Assembly: GCA_963790185.1 (NCBI GenBank)
Contig: CAWBNR010000007.1
Location: 105,698-169,697 of the forward strand
Direction of reading: 5' to 3'
Origin: an uncultured Thermoleophilia bacterium
Lineage (GTDB): Bacteria; Actinomycetota; Thermoleophilia; UBA2241
Length of the DNA stretch: 64,000 nucleotides
Part shown: positions 1-64,000 of the stretch, piece by piece
Layout of the letters: each line of letters opens with the position of its first letter
Numbering within the stretch: position 1 is the stretch's first letter
The notes under the pieces: generated by a model
What the model saw: the letters and a program-made list of their open reading frames with translations, nothing else
The model's database searches: none
What the model was told of the DNA's origin: nothing
Position numbers and translations under genes: made by a program

Positions 1-1466
1 GCGGCGCTGCAGATGACGACCGACGCCGTGCCGGCCATCTATGAGCTCGAGCACTGGGGGTGCCCGTTCAGTCGTTTCGACGACGGGCGCATTGCCCAGC
101 GGCCGTTCGGCGGCGCGGGCTACCCGCGCACCTGCTACGGCGCCGACAAGACCGGCCTCTACATGCTGCACACCCTCGTGCAGGAGGCGTACCGGCGCCA
201 GGTCACGATGTACATCGAGCGTTTCGTCTGCCGCCTCATCGTCGAGGACGGCGTCTGCCGCGGCGTCGTCGCCTACGACATGACCAAGGGCGGCTTCGAG
301 GAGTTCCGGGGTGACGCTGTGGTCATCGCCGTCGGCGGCGCCGGGCGCACGTACTCCAACACGACGAACGCCGTCATCTCGACCGGCTTCGCGTCGGCGG
401 TCGCCTATCAGGCCGGCGTGCCGCTCAAGGACATGGAGTTCGTCCAGTTCCATCCGACCGGCGCTCTACACCACGCACATCCTGATGACCGAGGGCTGCC
501 GCGGTGAGGGCGGCTACCTCCTCAACAAGGACGGCGAGCGCTTCATGGGGCGCTACGCGCCGAAGGCCATGGAGCTCGCCCCGCGCGACATCACCTCGCG
601 CTCGATCCAGACCGAGATCAACGAGGGCCGCGGCATCGACGGCGGCGACTTCGTCTACCTCGACCTGCGCCACCTCGGCGCCGAGAAGCTCGCCGAGCGT
701 CTGCCCGGCACGCGCGACCTGGCCATCCACTTCGAAGGCGTCGACCCGGTCTACGAGCCGATCCCGATCGCGCCCGCCCAGCACTACTCGATGGGCGGCA
801 TCGACACGGACGTCGATGGGGCGCACCGTCATGCCGGGCCTGCTACGCGGCAGGCGAGTGCGCCTGCGTGAGCGTGCACGGCGCGAACCGCCTCGGCGGG
901 AACTCGCTGCTCGAGACGGTCGTCTTCGGTCGCCGGGCCGGCGCCGCGGCCGCCCGCGACTCTCGGCCGGGCAAGGCGGCGGGTGCCGCGCGTCCCCGAG
1001 GGGGCGGCCGTCGTCGCGCTCGAGGCCGAGATCGACGAGCTGGCCGCGCGCGACGGCTCCGAGGACGCCTACGCGATCCGCGAGGAGATGACGGAGATGA
1101 TGCGCGAGCCACTTCGGCATCTACCGCGAGCAGGAGGCGATGAAGCAGGGCGTCGACAAGCTGCTCGCCCTCAAGGAGCGGCTGAAGCGGGCGAAGCTGC
1201 GCTTCACCGGTGGCATCTGGAACATCGACCTGATCCGCACTATCGAGCTGGACGGCATGCTCGACATCGCGCTCGCGACCGCCACCGGCGCGCTGGCCCG
1301 CACCGGAGTCGCGCGGCTCGCACTCACGGCTCGACTTCCTGACCCGGGACGACGAGCAGTGGCTGCGGCACACCATCGCTCACCACCAGCCCGACGGCGC
1401 CCGCCGCGGCTCGACTACAAGCCCGTCGAGCTCGGTCTCTTCGAGCCTGAGGAGAGGAAGTACTGA
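1..1466 (+). CDS. sdhA: Succinate dehydrogenase/fumarate reductase flavoprotein subunit (5' truncated, frameshifted)
   Basis: Motifs [62 protein letters not shown] and C-terminal ERKY* spread over ORFs 13-507, 311-871, 868-1143, 983-1342, 1140-1466. Confidence 0.92.
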
Positions 1467-2195
1467 TGCCCGACGTGACCCTCAAGATCCGGCGCAGCGA
1501 CCCGACGGCCGGCGCGCGAGCCCTACTGGCAGGAGTTCACGGTGCCGGTGGCGCCAGCATGACCGTGCTCGAGGCGCTCTTCTGGATCCAGGAGCATACC
1601 GACGGCTCGCTCGCCTTCCGCTACTGCTGCCGCTCGTCGATCTGCGGCTCCTGCGCGATGTACATCAACGGACGCTACCGGCTGGCCTGCCAGACGAACC
1701 TTTCCGCACCTCGGCGTCGACTCGCGTGACGGTCGCGCCGCTGCCGCACGTGCCGGTCGTGCGCGACCTGGTCTGGGACATGGACGACTTCTTCGAGAAG
1801 TACGAGGCGATCAAGCCGTGGCTGATCCACAACTCGAAGACTGCCCGACACCGAGGTCCTGCAGTCGCCCGAGGAGCGTCTCAAGCTCAATATGCCGATC
1901 GACTGCATCCTCTGCGCCTCGCTGCTACAGCTCCTGCCCGTCGGTCTGGAGGGAGGAGCACTTCCTCGGTCCGGCGGCGCTGCTCTGCGCCTATCGCTTC
2001 GAGGTCGACTCGCGCGACGAGGCCGGCAAGGAGCGTCTGCCGAGTTGGGACAACGAACGCGGCGTCTACCGCTGCCACACGATCACGAACTGCATCGAGG
2101 CCTGCCCCAAGGAGCTGAGCCCGACGGAGGGCATCCAGTGGCTCGAGGGGTTCGGCGGTCCGCCGCCGCCTGCTCGGGCGCAAGAAGTGAGGTGA
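1466..2195 (+). CDS. sdhB: Succinate dehydrogenase/fumarate reductase iron-sulfur subunit (frameshifted; 3' end approximate)
   Basis: SLAFRYCCRSSICGSCAM.ING..RLAC, PVVRDLV, CILC..CYSSCP, FLGPAAL, CHTITNCIEACPK; ATG overlaps the sdhA TGA. Confidence 0.9.
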
Positions 2196-2238
2196 ACGGG
2201 CCGCGAGGCCCGTCGGAGGCCGGGGACGCCGGCCGGCG

Positions 2239-2868
2239 TCAAGAGTCGTCGCCGGCCGGCTCCCCGGCCTCTTCGCGCGCCTGCTCGAGCCCGTGGCGGA
2301 TCAGCCCGGCCCAGTAGCGGATCACCGGTTCCAGGTCGAAGGTCTGGTCGGCGACGTGCTGCATGGCGAGACCGTCGCAGACCGCGACCGTGAGGGCGGT
2401 CAGCAGTCGACAGTCGCTCGCGCAGCTCGTCGTCGGCCTCGGGCTCGAGGGCATAGACGTCGAGTTCGCGGTACCAGTCGGAAGAGCTCGGCCATGCGCG
2501 GCCAGAGGCTCGGGTCGCGGATGAGGTTGGGGAAGAGGTCGAAGAAGAGCCGGTACTGGCGCAGGTTGGTGACGTGCGCAGGTGCTGCTCGAGGAGGATC
2601 GTCGACGCGGTCGTGATCGGGGCTCGCCTTCGAGAGCTCGCGTGAGCAGGCGGACGTTCTCGTCGTGGACCACCGAGTCGGCGAGCGCGCCGACCAGCCC
2701 CGCCTTGTTGCCGAAGTGGTAGCGGATCGAGGCCTTGTTCTCGCCCGCCTCGGCGGCGATCGCCTCGAGCGTGAGGCCCTCGAACCCTTCGCGGCCGAGC
2801 ACCCGACGCGCGGCGGCGAGGATGCGGCGCGCCGTCGGCGACAGCTCGGCCGCCGGGTCCTGGGTCAC
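2239..2868 (-). CDS. TetR/AcrR family transcriptional regulator (frameshifted mid-gene)
   Basis: ILAAARRVL.REGFEGLTLEAIAAEAGENKASIRYHFGNK HTH; divergent from the methyltransferase operon. Confidence 0.9.
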   Translation of the reverse strand: MTQDPAAELSPTARRILAAARRVLGREGFEGLTLEAIAAEAGENKASIRYHFGNKAGLVGALADSVVHDENVRLLTRALEGEPRSRPRRRSSSSSTCARHQPAPVPALLRPLPQPHPRPEPLAAHGRALPTGTANSTSMPSSPRPTTSCASDCRLLTALTVAVCDGLAMQHVADQTFDLEPVIRYWAGLIRHGLEQAREEAGEPAGDDS

Positions 2869-3004
2869 AAGCTGGCGCCTCTGACGCGGATCCCGTTGTC
2901 GGTCATCGTTCGCTCTCTCCGTCGGTCGTGCTCCTTGGCGGTCGCGGACGCTGCCCGCGTCCGCATCCCTGCATCACCGTTCAGCCTGCCCCATCGCCAC
3001 GGTG

Positions 3005-3060
3005 TTGACAAGACCTCCGCCAGGCATAGAATTGCGGCGGAGTTATCCATCCGGATGACT
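3005..3060 (+). promoter_or_regulatory. Sigma70-type promoter with candidate TetR operator
   Basis: TTGACA (3005-3010), 16 bp spacer, TAGAAT (3027-3032); imperfect palindrome AGTTATCC-ATCC-GGATGACT (3041-3060) just downstream. Confidence 0.7.
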
Positions 3061-3220
3061 ACACAGGCGGATGGCTTCACAAGGGGGTGCCGGGTGCGAT
3101 CCGGCGGTCTCGACGAGGCGCGCGGCGTGGCCACGGTCGGCAGGGCCCAGTCCGTCGCTGCACACCGCGTCGCGGCGCTCCAGAGTGTCGCGCGCATCGG
3201 TGCGTGGCGGAGGAAGGGGG

Positions 3221-4420
3221 ATGGATGGTCACTGCGAACGGCAGGTCCGGGGCAGGGCACACGACGAGGTCGAGAAGATCGCGAGCGCCGTCGCTCGCGG
3301 AGAGCTCACGCGACGTCAGTTCATCGAGCGCGGGGTCGCGCTCGGGCTCTCGGTCGGAGCGCTCGGCACGGTCCTCGCCGCCTGTGGCGGCGAGGAGGTC
3401 GCCGAGGAGACGCCGCAGGCGTGGACACGACACTGCCCGACCAGCTCCAGATCTACAACTGGTCCGACTACATGTCACCGGACTGTCTCAAGGACTTCGA
3501 GAAGGAGTACGGCGTCAAGGTTCGCGAGAGCTACTACGACGGCAACGAGTCGATGTTCGCCAAGCTGCAGGCGGGGGCGTCCGGCTACGACGTCATCTTC
3601 CCGACCGACATGTGGGTCTCGATCCTGCGCAAGAGCGACCTGATCCAGCCGCTCGACATGGCTCTGATCCCGAACTTCAAAACGTCACGCAGGCCGGTCT
3701 TCCAGAAGCCTGCCTTCGACAACCCCGACGACGCAGGACGGCAAGAAGTACTCGGTGCCGTACATGTTCGGCACGACCGGCTACGCGGCGACGCTCGCCA
3801 AGGTGCCGGCGCCGCAGGATCAGCTGGAGCCAGCTCTGGGACCCCGCCTACGAGCGCGAGATCTCGATGCTGAACGCGCCGCGCGAGACGCTCGGCGTCG
3901 GGCTCATCAAGCTCGGCTACTCGCCCAACACGACGAGCCAGGAGGAGCTCGACGCAGGCCGTCCAGCAGTGCATCGAGCAGAAGCCGCTGGTGCTCAAGT
4001 ACGACTCCACGAACACGCGACGCAGCATCGTCGCAGGGACTGCCGCTGACGCACTGCTGGGACGGCGACGTGGCCCTGGCGATCAAGGCGATCCCCGCCG
4101 AGAGCGTCAAGTACGTGCTGCCCAGCGAGGGGTACATCGTGTGGGCCGACGGCATCGCCATCCCGAAGACGGCACCCAACCCGTACGCGCGCGCACCTCT
4201 TCCTCAACTTCATGCTCGATCCCAAGAACGTCGGCGCCGGCGGCCGACTACATCGGCTACCAGCGCGTCGTCAGCGCCGCCATGGACTACATCACCAACG
4301 AGATCACAGCGCGCGATGCGCCCGAGCGACGAGGCCATCGAGGCGGGCACGCTCGCCGAGGACGTCGGCGAGTTCCAGCGCAACTTCGACGATGCATGGC
4401 GCGAGGTCGTGAGCGCCTGA
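3221..4420 (+). CDS. PotD/PotF-like amine-binding ABC substrate-binding lipoprotein with Tat signal (frameshifted)
   Basis: TRRQFI twin-arginine motif plus LAAC lipobox; LQIYNWSDY, YDGNESMFAKL, GYDVIFPTD, VPYMFGTTG, CWDGD, PSEG..VWADG. Confidence 0.85.
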
Positions 4421-4479
4421 TGCCGAGTGCCGGCGGGACCAGCCCGCCGGCGAACACGAGGACAGGACTGGAGAGCGGT

Positions 4480-5924
4480 TTGGACGACAGACTATCCGCA
4501 CTCGCACTGGGTGACGGCTCGCTCGTCGAGATGACGCGCGAGCGAGATGCGCGCCGACCTCGAGGACGGCACACAGCAGGCCGCGCCAAGCGCAGCAAGC
4601 TGCCGCCGCTGGGCGAGGACGAGCTCGACCACCTGCAGGACATCTTCTGCTCGAACGCGCGCTTCACCGCCGTCGACATCGGCGACGAGGTCATCCTGAG
4701 CTACGACGGCTCGGGCAACGCCGACGTCGGCTCGCGCATCGACGAGATGCTCGTCTACCAGAACCACCACGGCGCCGACATGACCGAGCTGTGGAACATC
4801 GACTACTCGTACAAGGCCGATCAAGACGATCCTGTCGTTCGAGGCCAACGCTCATGAAGATGTGCCAGCTCAACCTGGTCGCGTCCCGTGCAGTACGGGG
4901 CGATGCCCGACCTGGGCCGGTACTCGAAGCCGGACGGCCCGATGCCCGAACTGGTCGGAGCTGATGCCGCTGGGCAAGCATCGACGAGGCGCGCGCCGCG
5001 CAGGAGGAGGCCGCCGAGCATGGCCACCCGCGACATGGTCTTCGTCGCCGACGGTATGGTCGAGGCCGGCACCGACGGCATCGACTTCGACACCGCCGGC
5101 GCCGCCGGCGACGCCGACTTCCTGGCGACGCTGAGCGCGGTCGAGGAGATCCGGGCGACGCTACCCGGACATCGAGCATCGAGGTCGGCATGGCGAGCGA
5201 GTTCGTGCTCGGCATGCACGGCCAGCTCGAGTACAACGGCGTGCGGCTCGCCGGCATGTGGCCGCACGACCAGGTCAAGGCGGTGGCCGCCGCCGGCGGC
5301 GACGATCTACGGGCCGGCCGTCAACGTCAACACGCGCAAGTCGGTGGCCTGGAACGTGGCGCGCGCCGTCACCCTCGTGAAGAAGTGCTGCGAGGAGGCC
5401 GACGATCCCCGTCCACATGAACGTCGGCATGGGCGTCGGCGGCGTGCCGATGACCCCGTACCCGCCGATCGACGCCGTCTCGCGGGTCTCGCGAGGCGCT
5501 TGTCGAGATCACTCGCATGGACGGCTTGTAGGTCGGCGTCGGCGACCCCGTGGGCATGTCGAACGTCCCACACGCTCGCCTCGGGCCTGGGCGGGATGCG
5601 CGCCGCCGGAGATCTGGTGGCGCGCATGCAGATGACCCGAGGGATGCGCTTGAGAGAGGCCAAGGCCTACGTCGCCGAGCAGGCTCGGCGTCGTCGACCC
5701 TCGACCTCGTCGATCCCATCGTCATGCACGACGTGCGCGCCGAGCTCGGGCTGGGGCGCATCACCGTGCAGGACTCGACCTACGCCGACCAGCCGGACGC
5801 GATGGAGGCGAAGTTCCACATCGCCGAGGTGCTGGACGTCCCGATCAACAGCGTCGAGCGCTTCGCCGAACGGGCCGGTCTGGGGGCGCCACGTACGTCC
5901 GCCCGCGGCGCGGCGGCGAGCTGA
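4480..5924 (+). CDS. mtbB: Dimethylamine:corrinoid methyltransferase MtbB with in-frame amber (pyrrolysine) codon at 5529-5531 (frameshifted read; start approximate)
   Basis: MtbB motifs [74 protein letters not shown], then DGL-TAG-VGVGDP and [18 protein letters not shown]. Confidence 0.9.
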
Positions 5925-5940
5925 GCCGGGAGGTGCGCGA

Positions 5941-7414
5941 GTGAAACGGAACCTTCACGCAGGACACCCGCGGAGCGGCGGCCTCAGTCTCAACGTCTTC
6001 ACCGAGGCCGAGATGGACGACGATCCACTTCGCGACCCTCGAGGTACTGGAGCGCACGGGTGTGTTCGTCGAGGCCGATGAGGCGATCGACATCTTCGCG
6101 ACGACGGCTGCAGGGTCGACCGCGACACGCGTGTCGTCAAGATCCGGCCGCACCTGGTCGAGGACGCGGTCCGCTCGGCGCCGAGCAAGCTTCGTGCTCT
6201 GCGGCCGCGACCCGAAGAACGACGTCGTCATGGAGCCGGGCCGTGTCGCCTTCACGAACTTCAGCGAGGGCATCCGGATCATCGACGCGGTCACCGGCGA
6301 GTACCGCGATACAACGAAGCGGGACATCGCCGACATCGCGAGGCTGAACGACTACCTCAGCGAGATGGACACACACGAGATCGCGGTCGGCGCCGAGCGA
6401 CGCGCCGGCCGAGACCGTCGCGGTCCACAACGCCGAGCAGCAGCTGCTCAACACGACCAAGCCGATCGGCATCGGCCCGTTGTCGCGCCTCGAGAGCCAG
6501 GCCATCTTCCGCATGTGCGCCGAGGTGGTCGGCGGCGAGGACGAGCTGCGGGCGCGCCCTATCGTGTACAACGGCGTCTGCCCGGTCAGCCCGCTCAAGC
6601 TGCCGCACGAGGTCACCGAGGTGATCATCGAGACGGCGCGCTGGGGCCTGCCGTGCAACGTGCTCTCTATGGCCATGGCCGGGGGCTCGTCGCCGGTGAC
6701 GCTGGCGGGTTCTCTGGTGACCCACAACGCCGAGGTCCTCGCCGGCATCACCCTGTCGCAGCTGGTCGAGCGCGGCTCACCGGTCATCTACGGGAGCTCG
6801 ACGACGGCCATGGACCTCAAGCTCGCGGCCGCCAGCGTCGGCACGCCCGAGCTCGCCCTGATCAGCGCCGCGGTCGCGCAGATGGCGCGACGGTACCTGC
6901 TGCCGAGCTTCGTGGCGGGGTTGTAGGCGGATTCCAAGGTCAGTGACGCGCAGACCGGTCACGAGAAGACCCTCACCGGACTACTGGCAGCGTTGGCAGG
7001 GGCCAACCTGATCTACGGGGCGGGGATGATCGAATCGGGCGTCACCTTCGACTGCGGGCAGTTCGTGATGGACAACGAGTTCGCGCGCATGATCAAGCAC
7101 GTGGTGAACGGGATCCCGGTCGACGACGAGACCATGGCGGTGGAGGACATCGCCAAGGTCGGCGCCTTCGGGGACTTCCTGTCGCTCGACGCGACGCTGC
7201 AAGCACATGCGTGCCCTCAGCCAGCCGGCGTTCCTTGACCGCCGCGTGCGCGAAGACTGGCAGGAGCGGGGGTCGACCGACCTCTACGACCGCTGTCTCG
7301 CCGAGGCGCGCCAGGTGATCCAGGAGTACAGAGCCCGAGCCGTTGCCAGACGACGTCGCGCAGCGCGTTCACGATATCGTTGAGGAGACCGACCGGGCGA
7401 TGCACGTCGCCTGA
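5941..7414 (+). CDS. mttB: Trimethylamine:corrinoid methyltransferase MttB with in-frame amber (pyrrolysine) codon at 6924-6926
   Basis: MKRNLHAG start; [51 protein letters not shown]; [25 protein letters not shown] continuing in frame to [14 protein letters not shown]. Confidence 0.93.
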
Positions 7415-7437
7415 GACCGTGAAGAAGGAGACGCGAC

Positions 7438-8074
7438 GTGAGTGACCAGTACGGACCACTGAAGCAGGCCGTGATCGACGGCAACGCCGATCTGACCGGT
7501 GCCCTCGTCCAGGCGGCGCTGGCGCAAGGGAAGTCCGCCAAGGAGATCCTCGAGGATGCCCTGCTGCCCGGCATGGCGGTCGTCGGAGAGCGCATGAAGA
7601 GCGGCGAGTGCTTCATCCCGGAGGTGCTGCTCTCGGCGCGCGTGATGCAGGGTGCGCTCGACACGCTGCGCCCGATGCTGGCCGAGGGCGAGGGCGGCAG
7701 CCTCGGCACGGTGGTCATCGGCACGGTCGAGGGCGACCTGCACGACATCGGCAAGAACCTGGTCGGGATGATGTTGGCCGGCGCCGGCTTCGAAGTGGTC
7801 AACTTGGGCACCGGCGTCACGACGCAGCAGTTCGTCACGGCCGTCAAGGAGCACGGAGCGAGGATCGTCGGCATGAGCGCCCTGCTGACGACGACGATCC
7901 CCCGCATGAAGGAGACGATCGACGCCCTGGCCGCAGCGGGGCTGCAGGGACAAGGTCAAGGTCATGATCGGCGGCGCCCCGGTGACGCAGGCCTTCTCCG
8001 ACGAGATCGGCGCAGACGGCTACGGCGCCAACGCCGGCGCCGCCGTCGACCGGGCGAAGGCGCTGGTCGGCTGA
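7438..8074 (+). CDS. Methylamine corrinoid (B12-binding) protein, MttC/MtbC family (one frameshift near 7950)
   Basis: FIPEVL..A..M, GTVEGDLHDIGKNLV (DxHxxG), GMSALLTTT, KVMIGGAPVTQ.F.DEIGADGY; TGA at 8072-8074 overlaps the next ATG. Confidence 0.92.
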
Positions 8075-9531
8075 TGGCGAAGGCCACCGAGCCCGGGCGC
8101 CTGGCGCCCCGCGTCAGCCTACTCACCGACGAGGCGTTCGCGTACCTGCACGAGCGCACGCTCGAACTGCTCGCCACCATCGGCGTGCGCTTCGCCAGCG
8201 ACCGCGCCCGCGGGCTGCTGCGCGACGCGGGCGCGCACGTCGACGACGAGAGCCTGCTGGTGCGCATCCCGGCCGAGCTCGTCGAGCGGGCCGTGGCGTC
8301 GGCGCCGCACGACGTGTTGCTGGCCGCTCGCGACGGCGAGCACGACGCTCTGCTCGACCGCTCCCGCACCTTCGTCGGGCACGACGGCATGGGAGCGATG
8401 ACCCTCGATCACCGCACGGGCGAGCGGCGCCAGTCGACCGACCGGGACCTCTACGAGGCCTGCGTCATCGCCGACGCCCTCGACGAGCTGGGCTTCTGCT
8501 GGTATGTGGCCACCCCCAACGATGCGGCGCCTGCCGTCCAGTCGCTGCAGGGCATCGCCACGATGCTGCGCGGGTCCGGCAAACACGTCCAGGGCGATCT
8601 GAGCGACCCGCGCCTCGTGCCGCACGCGCTCGAAGTCGCCGCCGCCGCGAGCCCCGGCGGCGTGTGGGACCCGGCGAGGCCGGTCTTCTCGATCGTCTAC
8701 TGCCCGGTCTCGCCGCTGCAGCACGACGCGGAGGCGCTTGACGCGGCGATGCTGCTCGCCGAGCAGGGCGTGCCGATCGTCGTCTACAGCCTCGCCCTCG
8801 CGGGGGCGACGGCGCCGGTCACGCTCGCCGGCACCATGGTCCAGACCAACGCCGAGATCCTCAGTGGGCTCGTGGCCCTGCAGCTGGCGGCCCCGGGCAG
8901 CCCCTTCGTGTACGTGGGCAACTCGAGCATCTTGGACATGAAGTCCTGTACCTTCGGCGCCTGCGGTCCCGAGGCCCTGCTCTTCAACCTCGCGCTGACC
9001 GAGATGGGGCACCGCTACGGGTTCCCGGTCCTCTCCGGCGGTCTCTCGAGCGACGCCAAGGAGCTCTGCATGCAGTCCGGCTACGAGGGTGGCACCATGG
9101 CCCTCCTGACGACGCTGGCCAGAGCCGACATGTTCGTCGGCGTCGGCATGCTCGACTCGGCCCAGTTCCTCTACCTGCCGAAGATGGTGCTCGACGCCGA
9201 GGTCATCGCCCAGTGCGCCCACGTGGCGCGCGGGGTGCAGCTCGACGACGAGCACGTGATGCTCGACGTGTCGGCGAGGCTGGGCCCCGGCGGCCACTTC
9301 CTCGGTGCCCGGGAGACGAGTTCGTTCCTGCGTCAGGGGGAGCACCACCAGCTCAAGCTGTTCATGCGTGGCTCCTACGACGCCTGGCGGGCTCACCCCG
9401 TCTCCGAGGACGAGCGGGCCGCGGCGGTCGTCGACGAGATCCTCGCCACTCACCAGCCGCCGCCGCTGCCTCCGGGCGGCCAAACCAGGATCGAGGCGGC
9501 CGTGGCCGCCGCCGCGGAAGGCCGCGACTAG
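8074..9531 (+). CDS. Non-pyrrolysine MttB-superfamily methyltransferase (MtgB-like; quaternary amine substrate possible)
   Basis: CPVSPLQHD, LAGATAPVTLAG..VQTNAEIL, SGGLSSDAK (sense codon at the Pyl-equivalent site), GPGGHFL. Confidence 0.88.
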   Translation: MAKATEPGRLAPRVSLLTDEAFAYLHERTLELLATIGVRFASDRARGLLRDAGAHVDDESLLVRIPAELVERAVASAPHDVLLAARDGEHDALLDRSRTFVGHDGMGAMTLDHRTGERRQSTDRDLYEACVIADALDELGFCWYVATPNDAAPAVQSLQGIATMLRGSGKHVQGDLSDPRLVPHALEVAAAASPGGVWDPARPVFSIVYCPVSPLQHDAEALDAAMLLAEQGVPIVVYSLALAGATAPVTLAGTMVQTNAEILSGLVALQLAAPGSPFVYVGNSSILDMKSCTFGACGPEALLFNLALTEMGHRYGFPVLSGGLSSDAKELCMQSGYEGGTMALLTTLARADMFVGVGMLDSAQFLYLPKMVLDAEVIAQCAHVARGVQLDDEHVMLDVSARLGPGGHFLGARETSSFLRQGEHHQLKLFMRGSYDAWRAHPVSEDERAAAVVDEILATHQPPPLPPGGQTRIEAAVAAAAEGRD

Positions 9532-10505
9532 AACAGGCCCTCCGAGACCGCCAGGATCACGCCGCCGAGCGTGAGTAGGGCGGCGGCCACGAGCCGCAGG
9601 CCCACGCGCTCGCGCAAGGCGACGAAGCCGAAGGCGATGGCGAACACGGGTGACGCCGCCATGACGAGCGTGGTCAGCACCGGCCCGATGTGCTGCACGC
9701 ACAGGTAGAACAGGATCGTGACCACCGTCTCGAGCATCCCGGTGACCAGGATCAGCCTGATGGCGAGCCGGCGATCCGACGCGGAGAGGCGCCGCGGCGT
9801 CAGCGGGATCCGGCGCACGGCGACGACTGCGCCGAGGATGAGCATGCCGAGCACCTGACTCTCGATCATCATCGTCGCGGTGACGCTCCCGTAGGCCGAG
9901 TTCGCGAGGTCGATGAGGATCGGGCCGAGGCCCCAGCCGGCGGCGGTGACGAGCGAGAGGGCGATGATGACGGCGCGCGGGGCCGCGGGGCCGCCGGGCG
10001 CTCCCGGCTCGTACGCCGGTCCGCCGAGCGCGTCCACGGTCACGTCCGGCTCGTCCTCCATCCAGCGCGCGATGAACCAGACGCCGACCATGGCGACGGT
10101 CAGGCCGGCGATCGTCGGCGCGCCGATGGTCGCGCCCAGGATCACGAAGGCGAAGACCGCGGTCCACACCGGGTCGGTGCCGGCGATGGGCGCGACGACG
10201 CTGACGGCGCCCGCGCGCAGCGCGTAGTAGTAGGTGCTGAACGCCAGCAGCCAGGTGACGAGGGAGGAGAGGGCGATGTAGCCGGCGGACGCGAGGTCGA
10301 TGCCGAAGCCGTTGGGCCAGAGGTCGAAGACGGTGAGCGGCACGGTGACCGCGACCAGCCCCAGCGCCGACACGCCGCGCAGGAAGAAGTTCAGGGCGAG
10401 CGGGCTGACGTAGGAGAGAGTCCGCTTGTTGACGATCATGACGATCGCCCAGAGGGCGGTCATGCCGAAGGCGGCGAGAGTCCAGACGACGTACGTGCTC
10501 GAGAT
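9528..10505 (-). CDS. DMT/EamA family transporter
   Basis: About ten hydrophobic segments in two EamA repeats (YYALR...VS.VAPI; ALRERVG); SD GGAGGT 6 nt before an ATC at 10505. Confidence 0.82.
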   Translation of the reverse strand: MSSTYVVWTLAAFGMTALWAIVMIVNKRTLSYVSPLALNFFLRGVSALGLVAVTVPLTVFDLWPNGFGIDLASAGYIALSSLVTWLLAFSTYYYALRAGAVSVVAPIAGTDPVWTAVFAFVILGATIGAPTIAGLTVAMVGVWFIARWMEDEPDVTVDALGGPAYEPGAPGGPAAPRAVIIALSLVTAAGWGLGPILIDLANSAYGSVTATMMIESQVLGMLILGAVVAVRRIPLTPRRLSASDRRLAIRLILVTGMLETVVTILFYLCVQHIGPVLTTLVMAASPVFAIAFGFVALRERVGLRLVAAALLTLGGVILAVSEGLF

Positions 10506-10546
10506 CGCCGCACCTCCGGGTCGTGCCGCGGCGAGGCCGGGCAGTC

Positions 10547-10601
10547 GTCCGGATTCTACCGCAGCCGCGCCCTGGTGGCGCGGCTGCGGTAGAATCCGGA
10601 C
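10547..10601. repeat. Perfect 25-bp inverted repeat carrying TAGAAT on both strands between divergent genes
   Basis: GTCCGGATTCTACCGCAGCCGCGCC-ctggt-GGCGCGGCTGCGGTAGAATCCGGAC. Confidence 0.9.
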
Positions 10602-10626
10602 CGTCGCGTGACGCGGGAGGAGGAGC

Positions 10627-11169
10627 ATGAGGACCACAGTCGGCAGGACCGCTCTCGAGATCGTCTCGGGCGACATCACCGGACTCGCCGTCGACGCCGT
10701 CGCCAGCGCCGCCGCCACCGACCTCCGGATGGCGACCGGCGTCGCCGGTGCCCTCAAGCGCGCGGGCGGCGAGACCGTGGAGAGGGAGGCGGTGGCACAG
10801 GGGCCGATCGCGATCGGCGACGCCGTCGCCACGGCCGGCCACGACCTCAAGGCGCCGTGGGTCATCCACGCCGCCGTCATGGGACCCGATCTGCAGACCG
10901 ACGCGCACGCGATCGCGCGGGCCACCGCCAGTGCGCTGGCGATGGCCGACAAGGTCGGCGCCCGCTCCCTGGCGCTGCCCGCCTTCGGCACCGGGGTCGG
11001 GGGCTTTCCCCTCTACCAGGGCGCCAGCATCATGGTGGCCGAGACGGTGCGTTGCCTGATGGCCACGCCGAAGACGAGTCTGCGTCACGTGATCTTCTCG
11101 GTCCACAGTGAGGCGGCCAGGGCGGCCTTCACCAACGCCATGGCAGGCCGCGGCCGTTTCGACCGCTAG
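10627..11169 (+). CDS. Macro domain (ADP-ribose-binding/processing) protein
   Basis: GDIT...VDAV..AA...L.M..GVAGAL.RAGG, VIHAAVMG, SLALPAFGTGVGG; SD GGAGG. Confidence 0.9.
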   Translation: MRTTVGRTALEIVSGDITGLAVDAVASAAATDLRMATGVAGALKRAGGETVEREAVAQGPIAIGDAVATAGHDLKAPWVIHAAVMGPDLQTDAHAIARATASALAMADKVGARSLALPAFGTGVGGFPLYQGASIMVAETVRCLMATPKTSLRHVIFSVHSEAARAAFTNAMAGRGRFDR

Positions 11170-11213
11170 GCCGTTCTCCCCGAGCAGTCGCGATCGCCCC
11201 CGGGGAGGATGCG

Positions 11214-12389
11214 CTAGGTGTTCTTCGCGCCGGGCCGCGACGCGTGCTCGCCGCCGTGCCGCTCGTACACCCACTTGATCAGGAACGGCGAGGTCAGCGT
11301 CGTGATCAGCACCATCCCGATGATGGCCGCGTAGACCTTGGCGCCGAGCGCGCCCGAGGCCAGGGCGATGCCGGCCACCACGATGCCGACCTCGCCGCGC
11401 GGGATCATGCCGACGCCGACCTCGCGCGCCACCCGCAGGCCCTCGCGGCGCGCGCCCAGCAGCGCCCCGTAGTACTTCGTCACCATGGCCACGGCGGTGA
11501 ACGCGACCACCTCGAGCAGCACGGTGGGATCGGCGAAGGCGCGCAGGTCGAGGTAGCTGCCGATGAGGACGAAGAAGAACGGCATGAAGAACCAGGCCAG
11601 TGGTTCGACCTTCTCCTCGACCGCGGTGTGCTGCTTGAGTTCGGCGACGACGAGGCCGGCGAGAAAGGCGCCCACGATCGCCGCCAGGCCGATGTACTCG
11701 GCGAGCAGCGACAGTCCCAGCATGAAGACGACGGCGGCCTCGAAGACGACCGCAGCGGAGAGCCGCGATGCCAGGCCGGTGAGGCGGGAGATGAGGCGCG
11801 GGCCGAAGAGCCCGATGCCGACGACGTAGGCGATGGATTCGACGACGAGGAGGGTGAACTCGAGCCAGTTGCCGCTGCCCAGAGCGTACGCGGTGACGAT
11901 GCTGAGTACGAGCAGGCCGAGGACGTCGTCGAGCACGGCGGCGCCGAGGATGATGCTCACCGACTTGCGGCGCTCGTAGCCCAGGTCGCGCAGCACGCGC
12001 ACGGTGATGCCGACCGAGGTGGCGAGCAGCGCCGTGGCTACGAAGAGGGTCTCCGTCGTGTCGAAGCCAAACAACGGGCCCAGGATGAGGCCTCCGACGA
12101 ACGGCATGACGGCGCCGAGGACGGCCACGAGCGCGGACGACACCTTGCTGCGCGTGAGTTCCGCCATGTGGGTCTCGAGCCCCGCCATGAAGAGCAGCAG
12201 GATCACGCCGAGCTCGGCGAGCACGTCGAGGAACTCGGTGTGCCGCACGACGTTCAGCAGGAACGGCCCGAGCAGGGCGCCGACGAGGAGTTCGCCTATG
12301 ACGGCGGGCTGGCCGAGGCGCGCGAAGACGTGCCCCATGAGGCGGGCCGCCGCGAAAGCGATGAAGATCTGCAGGAGGATCTCGGTCAG
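11214..12389 (-). CDS. Cation:proton antiporter (CPA2, NapA/KefB-like)
   Basis: QPAVIGELLVG, LAELGVILLLF.AGLE, ATSVGIT, AAVLDDV, GMIPRGEVG. Confidence 0.9.
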   Translation of the reverse strand: MTEILLQIFIAFAAARLMGHVFARLGQPAVIGELLVGALLGPFLLNVVRHTEFLDVLAELGVILLLFMAGLETHMAELTRSKVSSALVAVLGAVMPFVGGLILGPLFGFDTTETLFVATALLATSVGITVRVLRDLGYERRKSVSIILGAAVLDDVLGLLVLSIVTAYALGSGNWLEFTLLVVESIAYVVGIGLFGPRLISRLTGLASRLSAAVVFEAAVVFMLGLSLLAEYIGLAAIVGAFLAGLVVAELKQHTAVEEKVEPLAWFFMPFFFVLIGSYLDLRAFADPTVLLEVVAFTAVAMVTKYYGALLGARREGLRVAREVGVGMIPRGEVGIVVAGIALASGALGAKVYAAIIGMVLITTLTSPFLIKWVYERHGGEHASRPGAKNT

Positions 12390-12528
12390 CGCGGTGTCCC
12401 TTCGCGGGCGTACGTGACGTGCAGTGTATATTCCATGGCATGGATGTGGCGGCAGGTGCAAGGGCGGACTGCGGACCCCAGAGAAGTCTGACTGGCCGGG
12501 TGTCGGCGCTCGGCGACCTCCTGTGACG

Positions 12529-13518
12529 ATGCCGGACGACGAGCGACTCATTTATCTGACGGGGCCTGAGATCGAGGGTCTCGGCGTCGGCGCCGCCGAG
12601 ATCGTCGACGCCCTCGACGCCGGTCTGCGCGAGAAGGGTCGCGGCGAGATCGTGATGCCGCCGAAGACGTCGCTGCACGGGCCCGAGCGCGCCTTCTGCC
12701 AGGCGCTGTCCGCCTGGCTGCCGCGCGCGGGCAGCCTCGGGGTCAAGTGGGTCACCATCTTTCCGGAGAACGCCGGCCGGGGACTGCCGGTCGTCGGCGG
12801 CCTCGTCGTCCTCAGCGACGCCGCGACCGGCCGGCCGCAGGCGATCCTCGACGCCGGCGTGATCACCGCCTGGCGAACGGGCGCGAGCGCGGCCCTCGCC
12901 GCGCGCTACCTCGCTCGTTCCGGCGTCGACTGCGTCGGCCTTCTCGGCTGCGGCGTGCAGGGCCGGGCGAGCATCGTGGCGCTCGCCGCGGAGATCCGTG
13001 GACTGCGCAGCGTCCGCTGTCACGACGTCGTTCCCGCCGCCGTCTCCACGTTCGCCGATGAGATGGCGGCGAAGCTGCCCGGCGTCGACGTGGTGGCCTG
13101 CGATCGGCCGGACGCCGTCACGATCGGCGCGGGCGTCGTCGTGACCGCCATCACGATGAGCGAGGACGTGGCGCCGCCGCTCGACGCCGGCCGTCTCGAG
13201 CCGGGCGCACTCGCGGTCGCGCTCGACTACGACGCCGCTTGGAGCTCGGCGGCCATGGTCGAGTGCGGCCGCTTCTTCTGCGACGACACGCCGCAGGTGC
13301 TGGCGACGAGGGCGGCGGGTCCCCGGCTGCAGGGCATCCCCGAGACGATCGCCGGCGATCTCGGTGAGCTCGCCGCCGGTCTGGTCGAAGGGCGGCGCGA
13401 CTCCGGCGAGCGTCTCTTCTGTATGAACCTCGGTCTCGCCGTCGAGGACGTCGTCACGGCTCGCCTGGTGCTCGACCGCGCCCGCGAGTCGGGCACGGGC
13501 ACGGCTCTCCCTTTCTGA
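12529..13518 (+). CDS. Ornithine cyclodeaminase/mu-crystallin family protein
   Basis: MPPK, GVKWV..FPEN, TAWRTGA, GCGVQG, N.GLAVED. Confidence 0.88.
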   Translation: MPDDERLIYLTGPEIEGLGVGAAEIVDALDAGLREKGRGEIVMPPKTSLHGPERAFCQALSAWLPRAGSLGVKWVTIFPENAGRGLPVVGGLVVLSDAATGRPQAILDAGVITAWRTGASAALAARYLARSGVDCVGLLGCGVQGRASIVALAAEIRGLRSVRCHDVVPAAVSTFADEMAAKLPGVDVVACDRPDAVTIGAGVVVTAITMSEDVAPPLDAGRLEPGALAVALDYDAAWSSAAMVECGRFFCDDTPQVLATRAAGPRLQGIPETIAGDLGELAAGLVEGRRDSGERLFCMNLGLAVEDVVTARLVLDRARESGTGTALPF

Positions 13519-13667
13519 GCGGCCGGTCGCGCGCTGCTCGCCGCCGCTGCGGTCGGCATCGCCGCCGCTGCGGTGGCATGCTGGTTCCGCGCGAACGCGG
13601 TCTGCGCGGCACGACGCTCGGACGCCGTCGTACGCTGACAGGCGGCACCAGGGCCTCCGCGCAGTGA

Positions 13668-14783
13668 TCAGGTGATGCGCCGGGCCCGCTCCTCCAGCGC
13701 GCGCAGCAGTCCGAAGCAGCCGGTCAGCATCATGTCGCCGTGCGGCGCCACGAGCTCGAAGGGCAGCGAGGACTCCTCGAGCAGGGCGCGCCGGGGGCCG
13801 GTGGCGACGAGAGGCAACGAGTCGGGGACCGGCTCGGCGAGGACGGCGCCGTGGCCGCCGTCCTCGCGCACGTCGTCGTTCTTCAGCCGCCCGGAGAGGA
13901 AGCGTCGCAGACGTCGTCGAGCCCCGGTCCGTCGAGCAGGCGCGTGTGGTGCTCGAAGACGCCGGCCAGACGACCGCCCCTCGCGACGGCGCAGACCGTG
14001 TGCCCGTTGCCGATGTTGACGAGCACGGCGTCGTCCCGGCCCGCCGGCAGGGCGCCGTACAGCGCCGCGAGACCGGTGTCGGCGACGAGGAGGCGGGCGG
14101 CGGAGCCGCCCGCCTCCTCGTCGCCCCGTGCTCTCGCGGCCGCCACGCGCCGCGCCGCCTCCAGCGCGGCCCGCATCCGGGTGAGCTCCGGAGGCAGGGC
14201 GTCCTCGTCGTAGAACAGGGCGCCCAGCGGCCGTCGCTCGGCGACCGCTCGCTCCCAGAAGGCGAAGCGGAAGACGCGGTTGGAGCCCCCCGGGCTGAAG
14301 CCGTGGTCCTGGACGGCGACGGCGACGGCGTCGAAGGACGGCTCGATCCCGAGCCGCGCGAGGGCTTCGAGAAGAGCGACGTCGTCGAGATCGCCGGAAC
14401 GGACCTCGACGGCGCCGTCGTGCGCCGGGGCCAGCGTCGCGGCCGCCTCTTCGTCGGCGACGATGCGGACTCCGAGCCGTCGCGCGCGCTCCGGGTCGTC
14501 GGCGAAGGTGAGCGCCGCCTCGGCGGTCGCGACGAAGGCGCATCCCGCCTCGAGGTGGCGCTTCATCGCCGCCGTCGAGGCGCCGCCGCCCATGACGGGC
14601 CCGCGGAAGACGATCGTCTTGCCCGCGGGCCGTGGCGGCGGCGATACGCCGGCCGACGATCTGCGTCTGCGAGGGAACGACGAGCTTGAACGCGTTCTCG
14701 AGCGGCTCGCCGGGCCGGGTCAGCAGGATGTCGGCGGTGCCGGCGCCGACATCGATGCAGAGGGCCCGGCGCTCGGCCGTCAC
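13668..14783 (-). CDS. DUF1786 family protein (frameshifted)
   Basis: IDVGAGT.DIL, EN.FKLVVPS.T, MGGG, AVAVQDHG, VNIGNGHT, FEHHT, DGGHGA, APHGDMMLTGCFGL. Confidence 0.78.
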   Translation of the reverse strand: MTAERRALCIDVGAGTADILLTRPGEPLENAFKLVVPSQTQIVGRRIAAATARGQDDRLPRARHGRRRLDGGDEAPPRGGMRLRRDRRGGAHLRRRPGARATARSPHRRRRRGGRDAGPGARRRRRGPFRRSRRRRSSRSPRAARDRAVLRRRRRRRPGPRLQPGGLQPRLPLRLLGASGRRATAAGRPVLRRGRPASGAHPDAGRAGGGAARGGRESTGRRGGGRLRRPPPRRRHRSRGAVRRPAGGPGRRRARQHRQRAHGLRRREGRSSGRRLRAPHAPARRTGARRRLRRFLSGRLKNDDVREDGGHGAVLAEPVPDSLPLVATGPRRALLEESSLPFELVAPHGDMMLTGCFGLLRALEERARRIT

Positions 14784-15527
14784 GCCGGGCGCTCCGGCGC
14801 CCGCCGCGCCGGCGCGCTGAAGCGGAGCTTCCACACGTTCTTCATCGCTTCGACGACGATGTCGTTCGACATCTTCGACCGGCCGACCTTGCGGTCGACG
14901 AAGACGATGGGCAGCTCGACGATGCGGAAGCCGAGTTGATGGGCGCGGTAGGTCAGCTCGATCTGGAAGCCGTAGCCCCTGGCGTCGACGGCGTCGAGGT
15001 CGATCGTCTCGAGCACCTCGCGGCGGAAGCACTTGTACCCGCCGGTGAGGTCGTGGTACGGCACGCCGAGGATCGTCTGCGCGTAGAGGCAGCCGCCCCG
15101 GCTGATGACCCTGCGCGGCAGCGCTCCAGTTCTCGACGCCACCGCCGCGCACGTACCTCGAGCCGAGCACGACGTCGGCGCCGCGGTCGATGAGCCGCAA
15201 GAAGTCGGGGATGTAGGTGGCGTCGTGGGAGAGGTCGGCGTCCATCTCGAAGATGTGTTCCGCGCCCATGGCCAACGCGTGTCTGAAGCCGTCGATGTAG
15301 GCGCGCCCGAGGCCCTCCTTGGCGGGCCTGTGTAAGACCGACACGTCGGGCAGGCGCTGCGCCAGCTCGTCGGCGAGGTCGCCGGTCCCGTCGGGTGAAC
15401 TGTCGTCGACGATCAGCGTGTGGAGCGGGATCCCCCGGCCGTCGGCGACCTCGCGGATGCGCGCGAGGGCGTCGCGCAGGTTGTCGCGTTCGTTGTAGGT
15501 GGGGAGGACGATGACGTTCGCGTTCAC
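14780..15527 (-). CDS. ppm1: Polyprenol monophosphomannose synthase (GT2), probably leaderless
   Basis: LPTYNERDN, VDDSSPDGTG, KEGLGRAY, MDADLSHD, GSRYV.GG, D.TGGYKCFRR, GY.FQIE; -10-like TATACT 6 nt upstream of GTG. Confidence 0.85.
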
Positions 15528-15744
15528 ACGCACAGTATATCCGTCCCGGCGAGCCGCGAGCCCCCCTGTCGAGCCACACAGGGAACACCCTCGAGTCCGG
15601 GTGAAGGGCGACCTGAGGAAGGGGTCGAGGGCGCCGCGGCTACGGGCCTGCGAACAGCCGGCGAGCAAGAGACACTCACCCTTGACTTGACAGTGAGACT
15701 TATTCTCCGATTTGCACGGCAGGCCCGCTTGCGTCGGGCCCCGA

Positions 15745-15792
15745 ATGCACTATATTGGTGTCCTAGCTGGCGTGGGGCACTACATATTGTGG
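15745..15792 (+). promoter_or_regulatory. Tandem NrdR boxes
   Basis: ATGCACTATATTGGTG and GCACTACATATTGTGG, ATATTG cores 32 bp apart, directly upstream of nrdR-nrdJ. Confidence 0.75.
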
Positions 15793-15823
15793 TCGCGGCG
15801 AATCTACTACGAAGCGAGGTCCG

Positions 15824-16381
15824 GTGCGCTGTCCCTACTGCGGAAGTGACGAGAGCCGTGTCGTCGACTCTCGTGACTCCGAGGCCGGCGACGCGGTGCG
15901 CCGCCGGCGCGAGTGCGCGGACTGCGACCGGCGCTACACGACCTACGAGCGTGTCGACGACGTGCCGCTCGTGGTGGTGAAACGCGACGGCCGTGAGGAG
16001 ATGTTCGCGCGCGCCAAGCTGCTCAACGGTCTGCTGCGCGCCTGCGAGAAGCGCGGCATCCCGCGCGAGCGGCTCGAGCGCGCGGTCGACGAGATCGAGG
16101 CGGGGCTCCGGCAGGCAGGGCGCGGTCGCGTGAGCACGAGAGAGGTGGGCGAGCGCGCGCTGCGGTTTCTGCGCGAGATCGACAAGGTCGCCTACGTGCG
16201 GTTCGCCTCCGTCTACCGGCAGTTCGAGGACCTCGAGGAGTTTCAGAAGGAGCTGGCCCGGCTGGAGGAGGCAGGGGTGGGGCCCCTGCCGGGAGAGGAG
16301 CCGTTGCCGGGGCTCGACGGCGAGCTCGAGGCGCTCGTGGCCGAGCGCCGCTCGACGACGACCACACGACCGATCGCTTGA
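15824..16381 (+). CDS. nrdR: Transcriptional repressor NrdR
   Basis: MRCPYC...SRVVDSR, RRRREC..C..RYTTYER, ATP cone, [15 protein letters not shown]. Confidence 0.97.
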
Positions 16382-16412
16382 CGGGGACAATGGGACAAGG
16401 GGCAGGAGACAG

Positions 16413-18635
16413 ATGTCGAAAGCAGTGATCGAACTCACCCCGAACGCGCTGCGCGTGCTGCAGCGGCGGTATCTGAAGAAGGGGGAGAACGGGGAGATCC
16501 TCGAGACCCCCGAGGAGATGTTCCGCCGGGTGGCGCACGCGATCGCCCAGGCGGAGCGGCTGTACAACCCCGCGGCTCCGGTCGAGCAGTGGGAGGAGAC
16601 CTTCTACGAGCTCATGACCGGGCTCGACTTCCTGCCCAACAGCCCCACCCTCATGAACGCCGGGCGCGAGCTGGGCCAGCTCTCCGCCTGCTTCGTCCTC
16701 CCCGTCGGCGACTCCATGGATTCGATCTTCGAGGCGATCAAGAACACGGCGCTCATCCACAAGAGCGGCGGCGGCACCGGCTTCAGCTTCTCGCGCGTGC
16801 GCCCCAAGAACGACGTCGTGCTCTCCACCAAGGGCGTCTCGTCCGGGCCGCTCTCGTTCATGAGCGTCTTCGACGCGGCCACGGAGACCATCAAGCAGGG
16901 CGGTACGCGGCGCGGCGCCAACATGGGCATCATGCGGGTGGACCATCCCGACATCCTCGAGTTCATCACCGCCAAGCAGGACGACAGCCGCCTCAACAAC
17001 TTCAACATCTCGGTGGCGGTCACCGACGCCTTCATGCGCGCCGTCGAGCACGACGAGGACTACGCGCTCGTCAACCCCCGGTCCGGCGACCTCGGCCAGA
17101 AGCTGAACGCGCGCAAGGTCTTCAAGACGATGGTGACGTTGGCGTGGAAGAACGGCGACCCCGGCATCGTCTTCATCGACCGCATCAACGCCGACAACCC
17201 GACACCGCACCTGGGCGACATCGAGAGCACGAACCCCTGCGGGGAGCAGCCGCTGCTGCCCTACGAGTCGTGCAACCTCGGTTCGATCAATCTCGCCACG
17301 GTGGCCGACGAGGGGCACGTCGACTACGGCCGTCTCGGGCGCATCGTCAAGACGGCCGTCCGCTTCCTCGACGACGTCATCGACGTCAACCGTTACCCGC
17401 TGCCCGAGATCGAGGAGATGACCAAGGGCAACCGCAAGATCGGCCTCGGCGTCATGGGTTTCGCCGACCTGCTCCTCAGGCTCGGCGTGCCGTACGACTC
17501 CGAAGAGGCCTGCACGATCGCCGGCGAGCTCATGGCCTTCGTCCACCAGGAGGCGCGCGCGGCCAGCGAGGAGCTCGCCGCCGAGCGCGGCGTCTTCCCG
17601 AACTTCGAGGGGTCGGTCTACGACCATCCCGACATGCCGCGCGTGCGCAACGCGACCACGACGACCATCGCGCCGACCGGCACGATCAGCATCATCGCCG
17701 GCTGCTCCAGCGGCATCGAGCCGCTGTTCGCGCTCTCGTACGTGCGCGCCAACGTCCTTGACGACGAGCGCATGGTCGAGGTCGATCCGTACTTCGAGAA
17801 GGTGGCGCGGGAGCGCGGCTTCCACAGCCCCGAGCTCATGAAGCGCATCGCCGACGAAGGTACGGCGCGGGGGCTCGACAGCGTGCCGGTCGATGTACGG
17901 ACGACCTTCGCGACCGCTCACGACATCACGCCGGAGTGGCACATCAAGTTGCAGGCGGCCTTCCAGGGGCACACCGACAACGCCGTCTCCAAGACCGTCA
18001 ACTTCGCCAATTCGGCGACGAGCGACGACGTGGAGAAGGTCTACCTCCTGGCCTACACGTCCGGCTGCAAGGGCGTCACGATCTACCGTGACGGCAGCCG
18101 CGAGGAGCAGGTGCTGAACGTCGGGCAGAGCATGAAGAAGAAGGACCCCGGCCACGGGATCGCGACGACGCGACCTTCGCGCCCGAGACTCCTCACCGGA
18201 CAGACCGAGCGCATGGAGACGGGCTGCGGTCACCTCTTCATCATCATGAACGACGACGAGTACGGGCCGCGCGAGGTCTTCGCCAACATGGGCAAAGCGG
18301 GGGGCTGCGCGTCGTCCAACACCGAGGCGCTGGGCCGGCTCATCTCGCTCGCGCTCAAGAAGGGAGCGGAGCCGGCCGAGGTCGTGGAGCACCTCAAGGG
18401 GATCCGCTGTCACGTTCCGTACGGGATCGGGCCCAACGCCACGCTGAGCTGCGCCGACGCCATCGGCAAGGCGCTCGAGCGGCGGTACGTGACCGGAGCC
18501 GCTCAAGGCACGCCCGAGCCGCAACTGTCCCTGGTCGAGGTCGCGCAGGGCGCCTGCCCCGACTGCGGTGGCGTCATCGAGCACGAGGGCGGGTGCGTCG
18601 TGTGCCGGCTGTGCGGCTACTCCAAGTGTGGCTGA
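16413..18635 (+). CDS. nrdJ: Class II (B12-dependent) ribonucleotide reductase with TSCPD domain and C-terminal Zn ribbon
   Basis: [64 protein letters not shown]...EGGCVVC..CGYSKC. Confidence 0.96.
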
Positions 18636-18726
18636 CCGCCGGGCAGCACTACGTGCGCCCGGCAACGCAGTCACTCATTCCCCGCTGCGCCGGGAGTGGA
18701 GGCTGACCGCCGGGCAGCACTACGTG
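18630..18726. repeat. Two copies of a 26-bp direct repeat, 45 bp apart
   Basis: GGCTGACCGCCGGGCAGCACTACGTG at 18630-18655 and 18701-18726. Confidence 0.85.
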
Positions 18727-18835
18727 TGACCGAGGTCGCTCCCCGACAGTTGACGCGCCTCCGGCCGCGCCGGGTACAGTAGGAGGCGCAAGCCGGCCGG
18801 CGGAGGGCCGCCGGTCGACGACAGAGGAGGAGCGC

Positions 18836-19219
18836 ATGTCTGAGGCCCCTACGCCAGAGACCCCAGGCGAGAGCGGCGGCGTGCAGATCTCCGACGCGGT
18901 CGTCGCCAAGATCGCCTATCAGGCTCTTCTCCTGGTGGAGGGCGTGCATGCGCTGGGCGCCTCGAGCCTCGGAGTCTTCTCGGGCCTGCGCGGCGACCGG
19001 ACGGCGCACGGTGTCTCGGTCGACCTTCGCGAGGGTACCGCGGACATCGACGCGCACGTCGTGGTCGACTACGGCGCGAACATACCCGACGTCGGCGAGG
19101 CCTGCCGGGTCGCGGTCAAGGAGCAGGTCGAGGCCGCGACCGGCTTCACGGTGCGCGCCGTCAACGTCGTGGTCACCGACATCCACTTCCCGGAGCACGC
19201 AGCTGACGACTCCGAGTGA
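18836..19219 (+). CDS. Asp23/Gls24 family envelope stress protein
   Basis: VQISDAVVAKIA..A...VEGV, GVSV, VVDYGANIP.V...R..VKEQVE..TG..V..VNV.V.DI. Confidence 0.9.
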   Translation: MSEAPTPETPGESGGVQISDAVVAKIAYQALLLVEGVHALGASSLGVFSGLRGDRTAHGVSVDLREGTADIDAHVVVDYGANIPDVGEACRVAVKEQVEAATGFTVRAVNVVVTDIHFPEHAADDSE

Positions 19220-19239
19220 CACTCGTCGCGGGCGCCGGC

Positions 19240-19805
19240 CGGTCGACGACCCACTGGGTCGGGTCGCCGCCGTCGTGCTGCTGCTGGTCGCCGCGTTCGT
19301 CGCGCTGCTCTTCGCGGTCCGTCTTGCGGCCGAAGCCATCGGCTGCGGGTTCACGCTGGTCGGTGCCTTCTCCGATCCGCAGAGTCACGCCGGTCGCGCC
19401 GCGCTCGCGGCGCTCGGCGTGGCGGCGCTCGCGGGGCTCTTGGCGCTGCTCGTGCGTGACGACGAGCCGCGCCTCTGGCTCGCGGTGGCGGACCGTCCGG
19501 CCGGCGTGGGCGTGATGGGCGGCGTGCTGGCGCCGGCGGCCGCGCTCGAACGCGCCGCCCGAGACGCGGTCGCGGGCCACCCTGAGGTCCTGCGAGTCGC
19601 GGTCCGGGCGCACGGCGACGCGCGGCGACTGCGGGTCGAGCTTCGTGTGACCGCGCGGCCGCTCGTCGACGAGTCCCGGGTGCGTGGCGACATGGAGCGT
19701 CGTGCCGAGGCGGTGCTGCGTCCGCTGCTCGGCTGGCGAGAGCTCGAGGTGAGCGCGCGCGTCAGGGCGGTGCGCGTCCGGCGCATGGCGAGGTACCTGT
19801 CGTGA
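19240..19805 (+). CDS. Membrane protein of the Asp23 operon (AmaP-like; start uncertain)
   Basis: Two N-terminal TM helices plus soluble domain; coupled to neighbours. Confidence 0.55.
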
Positions 19806-20350
19806 GAGGCGGCCGCATCGCCGCCGCGGTCGCCGGTTTCGCGCTGCTGGCGCTCCTGGGCGCGGTCGTCGTCCGCGAGGTCGCGCTGACGGCCGACCCG
19901 GAGCTCGAGTGGGCGGTCCCGGCCTGGCGCGAGCTGACGACGTCCGCCGCGCCCTGGAGCGCCATCGCGGCGGTCGTCCTCGCCATACTCGCCGCCACCT
20001 TCCTCTTCTTCGCGGTCCGTCTTGTCACGCCGCCGGCCCGTGCGGTCGTCGAGTTCGGAGAGGACGGCGCGAGCACGAGGGTCGATGTCACCGCGCTGCA
20101 GCGGCTGCTGACGCGGCAGGTCGAACGGGCGGTACCGGGTCTCAAGGTCGCGCGTCTCTGGCTCGAGCGGGAGTCTGAAGGCTGGCGCGTCTGGGTGCTG
20201 GCCGATCTGCCGTGGATGGAGTTGGAGGAGGCGCGACGCAGGGCGGCCACGGCCGCCGCGGACGAGCTGCGGCGCGCCGGAGACCTGCGCTTGCAGCGCC
20301 TGGATCTCGAGGTCCGTCATGTGACCGTCTCATCGGGACGAAGAACCTGA
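19802..20350 (+). CDS. Membrane protein of the Asp23 operon (AmaP-like)
   Basis: Two TM helices plus soluble domain; GTGA overlap with previous gene. Confidence 0.55.
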   Translation: MRGGRIAAAVAGFALLALLGAVVVREVALTADPELEWAVPAWRELTTSAAPWSAIAAVVLAILAATFLFFAVRLVTPPARAVVEFGEDGASTRVDVTALQRLLTRQVERAVPGLKVARLWLERESEGWRVWVLADLPWMELEEARRRAATAAADELRRAGDLRLQRLDLEVRHVTVSSGRRT

Positions 20351-20369
20351 TGGACGGGCTCAGGCGCCG

Positions 20370-21227
20370 GTGACGGCGCCCCCCGCGGCCGGAGCCGAGG
20401 GTCCCTCTCCGCTGGAGCTCCCGCTGGACGTGCGTCCGCGGCTGCTCGCCTCCGACCTCGACGGCACGCTGCTGCCGCCAGACCTCCACATAGCGCCCGC
20501 GCTCGTCGCGGCGATCGACGAGCTCCGGCGGGCCGGCGTCATGTTCGTCGTATGCACCGGTCGCATGGTCAAGACCGCCACGGCTGTCGCGACGAGCCTC
20601 GGTGTCGTGGACGGCCTCGTCGTCTGCTACTCGGGCGGCGTGATCGTCGACCTCGCCTCCGGCGTCTGGCTCGTCCACCTGCCCCTGGAGACTCCGGTGG
20701 CGCTCGACGTCGTGCGGCATGCTCGGCGACTCGGATGCCACCTCAACGTCCATGTGGACGACGACCTCTTCGTCGAAGAAGCCGACCGCTGGGCGGAGTG
20801 GACTTCGTCCTACACGGGGATCGAGGTGCGCGTCGTCGACGACCTGCTGGCGCTGGTCGCCGAACGGCGGCCCACCAAGATCGTGCTGGCGGCCGAGCCG
20901 GAGGATGCCGCCCGTCTGTTGCCTGACCTGCGCGCGCGCTGGGCGGGTGTCCTCAACGTGAGCCGCTCCTTGCCGCACTTCATCGAGATCAACGACCGCC
21001 GTGCGAGCAAGAGTCGCGCCCTCCAGTGGCTGTGCGCCGGCCTGCACGGTGCGGGTCCGACCGTCGCCTGCGGCGACGGTCTCAACGACCTCGACATGCT
21101 GCAGTGGGCCGATCTCGGGGTGGCGGTGGTCGAAGGGGACGAAGAGGTGCGCGCGGCCGCCGACCTCGTCATGCCGCGCGCGGAGCTCCCCGACCTGTTC
21201 GTGCGGCTCAGCCGGCTGCCGGGCTGA
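20370..21227 (+). CDS. Cof-type HAD-IIB hydrolase
   Basis: ASDLDGTLL, CTGR, SKSRAL, GDGLNDLDML. Confidence 0.9.
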   Translation: MTAPPAAGAEGPSPLELPLDVRPRLLASDLDGTLLPPDLHIAPALVAAIDELRRAGVMFVVCTGRMVKTATAVATSLGVVDGLVVCYSGGVIVDLASGVWLVHLPLETPVALDVVRHARRLGCHLNVHVDDDLFVEEADRWAEWTSSYTGIEVRVVDDLLALVAERRPTKIVLAAEPEDAARLLPDLRARWAGVLNVSRSLPHFIEINDRRASKSRALQWLCAGLHGAGPTVACGDGLNDLDMLQWADLGVAVVEGDEEVRAAADLVMPRAELPDLFVRLSRLPG

Positions 21228-21291
21228 CGGCATCGGCGGAGAGCCACGGCGGCCCACGGCGCCGAACCTGGGCTGCGCGATGCCGTGTCGG

Positions 21292-22122
21292 TCAGCGCGC
21301 CGGTCGACGGGCCCGCAGCGAGAAGCTCAGCGGGTAGTCCTCCTCGTGTCCCCGGATCCGCAGCCACCCGTCCAGGCTCTTCTCGAGGAAGGGGTAGTTG
21401 AGCCCGTGCGTGTAGGGGAACTCGTGCAGGTGCTCGAGTTCGAGCCCAGCCTCGATGAGGCTGGTGACGACCTCACCGAGCGCGTGGTTCCACTCGTACG
21501 TGACCGTGTTGCGGGTCTCGGCCTTGGGATCGGCGTACGAGCCCGGCTCGTCGAAGCGGCTGGGTTCGGTGCCCTGGAAGTAGGGATAGCCGATGCGCAG
21601 ATCGCCGGGCCGCGCCTCGTCGTCGAGGATGAACACGAACGGGTGGAACTCCGCGATGTAGAAGATGCCGCCGGGGCGGACGTAGCGGGCGGCGACCTGC
21701 GCCCAGCGGCGCAGGTCGCCGAGCCAGTTGAGGACGCCCCACGAGGTGAAGACCACGTCGAACTCACCGTCGAGGGTGTCGGGCAGGTCGTAGATATTGG
21801 CGCGCAGGAAGGTGGCGCGGCTCGAGAGGCCGACTTCGTCGGCCAAGCGCCGCGCCAGCCCGACCCCCTCCTCGGAGAAGTCGATGCCCGTCACGGTGGC
21901 GCCGTGCCGTGCCCAGCTGAGGGTGTCGAGCCCGAAGTGGCACTGCAGGTGCAGCAGACGTGTGCCCTCGCCGACGTCCGGGCCGAGCTCCTCGAGCTCG
22001 ATCGAGCTCAGCGTCTCGCGGCCCGCTCTGAACCCCTCGACGTCGTAGAAGGTGGAGGCCGCGTGCACTCCGGTGAGCTCGTCCCATACGGCCATGTTCG
22101 CGCGCAGCCACTCTTCGAGCAT
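21292..22122 (-). CDS. Class I SAM-dependent methyltransferase (copy 2)
   Basis: FYDV.GF, LLHLQCHFGLDTLSWAR, G.DFS, FDVVF.SWG...WL.DL..W. Confidence 0.88.
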   Translation of the reverse strand: MLEEWLRANMAVWDELTGVHAASTFYDVEGFRAGRETLSSIELEELGPDVGEGTRLLHLQCHFGLDTLSWARHGATVTGIDFSEEGVGLARRLADEVGLSSRATFLRANIYDLPDTLDGEFDVVFTSWGVLNWLGDLRRWAQVAARYVRPGGIFYIAEFHPFVFILDDEARPGDLRIGYPYFQGTEPSRFDEPGSYADPKAETRNTVTYEWNHALGEVVTSLIEAGLELEHLHEFPYTHGLNYPFLEKSLDGWLRIRGHEEDYPLSFSLRARRPAR

Positions 22123-22124
22123 GG

Positions 22125-23054
22125 TCACTCCTCCTCGTCGACAGGGTGGTCGTCTGCAGCATCGGCGGCGGGCGGTCTCGTGGCCATGACGCTGTAGCTG
22201 AAGGGCAGGTCCGTCCGGCGGCCGCCATGCCCGTCCGGCAGCCACCACCAGCGGGACTCGTCCTTCTCCATGGACTCGAAGAACGGCGAGACCGAGAACG
22301 GCGCCTCGTGCAGGTACTCCAGCCGAAGCCCGGCCCCGAGCAGCGCTCCGACGATCTCCGAGAAGCTGTGCGACCAGCTGTAGGCGACGTGCCCGCTGGT
22401 GTCGGCGGAGCGATCGGCGTAGGAGCCCTCGACAGGCTCGACGACGGGCCGGCCGGGCGCGGGGAAGTAGCGGTAGCCGAAGCGCGCCTCCGAGGGATCC
22501 GCGGTCTCGTCGAGGCAGTAGGCCAGCGGATGCAGCTCGGCCATGTAGAAGCGGCCGCCGGGCTCCAGGTGTGCGGCGCAGAGTCGCGCCCAGCGCTCGA
22601 GGTCGGGCAGCCATTCGATGGCTCCCCAGCTCACGAAGACGACATCGAAGCGGCGCCCGTCGAGATGACGGCCGGCGTCGTAGAGGTCGGACTGAACGAA
22701 ACTGGCGTGGCCGGAGAGGCCGACTTCGGCGGCCAGACGCCGCGCCAGCGCGATCGCCTCGCCGGAGAAGTCGACGCCGACCACCTCGGCCCCGCGCCGC
22801 GCCCAGCTCAGCGTGTCGAGGCCGAAGTGGCACTGGAGGTGCAACAGGCTCGTGCCGTCGCCGACGTACGGCCCGAGCTCCTCGATCTCCAGCGGCCACA
22901 GCGAACTGCGACCTGTCTTGAAACCGGCAACGTCGTAGAACTCCGTCCCCTCGTGGAGTCGCGCCCACGCGTCCCAAAGGGCGAGGTTGGCGCGGTGCGC
23001 CTCGTCGGGCAGCGGACTGGGTCGCGCCGCGCCCTCGCGGGGCGGGGGCTGCAT
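22125..23054 (-). CDS. Class I SAM-dependent methyltransferase (copy 1)
   Basis: Same LLHLQCHFGLDTLSWAR family; tandem paralog. Confidence 0.88.
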   Translation of the reverse strand: MQPPPREGAARPSPLPDEAHRANLALWDAWARLHEGTEFYDVAGFKTGRSSLWPLEIEELGPYVGDGTSLLHLQCHFGLDTLSWARRGAEVVGVDFSGEAIALARRLAAEVGLSGHASFVQSDLYDAGRHLDGRRFDVVFVSWGAIEWLPDLERWARLCAAHLEPGGRFYMAELHPLAYCLDETADPSEARFGYRYFPAPGRPVVEPVEGSYADRSADTSGHVAYSWSHSFSEIVGALLGAGLRLEYLHEAPFSVSPFFESMEKDESRWWWLPDGHGGRRTDLPFSYSVMATRPPAADAADDHPVDEEE

Positions 23055-23098
23055 GCCGGCGTCGGCGGCATGCGCGCTCGTCTGTCGATCACTTGAGC

Positions 23099-23323
23099 TC
23101 AGTCGCCCTCCTCGACCTCGTAGACGACCGCGCGCACGAGTCCTATCGTCTCGCCGTCGCCGTCGCCGTCGCCGTCGGTCGTCGTCGTGTCGCTGATACC
23201 GTACACCGCCTCGGCCTCCTCCGTGTTGAGGAAGGCGGCGACGCGCGCGTCCAGCTCTTCGAGCTCGCGCACCGTCTCGAAGATGTGGATCGGCGTGGCG
23301 AAGGTCTTCACCTTGATCATCAC
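23099..23323 (-). CDS. Small acidic hypothetical protein
   Basis: MIKVKTF...IF...ELEELD..V..FL; host-like codon use; 4x GACGGC (DG) repeat. Confidence 0.6.
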   Translation of the reverse strand: MMIKVKTFATPIHIFETVRELEELDARVAAFLNTEEAEAVYGISDTTTTDGDGDGDGETIGLVRAVVYEVEEGD

Positions 23324-23474
23324 GGTCCTCGGGGTCTCTTCGGGGTGGGCCTCACGGGTGGCGCAGAAGCGTCGCCGAAAGCGTAGCCGGGATCGGTGGT
23401 AGAAGCCTTCTCATTGGTGCGGCATCAGTGTAGAGTGCGGCGGGGGGTTGGCAAGCGGACGGGGGGGTCGCATA

Positions 23475-24164
23475 GTGACCGTACGAAACGACAGTAGTGG
23501 GCGTAGCCTTGGCAAACTTGCCGACGCCTTCGGCGACCCGACGCGGCGGTCGATCCTGCAGCACGTACTCGGGGCCGAGACGCCGATCTCGGCCGGCGAG
23601 GTCGGCGAAGTCTTCGGTGTTCACCGTACCGTGGCCCGGGCTCACCTCGAGAAGCTCGTCGAAACGGGTCTGCTCGAGACCGCGACGCGGCGCCGGGCCA
23701 CCGGCGGCCGTCCTGCGAAGACCTACACGTCGAGCGGCCAGCGCCTCGAGGTCATGTTGCCGCCGCGGCGGTACGAGCCGCTGGCTCGCCTCCTACTGGA
23801 GGTCGTCGAGCGTCTTGCGCCCGTCACCATGGCCGCCGACCATGCGCGCGCCATCGGCTACGAGTACGGTGTGGGCGTACGGCGGGAGATGCGCGGCAAC
23901 GGGCACGGACCGCTGGAGCCCGAGGCGGCCTGCGCGTGGCTCGCCCAGGCCGGCTACGGGGCGCGCTGCGAGCGCGGCTCCGACTGCGACGTCTTCGCCT
24001 TCGACAACTGCGTCTATCGCGAGGTCGCGCTCGAGCACCCCGAGATCGTGTGCGCGTTCGACAGGGGGATGCTCTGCGGACTGGTCGCCGCGAGCCCCGA
24101 AGAGCACGTTCAGACACACAATCTGCCGGACGACGGCTTCTGCCGTCACGAGATCAGGCACTAG
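23475..24164 (+). CDS. ArsR-like HTH regulator with Cys-rich C-terminal sensory domain
   Basis: FGDPTRRSIL, GVHRTVARAHLEKL...GL, GGRPAK.Y, NCVY, VC.FD.GML. Confidence 0.8.
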   Translation: MTVRNDSSGRSLGKLADAFGDPTRRSILQHVLGAETPISAGEVGEVFGVHRTVARAHLEKLVETGLLETATRRRATGGRPAKTYTSSGQRLEVMLPPRRYEPLARLLLEVVERLAPVTMAADHARAIGYEYGVGVRREMRGNGHGPLEPEAACAWLAQAGYGARCERGSDCDVFAFDNCVYREVALEHPEIVCAFDRGMLCGLVAASPEEHVQTHNLPDDGFCRHEIRH

Positions 24165-24200
24165 TCTGCGACAGGCCCCGGGCGCCGATCGGCTGCCCGC

Positions 24201-24440
24201 TCACCTCCCGCGCTTGGTCTGACGCCTACGCCCACCGCGCCGCTGCGTCCTCGCCGGCGAGCGGCCGCTCCGCTCTCTCGCCGGGCCTTCACCGTTCTTC
24301 GTCTCCCGCTTCGTAGCGCCACGACCGCGTGAGCGCGCGATCAGGCGACTCAGCAGGCGTCCGACGAGCAGGCCGCCTGCGGCTGCCAAGGTGAGAAAGA
24401 CGATGCCGATGAGGCCGGTCTGCAAAGCGACGAGATCCAC
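24201..24440 (-). CDS. Small single-TM hypothetical protein
   Basis: GTG start, one hydrophobic helix, basic tail; follows the PAS gene. Confidence 0.35.
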   Translation of the reverse strand: MDLVALQTGLIGIVFLTLAAAGGLLVGRLLSRLIARSRGRGATKRETKNGEGPARERSGRSPARTQRRGGRRRQTKRGR

Positions 24441-24444
24441 GGGT

Positions 24445-24837
24445 TCACCACCCGGGGAGCGACTGCTCGCCTTCGAGCTTGCGCTCGGTGTCGAGGAGCT
24501 GATTGACCTCGAGGATCCCCTTGTAGGCGCCATCGTCGTCGCGGACGGCGAAGTAGCGGGTCAGCTTGAAGCCCTCGCTCTCGGTGCCCCAGCCCCAGGC
24601 GTCGTCCTTCGTCCCGTCCTTGAACGCGCGCAGTATCGTCTCGAGCGCGACGAGGCTCTGCTCGGGATGGCAGTCGCGCACGTCGCGCCCGATGTAGCCT
24701 GGGTCGCAGGACTCGTAGGTCGCGCCCTGCCAGTACACGAGCACGTCGCGCTCATCGGCGAAGCTCACGTCGCAGGGGAGCGCCTGCATGACGAGATCGA
24801 CCTGCTCGGGGGTGAGTGCGCCGCGCTGCCGGATCAC
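24445..24837 (-). CDS. Stand-alone PAS-domain protein (DUF438-associated type)
   Basis: LP.DVSF.DE.D, IGRDVRDCHP..S...ETIL.AFK.G, RYFAVRD..G.YKGILEV.Q. Confidence 0.8.
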   Translation of the reverse strand: MIRQRGALTPEQVDLVMQALPCDVSFADERDVLVYWQGATYESCDPGYIGRDVRDCHPEQSLVALETILRAFKDGTKDDAWGWGTESEGFKLTRYFAVRDDDGAYKGILEVNQLLDTERKLEGEQSLPGW

Positions 24838-24900
24838 GAGAACGTCCTTTCGTCATCTGATGTCGCGGCTATCGTACTGGACGGGGGAGCGCGGTGCGTC

Positions 24901-25599
24901 TCACCAGTACGTCGGGACCGGCGGCGCGGAGAGCGCGTGCGCGAGCGCCTTGCGGCCACCCTCGAGGACGGGCTGACCGTGCGTGACGAGGACGCGCTCG
25001 ATGTCGAGCTCGGCGAGAGGCCGGAGCGTGGGCAGCAGCCGGCGCGCGTACCAGTCTGGCGAGCCGCCGCTCTGGTCCCAGACGCGTAGCTCGCCGCTCT
25101 CGAGCGCGACGACGGCGTCGCCGAAGACGAGCGCCTTCAGGCTGGGGAAGTGGAGCGGGGTCTCGTACCTCCGGGGGTTGCCGATCGCCCAGGCGCTCGC
25201 GATGTCGCCGGCGATCTCGACGCCTTGACCGGCCTTGGCCTTGGGGATCTCGTTGAGCGGCGTGTCCCACTGGAAGCGCTTGCGAACGGCGGCGTGACCC
25301 CAGACGCGCGTCGCAAGCTGGCCCCAGTAGCGCTCGAAGACGCGCTCCGTGCTGCGCGTGTGGTAAGGGATCGTGACGAAGATCTCGAGACGCGACGCGC
25401 CGAGGACGAGGCGGTCGAGCCCTGCGAGCACGGCATCGTGCTCAGCGTCCTGCTCGGGCGGCACGAGGGGATCGACGAGAGCGACGACATGTGCGGCGAC
25501 GAGCGCGTAGCTCACGACCTCTTCGGCCGCCGCCCGGTATTCGGGATGGGGCGTGGTCCACGAGTGGATCCCGGGGACGAGCTCTGCGGGTGCGGTCAT
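24901..25599 (-). CDS. MBL-fold metallo-hydrolase-like protein
   Basis: LVDP, T.PYH.RS, VFGDA, VLVTHG. Confidence 0.65.
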   Translation of the reverse strand: MTAPAELVPGIHSWTTPHPEYRAAAEEVVSYALVAAHVVALVDPLVPPEQDAEHDAVLAGLDRLVLGASRLEIFVTIPYHTRSTERVFERYWGQLATRVWGHAAVRKRFQWDTPLNEIPKAKAGQGVEIAGDIASAWAIGNPRRYETPLHFPSLKALVFGDAVVALESGELRVWDQSGGSPDWYARRLLPTLRPLAELDIERVLVTHGQPVLEGGRKALAHALSAPPVPTYW

Positions 25600-25686
25600 G
25601 GCCGTCCTCCTTTCGACCTAGAGCGTTCCCCGCCGTCACGGAGGTGAAGCAGGATCGGCGTGAGAGGCGGGGGCGGGCGGCGGCGC

Positions 25687-25845
25687 CTACCGGCGCCGCC
25701 GCCCGCCCTTCCGCTCCTTGACCGCCTCGCGCAGCACCCACTCGACCTGGGCGTTCACGCTGCGGAGCTCGTCGGAGGCCCACTTCTCGAGCTCCTTCCA
25801 GAGCTCGGGGTCGACACGCAGCAGGAACTGCTTGCGCGCGGCCAT
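25687..25845 (-). CDS. Small ribbon-helix-helix (Arc-like) DNA-binding protein, 52 aa, not in ORF track
   Basis: MAARKQFLLRVDPELWKELEKWASDELRSVNAQVEWVLREAV...; typical partner downstream of SPFH genes. Confidence 0.8.
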   Translation of the reverse strand: MAARKQFLLRVDPELWKELEKWASDELRSVNAQVEWVLREAVKERKGGRRRR

Positions 25846-25864
25846 CAGGCGCTCCCCGACCGCC

Positions 25865-26877
25865 TCACTGGTAGAGGGTGCCGGCGTTGACGACCGGGTG
25901 CACCTCGCTCTCGCCGCACAGGACGACCATGAGGTTGCTCACCATCGCCGCCTTGCGCTCCTCGTCGAGCTCGACGACGCTCTTCTCCGAGAGCTGCTGC
26001 AGGGCCATGTCGACCATGCCGACGGCGCCGGCGACGATCTTGCGCCGCGCGGCGATGATCGCCTCGGCCTGCTGGCGGCGGAGCATCGCCTGGGCGATCT
26101 CGGGCGCGTAGGCGAGGTGGGTGAGGCGCGCCTCGTCGACGAGGACGCCGGCCTTGGCGAGCCGCGCCTCGAGCTCGGTCCTGAGCGCCGCTGACACGTC
26201 GAGGACGTTGCTGCGCAGGGTGATCTCGCCGTCCTCGCCGTCCTCGCCGTGGTCGTAGGCGTACGAGCTGGCCACGTAGCGCAGGGCGGACTCACTCTGC
26301 ATCGAGACGTACTGCTCGTAGTCGTCGACGTCGAAGACGGCCTGGGCGGTGTCCTGCACCCGCCAGACGACCACGGCGGCGATCTCGACCGGGTTGCCGC
26401 GCATGTCGTTGACCTTGAGGTGCTCGCCGGTGAGGGTGCGGGCGCGCAAGGAGACCTTGTAGCGGCCGAGGTTGCGCGGCTTGGCCTGGCCCTTCTTCTT
26501 GGTGGCCGACTCGACGATCTGCTCGGCCGCCTTGCTCAAGGCGCCGCTCGCGCCGGTGGCGCTGCCGTTGGCGAGGAAGGGATTGCCCCAGCGGAAGCCG
26601 GTCTCGCGGCTCGTCCCCTTGTAGTCGCCGAAGAGGATCAGCACGCGCGCCTCGTTGGGCTGCAGGGTGAAGAAGCCCGGCGAGACGACGATCGCCGCGA
26701 TGAGCACGACGCAGCCGGCGATGAGCATCCACCAGACCGGGACAGCGGTGCCGTTCGCGTTCTCTCGCCCTCGAGGAACGAGAAGACGAACAGTGCCGTC
26801 GCGGCGACGTAGAGACCGATGTCCACCGCGAGCATCGCCCACCCGTTCAGCGTCTTCGCCGCACGCTCGACCGTCAT
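25865..26877 (-). CDS. SPFH/band 7 domain membrane protein (frameshift near 26770)
   Basis: [63 protein letters not shown]. Confidence 0.9.
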
Positions 26878-27031
26878 GACCGCCACCTCCATGGCTCCTG
26901 CCCGGGTCCCCGGACGATTGCTATGGAAATGATATCATCACGGAATCGTGCGCGCAAGGGATGCGCATCACCGTCCCGGCCGCTCATGAGGCGGCCGCCG
27001 TGCGGCCGCCGGCGGCCGACTGGCGGCCGGG

Positions 27032-27616
27032 CTATCGGCTGCGGAGCTGCGCCTGCGGGGCCTCGTGCAGCTCGGCCCGGTTCGTGTACGTCAGGAGACC
27101 GAGGCAGGCGACCGAGATCGCGACCATGGCGGGCTCCGCGCCAGTCGCCACGAGCAACGCCGAGAACAGCGTCACCCCGGCGAGGTCGGTCCAGGCGTCG
27201 GGGAAGCGTAGGGCGTAGAAGACGCCGAAGCAGACGGCCAGGGCCAGCATGGCGAGCGGTCCTGCGAGGGCGAGCCAGGCGCCGAAGGTCGCGGCCACAC
27301 CCTTGCCGCCCCTGAAGCGGAGGATGGGCGAGAAGTCGTGGCCGACGATCGGCGCCAGGGCGACGGGCAGCAGCGCCCACCCCGAGACGCCGAGGACGAG
27401 GCGGGCGACGACGATCGGCACGGCGGCCTTGGCGATGTCGAGGGCCGCCGCCGCCACTCCCAGCGCCGGCCCCCCGGCGCGCCAGACGTTGCCGGCGCCG
27501 GGGTTGCGGTCGGGCCCGTACTCGCGGATGTCGACGCCCAAGGCGAGGCGGCCGAGCCACAGCGACAGCGGCAGCGACCCGGCGGCGAAGCCGACCAACG
27601 TCATGAAGACGACCAC
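27032..27616 (-). CDS. plsY: Glycerol-3-phosphate acyltransferase PlsY
   Basis: GSLP, DIR..G..NPGA.N, LDIAK, GHDFSP.L.FRGGKGVA. Confidence 0.88.
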   Translation of the reverse strand: MVVFMTLVGFAAGSLPLSLWLGRLALGVDIREYGPDRNPGAGNVWRAGGPALGVAAAALDIAKAAVPIVVARLVLGVSGWALLPVALAPIVGHDFSPILRFRGGKGVAATFGAWLALAGPLAMLALAVCFGVFYALRFPDAWTDLAGVTLFSALLVATGAEPAMVAISVACLGLLTYTNRAELHEAPQAQLRSR

Positions 27617-27695
27617 GCGCGGCGCCTCCTTCGGTCCGACTCACCCGCGATCCGGCGCGCCTCACTGCCTCAGTCATTCCCGCCTGCGGGGCGCC

Positions 27696-28064
27696 CTACT
27701 GCTTCGTCCAGACGATCGTGTCGAACTCGAGGCGGTCGTCGACGATGGTCCCGACCTCGGACTCCTCGCCCCCCATGATCAGCGAGATCTTGTCGCCGTC
27801 GACGGTGTAGGTCCCCTTGAGCTCGACGTCCTCACCGCCCATGGGGTTGGGCCCGGCGAGCGTGAGCTCGCCGCTGTCGAGCGTGAGCGTGAAGCTCTTC
27901 ATGACCTCCTCGCCGTCAGTCATCGCATAGGTACCCTCGATGCCGCTGCCGCCGCACGCGGCGAGGACGGCGACAAGAAGGGCGGCCAGCGCGGCGAGCG
28001 CGAGCAGGGCGACGAGCGATGAGTGCGCGCGGGCGCGCGCGGTACGGGTGCGTGGGTTGCGCAT
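27696..28064 (-). CDS. Small lipoprotein
   Basis: Basic N-terminus, hydrophobic helix, LAAC lipobox; SD AGGAGG. Confidence 0.75.
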   Translation of the reverse strand: MRNPRTRTARARAHSSLVALLALAALAALLVAVLAACGGSGIEGTYAMTDGEEVMKSFTLTLDSGELTLAGPNPMGGEDVELKGTYTVDGDKISLIMGGEESEVGTIVDDRLEFDTIVWTKQ

Positions 28065-28182
28065 GAGTCCTCCTGTCGTGTTCGTCGGCGCCGCTGCGGA
28101 TGGACCCGGCCGGTGCCGTGTGCGGTGAGTACGGGTTCGCCTTGAGCGGTCTGCGACCTGCCGAAGGGTGGCAGCAGGTGCG

Positions 28183-28220
28183 CGGAGGGGCGGCGGGCCG
28201 CATGGCCCGCCGCCCCTCCG
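28183..28220 (-). terminator. GC-rich hairpin after hdrB
   Basis: CGGAGGGGCGGCGGGCC-gcat-GGCCCGCCGCCCCTCCG. Confidence 0.65.
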
Positions 28221-28280
28221 GCGGTCTTCAAGCGGCGAGCGGCGGGGCAGAGCCCCGGGACCGCTCCGCTGACTCTGTCG

Positions 28281-29723
28281 CTAGCTCATCACCGCGGCGA
28301 CGTCGACCATGTGCTTCTTGAGGCCGAGGCGCGCCGCCTCGATGCCGAGGGCGCGCCCGACGAGCTGGCTCACGTACAGCACGGGCAGGCGCTGCCAGGA
28401 CGGGTCGGTCCTGGCGATGTCGTCCTGACGCGTGTCGAGGTTGACTTGGCACAAGGGGCAGGCCGCGACGATCGCCTCGGCGCCGCAGTCGCGCGCGTTC
28501 TGCAGGATCTTGCGGGTGAGGGCGACGACGACCTCCTGCTCGCAGAGCGCCAGGCTGGCGCCGCAGCAGTCGGTCTTGTAGCCCCAGTCGACCGGGGCGC
28601 AGCCGAGGGCCTCGACGACGGCGTCCATGTGCGTCGGGTACTCCGGGTCCTCGGCCAGCGTGACCTTGGGCGGGCGGGTGAGCAGGCAGCCGTAGTAGCA
28701 GGCGACCTTGAGACCGGCGAACGGCCTCGTGACCTCCGCCCTGAGGGCGTCGACGCCGACGCCGTCGTGGTAGACGTCGACCATGTTCCAGACGGTGACG
28801 CCGCCGGTGTACGGGCGGCCGACGACCTCGGTGACGTCGGCGGCCAGCCGGGCGTCTTCGGCGAGCTCGTGCGCCGCTGTCATGAAGCGGCTGAAGCAGG
28901 CCGCGCACGGCACCGCCACGGCGTCGAGCTTCATGTCCTCCTTGACCTTGGCGAGTTCGTTGGCCGGCAGGGCGGCGGCGAGCAGGCGGTTCATCGAGTG
29001 CGCCGCCGTGTTGCCGCAGCACTCCCAGCCGGGGATCTCGCGGAGCTCGAGGCCGAGCTTCTCGCAGGTGGCCTTGAAGCTCCCGTCCATCTCGGTGGCC
29101 GTGCTGTGCAGCGAGCAGCCGGGGTAGTAGGCGAGGGCGGTCACGACGCGCCTCCCGCCCTGCGCTGTCTTCTCGATGCGCTCGGAGGCCTCGACCATGC
29201 GCTTCATCTGGGCGCGGTCGCCACCGCGGCTGGGCAGGAAGCCGATCTTGCCCTTCATGACCATCTTGACCCCGAGCATCAGGTCGTCGGTCATCGAGCT
29301 CGGGCGCGTGAGCTTGTCGCGCGCCAGCAGCTCGAGCTCGTACATGCGGCCCCAGCGCTTGAAGGAGTCGGCGTTGTATCTGAGGATGCCGGCGAACGGG
29401 GCGTCCGCGTGCACGAGGTCGCGGTCGTAGGCGAGGATGCGCAGCTCGTCCATGATGCCGGCGACGTCGATGTCCTGCGGGCAGCGCGCGCTGCAGGTCT
29501 GGCAGCCGGTGCAGAGCCAGATGAACCTGTCGGCGACGATCGTCTCGACGGCGCCGAGCTGGACGGCGCGGACGATCTGGGCCGGGTGCAGGCCGGCGAA
29601 GCCGGCCACCGGGCACCCGGCCGTGCAGCGCTTGCACTGGTAGCACTTGTAGGCGTCGATGCCGGCGCCGCGGCGGATCGCCGCCGCGAGCGACGTGTCG
29701 GGCGCGGTGATCGCGGTCGTCAT
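28281..29723 (-). CDS. hdrCB: Heterodisulfide reductase HdrC + HdrB (read as one ORF)
   Basis: CYQCKRCTAGCP and C..CQTCSARCP (HdrC); YYPGCSL, CCG, C..CF, YYGCLL.RP, CCG, CPLCQ.NLD (HdrB CCG domains). Confidence 0.9.
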   Translation of the reverse strand: MTTAITAPDTSLAAAIRRGAGIDAYKCYQCKRCTAGCPVAGFAGLHPAQIVRAVQLGAVETIVADRFIWLCTGCQTCSARCPQDIDVAGIMDELRILAYDRDLVHADAPFAGILRYNADSFKRWGRMYELELLARDKLTRPSSMTDDLMLGVKMVMKGKIGFLPSRGGDRAQMKRMVEASERIEKTAQGGRRVVTALAYYPGCSLHSTATEMDGSFKATCEKLGLELREIPGWECCGNTAAHSMNRLLAAALPANELAKVKEDMKLDAVAVPCAACFSRFMTAAHELAEDARLAADVTEVVGRPYTGGVTVWNMVDVYHDGVGVDALRAEVTRPFAGLKVACYYGCLLTRPPKVTLAEDPEYPTHMDAVVEALGCAPVDWGYKTDCCGASLALCEQEVVVALTRKILQNARDCGAEAIVAACPLCQVNLDTRQDDIARTDPSWQRLPVLYVSQLVGRALGIEAARLGLKKHMVDVAAVMS

Positions 29724-29733
29724 CGCCGCCGCC

Positions 29734-30678
29734 TCACGCCACGGCCGGCCGCGGCAGCAGGCCGGCCGCCTCGACGATCTCAGGCACCGCCGGCTCCCAC
29801 TCGACGGCCATGATGTGCACGCCGGCGACGCCTTCGACCTCGGCCAGCTCCTTGATCATCTCGACGGCGAGCTTCTTGCCCTCGGCCTGTTGCGGCTCGC
29901 CCTTCTCCTTGGCGGCCACGCGGTCGACGATCTCCTGCGGCACGTCCATGCCGGGCACGAACTTCTTCATGTAGTTGGCCATGCCGGCGCCCTTGATCGG
30001 CGTGATGCCGGCGAGGATCTTGATCTCCTGGTGCAGGCCCAGGGCGCGGACCTCCTTCATCCACTTCTTGAACTTGGGGATGTTGAAGATGCACTGGGTC
30101 TGCATGAAGTCGGCGCCGGCCTCGATCTTCTTCTTGAGGCGCAGGGCGCGGAGCTCGAACGGGTCGCCGAAGGGGTTCTCGGCGCAGCCGATGTAGAGCT
30201 CGGGCGCGACCGGCATCTCGTCGCCGCACTGGAACTTCTTCTCGTCGCGCATGTCCTTGTACATCTTGATGAGGTTGATGGCGTCGAGGTCGTGCACGCC
30301 CTTGGCCTCGGGGTGGTTGCCGAAGCTCAGGTGGTCGCCGGTGAGGCAGAGGATGTTCTTGATGCCCAGGGTGGAGGCGCCGAGGATGTCGGCCTGCATC
30401 GCCAGGCGGTTCCGGTCGCGGCAGGTCATCTGCATGATCGCCTCGACGCCGTTCTGCTGGGCCGCGTAGCCCGACGCCATGGAACAGACGCGCACCACGG
30501 CGGTCTGGTTGTCGGTGATGTTGACGGCGTCGACGTAGCCCTTGAGGATCTTGGCCTTCTGTTCGATGACGCTGCCGTCGGCGCTCTTCGGCGGGCCGCA
30601 CTCGCCGGTGACGGCGAACGTGCCCGCCGCGAGGATCTTCTCGAGGTTGGAGCCGGCCTTGTACCCGTTGTCGCTCAT
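29734..30678 (-). CDS. metF: Methylenetetrahydrofolate reductase MetF
   Basis: VTGECGPPK, NITDNQ, QMTCRDRNR.A.Q.D.LG, LTGDH, KK.EAGADF.QTQ, GVHIM. Confidence 0.95.
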   Translation of the reverse strand: MSDNGYKAGSNLEKILAAGTFAVTGECGPPKSADGSVIEQKAKILKGYVDAVNITDNQTAVVRVCSMASGYAAQQNGVEAIMQMTCRDRNRLAMQADILGASTLGIKNILCLTGDHLSFGNHPEAKGVHDLDAINLIKMYKDMRDEKKFQCGDEMPVAPELYIGCAENPFGDPFELRALRLKKKIEAGADFMQTQCIFNIPKFKKWMKEVRALGLHQEIKILAGITPIKGAGMANYMKKFVPGMDVPQEIVDRVAAKEKGEPQQAEGKKLAVEMIKELAEVEGVAGVHIMAVEWEPAVPEIVEAAGLLPRPAVA

Positions 30679-31358
30679 ACCGGCTTCGCCTCCTCCCTGA
30701 CCATCTTGCGCGGGCCGCCGGAGCTGCTCTTGCTCCAGTCCTTCGGCGGCCGCTCGGCGAAGAACAGCTCCTCGCGGCCCTGCGCCTTGAGGCGCTCCCA
30801 GATGAGGGCCCAGGCGCAGTCGATCTCTTCCTTGTTCGGACCGGTGACCTCGCACTTGCCGTCGTGCGAGCCGCCGCAGGGGCCGTTCATGAGGCTCTTG
30901 CTGCAGCGCACGACGGGGCAGATGCCGCCGGTGAGGCCGATGCGGCACTCGCCGCAGGCGGCGCAGCGCTCGAGCCAGACCGCGTGCTCCTGCGGCATGC
31001 CCAGCATGTTGGTGTTGACGGCCGGCATGACGAGCTTCGGCTCGAACTTCTCGGCCATGCTCTGGATGCCGATGCCGCAGGCCATGCTGAGCACGACGTC
31101 GGCGTCCTCGACCTTGTCGGCGATCATGTCGAGGTACTCCCACTCGCACTGGCGGATCGCGGCGGTGTGCTCGACCTCGACCTCGCGCCCGTCGGCCTGC
31201 GCCTTCATGCGCAGCTCGCTGGCGAGGATCTCGGCCTCCTTCTCGCCGCCGGTGAGGCAGATGGCGACGCAGGTGTCGCAGCCGGCGACGAGGATCTTCT
31301 TCTGTCCGTCGACGAGGTCGAGGATCTCGTCGAACGGCTTGCGTTCAGCGGTGATCAT
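30675..31358 (-). CDS. metV: MetV (MTHFR small Fe-S/Zn subunit)
   Basis: MITAERKP..EI, GC..C...C..GG, RQCE, ACG.G.Q, CAACGEC, CP..RCSKSL.NGPCGG, CAW. Confidence 0.9.
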   Translation of the reverse strand: MITAERKPFDEILDLVDGQKKILVAGCDTCVAICLTGGEKEAEILASELRMKAQADGREVEVEHTAAIRQCEWEYLDMIADKVEDADVVLSMACGIGIQSMAEKFEPKLVMPAVNTNMLGMPQEHAVWLERCAACGECRIGLTGGICPVVRCSKSLMNGPCGGSHDGKCEVTGPNKEEIDCAWALIWERLKAQGREELFFAERPPKDWSKSSSGGPRKMVREEAKPV

Positions 31359-31981
31359 TCGGCGGGTCCCTTCTCGGTGGTGGCGTCGGGAGATCCGGGG
31401 GCGGCCGCGACGGCTGGCGCCTCGTCGGGCATGGCGACGTCGCTGGCGGCCTCGCGGGCCGCGGCGTGCGGCGAGACGCCGTGGCGCCGCAGCGGGTTCG
31501 GCCCGAGACGCTTGATGCGGTCGGTGAACTCGGTCGCGACGCTCGGCGAACTCGGCGCCCATCGCCGACGACATGTTGTACATCTCCACGCGCTCGGGCT
31601 CGACGCCGACCTCGGCGAGGAGCTTCTTGACGTAGGCTCGATGCGCTTGCGTGCCCAGAGGTTGCCCTTGAGGTAGTGGCACTCGCCCTCGAGGCAGCCG
31701 GCGGCGTAGACGCCGTCGGCGCCGGCCTCGAGCGCGCGCAGCAGATGGATGACCTCGAGCTTGCCGGTGCAGGGCAGCTTGATCATGCGGATGTTCGACG
31801 GGTACTGCAGGCGCATGCTGCCGGCCAGGTCGGCGGCCGCGTAGGCGCAGTAGTGACAGGCGAAGACGATGATCTCGGGCTCGAAGTCGGGGTCGACCGG
31901 CTTCTTCGGCGCCTCGACGGCTGCGCTCGGCCCTCGGCGTCGTCTCCGGAGCCGCGACGACCGCGTCGGGTCGTCGGCCAT
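31355..31981 (-). CDS. mvhD: MvhD/FlpD [2Fe-2S] subunit (frameshifted)
   Basis: FACHYCAYAAADLAG, PCTGK, GADGV...GC.EGECHY..GN, ERV.MYNMSS. Confidence 0.9.
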   Translation of the reverse strand: MADDPTRSSRLRRRRRGPSAAVEAPKKPVDPDFEPEIIVFACHYCAYAAADLAGSMRLQYPSNIRMIKLPCTGKLEVIHLLRALEAGADGVYAAGCLEGECHYLKGNLWARKRIEPTSRSSSPRSASSPSAWRCTTCRRRWAPSSPSVATEFTDRIKRLGPNPLRRHGVSPHAAAREAASDVAMPDEAPAVAAAPGSPDATTEKGPAE

Positions 31982-31987
31982 CTCAGC

Positions 31988-34900
31988 TCACCTCCATGAA
32001 GAGCGCCTCTTCCTTGGCGAAGATCTGCGTCGTCGGTGTAGTGGTGCAGGGTGATCGCCTTGACCGGGCACTCGCTGACGCAGATGCCGCAGCCCTGGCA
32101 GGCGGCCGCCTCGATCTTGGCCTTCTTGGTGTCGGCCTCGATGATCGGCACCTCGTAGGGGCAGACGCGCACGCAGGTGAGGCAGGCGGCGCACTTGTCC
32201 TGGTCGACCTCGGCGACGACGCCGCCGGCTTTGAGGGCCGGCTTGGCCAGGATGGCCGCGGCCCGTCCGGCGGCGGCGTAGGCCTGGCTGATCGTCTCGT
32301 CGATGCTCTTCGGGTAGTGCGCCGCGCCGCAGAGGAAGATGCCCTCGCTGGCGAAGTCGACGGGGCGCAGCTTGACGTGCGCCTCGAGGAAGAAGCCGTC
32401 GGCGGTGAGCGGCACCTTGAGGAGCTTGCAGAGCTCCTCGACGCCGTCGGCCGGCACGGCCGGCGTGGCCAGCACGAGCAGGTCGAGCGGCAGCGTCATG
32501 TCGCGGTGCCAGGTACGGGTCGCGGTAGGCGACCTCGACCTGGCCGTTGGCGCTCACGGCCGGCTTCGAGGCGCTCGTCGTAGCGCGTGAAGATCGACGC
32601 CCAGCTCGCGCGCCTTCGTGTAGTACTCCTCGAGGAGGCCGAAGGTGCGGACCTCCTTGAACCACACGTAGACGGGACGCTCGGGGTCGCGTCTCCTTGA
32701 GGGCGATGGCGTTCTTGATGCTCTGCTGGCAGCAGGTGCGCGAGCAGTAGGGCTTGTTCTCGTCGAGCGAGCCGGCGCAGAGGACGAAGCCGACGGCGCC
32801 GGCCGCGTCGAGCGCCGGGTCGTCGTCCTTGAGCATGCGCTCGAGGTCCATGCCGGTGACGACCTTCGGCGCTCTGCGCCGAGGCCGTAGAGCTCGGGGC
32901 GCTCCTCCTGCGAGCCGGTCGCGACGATGACGACGCCGTGGTCGACCGGTGCGTCGCGCTTGCCGTCCTCCGGCCCTGACGACGCTCGAGAAGTTGCCGA
33001 TGAAGCCGTGGAAGTCGGCCAGCTCGGCTCTCGAGGTGGATCTTGCACGTTCGGGTTGTCGATGAGCCGCTGCTCGAGCTCGGCGACGAGCGCGGCCGGG
33101 TCGCCGCCGCGGATCGTGCGGCCGAGCTCGAGGACGTGGCCGCCGAGCCTCGGGCCGCGCTCGACGAGGTGCACCTCGTGGCCCATCTCGCCGAGCGCGA
33201 GCGGCGGCCGTCATGCCGGCGACGCCGCCGCCGATGACGAGGGCGGCGTGGGTGAGCGGCACGTCGACCTTGTAGAGCGGCTCGAGCAGCCGGGCCCGGG
33301 CGACCGACATGCGGACCAGGTCCTTGGCCTTGTCGGTCGCCTTCTCGGGCTCGTCCGGCGTGCACCCACGACGCCTGGTCGCGGATGTTGGCCATCTCGA
33401 AGAGGAACGGGTTGAGCCCGGCCTCGCGGAGCGTGTCCTGGAAGATCGGCTCGTGCGTGCGCGGCGTGCAGCTCGCGACGACGACGCGGTTGAGGCTCGT
33501 CCTTCTCGATCGTCTCGCGGATGAGCTGCGAGCGAGTCGCTCGAGCACGTGTACAGCGTGTCGGTCGCGTAGACCGACGCCGGGCAGCGTGCTGGGCGTA
33601 CTCGGCGACGCCCTCGACGTCGATCACGCCGGCGATGTTGGAGCCGCAGTGGCAGACGAAGACGCCGATGCGCGGCGTCCTCGCCGGTGACGTCGCGTCT
33701 CGGCCGGGTACTCCTTCTCGACCGTGAGCGTGCCGCGCGAGTCGGCGAGGCCGGTCATCACCTGGGCCGCCGCGGCCGAGGCCTGGGCGACCGAGTCGGG
33801 GATGTCCTTGGGCTCGCCGAACGGACCGACGACGAAGACGCCCTCGCGGCTCGTCTCCAGCGGCTCGAACTCGTCGAGCTGGCAGAAGCCGTGCCGGTTG
33901 AGCTCGATGCCGAGGTGGCCGGCCGCCTCCTGCGCCTTGCGCGCAGGCTCGAGGCCGACCGAGAGCACGACCATGTCGTACTCGCTCGGTCTGCAGCCGC
34001 CGCTCTCGTCCTCCCAGCTGATCAGCAGGTTCTTCGTCGCGCGGGTCTTCCTTGATCGTCGAGGGGCGCGAGCGGATGAAGCTCACGCCGCGGCTCGAGG
34101 GCGCGCTGGTAGAAGGCGTCGAAGCCCTTGCCCTGGGCGCGCATGTCCATGAGGAAGACCTCGGACTCGGCGTCGGGCACGTGGTCCATGGTGAGCATCG
34201 CCTGCTTGGTCGGCGTACATGCAGCAGACGCTCGAGCAGTACTCGTGCTCCTGGTCGCGCGAGCCGACGCACTGGATGAAGGCGATCCGCTTCGGGTGCT
34301 CGTCGTCGGACGGGCGCTTCACGTCGCCGATCGTCGGACCGGAGGCGCTCAGCATGCGCTCGTACTCGAGCGCGCTCAGGACGTTGGGGTAGCGCCGATA
34401 GCCGTACTCGCTCTTCGCGCCCGGGTCGTAGGCGTCGAAGCCGGTCGCCAGGACGACCGCGCCGACGTCGACCTCGAACTCGCGGTCGCGCTCCTCGTGG
34501 AGCAGAGCGCCCGGCCCGCAGGCGCGCACGCACTCCATGCACTCGGAGCAGACGGCGCACTGGAGGCAGCGCTTCGCCTCGGCGACCGCCTGCTCCTCGG
34601 TGAAGCCCTTGCGCACCTCGACCCAGCGTGCGGCGCCGCTCGGCGCCGTCGTGTTCGGGCATGCGGCACGCGGCGTCGGGCGCTCGTCGCGGCGAGGACC
34701 TCGTCGTCGGGCCGAGCCTCGGGGAGGGAGTCCGTCCCAGAGCGGCACGAGCTTCTCGCCGCGCAGGTGGTTGTGGATGGCGGCCGCGGCCTTGCCGGCC
34801 GGCGGCGATCGCCTCGATCGCGGTCAGCGGGCGCCGTCGGCGCGACGTCGCCGCCGGCGAACACGCCGGGGCGGCCCGTGGCGCCGGTGTCGGCGTCGAT

Positions 34901-36484
34901 CGACGATCTGGCCGCGCTCGATCTCGACGCCCGTCGAGCCTCTCGAGCGAAGTCGTCGACCATCGCTCTGGCCGATGGCGAAGATGACCGTGTCGCAGGC
35001 GAGCTCGATGAACGGCGTCCGGCGATCGGCACCGGGCGGCCGCCAGCCCTCTCGTCGGGCTCGCCGAGCGTGCATGCGCTGGAGCCTGATCGCCGCCGAC
35101 CTTGCCGTCGGCGCCGAGGATCTCGACGGGCATGCGACGAGGTACTCGATGAGTGAGCTGCTCGTCGAGGCCCTCCGTCGATCTCCTCGGGAGGCGGGCA
35201 TCGTCCTCGGCGTGCGTCCGTAGGCGATGTCAGTTGGTGACTGACCTGCTGTGGCGCCGAGGCGCAGGGCGGTGCGCGCCGGCGTCGAAGGCCACGTCGC
35301 CGCCGCCGATGACCACGACGCGTTCTTGCCGACTCGGCAGCGGCGTCGCCGAGGTTCGCCTGTGCGCAGGAACTCGACCGCGTTGAGGCAACCGTCGAGG
35401 TCGTCGGCGCCGACGGGCGCCGGCAGCGTTGCCGCTCTGCAGGCCGACGGCGAGGTAGACGGCCTTGTAGCCGTCGTTCAGCAGGCCGTCGACCGTGAAG
35501 TCGACGCCGGCGCGCTGGTTGAGGCGCAGGTCGACGCCGAGGGCGACGATGCGGTCGATCTCCCGCTGCAGGGCCTCGCGCGGCAGGCGGTGACTCGGGG
35601 ATGCCGACGCGCAGCATGCCGCCGGCGACCGGCAGCGCTCTCGAACACGGTGGTCGCGTAGCCGAGCAGGGCCAGGTCGCGGGCGCAGTGAGAGCCCGGA
35701 CGGGCCGGCGCCGATGATGGCGACCTTCTCCTCGTAGTGACGCGGCAGCTTCTCGGGCAGAGGCTCGGTCGCGGCCGGCGACGTCGCAGACGAAGCGCTT
35801 GAGGCTGGCGATGGCGATCGGGTCGTCGACCGACGCCGCGCGTGCAGTCCGTCTCGCAGGGGTGCGCGCAGACGCGGCCGCAGACCGACGGGAAGGGGTT
35901 GGGCTCGGCGGCGACACGGTAGGCGTCTTCGAAGCGACCCTCGGCGATGAGGGCGATGTAGCCCTGGGCCGATGTCTCGACGGCGCAGGCGCTCTTGCAG
36001 GGGGCGTAGCCCTTCTTGTCGACCACGTAGGTGTTGGGGATCGCCTGCGGGTAGAGCTTGTAGATCGCCGTGCGCTCGCCGAGCTCCTCGTTGTACTGGT
36101 CCTTGACCTTGACCGGGCACACCGGGACGCACTCGCCGCAGCTCGTGCACTTGTCGGGGTCGACGTAGCGGGCGTGGTGATGGACCTTGGCGGTGAAGTG
36201 ACCGGGCTCGCCCTCGAGCCCGATCGAGCTCCGAGTTGGTGACGATGTCGATGTTCGAGGTGGCGGCCGGCCTCGACCAGCTTCGGCGCCAGGGTGCACA
36301 TCGAGCAGTCGTTGGTGGGGAAGGTCTTGTCGAGCTGGGCCATGTGGCCGCCCAGGGCCGGCGCCTTCTCGACGAGGTGGACCTTGTAGCCGCCTTCGGC
36401 GAGGTCGAGGGCGCACTGGATGCCCGCGACGCCGCCGCCGCAGACGAGGGCGGCACCGGTGGACTTGGGGGGCGGACCCGGCAT
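31988..36484 (-). CDS. hdrA: Large HdrA (HdrL-type) with inserted GltD/NfnB-like NAD(P)-binding module (many frameshifts)
   Basis: [19 protein letters not shown]; [45 protein letters not shown]; [70 protein letters not shown]. Confidence 0.88.
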
Positions 36485-36712
36485 AGGCGGACTCCTTCGA
36501 CGAGCGAGTGGCTTATACAGGAACGTGGGCGACCACAGACTCCACGACCCACTGGGATTCGAAGGCAGTATAGCCGAGCGCTCGCGCACGCGTCCACAAG
36601 CGTACGCCCTTCCGGTGCGGCCTCGTCAAAGGGTTTGGTGTCCGCTGAAACTCATATGAATGCGGACTCAGGGAGGGCGCCGGCCAGGCTGATCGCGCAG
36701 CCGGCGCCCGCG

Positions 36713-37256
36713 TCATCGTGAGCCCGGCGCCCGCCCCAGCGTCGTGAGGTAGAGGACGGTCTCCTCGGGGCCCTCCAGGCCGACGAGCGCGTCGGCTTCA
36801 TCGTCGTAGATCGCCGCGATGTGACAGCTCTCCAGGCCCAGCGCGGCGGCGGCGAGGGCCAGGTTCTCGGCGACGTGGCCGACGTCGATGTACACGTCAC
36901 GATGGCCGCGCTGGCCGTACTTCCACAAGGTGCGCCGGAGGACGGCCGACCACACGACGAGGCAGTCGCAGAGCCCCGCGATCGACTGGTCGAGCGCGGC
37001 CGCGCCCGCACGACGCCGCAGCGTCGCGGCCGGCGCCGTCTCGAGCTGCTCGAGGGCATGGTCGAGGACGGCGTAGTGGTACACGCCCGGCTCGAGGCCG
37101 GCCACGCGGTGGGCGACGAGGTAGGTCTCGATGGGGTAGAGGCCGCCGGCGGAGGGAGGGCCACTCGCGCCGCGCCGACCAGTCGAGCCACCTGCCCGGC
37201 AGTTCGCCGCGCACGTAACGCGTCTGCCGCTGGAACTCGTCGCCGATGCCCGTCAC
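36713..37256 (-). CDS. SagB/ThcOx-like nitroreductase family protein (frameshifted, seems short)
   Basis: PSAGGLYPIETY, GLEPGVYHY, KYGQRG.R...ID.GH.AEN..LAA. Confidence 0.75.
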
Positions 37257-37465
37257 GTCTCCGCCTCGTCGCCCGCTGTCGATGAGCTACCCGCCGCGCG
37301 CCTTTGCCAGTCACGCGCCCGACAGGGCGGCCAACGGCGCCCGTCGATTTGGCCGCCGCGTCGGGGTCGTCTGCGCTCTTCTCGGCCCGAACGCATCTGG
37401 TACTGTTGCGCCGCACCCCGTATTCCATTGTCAACATCAGCACGAGCCGAAGGGTGGTCGATAGC

Positions 37466-38749
37466 ATGGGTGTGAAGGAACAGTATCGTGACTATGTCAT
37501 GACCGGTTTCGTCAAGCGCGTCGAGCCGGTGGTCGCGGACCACGGCGACGGGGCGCTGCTCTACGACGCCGACGGCACCGAGTACATCGACTGTTTCGCC
37601 GGCATCAGCGTGACCAACGCCGGTCACCACAACCTCAAGGTCCTCGAGGCTGCCAAGGCCCAGGCCGACAAGCTCGTCCACGCCTGCTCGTACGTGTACC
37701 ACGTGCCGAGCGTCGGCGCCCTGGCCGAGAAGCTCGCCCAGATCACCCCGGGCGCGCTGCAGAAGAGCTTCTTCGGCAACGGCGGCGCTGAGGCCATCGA
37801 AGGCGCCTTCCGTCTCGCCAAGCGCTACAGCGGCAAGAACGAGTTCCTGGCCATCGAGTCGAGCTTCCACGGCCGTTCGTACGCGACGCTGTCGGTGACC
37901 GGCAACTCGGGGCGCAAGAAGGGTGGCGGCCCGTACATGCCGGGCGTCGCTTTCGTCCCCACGCCGTACTGCTACCGCTGCTTCGCCGAGACCACGCCCG
38001 ACAAGTGCGACCTGCTCTGCGCGCGCCGCGTCGGCGAGATCGCCCGCCTGCACCTCTCGGGCAGCGTCTGCGCCTTCATCGCCGAGCCGGTGATGGGCGA
38101 GGGCGGCATCATCGTCCCGCCCGACGGCTACTTCAAGCGCGTCAAGGAGATCCTCGACGAAGAGGGCATCCTCTTCATCGCCGACGAGGTCCAGAGCGGC
38201 TTCGGGCGCACCGGCAAGATGTTCGCGATCGAGCACTTCGGCGTCGAGCCGGACATCATGACGATGGCCAAGGGCATCGCCGACGGCTGGCCGCTCTCGG
38301 CCTTCATCGCCCGGCCCGAGATCGCCGACGCCTTCCAGATCGGCGACCACCTCAGCACCTTCGGCGGCAACCCGGTGAGCTGTGCCGCCGCGCTGGCCAA
38401 CATCGACTTCCTGATGGACGGGGTCGTCGAGGCGTCGGCCAAGAAGGGCGCCGACCTCATGGCGCGCTTCCGAGAGCTGCAGAAGAGCCAGCCGCTGATC
38501 GGCGAGGTGCGCGGCAAGGGTCTCATGATCGGCGTCGAGCTGATCGCCGATCCCAAGACAAAGGCCTACGGCACGGCCGCCGCCGGCTTCGTCCGTCAGT
38601 ACTGCCTCGAGCACAACGTGCTCATCGGGGTGGGCGGCAACTTCGGCAGCGTGCTGCGCGTGCAGCCGCCGCTCGTCATCGACGAGGCGCAGATCGACAC
38701 CGTGTTCGCGACCGTCGTGGACGCCCTGGAGGCCTTCGCGAAGCAGTGA
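37466..38749 (+). CDS. Class III PLP aminotransferase (GabT/putrescine aminotransferase-like)
   Basis: YIDCFAGI, NGGAEA.E, SFHGR, EPV.GEGG, FIADEVQSGFGRTG, MAKGIA.G.P, STFGGNP, VRGKGLMIG. Confidence 0.92.
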   Translation: MGVKEQYRDYVMTGFVKRVEPVVADHGDGALLYDADGTEYIDCFAGISVTNAGHHNLKVLEAAKAQADKLVHACSYVYHVPSVGALAEKLAQITPGALQKSFFGNGGAEAIEGAFRLAKRYSGKNEFLAIESSFHGRSYATLSVTGNSGRKKGGGPYMPGVAFVPTPYCYRCFAETTPDKCDLLCARRVGEIARLHLSGSVCAFIAEPVMGEGGIIVPPDGYFKRVKEILDEEGILFIADEVQSGFGRTGKMFAIEHFGVEPDIMTMAKGIADGWPLSAFIARPEIADAFQIGDHLSTFGGNPVSCAAALANIDFLMDGVVEASAKKGADLMARFRELQKSQPLIGEVRGKGLMIGVELIADPKTKAYGTAAAGFVRQYCLEHNVLIGVGGNFGSVLRVQPPLVIDEAQIDTVFATVVDALEAFAKQ

Positions 38750-38795
38750 GGATCGGTCGACGGTGGGCTCGCCCGCGGTCGGCCTTCACACACAG

Positions 38796-38857
38796 GCGCA
38801 AGGGGCCCCGGGCGCGTGAGCGCCCGGGGCCCCTTGCGCGCCCGGGGCCCCTTGCGC
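38796..38857 (+). terminator. Hairpin with tandemly duplicated 3' arm
   Basis: GCGCAAGGGGCCCCGGGCGC-gtga-GCGCCCGGGGCCCCTTGCGC, then an 18-bp copy GCCCGGGGCCCCTTGCGC. Confidence 0.65.
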
Positions 38858-39087
38858 GCCCAGCCTCTGGCCGCCCGCGTCGGAGCAGCCGTCGCCTCTG
38901 GCCGCACTCGATCACCTGCCTGGAGCACGGTGGCCCCTCGCCCTCTGCGCTTCGCTTCATAGGGGACTGGGGAACAATGGCGAACGACACGCCATGACGG
39001 CAACGCCGCCGGCCCTCCATCGGGTCGAGGGCTATCGCGGCTCGAAGACGTGGCGCTGAACCGGCGGACGGCGATGAAAGGGGCCCG

Positions 39088-39324
39088 ATGACCGAACGAT
39101 CTGAGCGCAGACCACGCACGAAGGTGCACTACGGCAGGCTGATCGCCGCTGTCGGGATCGTCGCGATCATCCTGATCTTCGTCATCCAGAACACCGCGTC
39201 GACCGCCTTCACGTTCCTCTTCTGGGGCTTCGACACCCCGCTGTGGTCGATGCTGGTCATGGTGCTGGCCATCGGCGTCGCTGTGGGCTGGGCCCTGACG
39301 GCGTCCCGGGGCCGCCGCCGCTGA
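39088..39324 (+). CDS. LapA/DUF1049 family small membrane protein
   Basis: IFVIQNT.....FLFW....PLW......L..G. Confidence 0.8.
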   Translation: MTERSERRPRTKVHYGRLIAAVGIVAIILIFVIQNTASTAFTFLFWGFDTPLWSMLVMVLAIGVAVGWALTASRGRRR

Positions 39325-39342
39325 GGCGCGGGGCGGCGGGCC

Positions 39343-39396
39343 GACGGGGACGGGCGGCGGCGCTCCCGACCGGGAGCGCCGCCGCCCGTCCCCGTC
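39343..39396. terminator. 26-bp perfect inverted repeat between convergent genes
   Basis: GACGGGGACGGGCGGCGGCGCTCCCG-ac-CGGGAGCGCCGCCGCCCGTCCCCGTC. Confidence 0.7.
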
Positions 39397-39470
39397 TCGG
39401 CAGTGCCCTCCACTCGGCGGCGCGCGACGACGTACGCGGACCGTGCGCCGCCTCAGACGGCTGGTCTCGC

Positions 39471-40082
39471 TCAGCCCCGCTCGCGCCGCCGGTCGCGGCC
39501 GAGCCTTCTCATCGCGAGCGCCTGTGCGCCGGCGAAGAGGCCCCAGAGCAGGGAGTCGACGCCGAGAATGACGGCGAGCGCGAACACGGTGAGGCCGGGG
39601 TACACCATCGCGATGAACCCGACGATCGCGCTCGCGACGCCGCCTGCCAGCTGCCAGATCCAGCCTTCACCGCGTGCAAGGAGGACGACGAGTACGCGCG
39701 CTCCGCCCCACACGACGAAGGAGATGCCGAGCAGCAGGGCCAACGTGCGGAGGGTCACTCCGGGCCAGCTCAGGGCCGCGATGCCACCAGCGACGGCGAG
39801 GAGTCCCATGAGCGCCGACAGCCACCGTGGCCGGATGCAGGAGGCGCTCGTCAGGTCGACGATGCCCGCGTAGAGCAAGAAGAAGCCGGCGAGCCAGACG
39901 AGGGTGACGAGACCGGCGAAGACGTTGCTCAGGACGATGACGCCGAAGATCGCGGAGACGATACCGGCGAGCAGGTACGGCAGCCAGACGCGGCCGGCGA
40001 GCTCGGCGGCCGCGTCAGCGGCCCGTGCCTCGGAGGCGCCGCTGAGCGCCGCGAGGTCGCTGTGGGATGGGTCTGCGCTCAT
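39471..40082 (-). CDS. HdeD/DUF308 family membrane protein
   Basis: Six TM helices in two repeats (G.VSAIFG...L; WPG.TL..L; YPG.T). Confidence 0.8.
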   Translation of the reverse strand: MSADPSHSDLAALSGASEARAADAAAELAGRVWLPYLLAGIVSAIFGVIVLSNVFAGLVTLVWLAGFFLLYAGIVDLTSASCIRPRWLSALMGLLAVAGGIAALSWPGVTLRTLALLLGISFVVWGGARVLVVLLARGEGWIWQLAGGVASAIVGFIAMVYPGLTVFALAVILGVDSLLWGLFAGAQALAMRRLGRDRRRERG

Positions 40083-40297
40083 GTCGTCCCTTCAGGGCGG
40101 CCGTTGTGGTGACGGCGTGGTCACTACCATCACGGTGGAAGCTGCAAACCTCGGCGCTCGACGGGCGGCTCGCCGGCGCCGCGCCGCCCGCGGGCCCGGT
40201 GCCTGCGCCGTCGCCGTCCCGTATCATCTGTGCCATGGGCGCCTCTGGAACAGCACGCTCGCCCGGCGGTCGCGGGCGCGAAGGCCGGCGGCAACAG

Positions 40298-40951
40298 ATG
40301 AAGCGCGTCGTTCGTCTGCTCGACGAGGTCTACGGCCGGCCGGCGCTGACGCCGCGTCTCCCTCCCGTGGACGAGCTCGTCTACACGGTCCTCTCGCAGA
40401 ACACGGCCGACGTCAACACCGACCGCGCTTTCGCCGCGCTCAGACGGCGCTTCCCTGAGTGGAGCGCCGTCCGCGACGCGCCCGTCGAAGACATCGTCGA
40501 GGCCATCCGGCCGGGCGGACTGGCGGCCACCAAGGGGCCGCGCATCAAGACGATCCTCGCGGCCGTCGGCTCGCCGCGCGAGGGGGCCGAGCCCGACCTC
40601 GGCGCCCTCGACGGCCTCGACGACGATGCCGCCGGCGCGTGGCTGGAGGCTCTTCCCGGCGTCGGCCCGAAGACGGCCGCCTGCGTGCTGCTCTTCTCGC
40701 TCGGCCGGCCGGTCATGCCGGTCGACACGCACGTGCATCGGGTGGCGCGCCGCCTCGGGCTGATCGACGCCGGGACCACTGCGGAGCAGGCGCACCCCGT
40801 GCTGACGGATCTTGCGGGGCCGGAGGCGGCGCAGATCTACGCCGCGCACGTGGGTCTCGTGCGGCACGGCCGTCGCGTCTGTCACGCACGCCGGCCGCGC
40901 TGCGGGGACTGTGCGCTGGCTCGACTCTGCCCCAGCGCGGACGTCGGCTGA
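40298..40951 (+). CDS. nth: Endonuclease III-like HhH-GPD DNA glycosylase
   Basis: LSQNT.D, LPGVGPKTAACVL, PVDTHV.RV, HGR.VC.AR.PRC..C.L...C. Confidence 0.88.
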   Translation: MKRVVRLLDEVYGRPALTPRLPPVDELVYTVLSQNTADVNTDRAFAALRRRFPEWSAVRDAPVEDIVEAIRPGGLAATKGPRIKTILAAVGSPREGAEPDLGALDGLDDDAAGAWLEALPGVGPKTAACVLLFSLGRPVMPVDTHVHRVARRLGLIDAGTTAEQAHPVLTDLAGPEAAQIYAAHVGLVRHGRRVCHARRPRCGDCALARLCPSADVG

Positions 40952-40984
40952 GGCCCGGGCGCCGGCCGGCGCCCGGGCGACGGC

Positions 40985-43922
40985 TCAGAGCGGCAGACGC
41001 TCAGGCTGCCGTCGCCCGGGAGTCCCGTCACCCTCTCTCGGGCCGAACCAGCGGTCGAGCAGGCCGGCGCGCCAGACCCAGCGCACGAGCAGCAGCCAGC
41101 CGACGGCGCTCGCGACGAGCACGGCGTACTGGTGGAGCGGCAGCGGCGTGATCTCGAAGAGCGTGCGGCCCGCGCCGGTCGCGACACCGAGGCCGAGCAC
41201 CACGAAGAGCGCGCCGGTGAGCGCCGCGAAGCGCCAGTCGCGGCGCAGCGGTGCGCCACCGACCCACCATTCGCTGGGCGGCGCCAGAAGGGGCACGACG
41301 AGGATGCCGCAAAGCGTCGCGAAGATGACGGTCGCCGTCTGCGCCGGCGGCAGGGCATGGACCAGCAGGTCGGCCTCGGTCGCACCGGCGTGCGAGCGAA
41401 TGTAGAGCCGCTCGTAGGCGGAGGCCCAGATGAAGTAGACGGCGAGCGTCATGAGCCACTGGAGCGCGGCCGCGGGCAGCACGAAGCGCGCCAGCCGGCG
41501 GAAGAGACTGGTCTTGGGGACGGGGCCGGGCTGCGCCCAGGTGGCGAAGGCGACGGCCGGGATGCCCGCCGCGATGAAGCTCAGCATCGACGCCTGACGC
41601 GGCGTGAACGGGAAACCGCCGGCGGCCGTGACGACGCCGATCACGGCCGCCTTCGAGAAGATCCTGACCATGAACATCCGCAGGATGTCGTTCATCCCGT
41701 TGAGGATGCGCTGTCCCTCCCTGAAGGCGTACGGCAGCGCTTCGAAGGAGTCGTCGAGCAGCACGAGATCGGCGACGCCGCGCGCCGCCTGGGAGCCGCC
41801 GTTCATGGCGATGCTCACGTTGGCCTGCTTGAGGGCGATGACGTCGTTCACGCCGTCACCGATCATCGCCACGTGTCGGCCGCGCCGGCGCAGCGCCTGA
41901 AGAAGGCCCTGCTTCTGCTCGGGTGTGACGCGGCCGAAGATGCGCGTGCGCGTCGCGGCCGCGTCGAAGTCGTCGCCCTCCAGGGCCGCGAGGTCGGCGC
42001 CTGAGAGAGTCGCAAACCCCATGTCGTCGCCGGCCTCGCCTTCGGGTACGACCCGGATGCGCTCCGGCTCGGCATCGGCCGGCTCTCCGAGTGCGATGCC
42101 GGCCTGCAGCGCCAGCGCCGCGACGGTCCGCGGGTCGTCGCCGGAGATGATCTTCACCTCGATGCCCGCTTGTCCGAACTCGTCGAGCGTCGCCTGCACG
42201 TGCGGGCGCAGTTCGTCGCTCAGACTGATCAGAGCGAGGGGGCGCAGCGTGCGCGGCAGCTCGGGCTCGTCGCCGAAGCTCGCGGGCACGGGTGACGCGG
42301 CGAAGAGGAGCACACGGTGGCCGGCGGCGGTGAGACGCGCGGCGTGCTCGCGCCAGTGCACGCTGCGCGCCTCACCGCCGCCGCTCGCGCCTGACCCGAC
42401 GAAGGCCTCATCGCCGAAGAGCGCGGGCTGCACGGGCCCGGTCTCCTCGGCGCCCGCTTCCGCCGCGCCGGCATCCGGCCGACCCTCGTCGTCTTCCGGC
42501 CAGCCCTCGCCTCCCTCAGGCTGGGGATCGGTGTCGGCGCCGCCTTCGTGCCGCCAGGGCCGCCAGTCCCAGTGCGAGGGCTCCTGCCAGGCCGGCACGG
42601 CCGCGGGGTCGCCGACCTCGGCGGCCGTCTCGCCGGCCTGCTCGTCGCCCTCGGGCGGCGCCGCCGCGAAGCCGACGCTGTCGGGTAGGGCGGCGCCGAC
42701 GACATCCGGTGCGCCGAGCACGTACGTGCCACGCAGACTGCCCTCCGCGAAGGCGAGGCCGCTCCACTTGCGGCGCGAGGAGAAGAGAGCTTCACTCGAG
42801 GGTCGCCGCCGGATGCCGTGGTAGGCCCCGCCGAGCGCCTCGATCGTCCGGTTCGTGTCGGTCGTGGTGGCCGCGTAGTCTCCAAGCAACGTCTCCAGGT
42901 CCTCGTCGCCGCCATCGAGCTTCACGACCTCGTGCAGGCGGATGACGTTGGACGTGAGGGTGCCCGTCTTGTCGGTGCAGAGCACGTCGACGTTGGACAG
43001 CGACTCGATCGCGTTGGCCTGCTGGATCAGCATGCCCTTGCCCAGCATGCGGACGGCTCCGAGGGCGTAGGCGAGGGCGATCGACAGGACGAGGCCGTTG
43101 GGGATCAGGGCGACGACCACCGTGGACATGCGCACGCCCTCGACGAAGGGCAAGTGGATGGCGATGTTGCGGCTCCACACGAGGATGTTGAAGACGACCA
43201 CTACGATCAGCAGTGTGCGGATGATCGTGTAGACCTCGCGCTGCAGGGGCGTGAGCTCGCGGCGGTAGCTCGTGGCCTTGGCGGTGAGCTTGTTGGCGAA
43301 GCTGTCGAGGCCGACCTTCTCGGCCACGTAGTAGCCGCCACCGGTCGCGCAGAAGCTGCCCGAGAGCAGCTCGTCGCCCGCGACGCTTGCCGACGAGGTC
43401 GGACTCGCCGGTGAGCAGCGACTCGTCGACCTCCATGCGGCCTTCGCCGCGGACACGCCCGTCGACCACGACCTGGTCGCCGGGGTGCAGGCGGAGCAGG
43501 TCGCCGACGACGATCTCGGACGGGTCGACGGCGCGCTCGACGCCGTCGCGCACGACCGTCGCCTTGGGCCGCGTCAGGATCGCGATGCGGTCGATGGTGC
43601 GCTTGGCGCGGACCTCCTGGGCGAGGCTGACGACGGTGTTCGCCATGATCACGAAGACGGCGACGAAGGCGTCGAGATAGCGCCCCAGCACGATGAGCAG
43701 CACGCCGAGGCTGAAGAAGAGGTTGTTGATGAAGTTGAAGACGTTGTCGCGGACGATCTGGCGGTAGGTGCGCCCGGCGTGTACCTGGACGTCGTTGCCC
43801 TGACCGGCGGCGCGGCGGCGTGCGGCTTCGGCGTCGCTCAGGCCGCGCGTCGCCGCGCCGCCGGGCGTCGCGCCGACGCTCGCCGTGACTGGGTGCTCCA
43901 CGTTGGGGGGACGTGTGCTCAC
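40985..43922 (-). CDS. Cation-translocating P-type ATPase (CtpE-like; frameshift near 43390)
   Basis: GLS..EA, DESLLTGES, IPNGL, DKTGTLT, ISGD, GRVTPEQK, MIGDGVND. Confidence 0.92.
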
Positions 43923-44044
43923 GAGACCGCTCCGCTCTGGCCGGGGACGGTCCTCAGGATACCCGAGCGCGCCGATGCGAGCAGCCGGCCACCCCGCTTG
44001 CCCGTCTGTCCCGGGCCTCTTCGGCGGAGTGGACGCGGGGGCGA

Positions 44045-44073
44045 TTGACATCACCGCGCCGGGCCGGTTTACT
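44045..44073 (+). promoter_or_regulatory. Sigma70-type promoter
   Basis: TTGACA, 17 bp spacer, TTTACT upstream of the FAD oxidoreductase gene. Confidence 0.55.
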
Positions 44074-44140
44074 GCGAGATGAGGCGCCGCGCCGCGTCGC
44101 CTTTGCCAGTCGCTCCAACGCAGACGATGAGGAGACCACG

Positions 44141-46897
44141 GTGCGTTCCGTGACTGAGCACAGCTGCGGCCGTGCCGGCGGCTGCATGACCGCGCCGGCG
44201 GGTACGTCTCCCCCGACAGCACAGGTCCCTCCGCCGCACCCCCGCGCTCCTCCTTCCCGAGCGGCGCCGACCCGCGTCCGCGACCGGCGATCGCCGACCT
44301 GCACGCGTTCCTCGACGAAGGGCTGACGCCCGCCGCCGCGCGCCGTCCGGTCGCGAGCCGCGATCTCGCCGCTGTCTCTCGAGGCTGCCGTCGCGGCCGC
44401 TTCATGGCATGGCGCGCCGGCGCTCGCCTCGCTCCCGCGACCGCCTCGTCACCGACGACGTCGCTGCGCGCGCGAGGCCGACCGCGACCAGAACGTCTAC
44501 CTCGGGGCCGCTGTTCACGCGCTTCCTCAGCAACGCGCCTGCCCGACGTCGTGTTCCTGCCGGCCGACGGTCGCCGGAGGTCGAGGCGGCGCTCGCCTGG
44601 GCGCGCGAGACGTGCGACGCCGGTCACCGTGCGCGGCGCCGCCTCGACGGCGCTCGGCGGCTGCGGTGCCGTGCGACGGCGGCCTCACGCTCGACCTCTC
44701 GCGCCTCGACCACGTCGACGTGGACGCCGGCCGACGACGTCTGCGTCGTGGGCGCCGGTGCGCGCATGCGCGCGATCCACCGGCGCCTCGCCGAGCACGA
44801 CCTCGCGCTGCCCGTGTACTCGTCCAACCTCGGCGGCACCTTCGCCGGCTGGTTCGTCACCGGCGGCGTCGGGGCTCAACGCCTTCGGCCGCCGGCGCGC
44901 CGCTCGACATCGTGCGCGCCGCCGACGTGGTGCTGCCCGTCGGCGAGCTCGTGCGCTTCCACGCCGACGGCCGCCTCGACGTGCCCGGCCGACGGCGCGC
45001 GCGCGCGGGCATCGCGAGGTCGCCGCCGACGAGGCCGAGGCGTGGTTCCGCGGCCGCGGCCTGCGAGCCCTTCGGCCTCGCCGACCTGGCCGGCAGCGAG
45101 GGCACTCCTCGGCGTCGTCGTGCAGCTCGTGCTGCAGCGTCGGCCGGCGCCCCAACATCGGCGCCTTCCTGCTCGAGTTCCGCCACGCGCCGGACGCCTT
45201 CGCGGCCGCCGAGCGCATCATCGCCGAGGCCGGCCGCACGCTGCCGCGCCCGGCCAACCTCAAGCTCGTGCTCGGCTCGCACCTGCGCCACGCTGCGCAC
45301 GTCTGGGCCGACGAGGACGCGCGCGCCTGGCGCCGCCTGCCCTCCGGCGCTCTCCGCCGGCGCGAGGCATGCCGTGGGCGCGCCATCGACGGCCCGCGCG
45401 GAGCTGCGCACGCCGCCCGAGTCGCGCTCGGCCGACGCGGCGCCTCGAGCCGGCGACGCCGGCAGCCGCCTACCTGTACGTCGACTTCCTCGGCATCGCG
45501 CGCGGCGCGCGCCTTCGCCGCGCGCCTCGCCGAGCCTGCCGGGCGCGGCCGCTGCGCGCTCGCCGACGAGAGCGTGCGCTTCGCCGCCGAGCGCTTCCGG
45601 CCGCAGCAGAACAAGCGCTTCGGGCCCGGCCTGCTGGCGGCCGAGATCGTGCTGCCGGCGCGGCGCGTGCTCGCCGTACCTGCGCAGCGCCTACCGCCTC
45701 GCGCGCCGCGCCGGCGTCGAGCTCGACCCCGAGGTCTACTACCTCGCCGACGGCGAGGCGCTCGTCATCGCCGGCTACCTCACCGACCACCGCGCGGCCG
45801 GCCTTCGACCTCGACCTCGTGCTGTCGCCGGCGCTGCTCGACCTCGCCGTGCAGCGCTTCGGCGGCCGGCCCTACGTGCTCGGCCGCTGGCAGGCGTCGT
45901 TCGCCGTCGACCGCTTCGGCGCCGGCGGGCTCGCAGCGCCTGCGCGGCGCTCAAGCGCGGCCTCGACCCGCAGGACCTGCGTCAACCGCGGCGTCGTGCT
46001 CGGCATGGGCCTGCGCGGGCCGCTCGGCGCGCTCGTCGAGCGCGTCTACCGGCCCGGCGTGTCGTCTCGCGCGCCGCCTGTGGAGCACGCCCGGCCTGCG
46101 CCGCGTCGGGCGCGCGTCGCGCGCGCGCGTGCTGGCGCGCGCTGCCCGGGCCCGCGCGAGGGGCGCGGCGAGGCGGCCGGCGACGGCCGCCGCCGCCGCG
46201 CCGGCCGCGCGCGCCATCCACTGCGTCAACTGCGGCGAGTGCAACAGCGTCTGCCCGGTCTACGACGCGTCCGGCGATCGCGCCTGCCGCAGACGCTCGT
46301 CCACCACGGCGAGCTCGCTGCACGCCGGCGCGCGCGCCGCGCGGCAGCGTCGCCGGCGCTGCTCGACCTGTGCATGCGCTGCGGCAACTGCGAGGAGGTC
46401 TGCCAGGCCGGCATCCCGCACCTCGACGTGTACGCCGCTGATGGCGGCGCGCGGCCGACGACGGCCGCGCCGCTACGAGCACGCGCGGCACGCCGCTGCG
46501 CGCTGGCCTCGGTGCGCGGCGCCGCCGCGCTACCGCGACGCGCTTCCTCGACGTGCGCCCGGGCATGTACCTGCGCCGCGCGCCGGCCGCGCTCCCGGCG
46601 CCGTGCGCTTCCGCGTGCTGCGCGCCGAGAACGACGCCGGGCCGGCGGCCACCTGCCTGCACTGCGCCGCCTGCGTGCCGGTCGTGCCCCACCGAGCGCC
46701 AACCGCGAGTTCGAGCGACGCCGACGCGCGCCTCGTCACCACCGACGAGTACAGCTGCATCGGCTGCGGCGCCTGCGTCGAGGTCTGCCCGGCCAACCGC
46801 AACAACGGCGGCCAGACGCTGCGCGTCGTCGAGGCGCCGACGGCCGCCGGCGCTGGCGGCGCTCGCCGAGTTCGAAAGGCTGGCGGCGGCCCGGTGA
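44141..46897 (+). CDS. FAD-binding (GlcD/VAO-type) oxidoreductase with four ferredoxin-type [4Fe-4S] motifs (heavily frameshifted)
   Basis: PDVVFLP, VT.RGAASTALG, LDLSRL, GGTFAGW..TGG, GSEG.LG, KR.LDP...NRG; CVNCGECNSVCP, CMRCGNCEEVC, CLHCAACVPV, CIGCGACVEVCP. Confidence 0.75.
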
Positions 46898-49800
46898 CGA
46901 CGGCTGAGCAACGAGCTCGCGGCGATGGCCGCGCGGCGCGGCGCCGAGCCGCGGCGGCCGCGCCGCCCGGCGACGGCCGCCTCGCCGCAGTGGGAGGACC
47001 TGCTCGCCTACATCGTCGATCCGCGCAGCTCGCCGCTCGTGCGCGACCCGCGAGCGCACGCGCCGCGCTGCTCGCGCACCTGCTCGCGCCGCGCCGGCCT
47101 CGACGAGGACGAGTTCTGGGCCCTCGACCGCGCGCGCCGCAGCCAGCTCTTCCTCGAGCGCCTTCGCGCGGCGCCTCGCGCGCCGTCCCCGCGCTCGAGC
47201 TCACCGCCTTCGACATCGACAAGCTGCTCAAGGAGCGCTTCCGCCGCGAGCCGCTCACGCGTCGGCGCCGCCTGGCACCACGGCTACTGGCGCTCGCTAC
47301 TTCAGCCACGCCGCCATCACGCACCCCGCCAACGACGGCCTGCGCGAGGAGTTCAGCACCGCCTGGGACATCGTGCGCAAGCAGCCCGGCGGTGCGTCTT
47401 CCGCGACGGGCGGCGGGCGGCGCGCTCGAGGAGCTGCGCGCCGCTGCGTCTCGACATGCCGCTCATCGTCGGGCCGCTGCCCTTCGGCGCCGGCGCCGGC
47501 CTCGAGCTCGCCTACCTCGAGGCGATCGCTCGGCGCCGACCCGGCGCACGACATCCGCACGCGCATCGCTGGTCGTGATCGAGGCCGACACGGCCGCTGC
47601 GCACGCCGCGCGAGCTGCTGCCGCACGCCGCGCGACCTCGTGGTGCGGCTCGCGCCGCGGCACGCCGTGCCGTCGCTGGCGGCGAGCGGCGCGGGCTCGC
47701 GCGACGCTCGTGGCGCGCCGGCGCGCATCGCTCGAGCTCGTCCGCGCCGCGCGCATCGTCGAGCTCGATCCGTGGAGCGGCGCGGCGAGCGGCGGCGACG
47801 CCGAGCGCCGGCCTCGCAGCACGCTCGCCGCCGGCCGCTGCCGCGCCGTGAACCCGCGATCTGCCTGCTGCTCGGCGTGCTACCTCGCGCTGCGACGGCG
47901 ACGCCTTCTGGGCGCGCCTCGAGGAGGCGGCGCGCCACGACGGCGTCGCCCTCGTCCACTACCACGCCGGCGCGCTGCAAGTCGTACCGTCTGACGCCGC
48001 GCGGTCGACGCCTTCCTCAAGCAGACGCCTGCTGCGCGCCCGCGTGCAGCTCGTCTCGCGCCGGCGGCGACACCGACACGCAGGCCTCGGCGGCGACGCG
48101 TCTACGAGGCGCGTGCTGCTGGGCGCCAACGGCGGCGCCATGACGCACGCCGCCGCCATCGCGCTCGTCCCCGAGGTCGTCGACGTGCTGCGCCGGCGCC
48201 GACGCGCCGCTCGCGTGCCGAGGCGCTCGCCGCCGCGCGAGCCGCCGCGACGCTTCGCGAGATGGCGCTGCTGCACGCTGACCTGCTGGCAGCACAGCAT
48301 CCTCGACTTCCTCAGCTGCATGGGCATCGACGACGTGCAGAAGACCTCGGGCAACACGATGGCGATCACCATGACCGAGGACTGGGTGCGCGAGGTCGAC
48401 GCCCTGGCGACCGCCGAGTTCGGCCGCGCTCAACGCCGCGCAGAACGCGGCGCGCGTGGCGGCCGAGCCGGTGCCGCGCGGGCGTGCGGCGAGCGCTACC
48501 GCGTCTCGGCGCTGCTCGCGCGAGCGCGCAGCCCGGACCTGCCGCTGGTGCAACGCCGCCCGCGTGCTCGCCCAGCGCGACGCCAGCTACCACCTCGAGC
48601 AACTCGAGCCGCGCGCTCAACGCCGACTTCCTCGAGGTCATCTACCGCATGGCGGCCGGCGAGCTGCCCGAGCGTCGACGACTTCTTCGTCGGCCGGCGA
48701 CCAGGGCGCCGTACTCGCTCGACCGCGTCGGGCTGCAGGCTCTCGCGCGAGTCGGTCGCCTGGTCGCTCGAGCGCCTGCGGCGCGACCCGGCGCTGCTCG
48801 ACTACATCTCAGCTGGCCGTGCCGCGCGGCTTCACGCGGCCGGGCGCGGTGCCGCCGGGCGCCACGCGTCACGCGTGCACGCGGCGCCGGCGCGCCCGGC
48901 GCTGGTCGCGCGTCGCAGGCCGACGAGCGCGGCGGCTTCGAGCGCGCGCTCGGCGCCGGCCACCCGCTGGAGGCGCGCTCGAAGGCGTCCGACGCCGCCG
49001 TCGAGCCGGCGCCGCTCTGGCTGCGGGCCGTCGCCGCCGGACGGCGCCGAGACGCTCATCGAGCTGACCGCCGTCGGGCACGGCGCGCACGGCGCCAGCG
49101 TGCTGCGCGCCTCCGCCGACGGCGCCGTCGTCCTGCAGGCGCGACCCGCGCGGCGGCCTCGCGCTGAGCGGCTTCGGCCGTGCGCGAGCCCATCTGGCAC
49201 GGGCCCGTCTCGCCACGCCTCCACCTCGCTCGGCGCCGCCAGCGAGGACTTCCTGACGGCGCGCATCGAGGGCAACGCCGGCATCGCCATGACGTCGTCG
49301 CGGCGAGGGCGGCCCGATCCGGCTCTCGCTCGCCGCGACGACATGAAGTGGGAGAGCCTCCAGGCGGCCAGCGGCCACTTCGGCATCACCGGCGCCGACC
49401 TGCGCCGGGTGCGCGACGTCGAGATCAAGATCAACCAGGGCGCCAAGCCCGGCAAGGGCGGCCGCCTCTCCGGCGCCAAGGTCACGCCGACGGTCAGCAA
49501 GGCGCGCAACATCCCCGTGGGCACCGACGCGCTGAGCCCCGACCCCAAGCACGACATCTACTCGATCGAGGACATGCCGGCCGAGGTCTGGCTGTGGCTG
49601 CTCTACCACAACCACTGCGGCATCAAGATCACCGGCTCCAACTACACGCGCTTCGTGGCCGCCGGCATGTGGAGCAACTTCGTCGTCGACTACCTGCTCG
49701 TCGACGCCGGCATCGGCGGCTCGGGCAACTACCACGCCGACTCCGCGCACGTCGGGCTGGCCGGACATCTTCCGCACCATCCTGCACACCCACCACGCGC

Positions 49801-52800
49801 TCATGGGCGAGCAGGTCGACCTCGACGGCAGCGGCGAGCTGCGCACCATCCGCGACCTGCAACGGCGCGCCCTACGGCGCCGAGGGCGGCACCCGGCTGT
49901 TCGCCTCCGGCGGCCTGCGCGGCGAGCTCGACATGCTCAAGGTGCTGATCGCCGGCGCCGACGGCCTGCTCGAGGGCAGCATCGGCAAGGCGGTCGCCTT
50001 CGGCTGCACCCAGTGCGGCAACTGCCACCTCGACTGCCCGCGCGGCGGCATCACGACCAAGCCGGAGCTGATGGTGCAGAACGACCGCGAGCTCATGCGC
50101 CGCGCGCTTCCGCAACTGGACGCGTGCTCAACATGGTCAAGCTGGCCGTGCTGATCGACGCGCTCAACCGCGAGAGCGGGGCGCTCGCCGAGGACGGCGC
50201 GGTGGCCGACGCCGCGCGAGCTGCTCGACGACATCCGCCTGCTGCGCGGCCGCACCGACCTGCTCGAGATGCCGGTGGCTGGGACGGAGGGCGCGACGTC
50301 CCGACGGCTCGCGGATCGGCGGCCGGCGCGGTCACGGGACCGCCGGTCGCGGCTGACCGCCGGACCGCCGCAGGCCGAGCACGACTCCTGCCGCGTCGGC
50401 TCGCTGGCCGTCAGCGAGCCGGTCGACCGTCGACGCCATCTGGGAGGCGGCGCGGCTCTCGCTACAACGGCGGCAACAACCGCGGCGGCGGCATCGACTT
50501 CGCCGGCTTCGCGCCGCCGCCGGTGCGCGAGCGGACCTGCCTCGTGTTCAACACGCATCGGCCCCGACCGCGCGCGAGACGATGCGCGAGATGCTCGGCC
50601 ACCTGGGCGGCTGCCGGTTCTTCGGCGCCGACGGCGCCGAGCTGCCGGCAGCCGACGTCGCTCGCGCGCGCTCGACGACTTCCGTCTGCCGGTGCGCGAC
50701 CGCTACGCCGGGCCAGAGGGCTGGCGGCTCGCCGACCTGCGCGAGGACCCGGGCGACTTCCACCTGCTTCTTCGTCGACCTGCGAGCCCGGCGTGCTGGC
50801 GCGCTACGGGCGCCGCCTGCTGGCCAGCGAGCGCTGGCTGCAGCGGCGCACCAAGTACGGCGACCTGGCCGACGGCGCAGCTCGCGGCGGCGCTCGACGC
50901 CGTGGAGGCCGGGCGAGGCTGCGGCGCCGGCGCCGGCACGGCCGCACGCCGCGCTCGCCGCCTTCGTCGCCGACGTGCGCGAGGAGTACTTCACCGTGCT
51001 CGCGCACCTCATCGACTCGCGCTACTACCGCACGCACGGCGAGCCCGGGCGCGCCGCGCCGGGCAAGTACTCGGCCAAGCGCCGCGGCTACGTGGTCTCG
51101 ATGGGCCAGGACCTGGCGGCCGTCAAGATCAGCGGCTGGACGCACACGATCCCCGAGTACTTCGACTTCGGCCGCTTCTGGGCCGGCGTATCCCGGGCGC
51201 CGAGCGGCGGCGTGGCGGTGACCGCGCGGCCGACCTTCGGACGCCGGCTCTCCACGCCCACGTCTGGGGCATGCACCATCGCTACCCGACGAACTCGCCG
51301 GCGATCGACGCCGAGGGCCGCGGCAACCCGGCCGGCGCGCACCCGTTCAAGGCCTACAACGTCCTGCTCATGCACAACGGCGAGCAGGTCGGGGTCGACT
51401 CCACGTCGCCGTTCCTGCGCGAGTACGGCTACGTGCACGCCGACCCGTCGATGGGCGAGGGCTGCGAGCGACTACGAGGGCGACTCCATCTACGACCGCA
51501 AGGCGCTCACCGACACCGAGTACGCCGCCTACCTGGTCGACTTCACGCGCCGCGTGCTGGGCCTGAGCACCGAGGAGGCGTCGCAGGTCGATCTCGCCGA
51601 TCACCGGGCTCGACCTGGCGGCGATGGACGACGGAGCGGCGCCGGCTGCTTCGAGCTGCTCTCGCTCAACTACATGCAGCTCACGCCGACCGGCCCGTAC
51701 AAGTTCACGATCGTCGAGTCGCGGCCGCCGGACGGCCGGCGGCGAGACCGCAGCGCCGGCGCCGCCGGGCCGCCGGCTCCGGCGCCCGCCGCGTCGGCTT
51801 CCGCGAGAACATGGACATCAAGTTCCTGCGCCCGCACGAGCTCGTCGTCAGCGTCGACACCGGCGCCCGGCGGCGTGCAGGCGGTGGCCAACGGCAGCGA
51901 GGCCAAGATCGCCGACGCGATGCTGCGCGTGCTGCACCACCAGGGCGTGCTCAAGGACGCCGGCCACGACCTGCGCTTCAACATGCGCCCGGGCGGCAAC
52001 CCCGGGCGCGGCGAGTTCGGCGGCGTCGTGGAGGCGTTCCTGACGCCGCGGCGGCGGGGCGGCGTCGATCGCTGCGTCAACCGCTTCGGCGAGCCGGTGC
52101 GCGGTGCGAGCGCGCGGGCACGCAAGACCGACGCTGGCGGCGCCCGCTCGCCGCGATCGACGTCGCGCCGCGCGTGGCGCGACGACGTCGACGGCGGCGC
52201 TCGACGAGATGGCGGCGCGAGCTGCCGGCCGGCTCGTCGCGGCGCCGGCGAGCGGCCGCTTCCTCGGGCCCGGACGACGCGCTGCCCGGCCGCGGCCCGC
52301 CTCGTCGAGACGACGCTGGCGCGCCTCAGCGGATCTGCGCGGCGACGACTACCGCCATCTCGTCGAGGTCGCGCTGCCGGCCTTCGCGGCGCGCGGCGAC
52401 GCCGAGCGCGCCGTCGCGCTGCGCGTGCTCACCGAGCTGCGCAAGCGCGTCGCCTTCGCCGACCTCGGCGGCAAGGCGCTCTCGACCATCGAGTACCTCA
52501 CCGACGGCGGCCGCGCCGCCGACGGCGCGTCCCGAGGGCGGCGTCGTACCGGCTGCTCGACGCCGTGCCGCCGCTGGCCGAGGTGCTCGCCGAGCAGGCG
52601 GCCGAGGCGCGCGCCGCCGGCGCTCGCGCGCCGGCCGCCGGCCGCTACGGGCCGCCTGACCGCTCGCGACCCGCGACGACCTGCTGCCGCCGCACGGACG
52701 CCGCGCGCGACGTGCTCGTCGTCGACTTCGCGCGGCTTCGTGAGCGAGGCGTTCGGCCTCGACTGCGCCTCGCGCTTCGTCAGCGAGGCGGTCCGCCTCG

Positions 52801-53650
52801 GCTGGCGCAACCTCGTCGGCTACGGCTGCATCGGCGGGCCGCGCTACCTCGGCTGCAACCTGCCGGACGCCGACGGCGCCCCGGCCGCGCGGCGTCGTCA
52901 TCGAGCTCTACGGCCGCGAGGTCGGCGACTTCCTCGGCGCCCTGCTCGAGGGCGCCGAGCATCTGGCTCTACGGCCAGGGCCAGTGCCACGTCGGCATGA
53001 AGGCCGACTCGGGCTACCATCTTCGTGCTGCAGGACGCGCTCAACACCTGCTGCTACGCCGCGCACGGCGGCACCTTCAACGTCTGGGACTCGGGCTCGC
53101 GCTTCGCCGTCGCCGGCCAGAACAAGGTCGCTGCTCGACGACGGCGAGACGCCGGCGCAGGGCTTCAGGTCGATCCACTTCGGGACGCCCAACGAGTACG
53201 CCTTCGAGTACCTCATGTCGGGCGGCGACAACTCGCTGCACGTGGTGATGGGGCTCGCGAAGCCCGACGCGCGCGGCGAGCTGAGCCTGCGGCCGAAGCC
53301 CTACTTCGGCAAGTTCTTCATGAGCGGGCGCCGCCGCCGGGCGCGTGTTCGTCTTCGACCCGGAGCGCCGGCTCGACCCGGCGCAGTACCACGGCAACGT
53401 GGTCGAGGAGATCGAGCCCGACGAGTGGGCGCGACGCAGCTGGCGCCGTTCGTCGCCGCCGAGGCGGCGCTGCCGCGGCGCGCCGCTCCGCGTCGAGGGC
53501 GACGAGATCGTCGTGCGCCTCGAGGGCGAGTGGCGCCGCTGGCGCTACGACGAGGCCTTCGTGCAGCTCGTGCCGCAGAAGGTCGCGCGCAGCCTCGCCA
53601 AGCACGGCGTCACGCCGCCGCAGCTCACGCAGCTGGTGGACGAGCTGTGA
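46894..53650 (+). CDS. Glutamate-synthase-related multidomain protein: degenerate barrel, FMN/3Fe-4S barrel, Ntn amidotransferase, GXGXG domain (heavily frameshifted; may be more than one gene)
   Basis: QAASGHFG, EIKINQGAKPGKGG.L.G.KV, P.HDIYSIED, ASGGLR, GCTQCGNCH.DCP.G.TT; EHDSC, HHRYPTNS, AHPF, HNGE, TDTE, GPY; G.RYLG, GDFLGA, G.GQ..VG, NEYAFEYL.SGG. Confidence 0.75.
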
Positions 53651-53652
53651 GG

Positions 53653-54573
53653 TGCTGCCGTCGCGATCGGCGCTGGGCGAGCGCGACGCGGGCCGGCCGC
53701 TTCGCGTACGCCGCAGCCTGCGCGGCCGCGACGCTCGCGCTCGTCGCCGCCCTCGCGGGCTGCGGCGGCGACCCGTCGCCCAGCCCGACGACCTCGCCGT
53801 CCGGGTCCGCGACATCACTCGCGGCCGACGCACCCGCCGATACCTCCGACGCCGCAGCCCCGCCGGGCCCCGCCGTGTACCTGCTCGGCGGTTCGTCCGC
53901 GCGCGAGTGCATCGAGAGCAACGCGGCCTGGGCCGCCGCGATCCGCGCCGCCGGCGGCCCCGACGTGCGCGCCGTCGACCTCGGCGCCACGAACCAGAGC
54001 TTCAGCGGCGATCGCCGCCTGACTCAGGGCATACCGCGCGGCTCGCTCGTGCTGATCGGCGTCAGTCTCGGGCGCTACACCTCGCCGCCGCCGCGCGCGC
54101 TCGGCGACAAGCCGCTCGACGACGAGGCCCGCGCGGCGCTGGCGGGCGAAGTCGAGATCAAGCACCACTACAGCGTGAACCGCGTCCACACTGACGAACG
54201 CAAGGGTCAGATCCTCGACCAGTGGCTCGCCGAGCGCTACGAGCTGTACCGGCGCAACTACGACGCCAATCTGGAGGAGCTCGAGCTCCTGCTGCGCGCC
54301 TGCCGCAAGCGAGGCCTGCGCGTCGCCCTGCTCGAGTTGCCGCTGAACCTCGAGTTCGTGGGCGATGCTCTCGACGCGCCACGCGAGATGTATCGGGAGG
54401 ACTGCCGCAGGCTCGCCGCCAGGAGTGGAGCCCCGTTTCTCAGCTTCGTCGAAGAGGTCGATCTCAAGAACACCGAGTTCTACGACCTCGCGCACCTCGT
54501 CGAGCCGGGACGGGCGAAGTGGCAGGCGCGCCTCGCGGCCGAGGTCGTCGCGCTTCTGCACGATCTGCGCTGA
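53653..54573 (+). CDS. SGNH/DltD-like lipoprotein
   Basis: LAGC lipobox; LLGGSSARE, GVSLGR, LLELP, FYDLAHL (DxxH). Confidence 0.6.
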   Translation, partial: CCRRDRRWASATRAGRFAYAAACAAATLALVAALAGCGGDPSPSPTTSPSGSATSLAADAPADTSDAAAPPGPAVYLLGGSSARECIESNAAWAAAIRAAGGPDVRAVDLGATNQSFSGDRRLTQGIPRGSLVLIGVSLGRYTSPPPRALGDKPLDDEARAALAGEVEIKHHYSVNRVHTDERKGQILDQWLAERYELYRRNYDANLEELELLLRACRKRGLRVALLELPLNLEFVGDALDAPREMYREDCRRLAARSGAPFLSFVEEVDLKNTEFYDLAHLVEPGRAKWQARLAAEVVALLHDLR

Positions 54574-54660
54574 AGGCTCGCGGACTCTGCCGCCGCCGGG
54601 GCATGCAGCCCCTTGGTACACTTCGCGATGTCGCCGTAGGGATGGAGAGGAGACCCGCGC

Positions 54661-55773
54661 ATGAGCAGTCCGTCTGAACCGGCGCTCGCGCCGGACGCGT
54701 CCGCGCTCAGCCCTCCGTTCGGCTCGGAGGGTGCGGTCGGCGTTCGTGACGCCGCGGCCGCCGCGAGCGGCGGAGCCGGTCTCCTGGCGCTCTCGATCGC
54801 GCGCGGCCTCGCCGTCTTCAGCGGCGGCTTCACGCTGCTCTCCCTGCTCGGCGAGTTGCGCACGCCGGGCTTCGACGCGAACGTGTGGTGGATCGACCTG
54901 CGGCCCTTGCCGGAGGCGCTCTCGCAGACGGCGCTCGCGCTGGCATCCCTTCTCCTGCTCGCCTTCGCGGTGCGGCCCGCCGCCGGCGCCGCGCGCCGCG
55001 CGGCGACGGCCATCGCGGTCTTCGCGCTCGCTGCTGCCGCCGTCTACGACTGCGGTCTCTACTACGCCGCCTGGTCCGACGGGTCGATCGAGCCGTGGTC
55101 GCCGGTGCCGCTCTCGCTTCTCATCGCTCTAGCCCTCTCCTTCGTGGGGACGGTCGTGCTGCGCGGCCCTCGCGGCCCCAGCGGGGGGCGCCACGGCGCG
55201 TGGGGCTGGGTCCTGGTCGCCGGCACGGTGATCCTCTGCGGGATCCTCTTCCCACTGGCACAGGTGCTGTTCTTCGGCACCACCGACTACCGCCGGCCGG
55301 CCGACGCCGCCGTCGTCTTCGGCGCGCAGGTCCACGACGACGGGCACATCTCTACCTCGCTGCGCGATCGCGTGACGACGGCGGTCGCGCTCTACGAAGA
55401 GGGGCTGGTCGAGCGCCTCGTCATGAGCGGCGGGCAGGGCACGGCCCCCATCCATGAGGCCGTCGCGATGCGCGACCTTGCCGTGGAGCTCGGCGTGCCG
55501 GAGGAGGCCGTCCTGATCGACCTCGGCGGCGTCGACACCGACGCGACCGTGCGCGGCACAGGTGCGATCTTCCGCCGCGAGGGCATACGGCGCGTGCTCG
55601 CGGTCAGCCACTTCTACCACCTGGCCAGGGTGAAGCTCGCGTACCAGCGTGCCGGCTGGGATGTGCAGACCGTGCCGGCCGTCCAGAGCAACGTGATCCC
55701 CCAGACCCCCAGGCTCGTCGCGCGAGAGGTGCCGGCGTTCTGGGTCTACTACCTGCGCGCGGTGGCGCTGTGA
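54661..55773 (+). CDS. Membrane-anchored YdcF/SanA/ElyC (DUF218) protein
   Basis: N-terminal TM helices; VVFGA, L.DRV..A..LY, MSGG, EA.AM, G.DT, VSHFYHL.R, REVPA. Confidence 0.85.
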   Translation: MSSPSEPALAPDASALSPPFGSEGAVGVRDAAAAASGGAGLLALSIARGLAVFSGGFTLLSLLGELRTPGFDANVWWIDLRPLPEALSQTALALASLLLLAFAVRPAAGAARRAATAIAVFALAAAAVYDCGLYYAAWSDGSIEPWSPVPLSLLIALALSFVGTVVLRGPRGPSGGRHGAWGWVLVAGTVILCGILFPLAQVLFFGTTDYRRPADAAVVFGAQVHDDGHISTSLRDRVTTAVALYEEGLVERLVMSGGQGTAPIHEAVAMRDLAVELGVPEEAVLIDLGGVDTDATVRGTGAIFRREGIRRVLAVSHFYHLARVKLAYQRAGWDVQTVPAVQSNVIPQTPRLVAREVPAFWVYYLRAVAL

Positions 55774-55981
55774 GCCGGCGGCGTCCGGTCGTACCCGAGC
55801 CGCCTCGCCGCACTCCGTCATCCGGATGTGCGACCTCGAGTGTGGGGCGGACCCGTTCGTCCTCGATCTGAGGTCGATGGAACGGCGCGACGGTGGTATC
55901 GTGTCGCTTCGGTACGAGGTGCGACGGGGGACCGCGCGGCCTCGTGAACGATGTCCACGCCACCCGTCGGGAGTCGCCGCA

Positions 55982-56917
55982 GTGTCGAGCCTCAGACCTC
56001 CAGTCGCCGCCGTGCGGCGGCTGATGCCGATCGCCGTGCTCGTCGTGGCCGCGTGCGCGGCCGTGTTGACGGGCGGCTGCGCGGAGCAGGCGGCGACGCA
56101 AGCCGCGGCGACCGATCTCGATCCCTCCGCTGCCGGGATCGCCTACCCGCCGAGCCCGCGCTCCGACTGGTATCACATCCTCGCCGTGCTCGAGGAGCTG
56201 CGCGAGCGCCCGCCGACCCGTCCGCTGGTCGTGCTGCTTGCCGGCTCGTCGGGACGCGAGTCGACCGTGAGCGACGAGAGCTGGGTCGCGGACGTGCGCG
56301 ATCTCGGCGGCCCGGCCGTGGCCGCCTACAACCTGAGCTCACGCAACAAGACGTTCACGCACGACCTCGATCTGGTCCGTCTGCTGCCGCGCACGCGCAC
56401 GCTCGTCTTCATCGGCGTCAACCTTGGCCGCTTTACCGTGTCGCCGGACGTGCTGGCGCGCGGCCCGGCGACCCTGCCCGACGACCTCGAGTTCAGTCAC
56501 AACCAGCATCATTACGCCAGGCGCGTCATCCTGTCGCCGGAGGAGAAGCAACTCGCGATCGACGAGTGGCTGAGCAAGCGCTCGGCCCAGTTCGGCGAGC
56601 GCTGCGCCGCCAACCGCGCCATCCTCGGCGAGGTCGTACGGGTCTGTCTCGCGCGCGGGTACGAGCCCGTCCTGCTCGAGCTCCCCCGCGACAAGGAGGC
56701 GATCGGCGACCGCCTCGACGACCCCATCGCCCTCTACCAGCAGGGGTGTAGCGCGGTCGCCGAGGAGTACGACATCCCCTACGTCGACTTCATCGACGAA
56801 GCGGATCTGACGACCACCGACTTCTACGACCTCGCGCACCTCGTCGAGTCCGGGTACGTCAAGTGGCAGCGCCATCTGGCACAAACGACGGTGGAACTCC
56901 TCGACGACGGCGGCTGA
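55982..56917 (+). CDS. SGNH/DltD-like lipoprotein (paralog of 53653-54573; start uncertain)
   Basis: LTGGC lipobox; LLAGSSGRE, GVNLGR, LLELP, FYDLAHLVE.G..KWQ. Confidence 0.6.
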   Translation: MSSLRPPVAAVRRLMPIAVLVVAACAAVLTGGCAEQAATQAAATDLDPSAAGIAYPPSPRSDWYHILAVLEELRERPPTRPLVVLLAGSSGRESTVSDESWVADVRDLGGPAVAAYNLSSRNKTFTHDLDLVRLLPRTRTLVFIGVNLGRFTVSPDVLARGPATLPDDLEFSHNQHHYARRVILSPEEKQLAIDEWLSKRSAQFGERCAANRAILGEVVRVCLARGYEPVLLELPRDKEAIGDRLDDPIALYQQGCSAVAEEYDIPYVDFIDEADLTTTDFYDLAHLVESGYVKWQRHLAQTTVELLDDGG

Positions 56918-56933
56918 GGTCGCGTCAGGACGG

Positions 56934-57677
56934 TCAGTCCTCGGGATCGGCGGGCAGCGGCGCCACGTCGTCGGCCGGCGGGTCGGCGGCCGACGGGGCG
57001 CCCACACTCGTCCGCCCGGCCTTCTGCTCCGCCTTCTTCTGCCTCGCCTGCGCCTGCGTGCGCCGCTTGGCGATGAAGCCGTCGATGTTGCCCGAGCGCG
57101 ACGACACGATAGTGAGCCCCGTTCTCGCCTTGCGTGCGACCATGTGGTTGCGGTCTTCGGCGAGCACGCGCAGCAGCTTGACGGTGCGCAGGTCCATGGT
57201 GCGCCGCAGGACGTCGATGAGCGCGAGCTTGTGGTCGATGTCCCAGTAGCGCACCTTGCGGACGAGCTCATCGCCGGTCGCCTTGTCGTCGAGCAGAGCC
57301 AGCGCGCGCGCCGACTGGTAGCGGACGGCGGGCGACCCGTCGTCGAGCAGCTCGACGAGGTGGGCGATCGGCCTGTTTGTCACCGCGCAGGGCGCGCGAC
57401 GCCAGGCGCCCGACGCCGCGCGCGGCGACCGCCGACTGGTCCTGCTGGGCCGCGTAGGCTCCCATCCGCTTGCCCATGAACCAGAGAGCGGGGATGCCGA
57501 TCACGACGAGCTGGGCCGCCCAGATACCGTAGAAGAGCGTCGTGTTGGCGCGCACGCCAGTCGAGGAACTGCTCGCGACCGCCGATCACCATCGCGCCGA
57601 CGATCGCGGTGAGCGACCACGTGACGAGGCCGATGAAGAAGAGGACGAGGACGCCGGCGAGCGGGCTTGGACTTCAT
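56934..57677 (-). CDS. Membrane protein with HEAT-like repeat (frameshifted)
   Basis: Two TM segments then LVELLDD.SP.VRYQ.ARALA and L.VLAEDRN..V.R.AR. Confidence 0.6.
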
Positions 57678-57783
57678 GAGGACGGCATGGGCGTGGAGGA
57701 ACCTCCGGGCGTAGTCGCGGCAGCGACCGGACCGGCCGCCGCGGCCGCGGGTCGCAGCGGCCGGTCCGAGTCTCCGTGTCCCA

Positions 57784-58736
57784 TCAGCCCTGGATCTTCC
57801 AGTACTTGACGATCTCGTCGGCGTGAGCTCGACGATGAAGCCGCGCAGCAGGCCCTCGCCGTACTCCGAGCCCGGGTTGATGCACAGCGGTCTCGCCGAT
57901 GAAGGTGAAGCCGCTCGACTCGTGGATGTGGCCGTGCAGGCCCAGCATCGGCTGGTACTTCTCGATCACGTCGCGCACGGACTGCGAGCCGACGTGGATC
58001 ATCTTGACGCCCTCGGCGCCGGACTTGACCTTGAGGTCCTTGTTCAGCTCGGGAGCCAGGTCGATGTCGGTGTCCTTCGGCGGGCAGTGGATGTTCCAGA
58101 TCGAGTTGGGCATGTTCTTGAGCCAGGAGATCTTCTCCTCGAGCATCTCCTTCATGCCCTCTTCGTCGGTCTCGCGCGGCGTGTCCCACGGGGTGGGCGT
58201 GACGTACTCGAGGCTGATGAGCTCGTGGCCGCCGAGGTCGACGACCTTGTCGGTCGGGTAGATGATGTTGCGGTCGGCGTAGTCCTTGATGGCCACGTCC
58301 AGCTCGATGCGGGTCGTCGTTGCCCGGCATGACGATCGACATGACCTTGCGTGGTGTCGATCTTCTCGCACAGCAGGTCGAGCCAGTTGTCGCATGCGCT
58401 TGACGACCTCCCGCTTCATGATCTCGTCGACCTTCTCGGGGTGCTTCTTAAGGTCCTCGAGCTCCTTCTTGTCGATGCGGCAGGAGTAGACGCCGCCGTT
58501 GGCGAGCTTCTGCTCCCAGTCGAGCGATCTCCTCTTCGGTCTTCAGCTTGACCTCGCGGCCGAAGTAGCCGGACTTGTAGTAGCCCTTGCCGAAGTCGAT
58601 GAGCGGGACGAGCGCCTTGCCGGCAAGGTCGCCGCACAGCATGAGGCAGTCGCACTCGTACATGGCTGATGGCGCTGATCCACTTGCGCCAGACGGTCTC
58701 GGCGCCGTGGACGTCGACGGAGTAGAAGATCCTCAT
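57784..58736 (-). CDS. Metallophosphoesterase (Icc-related; frameshifted)
   Basis: DVHG, GDL.GK, MPGNDD, TPWDTPRE, HCPP, HVGS.SVR, LHGHIHES, NPGSEY.EG. Confidence 0.85.
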
Positions 58737-58810
58737 GCACACGCTCCTTCGAGTAGAGAAGGGAAGGGCGCCCCCCTCGCAAGGAGGAGGGGCGCCCGAT
58801 GCCCCTGACA

Positions 58811-60418
58811 TCAGGCCGGCGGGATCTGCGCGAAGATCGTGTTCGGGTCGATGCCTTCCTTGCGGTTGCGATTGTACATCTACGCCACGAGGATGAGGCC
58901 GATGGCGAGCATGATCGCCGTGGCCATCGTGCTCCAGAACGACCATGTACTGGCCGACGACGCCCATCATCCACCAGCCCACGAGGAAGGTGAGGACGCC
59001 GATGATCGATGATCACCGGCACGCCGCCCGACGTGTACTGGAAGGTCGACTTCTCGATACAGGTCGGGCCGCAGGTACGGCAGGAAGATCGCCGCCAGGC
59101 CCATCGGCCAGATGAAGAACAGGGCGCCGAAGTCGAGCAGGGCGAGCGTCTGGACCGCCCACTCCGCGCCGACCGAGTCGCCGTACGCCATGACCACGCC
59201 CACGAAGGCGAAGACGGCGAGGAAGTGGTTGGCGTTGGTCGGGTTGCCGCTGCCGCCGACCTTGGCGAGGGCGAGCGGCAGCTGACGGTCGAACGCCATC
59301 GAGAAGATGCCGCGCACGCCGGCCAGCCAGATCAGGATGCTCGTGTTGACGAACCAGAAGAAGTAGCAGACCGCCATGAAGATGGCGAGCCACGCCGCGC
59401 CGCCGTTGATGCCGGCGTAGAACGGCATCACCGGCTGTGGCGGCGTCTGGCCCATCGCGGTCTCGAGCGCGCCGAACGTCGTGTCATCCGTGTAGAAGAG
59501 GTACGCGTAGTCACGGATGAAGTCGCTGCCGAAGGAGAAGCCCGACGCCCAGGCGTTGAGCGTGTAGATGATGCCCACGGCCACGGCGCCGCCGATGAGG
59601 CCGCGAATGAAGCTGGTGCGCGGGGTCTTGACCTCGGAGCCGACGAACGACGTGACCTCGAGGGCGCTGTAGGCCCAGAGCACCGAGAGCAGCACGCCGG
59701 TCATCGCGTCCCAGGCGCTCATCATCGCGTCCTCGACGCCCGCCGCGCTTGCGGCGGCCGTCACGGCGGCCGCACTGCCGGCGCCGTAGACCTCGTCGAA
59801 CGAGGTCTGGCCGTCGACCACGAACAGCAGGATCAGGGCGATCAAGGTGCCGACGATCGGCGTGTAGATGATCGCCCGCATGACCCACTTCAGCTTGTCG
59901 AGGCCCATGAGCTCGAGGCCCCAGACGATGAAGATGAAGACGATCACCACCCAGAACTTGTTGCCCGCGTCGGCGAACCAGTTCGACCAGTCGGTCATCC
60001 AGGTGCTGCCGGTCATCTCACCGGCCAGCTGGAAGCCCGAGGCGATCGGGATGAACCCCTGGTAGAAGATGAAGCCGGCGGCCAGTCCGCAGCCGCCGCC
60101 GATGACGTAGATCCAGTTCGGGATGAAGCCGAACATGGGGTGCAGCACGCGGCTCGTGACCACGTACAGGGCGCCGGACCGCGGGAACGAGCTCGCGAAC
60201 GCGGCGATGACGAGGACCGGCGGCAGCCAGAGGACGAAGCCGATGATGAAGGCCCACACCATGTTGGCGCCCGGATAGAGGCCCGGCATCTTCACGGCGT
60301 AGTAGGTCATGCCGCCCGCCGCGGGCCCGGCGATCGTGAAGAGGAGCACGTCCCACCAGCTCATCTCCTGCACCAGGCCCGACGCCTTTCGGGCAAATAC
60401 GATGGTTTCTTCTGCCAT
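58811..60418 (-). CDS. APC family amino acid/amine permease (3' frameshifts)
   Basis: FARKASGLV, PRSG.LY...SR, GSEVK.P, FSM.FDR.LP; about 12-14 TM helices; ends IFAQIPPA*. Confidence 0.85.
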
Positions 60419-60626
60419 TCCCCCAAACTCCTCTTCGAGGATGACGGGCACCGGGTCGGCCACGGTGTGCAACGACGCGTGAGCTCAGGCCCGGCGGTGT
60501 TGCCGTTTCGCTACTCCTGGCCCACCTCCTTTCACGAAACGGTCACACTATGTACGCGCTCGGTGCCGAGGTGTCAAGAGCGAAGCGGCGCCTCGGCCGA
60601 GGCCCTCCACCTGCGTACTCTATATG

Positions 60627-60716
60627 CAGGGATGCGCCGTGGAAACAGGGATGCGCCGTGGAAACAGGGCGGACCGGCGTGGCGGCCTTGCGGCCGCCAC
60701 GCCGGTCCGCCCTGTT
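60627..60716 (-). terminator. Intrinsic terminator (25-bp stem, GCAA loop) with adjacent 19-bp tandem duplication
   Basis: AACAGGGCGGACCGGCGTGGCGGCC-ttgc-GGCCGCCACGCCGGTCCGCCCTGTT; CAGGGATGCGCCGTGGAAA x2 at 60627-60664. Confidence 0.72.
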
Positions 60717-60730
60717 CGTCCTTCAGCTGC

Positions 60731-63700
60731 TCAGAGGCTGCAGGCGTTCTGCGCTTGCTCCTCCCAGACCGTCTGGACGGGCTCGCCGCACTTGACGAGC
60801 AGCTTGTCCCACTCGTGGTCGACCCACTCCTGCACGCGGGCGAGGGTCTCCTCGTTGCCGGGCTTGAAGAGGTGGGCGAAGCGGCCCTGGCGCTTGAGCC
60901 ACGGGATCAGCTCCTCCTTGACCTTCGGCCGGTAGGTGAGGCGGTGCTGGCCGTCTTCGACCTCGAAGAGCGGCCAGTAGCAGGTGTTCACGGCCTCACG
61001 GGCGAGATCGATGCTGTCCGCCCCGTCGCTGCGCCAGCCGCGCGGGCAGGGCGAGAGGATGTTGAGGAAGGTCGGGCCGGGTGTCGCCAGCGCCTTCGCC
61101 GCCTTGCGCACGAGGTCCCGCGGGTCGTGCGGCGACGCCTGGGCGACGTACTTGAGCCCGTGGGCGATCATGATGTCGGTCAGGTTCTTGCGGTTCTGCA
61201 GCTTGCCGGCCTGCTCCTTGCCGACGGGGCTCGTCGTCGTCCACGCGCCGACCGGGGTGGCGCCGGAGCGCTGGAAACCGGTGTTCATGTAGGCGCCGTT
61301 GTCGTAGCAGACGTACAGCATCTGGTGGCCGCGCTCCATGGCGCCGGAGAGCGACTGCAGGCCGATGTCGTAGGTGCCGCCGTCGCCGCCGAAGGCGATG
61401 AACTTGACGTCGTCGTCGATCTTGCCCTGCTTCTTGAGCGAGCGGTAGGCGGTCTCGACGCCCGAGAGCGTCGCGGCGGCGTTCTCGAAGGCGGTGTGGA
61501 TGTAGCTGCCGGTCCATGAGGTGTACGGGTAGATCGTCGTCGAGACCTCGAGGCAGCCCGTCGCCGCGCTCACGACGATCGGGTCGTCGGTGCCCATCAG
61601 CACCTGGCGCACGACGATGGGGGCGCCGCAGCCGGCGCACATGCGATGGCCGCCGGCGAGCTGGTTCGAGTGGGTCAGCAGCTCGTGCCACTGGGTGCGC
61701 GCGTCCTCGAAGTGGCTGGTCTCCTTGAGTGCGTCGACCGGGCAGACCTCGACGCACTCCCGGCACATGATGCAGCGCGACTCGTCGACCCGGTACGAGC
61801 GCAGGGCGCGCTCGTTGTAGGTGAGCGCCCCGGTCGGACAGGCGGTGACGCAGCGCCCGCAGGTGATGCAGTCGGCGAGCTGCAGCGCGTCTCCGTAGGG
61901 CGTGTCGACGTTGATCGCGAAGCCGCGGCCCGGTGAAGTCGTAGCAGGCCGGGCCGGCGACGTCGCGGCACACGCGCACGCAGCGTGCCGCAGGCGATGC
62001 AGCGGTCCATGTCGCGCCGGATGAACGGGTGCTCGTGCTGCGGCGCGACCGCTGCGCACGCGGGCGCCGCGGACGCACGAGGTCGTTGGCCGTGATCGTC
62101 GTGCTCGACGCCCAGCTTCTGCAGCTCGCAGTCGCCGTTGCGACGGGCAGACGCACTGCAGGCAGCGCATCGCTTCGGCGCGTGCCGCGGCCAGCGAGTA
62201 GCCCTTCTCGACCTCGTCGAAGCCGGCGGTGCGACGGGCCTTGCCGATCTTCGGCATGGTGGCCCGCTTGGCCGGCTCGGCGGCGATGCCCATCTTGAGC
62301 CAGACGGGGCTGCGCTCGGCGAGGCGCTCGCCCACCTCGCCCAGCCGTGGCCGAGCCTCGAGCTGCTCGAGGTAGGGCATGGCCGGCGTAGACGGCGAGC
62401 TGCTCCTCGAGCGTCGACGAGGTCGAGGCCGCGCAGCCAGGCGTCGATGGCGAGCGCCGCGCGCTTGCCGCGAGGCGACGGCGTGGATCACCGGACGGGC
62501 GCCCGACACGGCGTCGCCGGCGGCGAACACGCCCGGCGTCGGCGTGCGGCCGGTGTAGTAGTTGGCCTCGACCGTGTCCCAGGACGAGAGCGTCACCTCG
62601 TCGGCGCGTGTCGCCGAGGTCGGGTACGGTACGACAGCGCCGAGATGACGGTGGTCGCCGCACGCTCGAAGCGCGAGCCCTTGCATCTCGCGGGTCTTGC
62701 CGCGGTCGCGGCGCACCCGCACGCACTCGACGGCCGCCGGCTCGCCGCCGTCTTGCTCGAGCTTGATCTGCTTGGCCTGCGACGTCGAACTCGACGGTGA
62801 CGCCCTCCTCGAGGGCGTCGGCGAGGTCGCGGGCGCCCGCCTCGATGCTGCTCGCGCCGCGTGCGCGGCGAGCACCGTGACGGACTTGGCGCGCCGAGGC
62901 GGCGCGCGGTGCGGGCCGCGTCGAAGGCGGCCGTCCCGTCGCCGATGACGGCGACCGTGTCGCCGAGTGCGCACCTTCTTGCCCTCGCGCACCTTGCGCA
63001 GCAGCTCGAGCGCCGTCGATCGCGGCCTCGCTGCCCGGCATCTTGGTCGCCGGCGTCCTGCCAGGCGCCCACGCCGACGAGCGACGGCGTCGAAGCCCGC
63101 GTCGAGCAGGCCCTCGAGGGTCACTTCGTAGCCGAGGGCCGTGTCGTCGACGAAGCGGACGCCGGCCTGCCACAGGGGCTCGAGCTCAGCGGTCGAGCAC
63201 CTTCTCGGGCAGGCGGAACTCGGGGATGCTGTAACGCAGCGAGCCGCCCGGCTTCTCGTTGGTGTCGTAGACCGTGACCTCGTGGCCGCACTCGGTGAGG
63301 TACCAGGCGGCGGTGAGACCGGCCGGGCCGGCGCCGATGACGGCGACGCGCCGGCCGCTCGGCATGCCCGGGATCAGGAGCGGCCGCGCGTGGTCGGCCG
63401 CCGCCCGGTGCAGGTCGCAGATGGCGAGCGGCTCGTCGACCTCGCCGCGCCGGCACTCAGGCTCGCAGTAGCGCGGGCAGACGCGGCCGAGGATACCCGG
63501 GAAGGGCAGGTCGCGGTGCACGATGCGCGGCGGCGCCGAAGGCGTCGCCGTCCTCGAGCGCCGCCATGTAGGCCGGGATGTCGATGTGGGTCGGGCAGGC
63601 GTGCGTGCAGGGCGCCTCGCAGTAGCGATCGTGGTCCGACAGGTACATCTTGAGGTAGCTCTCGCGCTTGTCGCGCATGCGACGCGTGTCGGTCTTCACC

Positions 63701-63933
63701 TTCATGCCCTCGCGCACCCACGTGGTGCAGGCGGCCTGGAGCTTGTCCAGGCCCTTGACCTCGACGAGGCAGAGCCGGCAGGCGCCCCAGGCCGCCATGC
63801 CCTCCTGGTGGCAGAGGGCGGGGATGTCGATGCCGTTGCGGCGGGCGACGTCGAGGACCGTCTCGCCCGCCTTCGCGCTCAGTGTCCTGCCGTCGACCGT
63901 GAGGCTGACGGAGGCCTTGGTCCGCGGGCTCAC
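60731..63933 (-). CDS. Fusion: NuoG/HydA-like Fe-S N-terminus + GltD/NfnB-like FAD module + ferredoxin (PorD-like) + 2-oxoacid:ferredoxin oxidoreductase beta (TPP) subunit (frameshifted)
   Basis: IPALCH...GACRLCLVE..ACTT; EAPC..ACP, ILGRVCPRYCE..CRRG, IGAGPAGL, EAMRCLQC.C; RCIAC..CVRVC, CITCGRCVTACP, CIMCRECVEVCP; GHRMCAGCG, TGCLEV, AFENAAA, GGDGGTYDIG, YDNGAYMNTG.Q.S, SPCPRGW. Confidence 0.85.
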
Positions 63934-63945
63934 TGCTGCCTCCCT

Positions 63946-64000
63946 TCAGCCGCCACGGGCACGGCCGGTCTCGACGCGGACCGCGTCGAACCGGCAGACC
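63946..64000 (-). CDS. 3' end of a ferredoxin-motif protein, probably NuoF/HydB-like (truncated by window edge)
   Basis: ...VCRFDAVRVETGRARGG*; CRFDAV is a typical C-terminus of HydB/NuoF-like subunits; SD GGGAGG then GTG of the next gene. Confidence 0.5.
   Translation of the reverse strand, partial: VCRFDAVRVETGRARGG

What the first reader, a model, noticed from the sequence alone, without database searches (positions are those of the whole stretch)
4480..7414. Two adjacent methylamine methyltransferases with amber codons at the pyrrolysine site: genetic-code expansion in a high-GC, probably actinobacterial anaerobe
Seen: mtbB reads DGL-TAG-VGVGDP (TAG 5529-5531) and mttB reads SFVAGL-TAG-ADSK (TAG 6924-6926), with family-conserved sequence continuing in frame after each TAG. 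Known: MtbB and MttB of methanogens and some Firmicutes/Deltaproteobacteria use pyrrolysine encoded by UAG at these active-site positions. Two independent TAGs at the expected sites are very unlikely to be read errors, which here are mostly indels. Inference: this organism decodes UAG as Pyl. The neighbourhood looks actinobacterial, a group not usually associated with Pyl, and bacterial MtbB is uncommon. The ORF track splits both genes, so standard annotation would miss this.
Basis: partly seen in the sequence, partly recalled or inferred. Interest (0 to 1): 0.92.

Follow-up and report, generated by a model that had tools for sequence, protein, structure and literature searches.

The report
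Pyrrolysine methylamine methyltransferases in a Thermoleophilia genome
Two neighbouring genes for dimethylamine and trimethylamine methyltransferases really do carry an in-frame amber codon where pyrrolysine belongs, in an uncultured soil-type actinobacterium, but this trait has already been reported for that phylum, so it is a further example and not a new kind of biology.

Summary
TAG 5529-5531 lies in an MtbB-type gene (4480-5924). TAG 6924-6926 lies in an MttB-type gene (5941-7414) and aligns with the modified residue X334 of the solved trimethylamine methyltransferase 7XCL. Both genes are also broken by 23 single-base frameshifts, 21 of them extra bases. These are assembly errors: orthologues in three same-genus genomes are intact with one TAG each, and contigs from other runs lack the extra bases. 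The genome is a 76%-complete MAG with 69% GC, of class Thermoleophilia (Actinomycetota). It holds pylB, pylC, pylD and a tRNA-Pyl(CUA), at least seven further MtbB copies and one further MttB copy, each with one in-frame TAG. pylS is missing from the assembly. In the nearest relative it sits 975 bases beyond the point where contig C13 ends, and 12 of 12 same-genus genomes have it. TAG is still about 21% of stop codons and RF1 is present, so UAG is read two ways and is not reassigned genome-wide. Pyl in Actinobacteria is already in print: two genomes in a 2022 PylRS survey, and Actinobacteriota MAGs expressing Pyl-type mttB and mtbB in 2023. Verdict: a new member of a known kind. What may be under-described is that nearly the whole family carries the system, with 1-13 MtbB matches per genome.

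The parts
1..1466 (+). Flavoprotein subunit of succinate dehydrogenase/fumarate reductase, in pieces. Context only; it shows that indel errors also hit housekeeping genes.
   Evidence: Pfam FAD_binding_2 in 1-504 and Succ_DH_flav_C in 1101-1463, with a frame-broken middle. The intact orthologue lies upstream in G007.
2215..3009 (-). TetR-family regulator, divergent from the operon. Position inferred by synteny; the window copy was not scored on its own.
   Evidence: Window 2199-9600 matches G007:C21 at 85% identity. The G007 ORF has Pfam TetR_N. Window ORF 2239-2868(-) is listed.
3030..4420 (+). Extracellular solute-binding protein just upstream of mtbB. Approximate start, inferred by synteny; frame-broken in the window.
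   Evidence: The G007 orthologue (452 aa) has Pfam SBP_bac_8. Window ORFs 2665-3873 and 3755-4420 gave no Pfam hit on their own.
4480..5924 (+). mtbB, dimethylamine:corrinoid methyltransferase type, with 17 single-base frameshifts in this assembly.
   Evidence: PF09505 pieces. Frameshift-aware alignment to paralogue C7:296359-297717 gives 283 of 460 columns identical. The intact G003 orthologue scores 444.4 bits against the TIGR02368 cut-off of 369.1.
5529..5531 (+). In-frame TAG of mtbB, the inferred pyrrolysine codon.
   Evidence: Aligned to the TAG of paralogues and of orthologues in G003, G007 and G012. All 150 listed family matches have one TAG.
5941..7414 (+). mttB, trimethylamine:corrinoid methyltransferase type, with 6 single-base frameshifts in this assembly.
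   Evidence: PF06253 pieces. Alignment to paralogue C20:171739-173142(-) gives 342 of 489 columns identical. PDB 7xcm/7xcl hit at E 3e-78. The G003 orthologue scores 688.9 bits against the TIGR02369 cut-off of 525.
6924..6926 (+). In-frame TAG of mttB, the inferred pyrrolysine codon.
   Evidence: Aligned to X334 of 7xcl_A, to the TAG of the paralogue and of three orthologues. A contig of run X1 covering 6803-6972 differs by a single letter, and one search lists 6890 A>G for X1 (the table is truncated), so the TAG is very probably kept.
7438..8080 (+). Corrinoid (B12-binding) protein, the presumed methyl acceptor. Approximate end.
   Evidence: Pfam B12-binding_2 and B12-binding at residues 8-167 of ORF 7438-9531. 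The orthologue is a separate 245-aa ORF in G007. The B12-binding match in the window stops at 78 of 121 profile positions, so the apparent fusion with the next gene is probably another frameshift (inference).
8023..9531 (+). MttB-superfamily paralogue without a TAG. Not the Pyl type; substrate unknown.
   Evidence: PF06253 at 258.6 bits with no stop inside. TIGR02369 gives 373.2 bits, below the cut-off of 525.
9528..10991 (-). EamA-family transporter, convergent with the operon.
   Evidence: Pfam EamA. Same arrangement in G007.

Best explanation
The window holds a methylamine-use operon of an uncultured member of class Thermoleophilia (Actinomycetota): solute-binding protein, mtbB, mttB, corrinoid protein, and a non-Pyl MttB-like gene.

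mtbB and mttB each have one in-frame UAG that is translated as pyrrolysine. The organism's own Pyl system does this: pylB, pylC and pylD make the amino acid, and a split PylSc/PylSn synthetase charges tRNA-Pyl(CUA).

By analogy with the Methanosarcina enzymes, Pyl in the active site activates di- or trimethylamine, and the methyl group goes to the Co(I) corrinoid protein. From there it presumably enters tetrahydrofolate and Wood-Ljungdahl metabolism.

UAG also remains an ordinary stop codon in this genome, so decoding is ambiguous, as in other Pyl-using bacteria and in Methanosarcina.

The many frameshifts in both genes are insertion errors of the assembly, not gene decay.

Shown: the TAG positions, the family memberships, pylBCD and pylT, and the intact orthologues. 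Inferred: that Pyl is actually inserted, the substrates, the fate of the methyl group, and that pylS exists in this organism.
For: 1. Position of the TAGs.
- The MttB TAG aligns with X334 of 7xcl_A.
- The MtbB TAG aligns with the single TAG of five intact paralogues in the same genome, of three same-genus orthologues, and of all 150 listed matches in 31 family genomes.

2. Family membership at equivalog level.
- The orthologues pass the curated cut-offs of TIGR02369 (688.9 against 525) and TIGR02368 (444.4 against 369.1).

3. Pyl machinery on contig C19.
- PylB scores 427.8 against 348.2, PylC 350.6 against 248.3, PylD 176.8 against 150.05.
- tRNA-Pyl with anticodon CUA is present. Its cloverleaf is kept across five loci, with compensatory changes in 6 of 23 pairs.

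4. pylS.
- It is absent from the assembly, but PylSc is present in 12 of 12 same-genus and 23 of 24 same-family genomes. PylSn is present in 28 of 30 family genomes.
- The nearest relative (L040) is 96.3% identical to own C13:1-5025 and carries pylSc 975 nt beyond that contig end.
- In G012 the order is pylBCD, pylT, pylSn, pylSc, then the C13 flank.

5. The frameshifts are errors.
- 21 of 23 are extra bases, and there are no stops other than TAG.
- 11 of the 12 listed 'left out 1' places in contigs of four other runs lie within 10 nt of my extra-base sites.
- The orthologues have 0 frameshifts.
- Neighbouring sdhA and a RACo gene elsewhere are broken in the same way.

6. UAG is still a stop.
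- TAG ends 274 of 1269 coding-like ORFs.
- RF1 scores 471.7 against 423.25.

7. Downstream metabolism.
- A corrinoid protein is adjacent.
- AcsB and two RACo/RamA-type activases are in the genome.
Against: - No pylSc or pylSn is in this assembly. Own C19 runs from pylT into DNA that is not syntenic with G012, so a rearrangement or a real loss in this strain is not strictly excluded.
- The window copies are too broken to be read as they stand. The contigs laid are only 88-99% alike, so they come from relatives, not from the same population.
- No protein or RNA evidence for Pyl insertion was obtained.
- The MtbB TAG was not aligned directly to an experimentally mapped Methanosarcina Pyl residue. 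No solved structure matched.
- Only one URO-D family gene was found, so the methylcorrinoid:THF or CoM methyltransferase step is unidentified.
- The stop-codon tally uses a crude GC3 filter on an error-rich assembly.
Confidence: 0.9

Rival explanations
1. The two window genes are decaying pseudogenes. The organism relies on its other mtbB and mttB copies, and the frameshifts are real.
For: There are 23 frameshifts in 2.9 kb, while at least five other mtbB copies and one other Pyl-type mttB in the same assembly are uninterrupted.
Against: - 21 of 23 shifts are single extra bases. There are no new stop codons, and identity to paralogues is 62-70%.
- Flanking sdhA and the corrinoid gene are broken too.
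- About half of the window lacks clean ORFs.
- Relatives' contigs lack the extra bases at the same places.
- The syntenic orthologues in G003, G007 and G012 are intact.
Confidence: 0.05
2. UAG is only a stop here. The genes give truncated or split products, and the Pyl system in this strain is defunct because pylS has been lost.
For: pylSc and pylSn were not found in the assembly. Synteny with G012 breaks right after pylT. Two small genomes of the family (G021, G044) lack both PylS and MtbB, so loss does happen in this family.
Against: - pylB, pylC, pylD and pylT are intact.
- The nine or so Pyl-type genes keep conserved sequence after the TAG.
- The assembly is only 76% complete.
- Contig C13 ends inside the block that holds pylSc in the nearest relative.
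- In the family sample, genomes without PylS also lack MtbB altogether, which is not the case here.
Confidence: 0.04
3. UAG is reassigned to pyrrolysine across the whole genome, as reported in 2025 for some archaea.
For: There are many Pyl genes per genome: 9 MtbB matches here and up to 13 in the family. The TAG share of stops is lower than in one Pyl-free genome of the same class, 21% against 32%.
Against: - TAG still ends about a fifth of coding-like ORFs here (274 of 1269) and in same-genus G012 (50 of 242). That equals its raw share among the three stop triplets.
- RF1 is present and intact.
- The one extra TAG inspected, in RACo on C18, is a frameshift artefact.
- The comparison genome differs in GC (77% against 69%), and only one genome was taken on each side.
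Confidence: 0.01

Closest known systems
Trimethylamine methyltransferase MttB of methanogens (solved structures 7XCL, 7XCM, 7XCN)
   Same: The family is the same (E 3e-78 over 252 residues). The window's TAG falls on the modified residue X334, and the surrounding motifs are shared. A corrinoid protein gene lies next to it.
   Different: The host is a high-GC bacterium. The methyl group cannot go to coenzyme M for methanogenesis, and its acceptor pathway here is only inferred (AcsB present).
Dimethylamine methyltransferase MtbB (NCBIfam TIGR02368 dimeth_PyL, Pfam PF09505)
   Same: The orthologue passes the equivalog cut-off. There is a single in-frame TAG at the family-wide column.
   Different: There are many diverged paralogues per genome: 9 matches here and 1-13 in the family, 47-63% identical to each other. 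From memory, Methanosarcina has about three. The substrates of the extra copies are unknown.
Pyl-using bacteria with split PylSc + PylSn (Firmicutes and Deltaproteobacteria; survey in PMC9630628)
   Same: The gene set is the same: pylT, pylB, pylC, pylD, with separate PylSc and PylSn in the relatives. UAG stays a stop as well.
   Different: The phylum is Actinomycetota, class Thermoleophilia. That survey counted only two Actinobacteria among 81 bacterial genomes. Here 23 of 24 sampled genomes of one family carry PylSc.
Actinobacteriota MAGs of Stordalen Mire expressing Pyl-encoding mttB and mtbB (PMC10805028)
   Same: The phylum, the two genes and the inference from amber truncation are the same. 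Two records from that kind of site (isolates fen_672 and palsa_647) are among the PylS relatives, at 73% and 64% identity.
   Different: That paper names the genus RBG-16-64-13 as the most active methylotroph of the phylum. The passages read do not mention pylTSBCD.

Membership tests
MttB, Pyl-type trimethylamine:corrinoid methyltransferase (TIGR02369 / PF06253) | Sequence scores above the curated equivalog cut-off | tested here: met
   The G003 orthologue (87% DNA identity to the window) scores 688.9 bits against 525. The window's longest unbroken piece (266 aa) scores 420.9 bits over 264 of 469 positions.
MttB, Pyl-type trimethylamine:corrinoid methyltransferase (TIGR02369 / PF06253) | In-frame UAG at the pyrrolysine position of the characterised enzyme | tested here: met
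   TAG 6924-6926 aligns with X334 of 7xcl_A, which is K in 7xcm_A.
MttB, Pyl-type trimethylamine:corrinoid methyltransferase (TIGR02369 / PF06253) | Cognate corrinoid protein encoded nearby | tested here: met
   B12-binding_2 plus B12-binding protein at 7438-~8080. It is a separate ORF in G007.
MttB, Pyl-type trimethylamine:corrinoid methyltransferase (TIGR02369 / PF06253) | TMA-dependent methylation of the corrinoid protein | not testable with these tools
   Needs an enzyme assay.
MtbB, dimethylamine:corrinoid methyltransferase (TIGR02368 / PF09505) | Sequence scores above the curated equivalog cut-off | tested here: met
   The G003 orthologue scores 444.4 bits against 369.1, and own paralogue P0001 scores 423. 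The window copy aligns over 460 columns once 17 frameshifts are allowed.
MtbB, dimethylamine:corrinoid methyltransferase (TIGR02368 / PF09505) | Single in-frame UAG at the conserved Pyl column | tested here: met
   The column is the same in paralogues, orthologues and all 150 listed family matches. 119 of 120 database homologues stop there. No Methanosarcina sequence or solved structure was in hand, so identity with the experimentally mapped residue rests on family conservation.
Pyrrolysine system (pylT, pylS, pylB, pylC, pylD) | tRNA-Pyl with CUA anticodon | tested here: met
   ARAGORN finds it at C19:19051-19123. The structure is conserved with compensatory changes. The Rfam scan lists no tRNA hit there, which fits an atypical tRNA.
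Pyrrolysine system (pylT, pylS, pylB, pylC, pylD) | Biosynthesis genes pylB, pylC and pylD | tested here: met
   All three are above the NCBIfam equivalog cut-offs and lie next to each other on C19.
Pyrrolysine system (pylT, pylS, pylB, pylC, pylD) | Pyrrolysyl-tRNA synthetase (PylSc, with PylSn) | tested here: inconclusive
   Not in this 76%-complete assembly. It is present in 12 of 12 same-genus genomes. Its syntenic place lies just off the end of contig C13.
Pyrrolysine system (pylT, pylS, pylB, pylC, pylD) | Pyl residue detected in the protein | not testable with these tools
   Needs mass spectrometry.

The most novel reading that the evidence does not exclude
An entire family of Thermoleophilia carries a largely vertically kept Pyl system together with a very large set of old, diverged Pyl-MtbB paralogues: 1-13 matches per genome, 47-63% identical to each other. 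Record titles of its PylS-bearing relatives point to soil, peat and sediment sources. This could mean that pyrrolysine chemistry has been recruited for a range of secondary or tertiary amines beyond dimethylamine, in bacteria that still use UAG as about a fifth of their stops. That would make the family a natural bacterial model for how ambiguous UAG decoding is managed at high Pyl demand.
Probability: 0.3. Interest if true: 0.55.

Novelty: new member of a known kind. Interest (0 to 1): 0.33.

Why it matters
It adds a well-supported case of genetic-code expansion in Actinomycetota. It also shows that the trait is general across one Thermoleophilia family, and not an oddity of one genome.

There are two practical consequences. 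First, standard gene calling truncates every one of these methyltransferases at the UAG, so methylamine use by these bacteria is under-counted in soil and wetland carbon and nitrogen budgets. Second, indel-rich long-read MAGs can hide such genes further.

It does not change what is known about how pyrrolysine works.

Tried and rejected
- PylS in the own genome. An HMM search for TIGR02367 gave only a 24.8-bit hit on C5, far below the cut-off. TIGR03912 gave none. tblastn with three relatives' PylSc gave nothing better than E 3e-4, at that same C5 place.
- ORFs downstream of pylT on C19 gave no Pfam or NCBIfam family, so no divergent synthetase hides there.
- No solved structure matched MtbB.
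- The one full-length database homologue, P0107, has Q at the Pyl column. Fourteen of the 15 listed members of its cluster are shorter, and 11 of them are 352 aa, ending at about the Pyl column. It is probably a call made under another code, and it was not used as evidence.
- The TAG inside the RACo match on C18 was considered as a further Pyl gene and rejected. The sequence after it reads as out-of-frame text, which indicates a frameshift.
- Genome-wide reassignment was considered and rejected.
- The MtmB-like gene on C8 gave no NCBIfam family at E 1e-10.
- Full-text search for 'pyrrolysine' with 'Thermoleophilia' found one unrelated soil paper, so no paper in the held library links the two words. 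Supplements of PMC10805028 and PMC9630628 are closed. They may name the Pyl-bearing actinobacterial genomes and could show that this very lineage is already listed.
Full report
**What is in the sequence**

Table-11 ORF calling shreds the region into many short frames, and the amber codons are the lesser cause.

I aligned intact paralogues from the same genome to the window DNA with a frameshift-aware dynamic programme.
- The MtbB-type gene (4480-5924) needs 17 single-base frame corrections, 16 of them an extra base. It has no in-frame stop except the TAG. 283 of 460 columns are identical to the paralogue.
- The MttB-type gene (5941-7414) needs 6 corrections, 5 of them an extra base. Again the TAG is the only stop. 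342 of 489 columns are identical.

In both genes the window's TAG falls on the paralogue's own TAG.

**Are the TAGs at the pyrrolysine site?**

For MttB, yes, directly. The unbroken 266-residue stretch around the TAG matches the solved trimethylamine methyltransferase (7xcm_A, 7xcl_A) at E 3e-78. The TAG aligns with X334 of 7xcl_A, the modified residue, which is K in 7xcm_A.

For MtbB there is no solved relative, so the evidence is family conservation.
- Five intact copies in this genome read ...DG[LY]-TAG-[VIA]G[STA]GD....
- 119 of the 120 best homologues in the 5.8-billion-protein collection cover at most 75% of the query, meaning gene callers ended them at that codon. Only P0107 spans it, with Q. 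Eleven of the 15 listed members of its cluster are 352 aa long, ending at about that column.
- In 31 genomes of the same family, all 150 listed PF09505 matches have exactly one TAG.
- At equivalog level, the same-genus orthologues score 444.4 bits (cut-off 369.1) for TIGR02368 and 688.9 bits (cut-off 525) for TIGR02369.

**Frameshifts: errors, not decay**

- The syntenic orthologues in three same-genus genomes (G003, G007, G012; 79-87% DNA identity) have no frameshift, no stop and one TAG at the same column in each gene.
- I laid contigs from four other public runs on the stretch. They leave out one letter at 12 listed places, and 11 of these lie within 10 nt of my extra-base sites. 41 more rows were not shown.
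- The errors are not confined to these genes. The upstream sdhA-like gene is in pieces. The corrinoid gene loses its frame and seems fused to the next gene. Roughly half of the window lacks clean coding-like ORFs. A RACo gene on C18 acquires a spurious TAG through a frameshift.

**The rest of the Pyl system**

The window lies in a 2.44-Mb assembly of 22 contigs with 69% GC, rated 76% complete.
- Contig C19 carries pylB (427.8 bits against 348.2), pylC (350.6 against 248.3) and pylD (176.8 against 150.05) side by side.
- About 1.3 kb downstream, past a PorA-like gene on the other strand, lies a tRNA-Pyl with anticodon CUA.
- Across five loci its cloverleaf is kept, with compensatory changes in 6 of 23 pairs. 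It has a 5-nt D-loop and a T-loop lacking the usual consensus. From memory, these are traits of tRNA-Pyl.
- PylSc and PylSn are not in the assembly. They are present in 12 of 12 other genomes of the genus and 23 of 24 of the family for PylSc, and in 28 of 30 family genomes for PylSn.
- In same-genus G012 the order is pylBCD, pylT, pylSn, pylSc, followed by DNA that matches own contig C13 from base 139 on.
- The nearest relative is 96.3% identical to C13:1-5025 and has pylSc 975 nt beyond the point where C13 stops.
- So pylS most probably sits in an assembly gap. Own C19 leaves synteny after pylT, so a local rearrangement or a mis-join is also possible.

**How much Pyl use, and how is UAG read?**

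- The genome has nine PF09505 matches at E ≤ 1e-30, counting the window's. At least seven separate genes outside the window each carry one TAG.
- There are about fifteen MttB-superfamily genes, of which only two carry a TAG.
- One MtmB-like gene has no TAG.
- The MtbB paralogues are 47-63% identical, so they are old duplicates.
- Across the family there are 1-13 matches per genome. The two small genomes without MtbB (G021, G044) are also the ones without PylSc and PylSn.
- UAG is not reassigned. It ends 274 of 1269 coding-like ORFs here and 50 of 242 in G012, which equals its raw share among stop triplets. RF1 is present above its cut-off. The tally is rough, because it uses a GC3 filter on an error-rich assembly.

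**Operon and likely physiology**

By synteny with G007 the order is:
- sdhA, sdhB
- TetR, divergent
- solute-binding protein, mtbB, mttB, corrinoid protein, non-Pyl MttB-like gene
- EamA transporter, convergent

AcsB and two RACo/RamA-type activases are in the genome. That fits methyl transfer into a Wood-Ljungdahl-type route, but the step from methyl-corrinoid to the C1 carrier was not identified. This part is inference.

**Who is it, and is it new?**

- Same-genus and same-family records found with PylS are titled 'Thermoleophilia bacterium', or Actinomycetota or Actinomycetes, MAGs.
- Guo et al. 2022 (PMC9630628, one passage read) list two Actinobacteria among 81 bacterial PylRS-encoding genomes. 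A 2025 review (PMC11764691, one passage read) repeats this.
- Ellenbogen et al. [quoted passage not shown] From memory, GTDB places that name in Thermoleophilia; I could not check this.
- No paper in the held library pairs 'pyrrolysine' with 'Thermoleophilia' in a relevant way. 'RBG-16-64-13' occurs in five papers (three listed), none of them on the Pyl system.
- Supplements were closed and may already list this lineage.

**Verdict**

What may be under-described is that nearly the whole family carries the trait, and that these genomes hold so many diverged MtbB paralogues.

Noticed in passing
window 1-64000, e.g. 1466-5532, 30196-33624, 43573-53324: Indel errors come in patches. Long stretches have no clean coding-like ORF, while neighbouring genes such as 16134-18635 (ribonucleotide reductase) are intact. 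Within the two Pyl genes, 21 of 23 shifts are extra bases.
   Followed up: partly
window 7438-9531: The corrinoid protein and the following non-Pyl MttB-like gene read as one 697-aa ORF. In G007 they are separate ORFs, and the window's B12-binding match stops at 78 of 121 positions, so the fusion is probably a frameshift artefact.
   Followed up: partly
G000:C8:27540-28898 (-) = L115: MtmB-family (PF05369) gene at 225.9 bits with no in-frame stop, so it is a monomethylamine-methyltransferase homologue without pyrrolysine. It gave no NCBIfam family at E 1e-10.
   Followed up: partly
G000:C19:17823-19123 (L026 12824-14124): In this genome a PorA/PgfA-like gene on the opposite strand sits between pylD and tRNA-Pyl, and the DNA after pylT is not syntenic with same-genus G012, where pylT directly follows pylD and pylSn and pylSc come next. 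This is either a rearrangement or a mis-join. C19 also has the lowest GC of the contigs (66.7%).
   Followed up: partly
G000:C18:111299-112003 (+) = L167: A RACo/RamA-type activase next to the acetyl-CoA synthase gene shows one TAG inside the match. The text after it is out of frame, so it is an indel artefact and not a Pyl codon.
   Followed up: yes
Family sample: G021 and G044 (genus g10): Two small genomes (1.7-1.8 Mb, 98% complete) of the family lack PylSc, PylSn and MtbB together, while four other genomes of the same genus have them. This suggests loss of the whole trait as a unit.
   Followed up: no
G000:C20:166833-179085: A cluster of at least five MttB-superfamily genes, one of them with a TAG (171739-173142, minus strand), with a RACo-type activase just downstream (181569-182294).
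   Followed up: no
L062, L080, L086-L114: After the Thermoleophilia records, the nearest PylSc relatives (51-61% identity) are titled Dehalococcoidales, Aminicenantes, Spirochaetes, Aerophobetes, Desulfosporosinus and Syntrophomonadaceae. Two 72-73% hits are titled Deltaproteobacteria and Zixibacteria, which may be binning or labelling errors.
   Followed up: no
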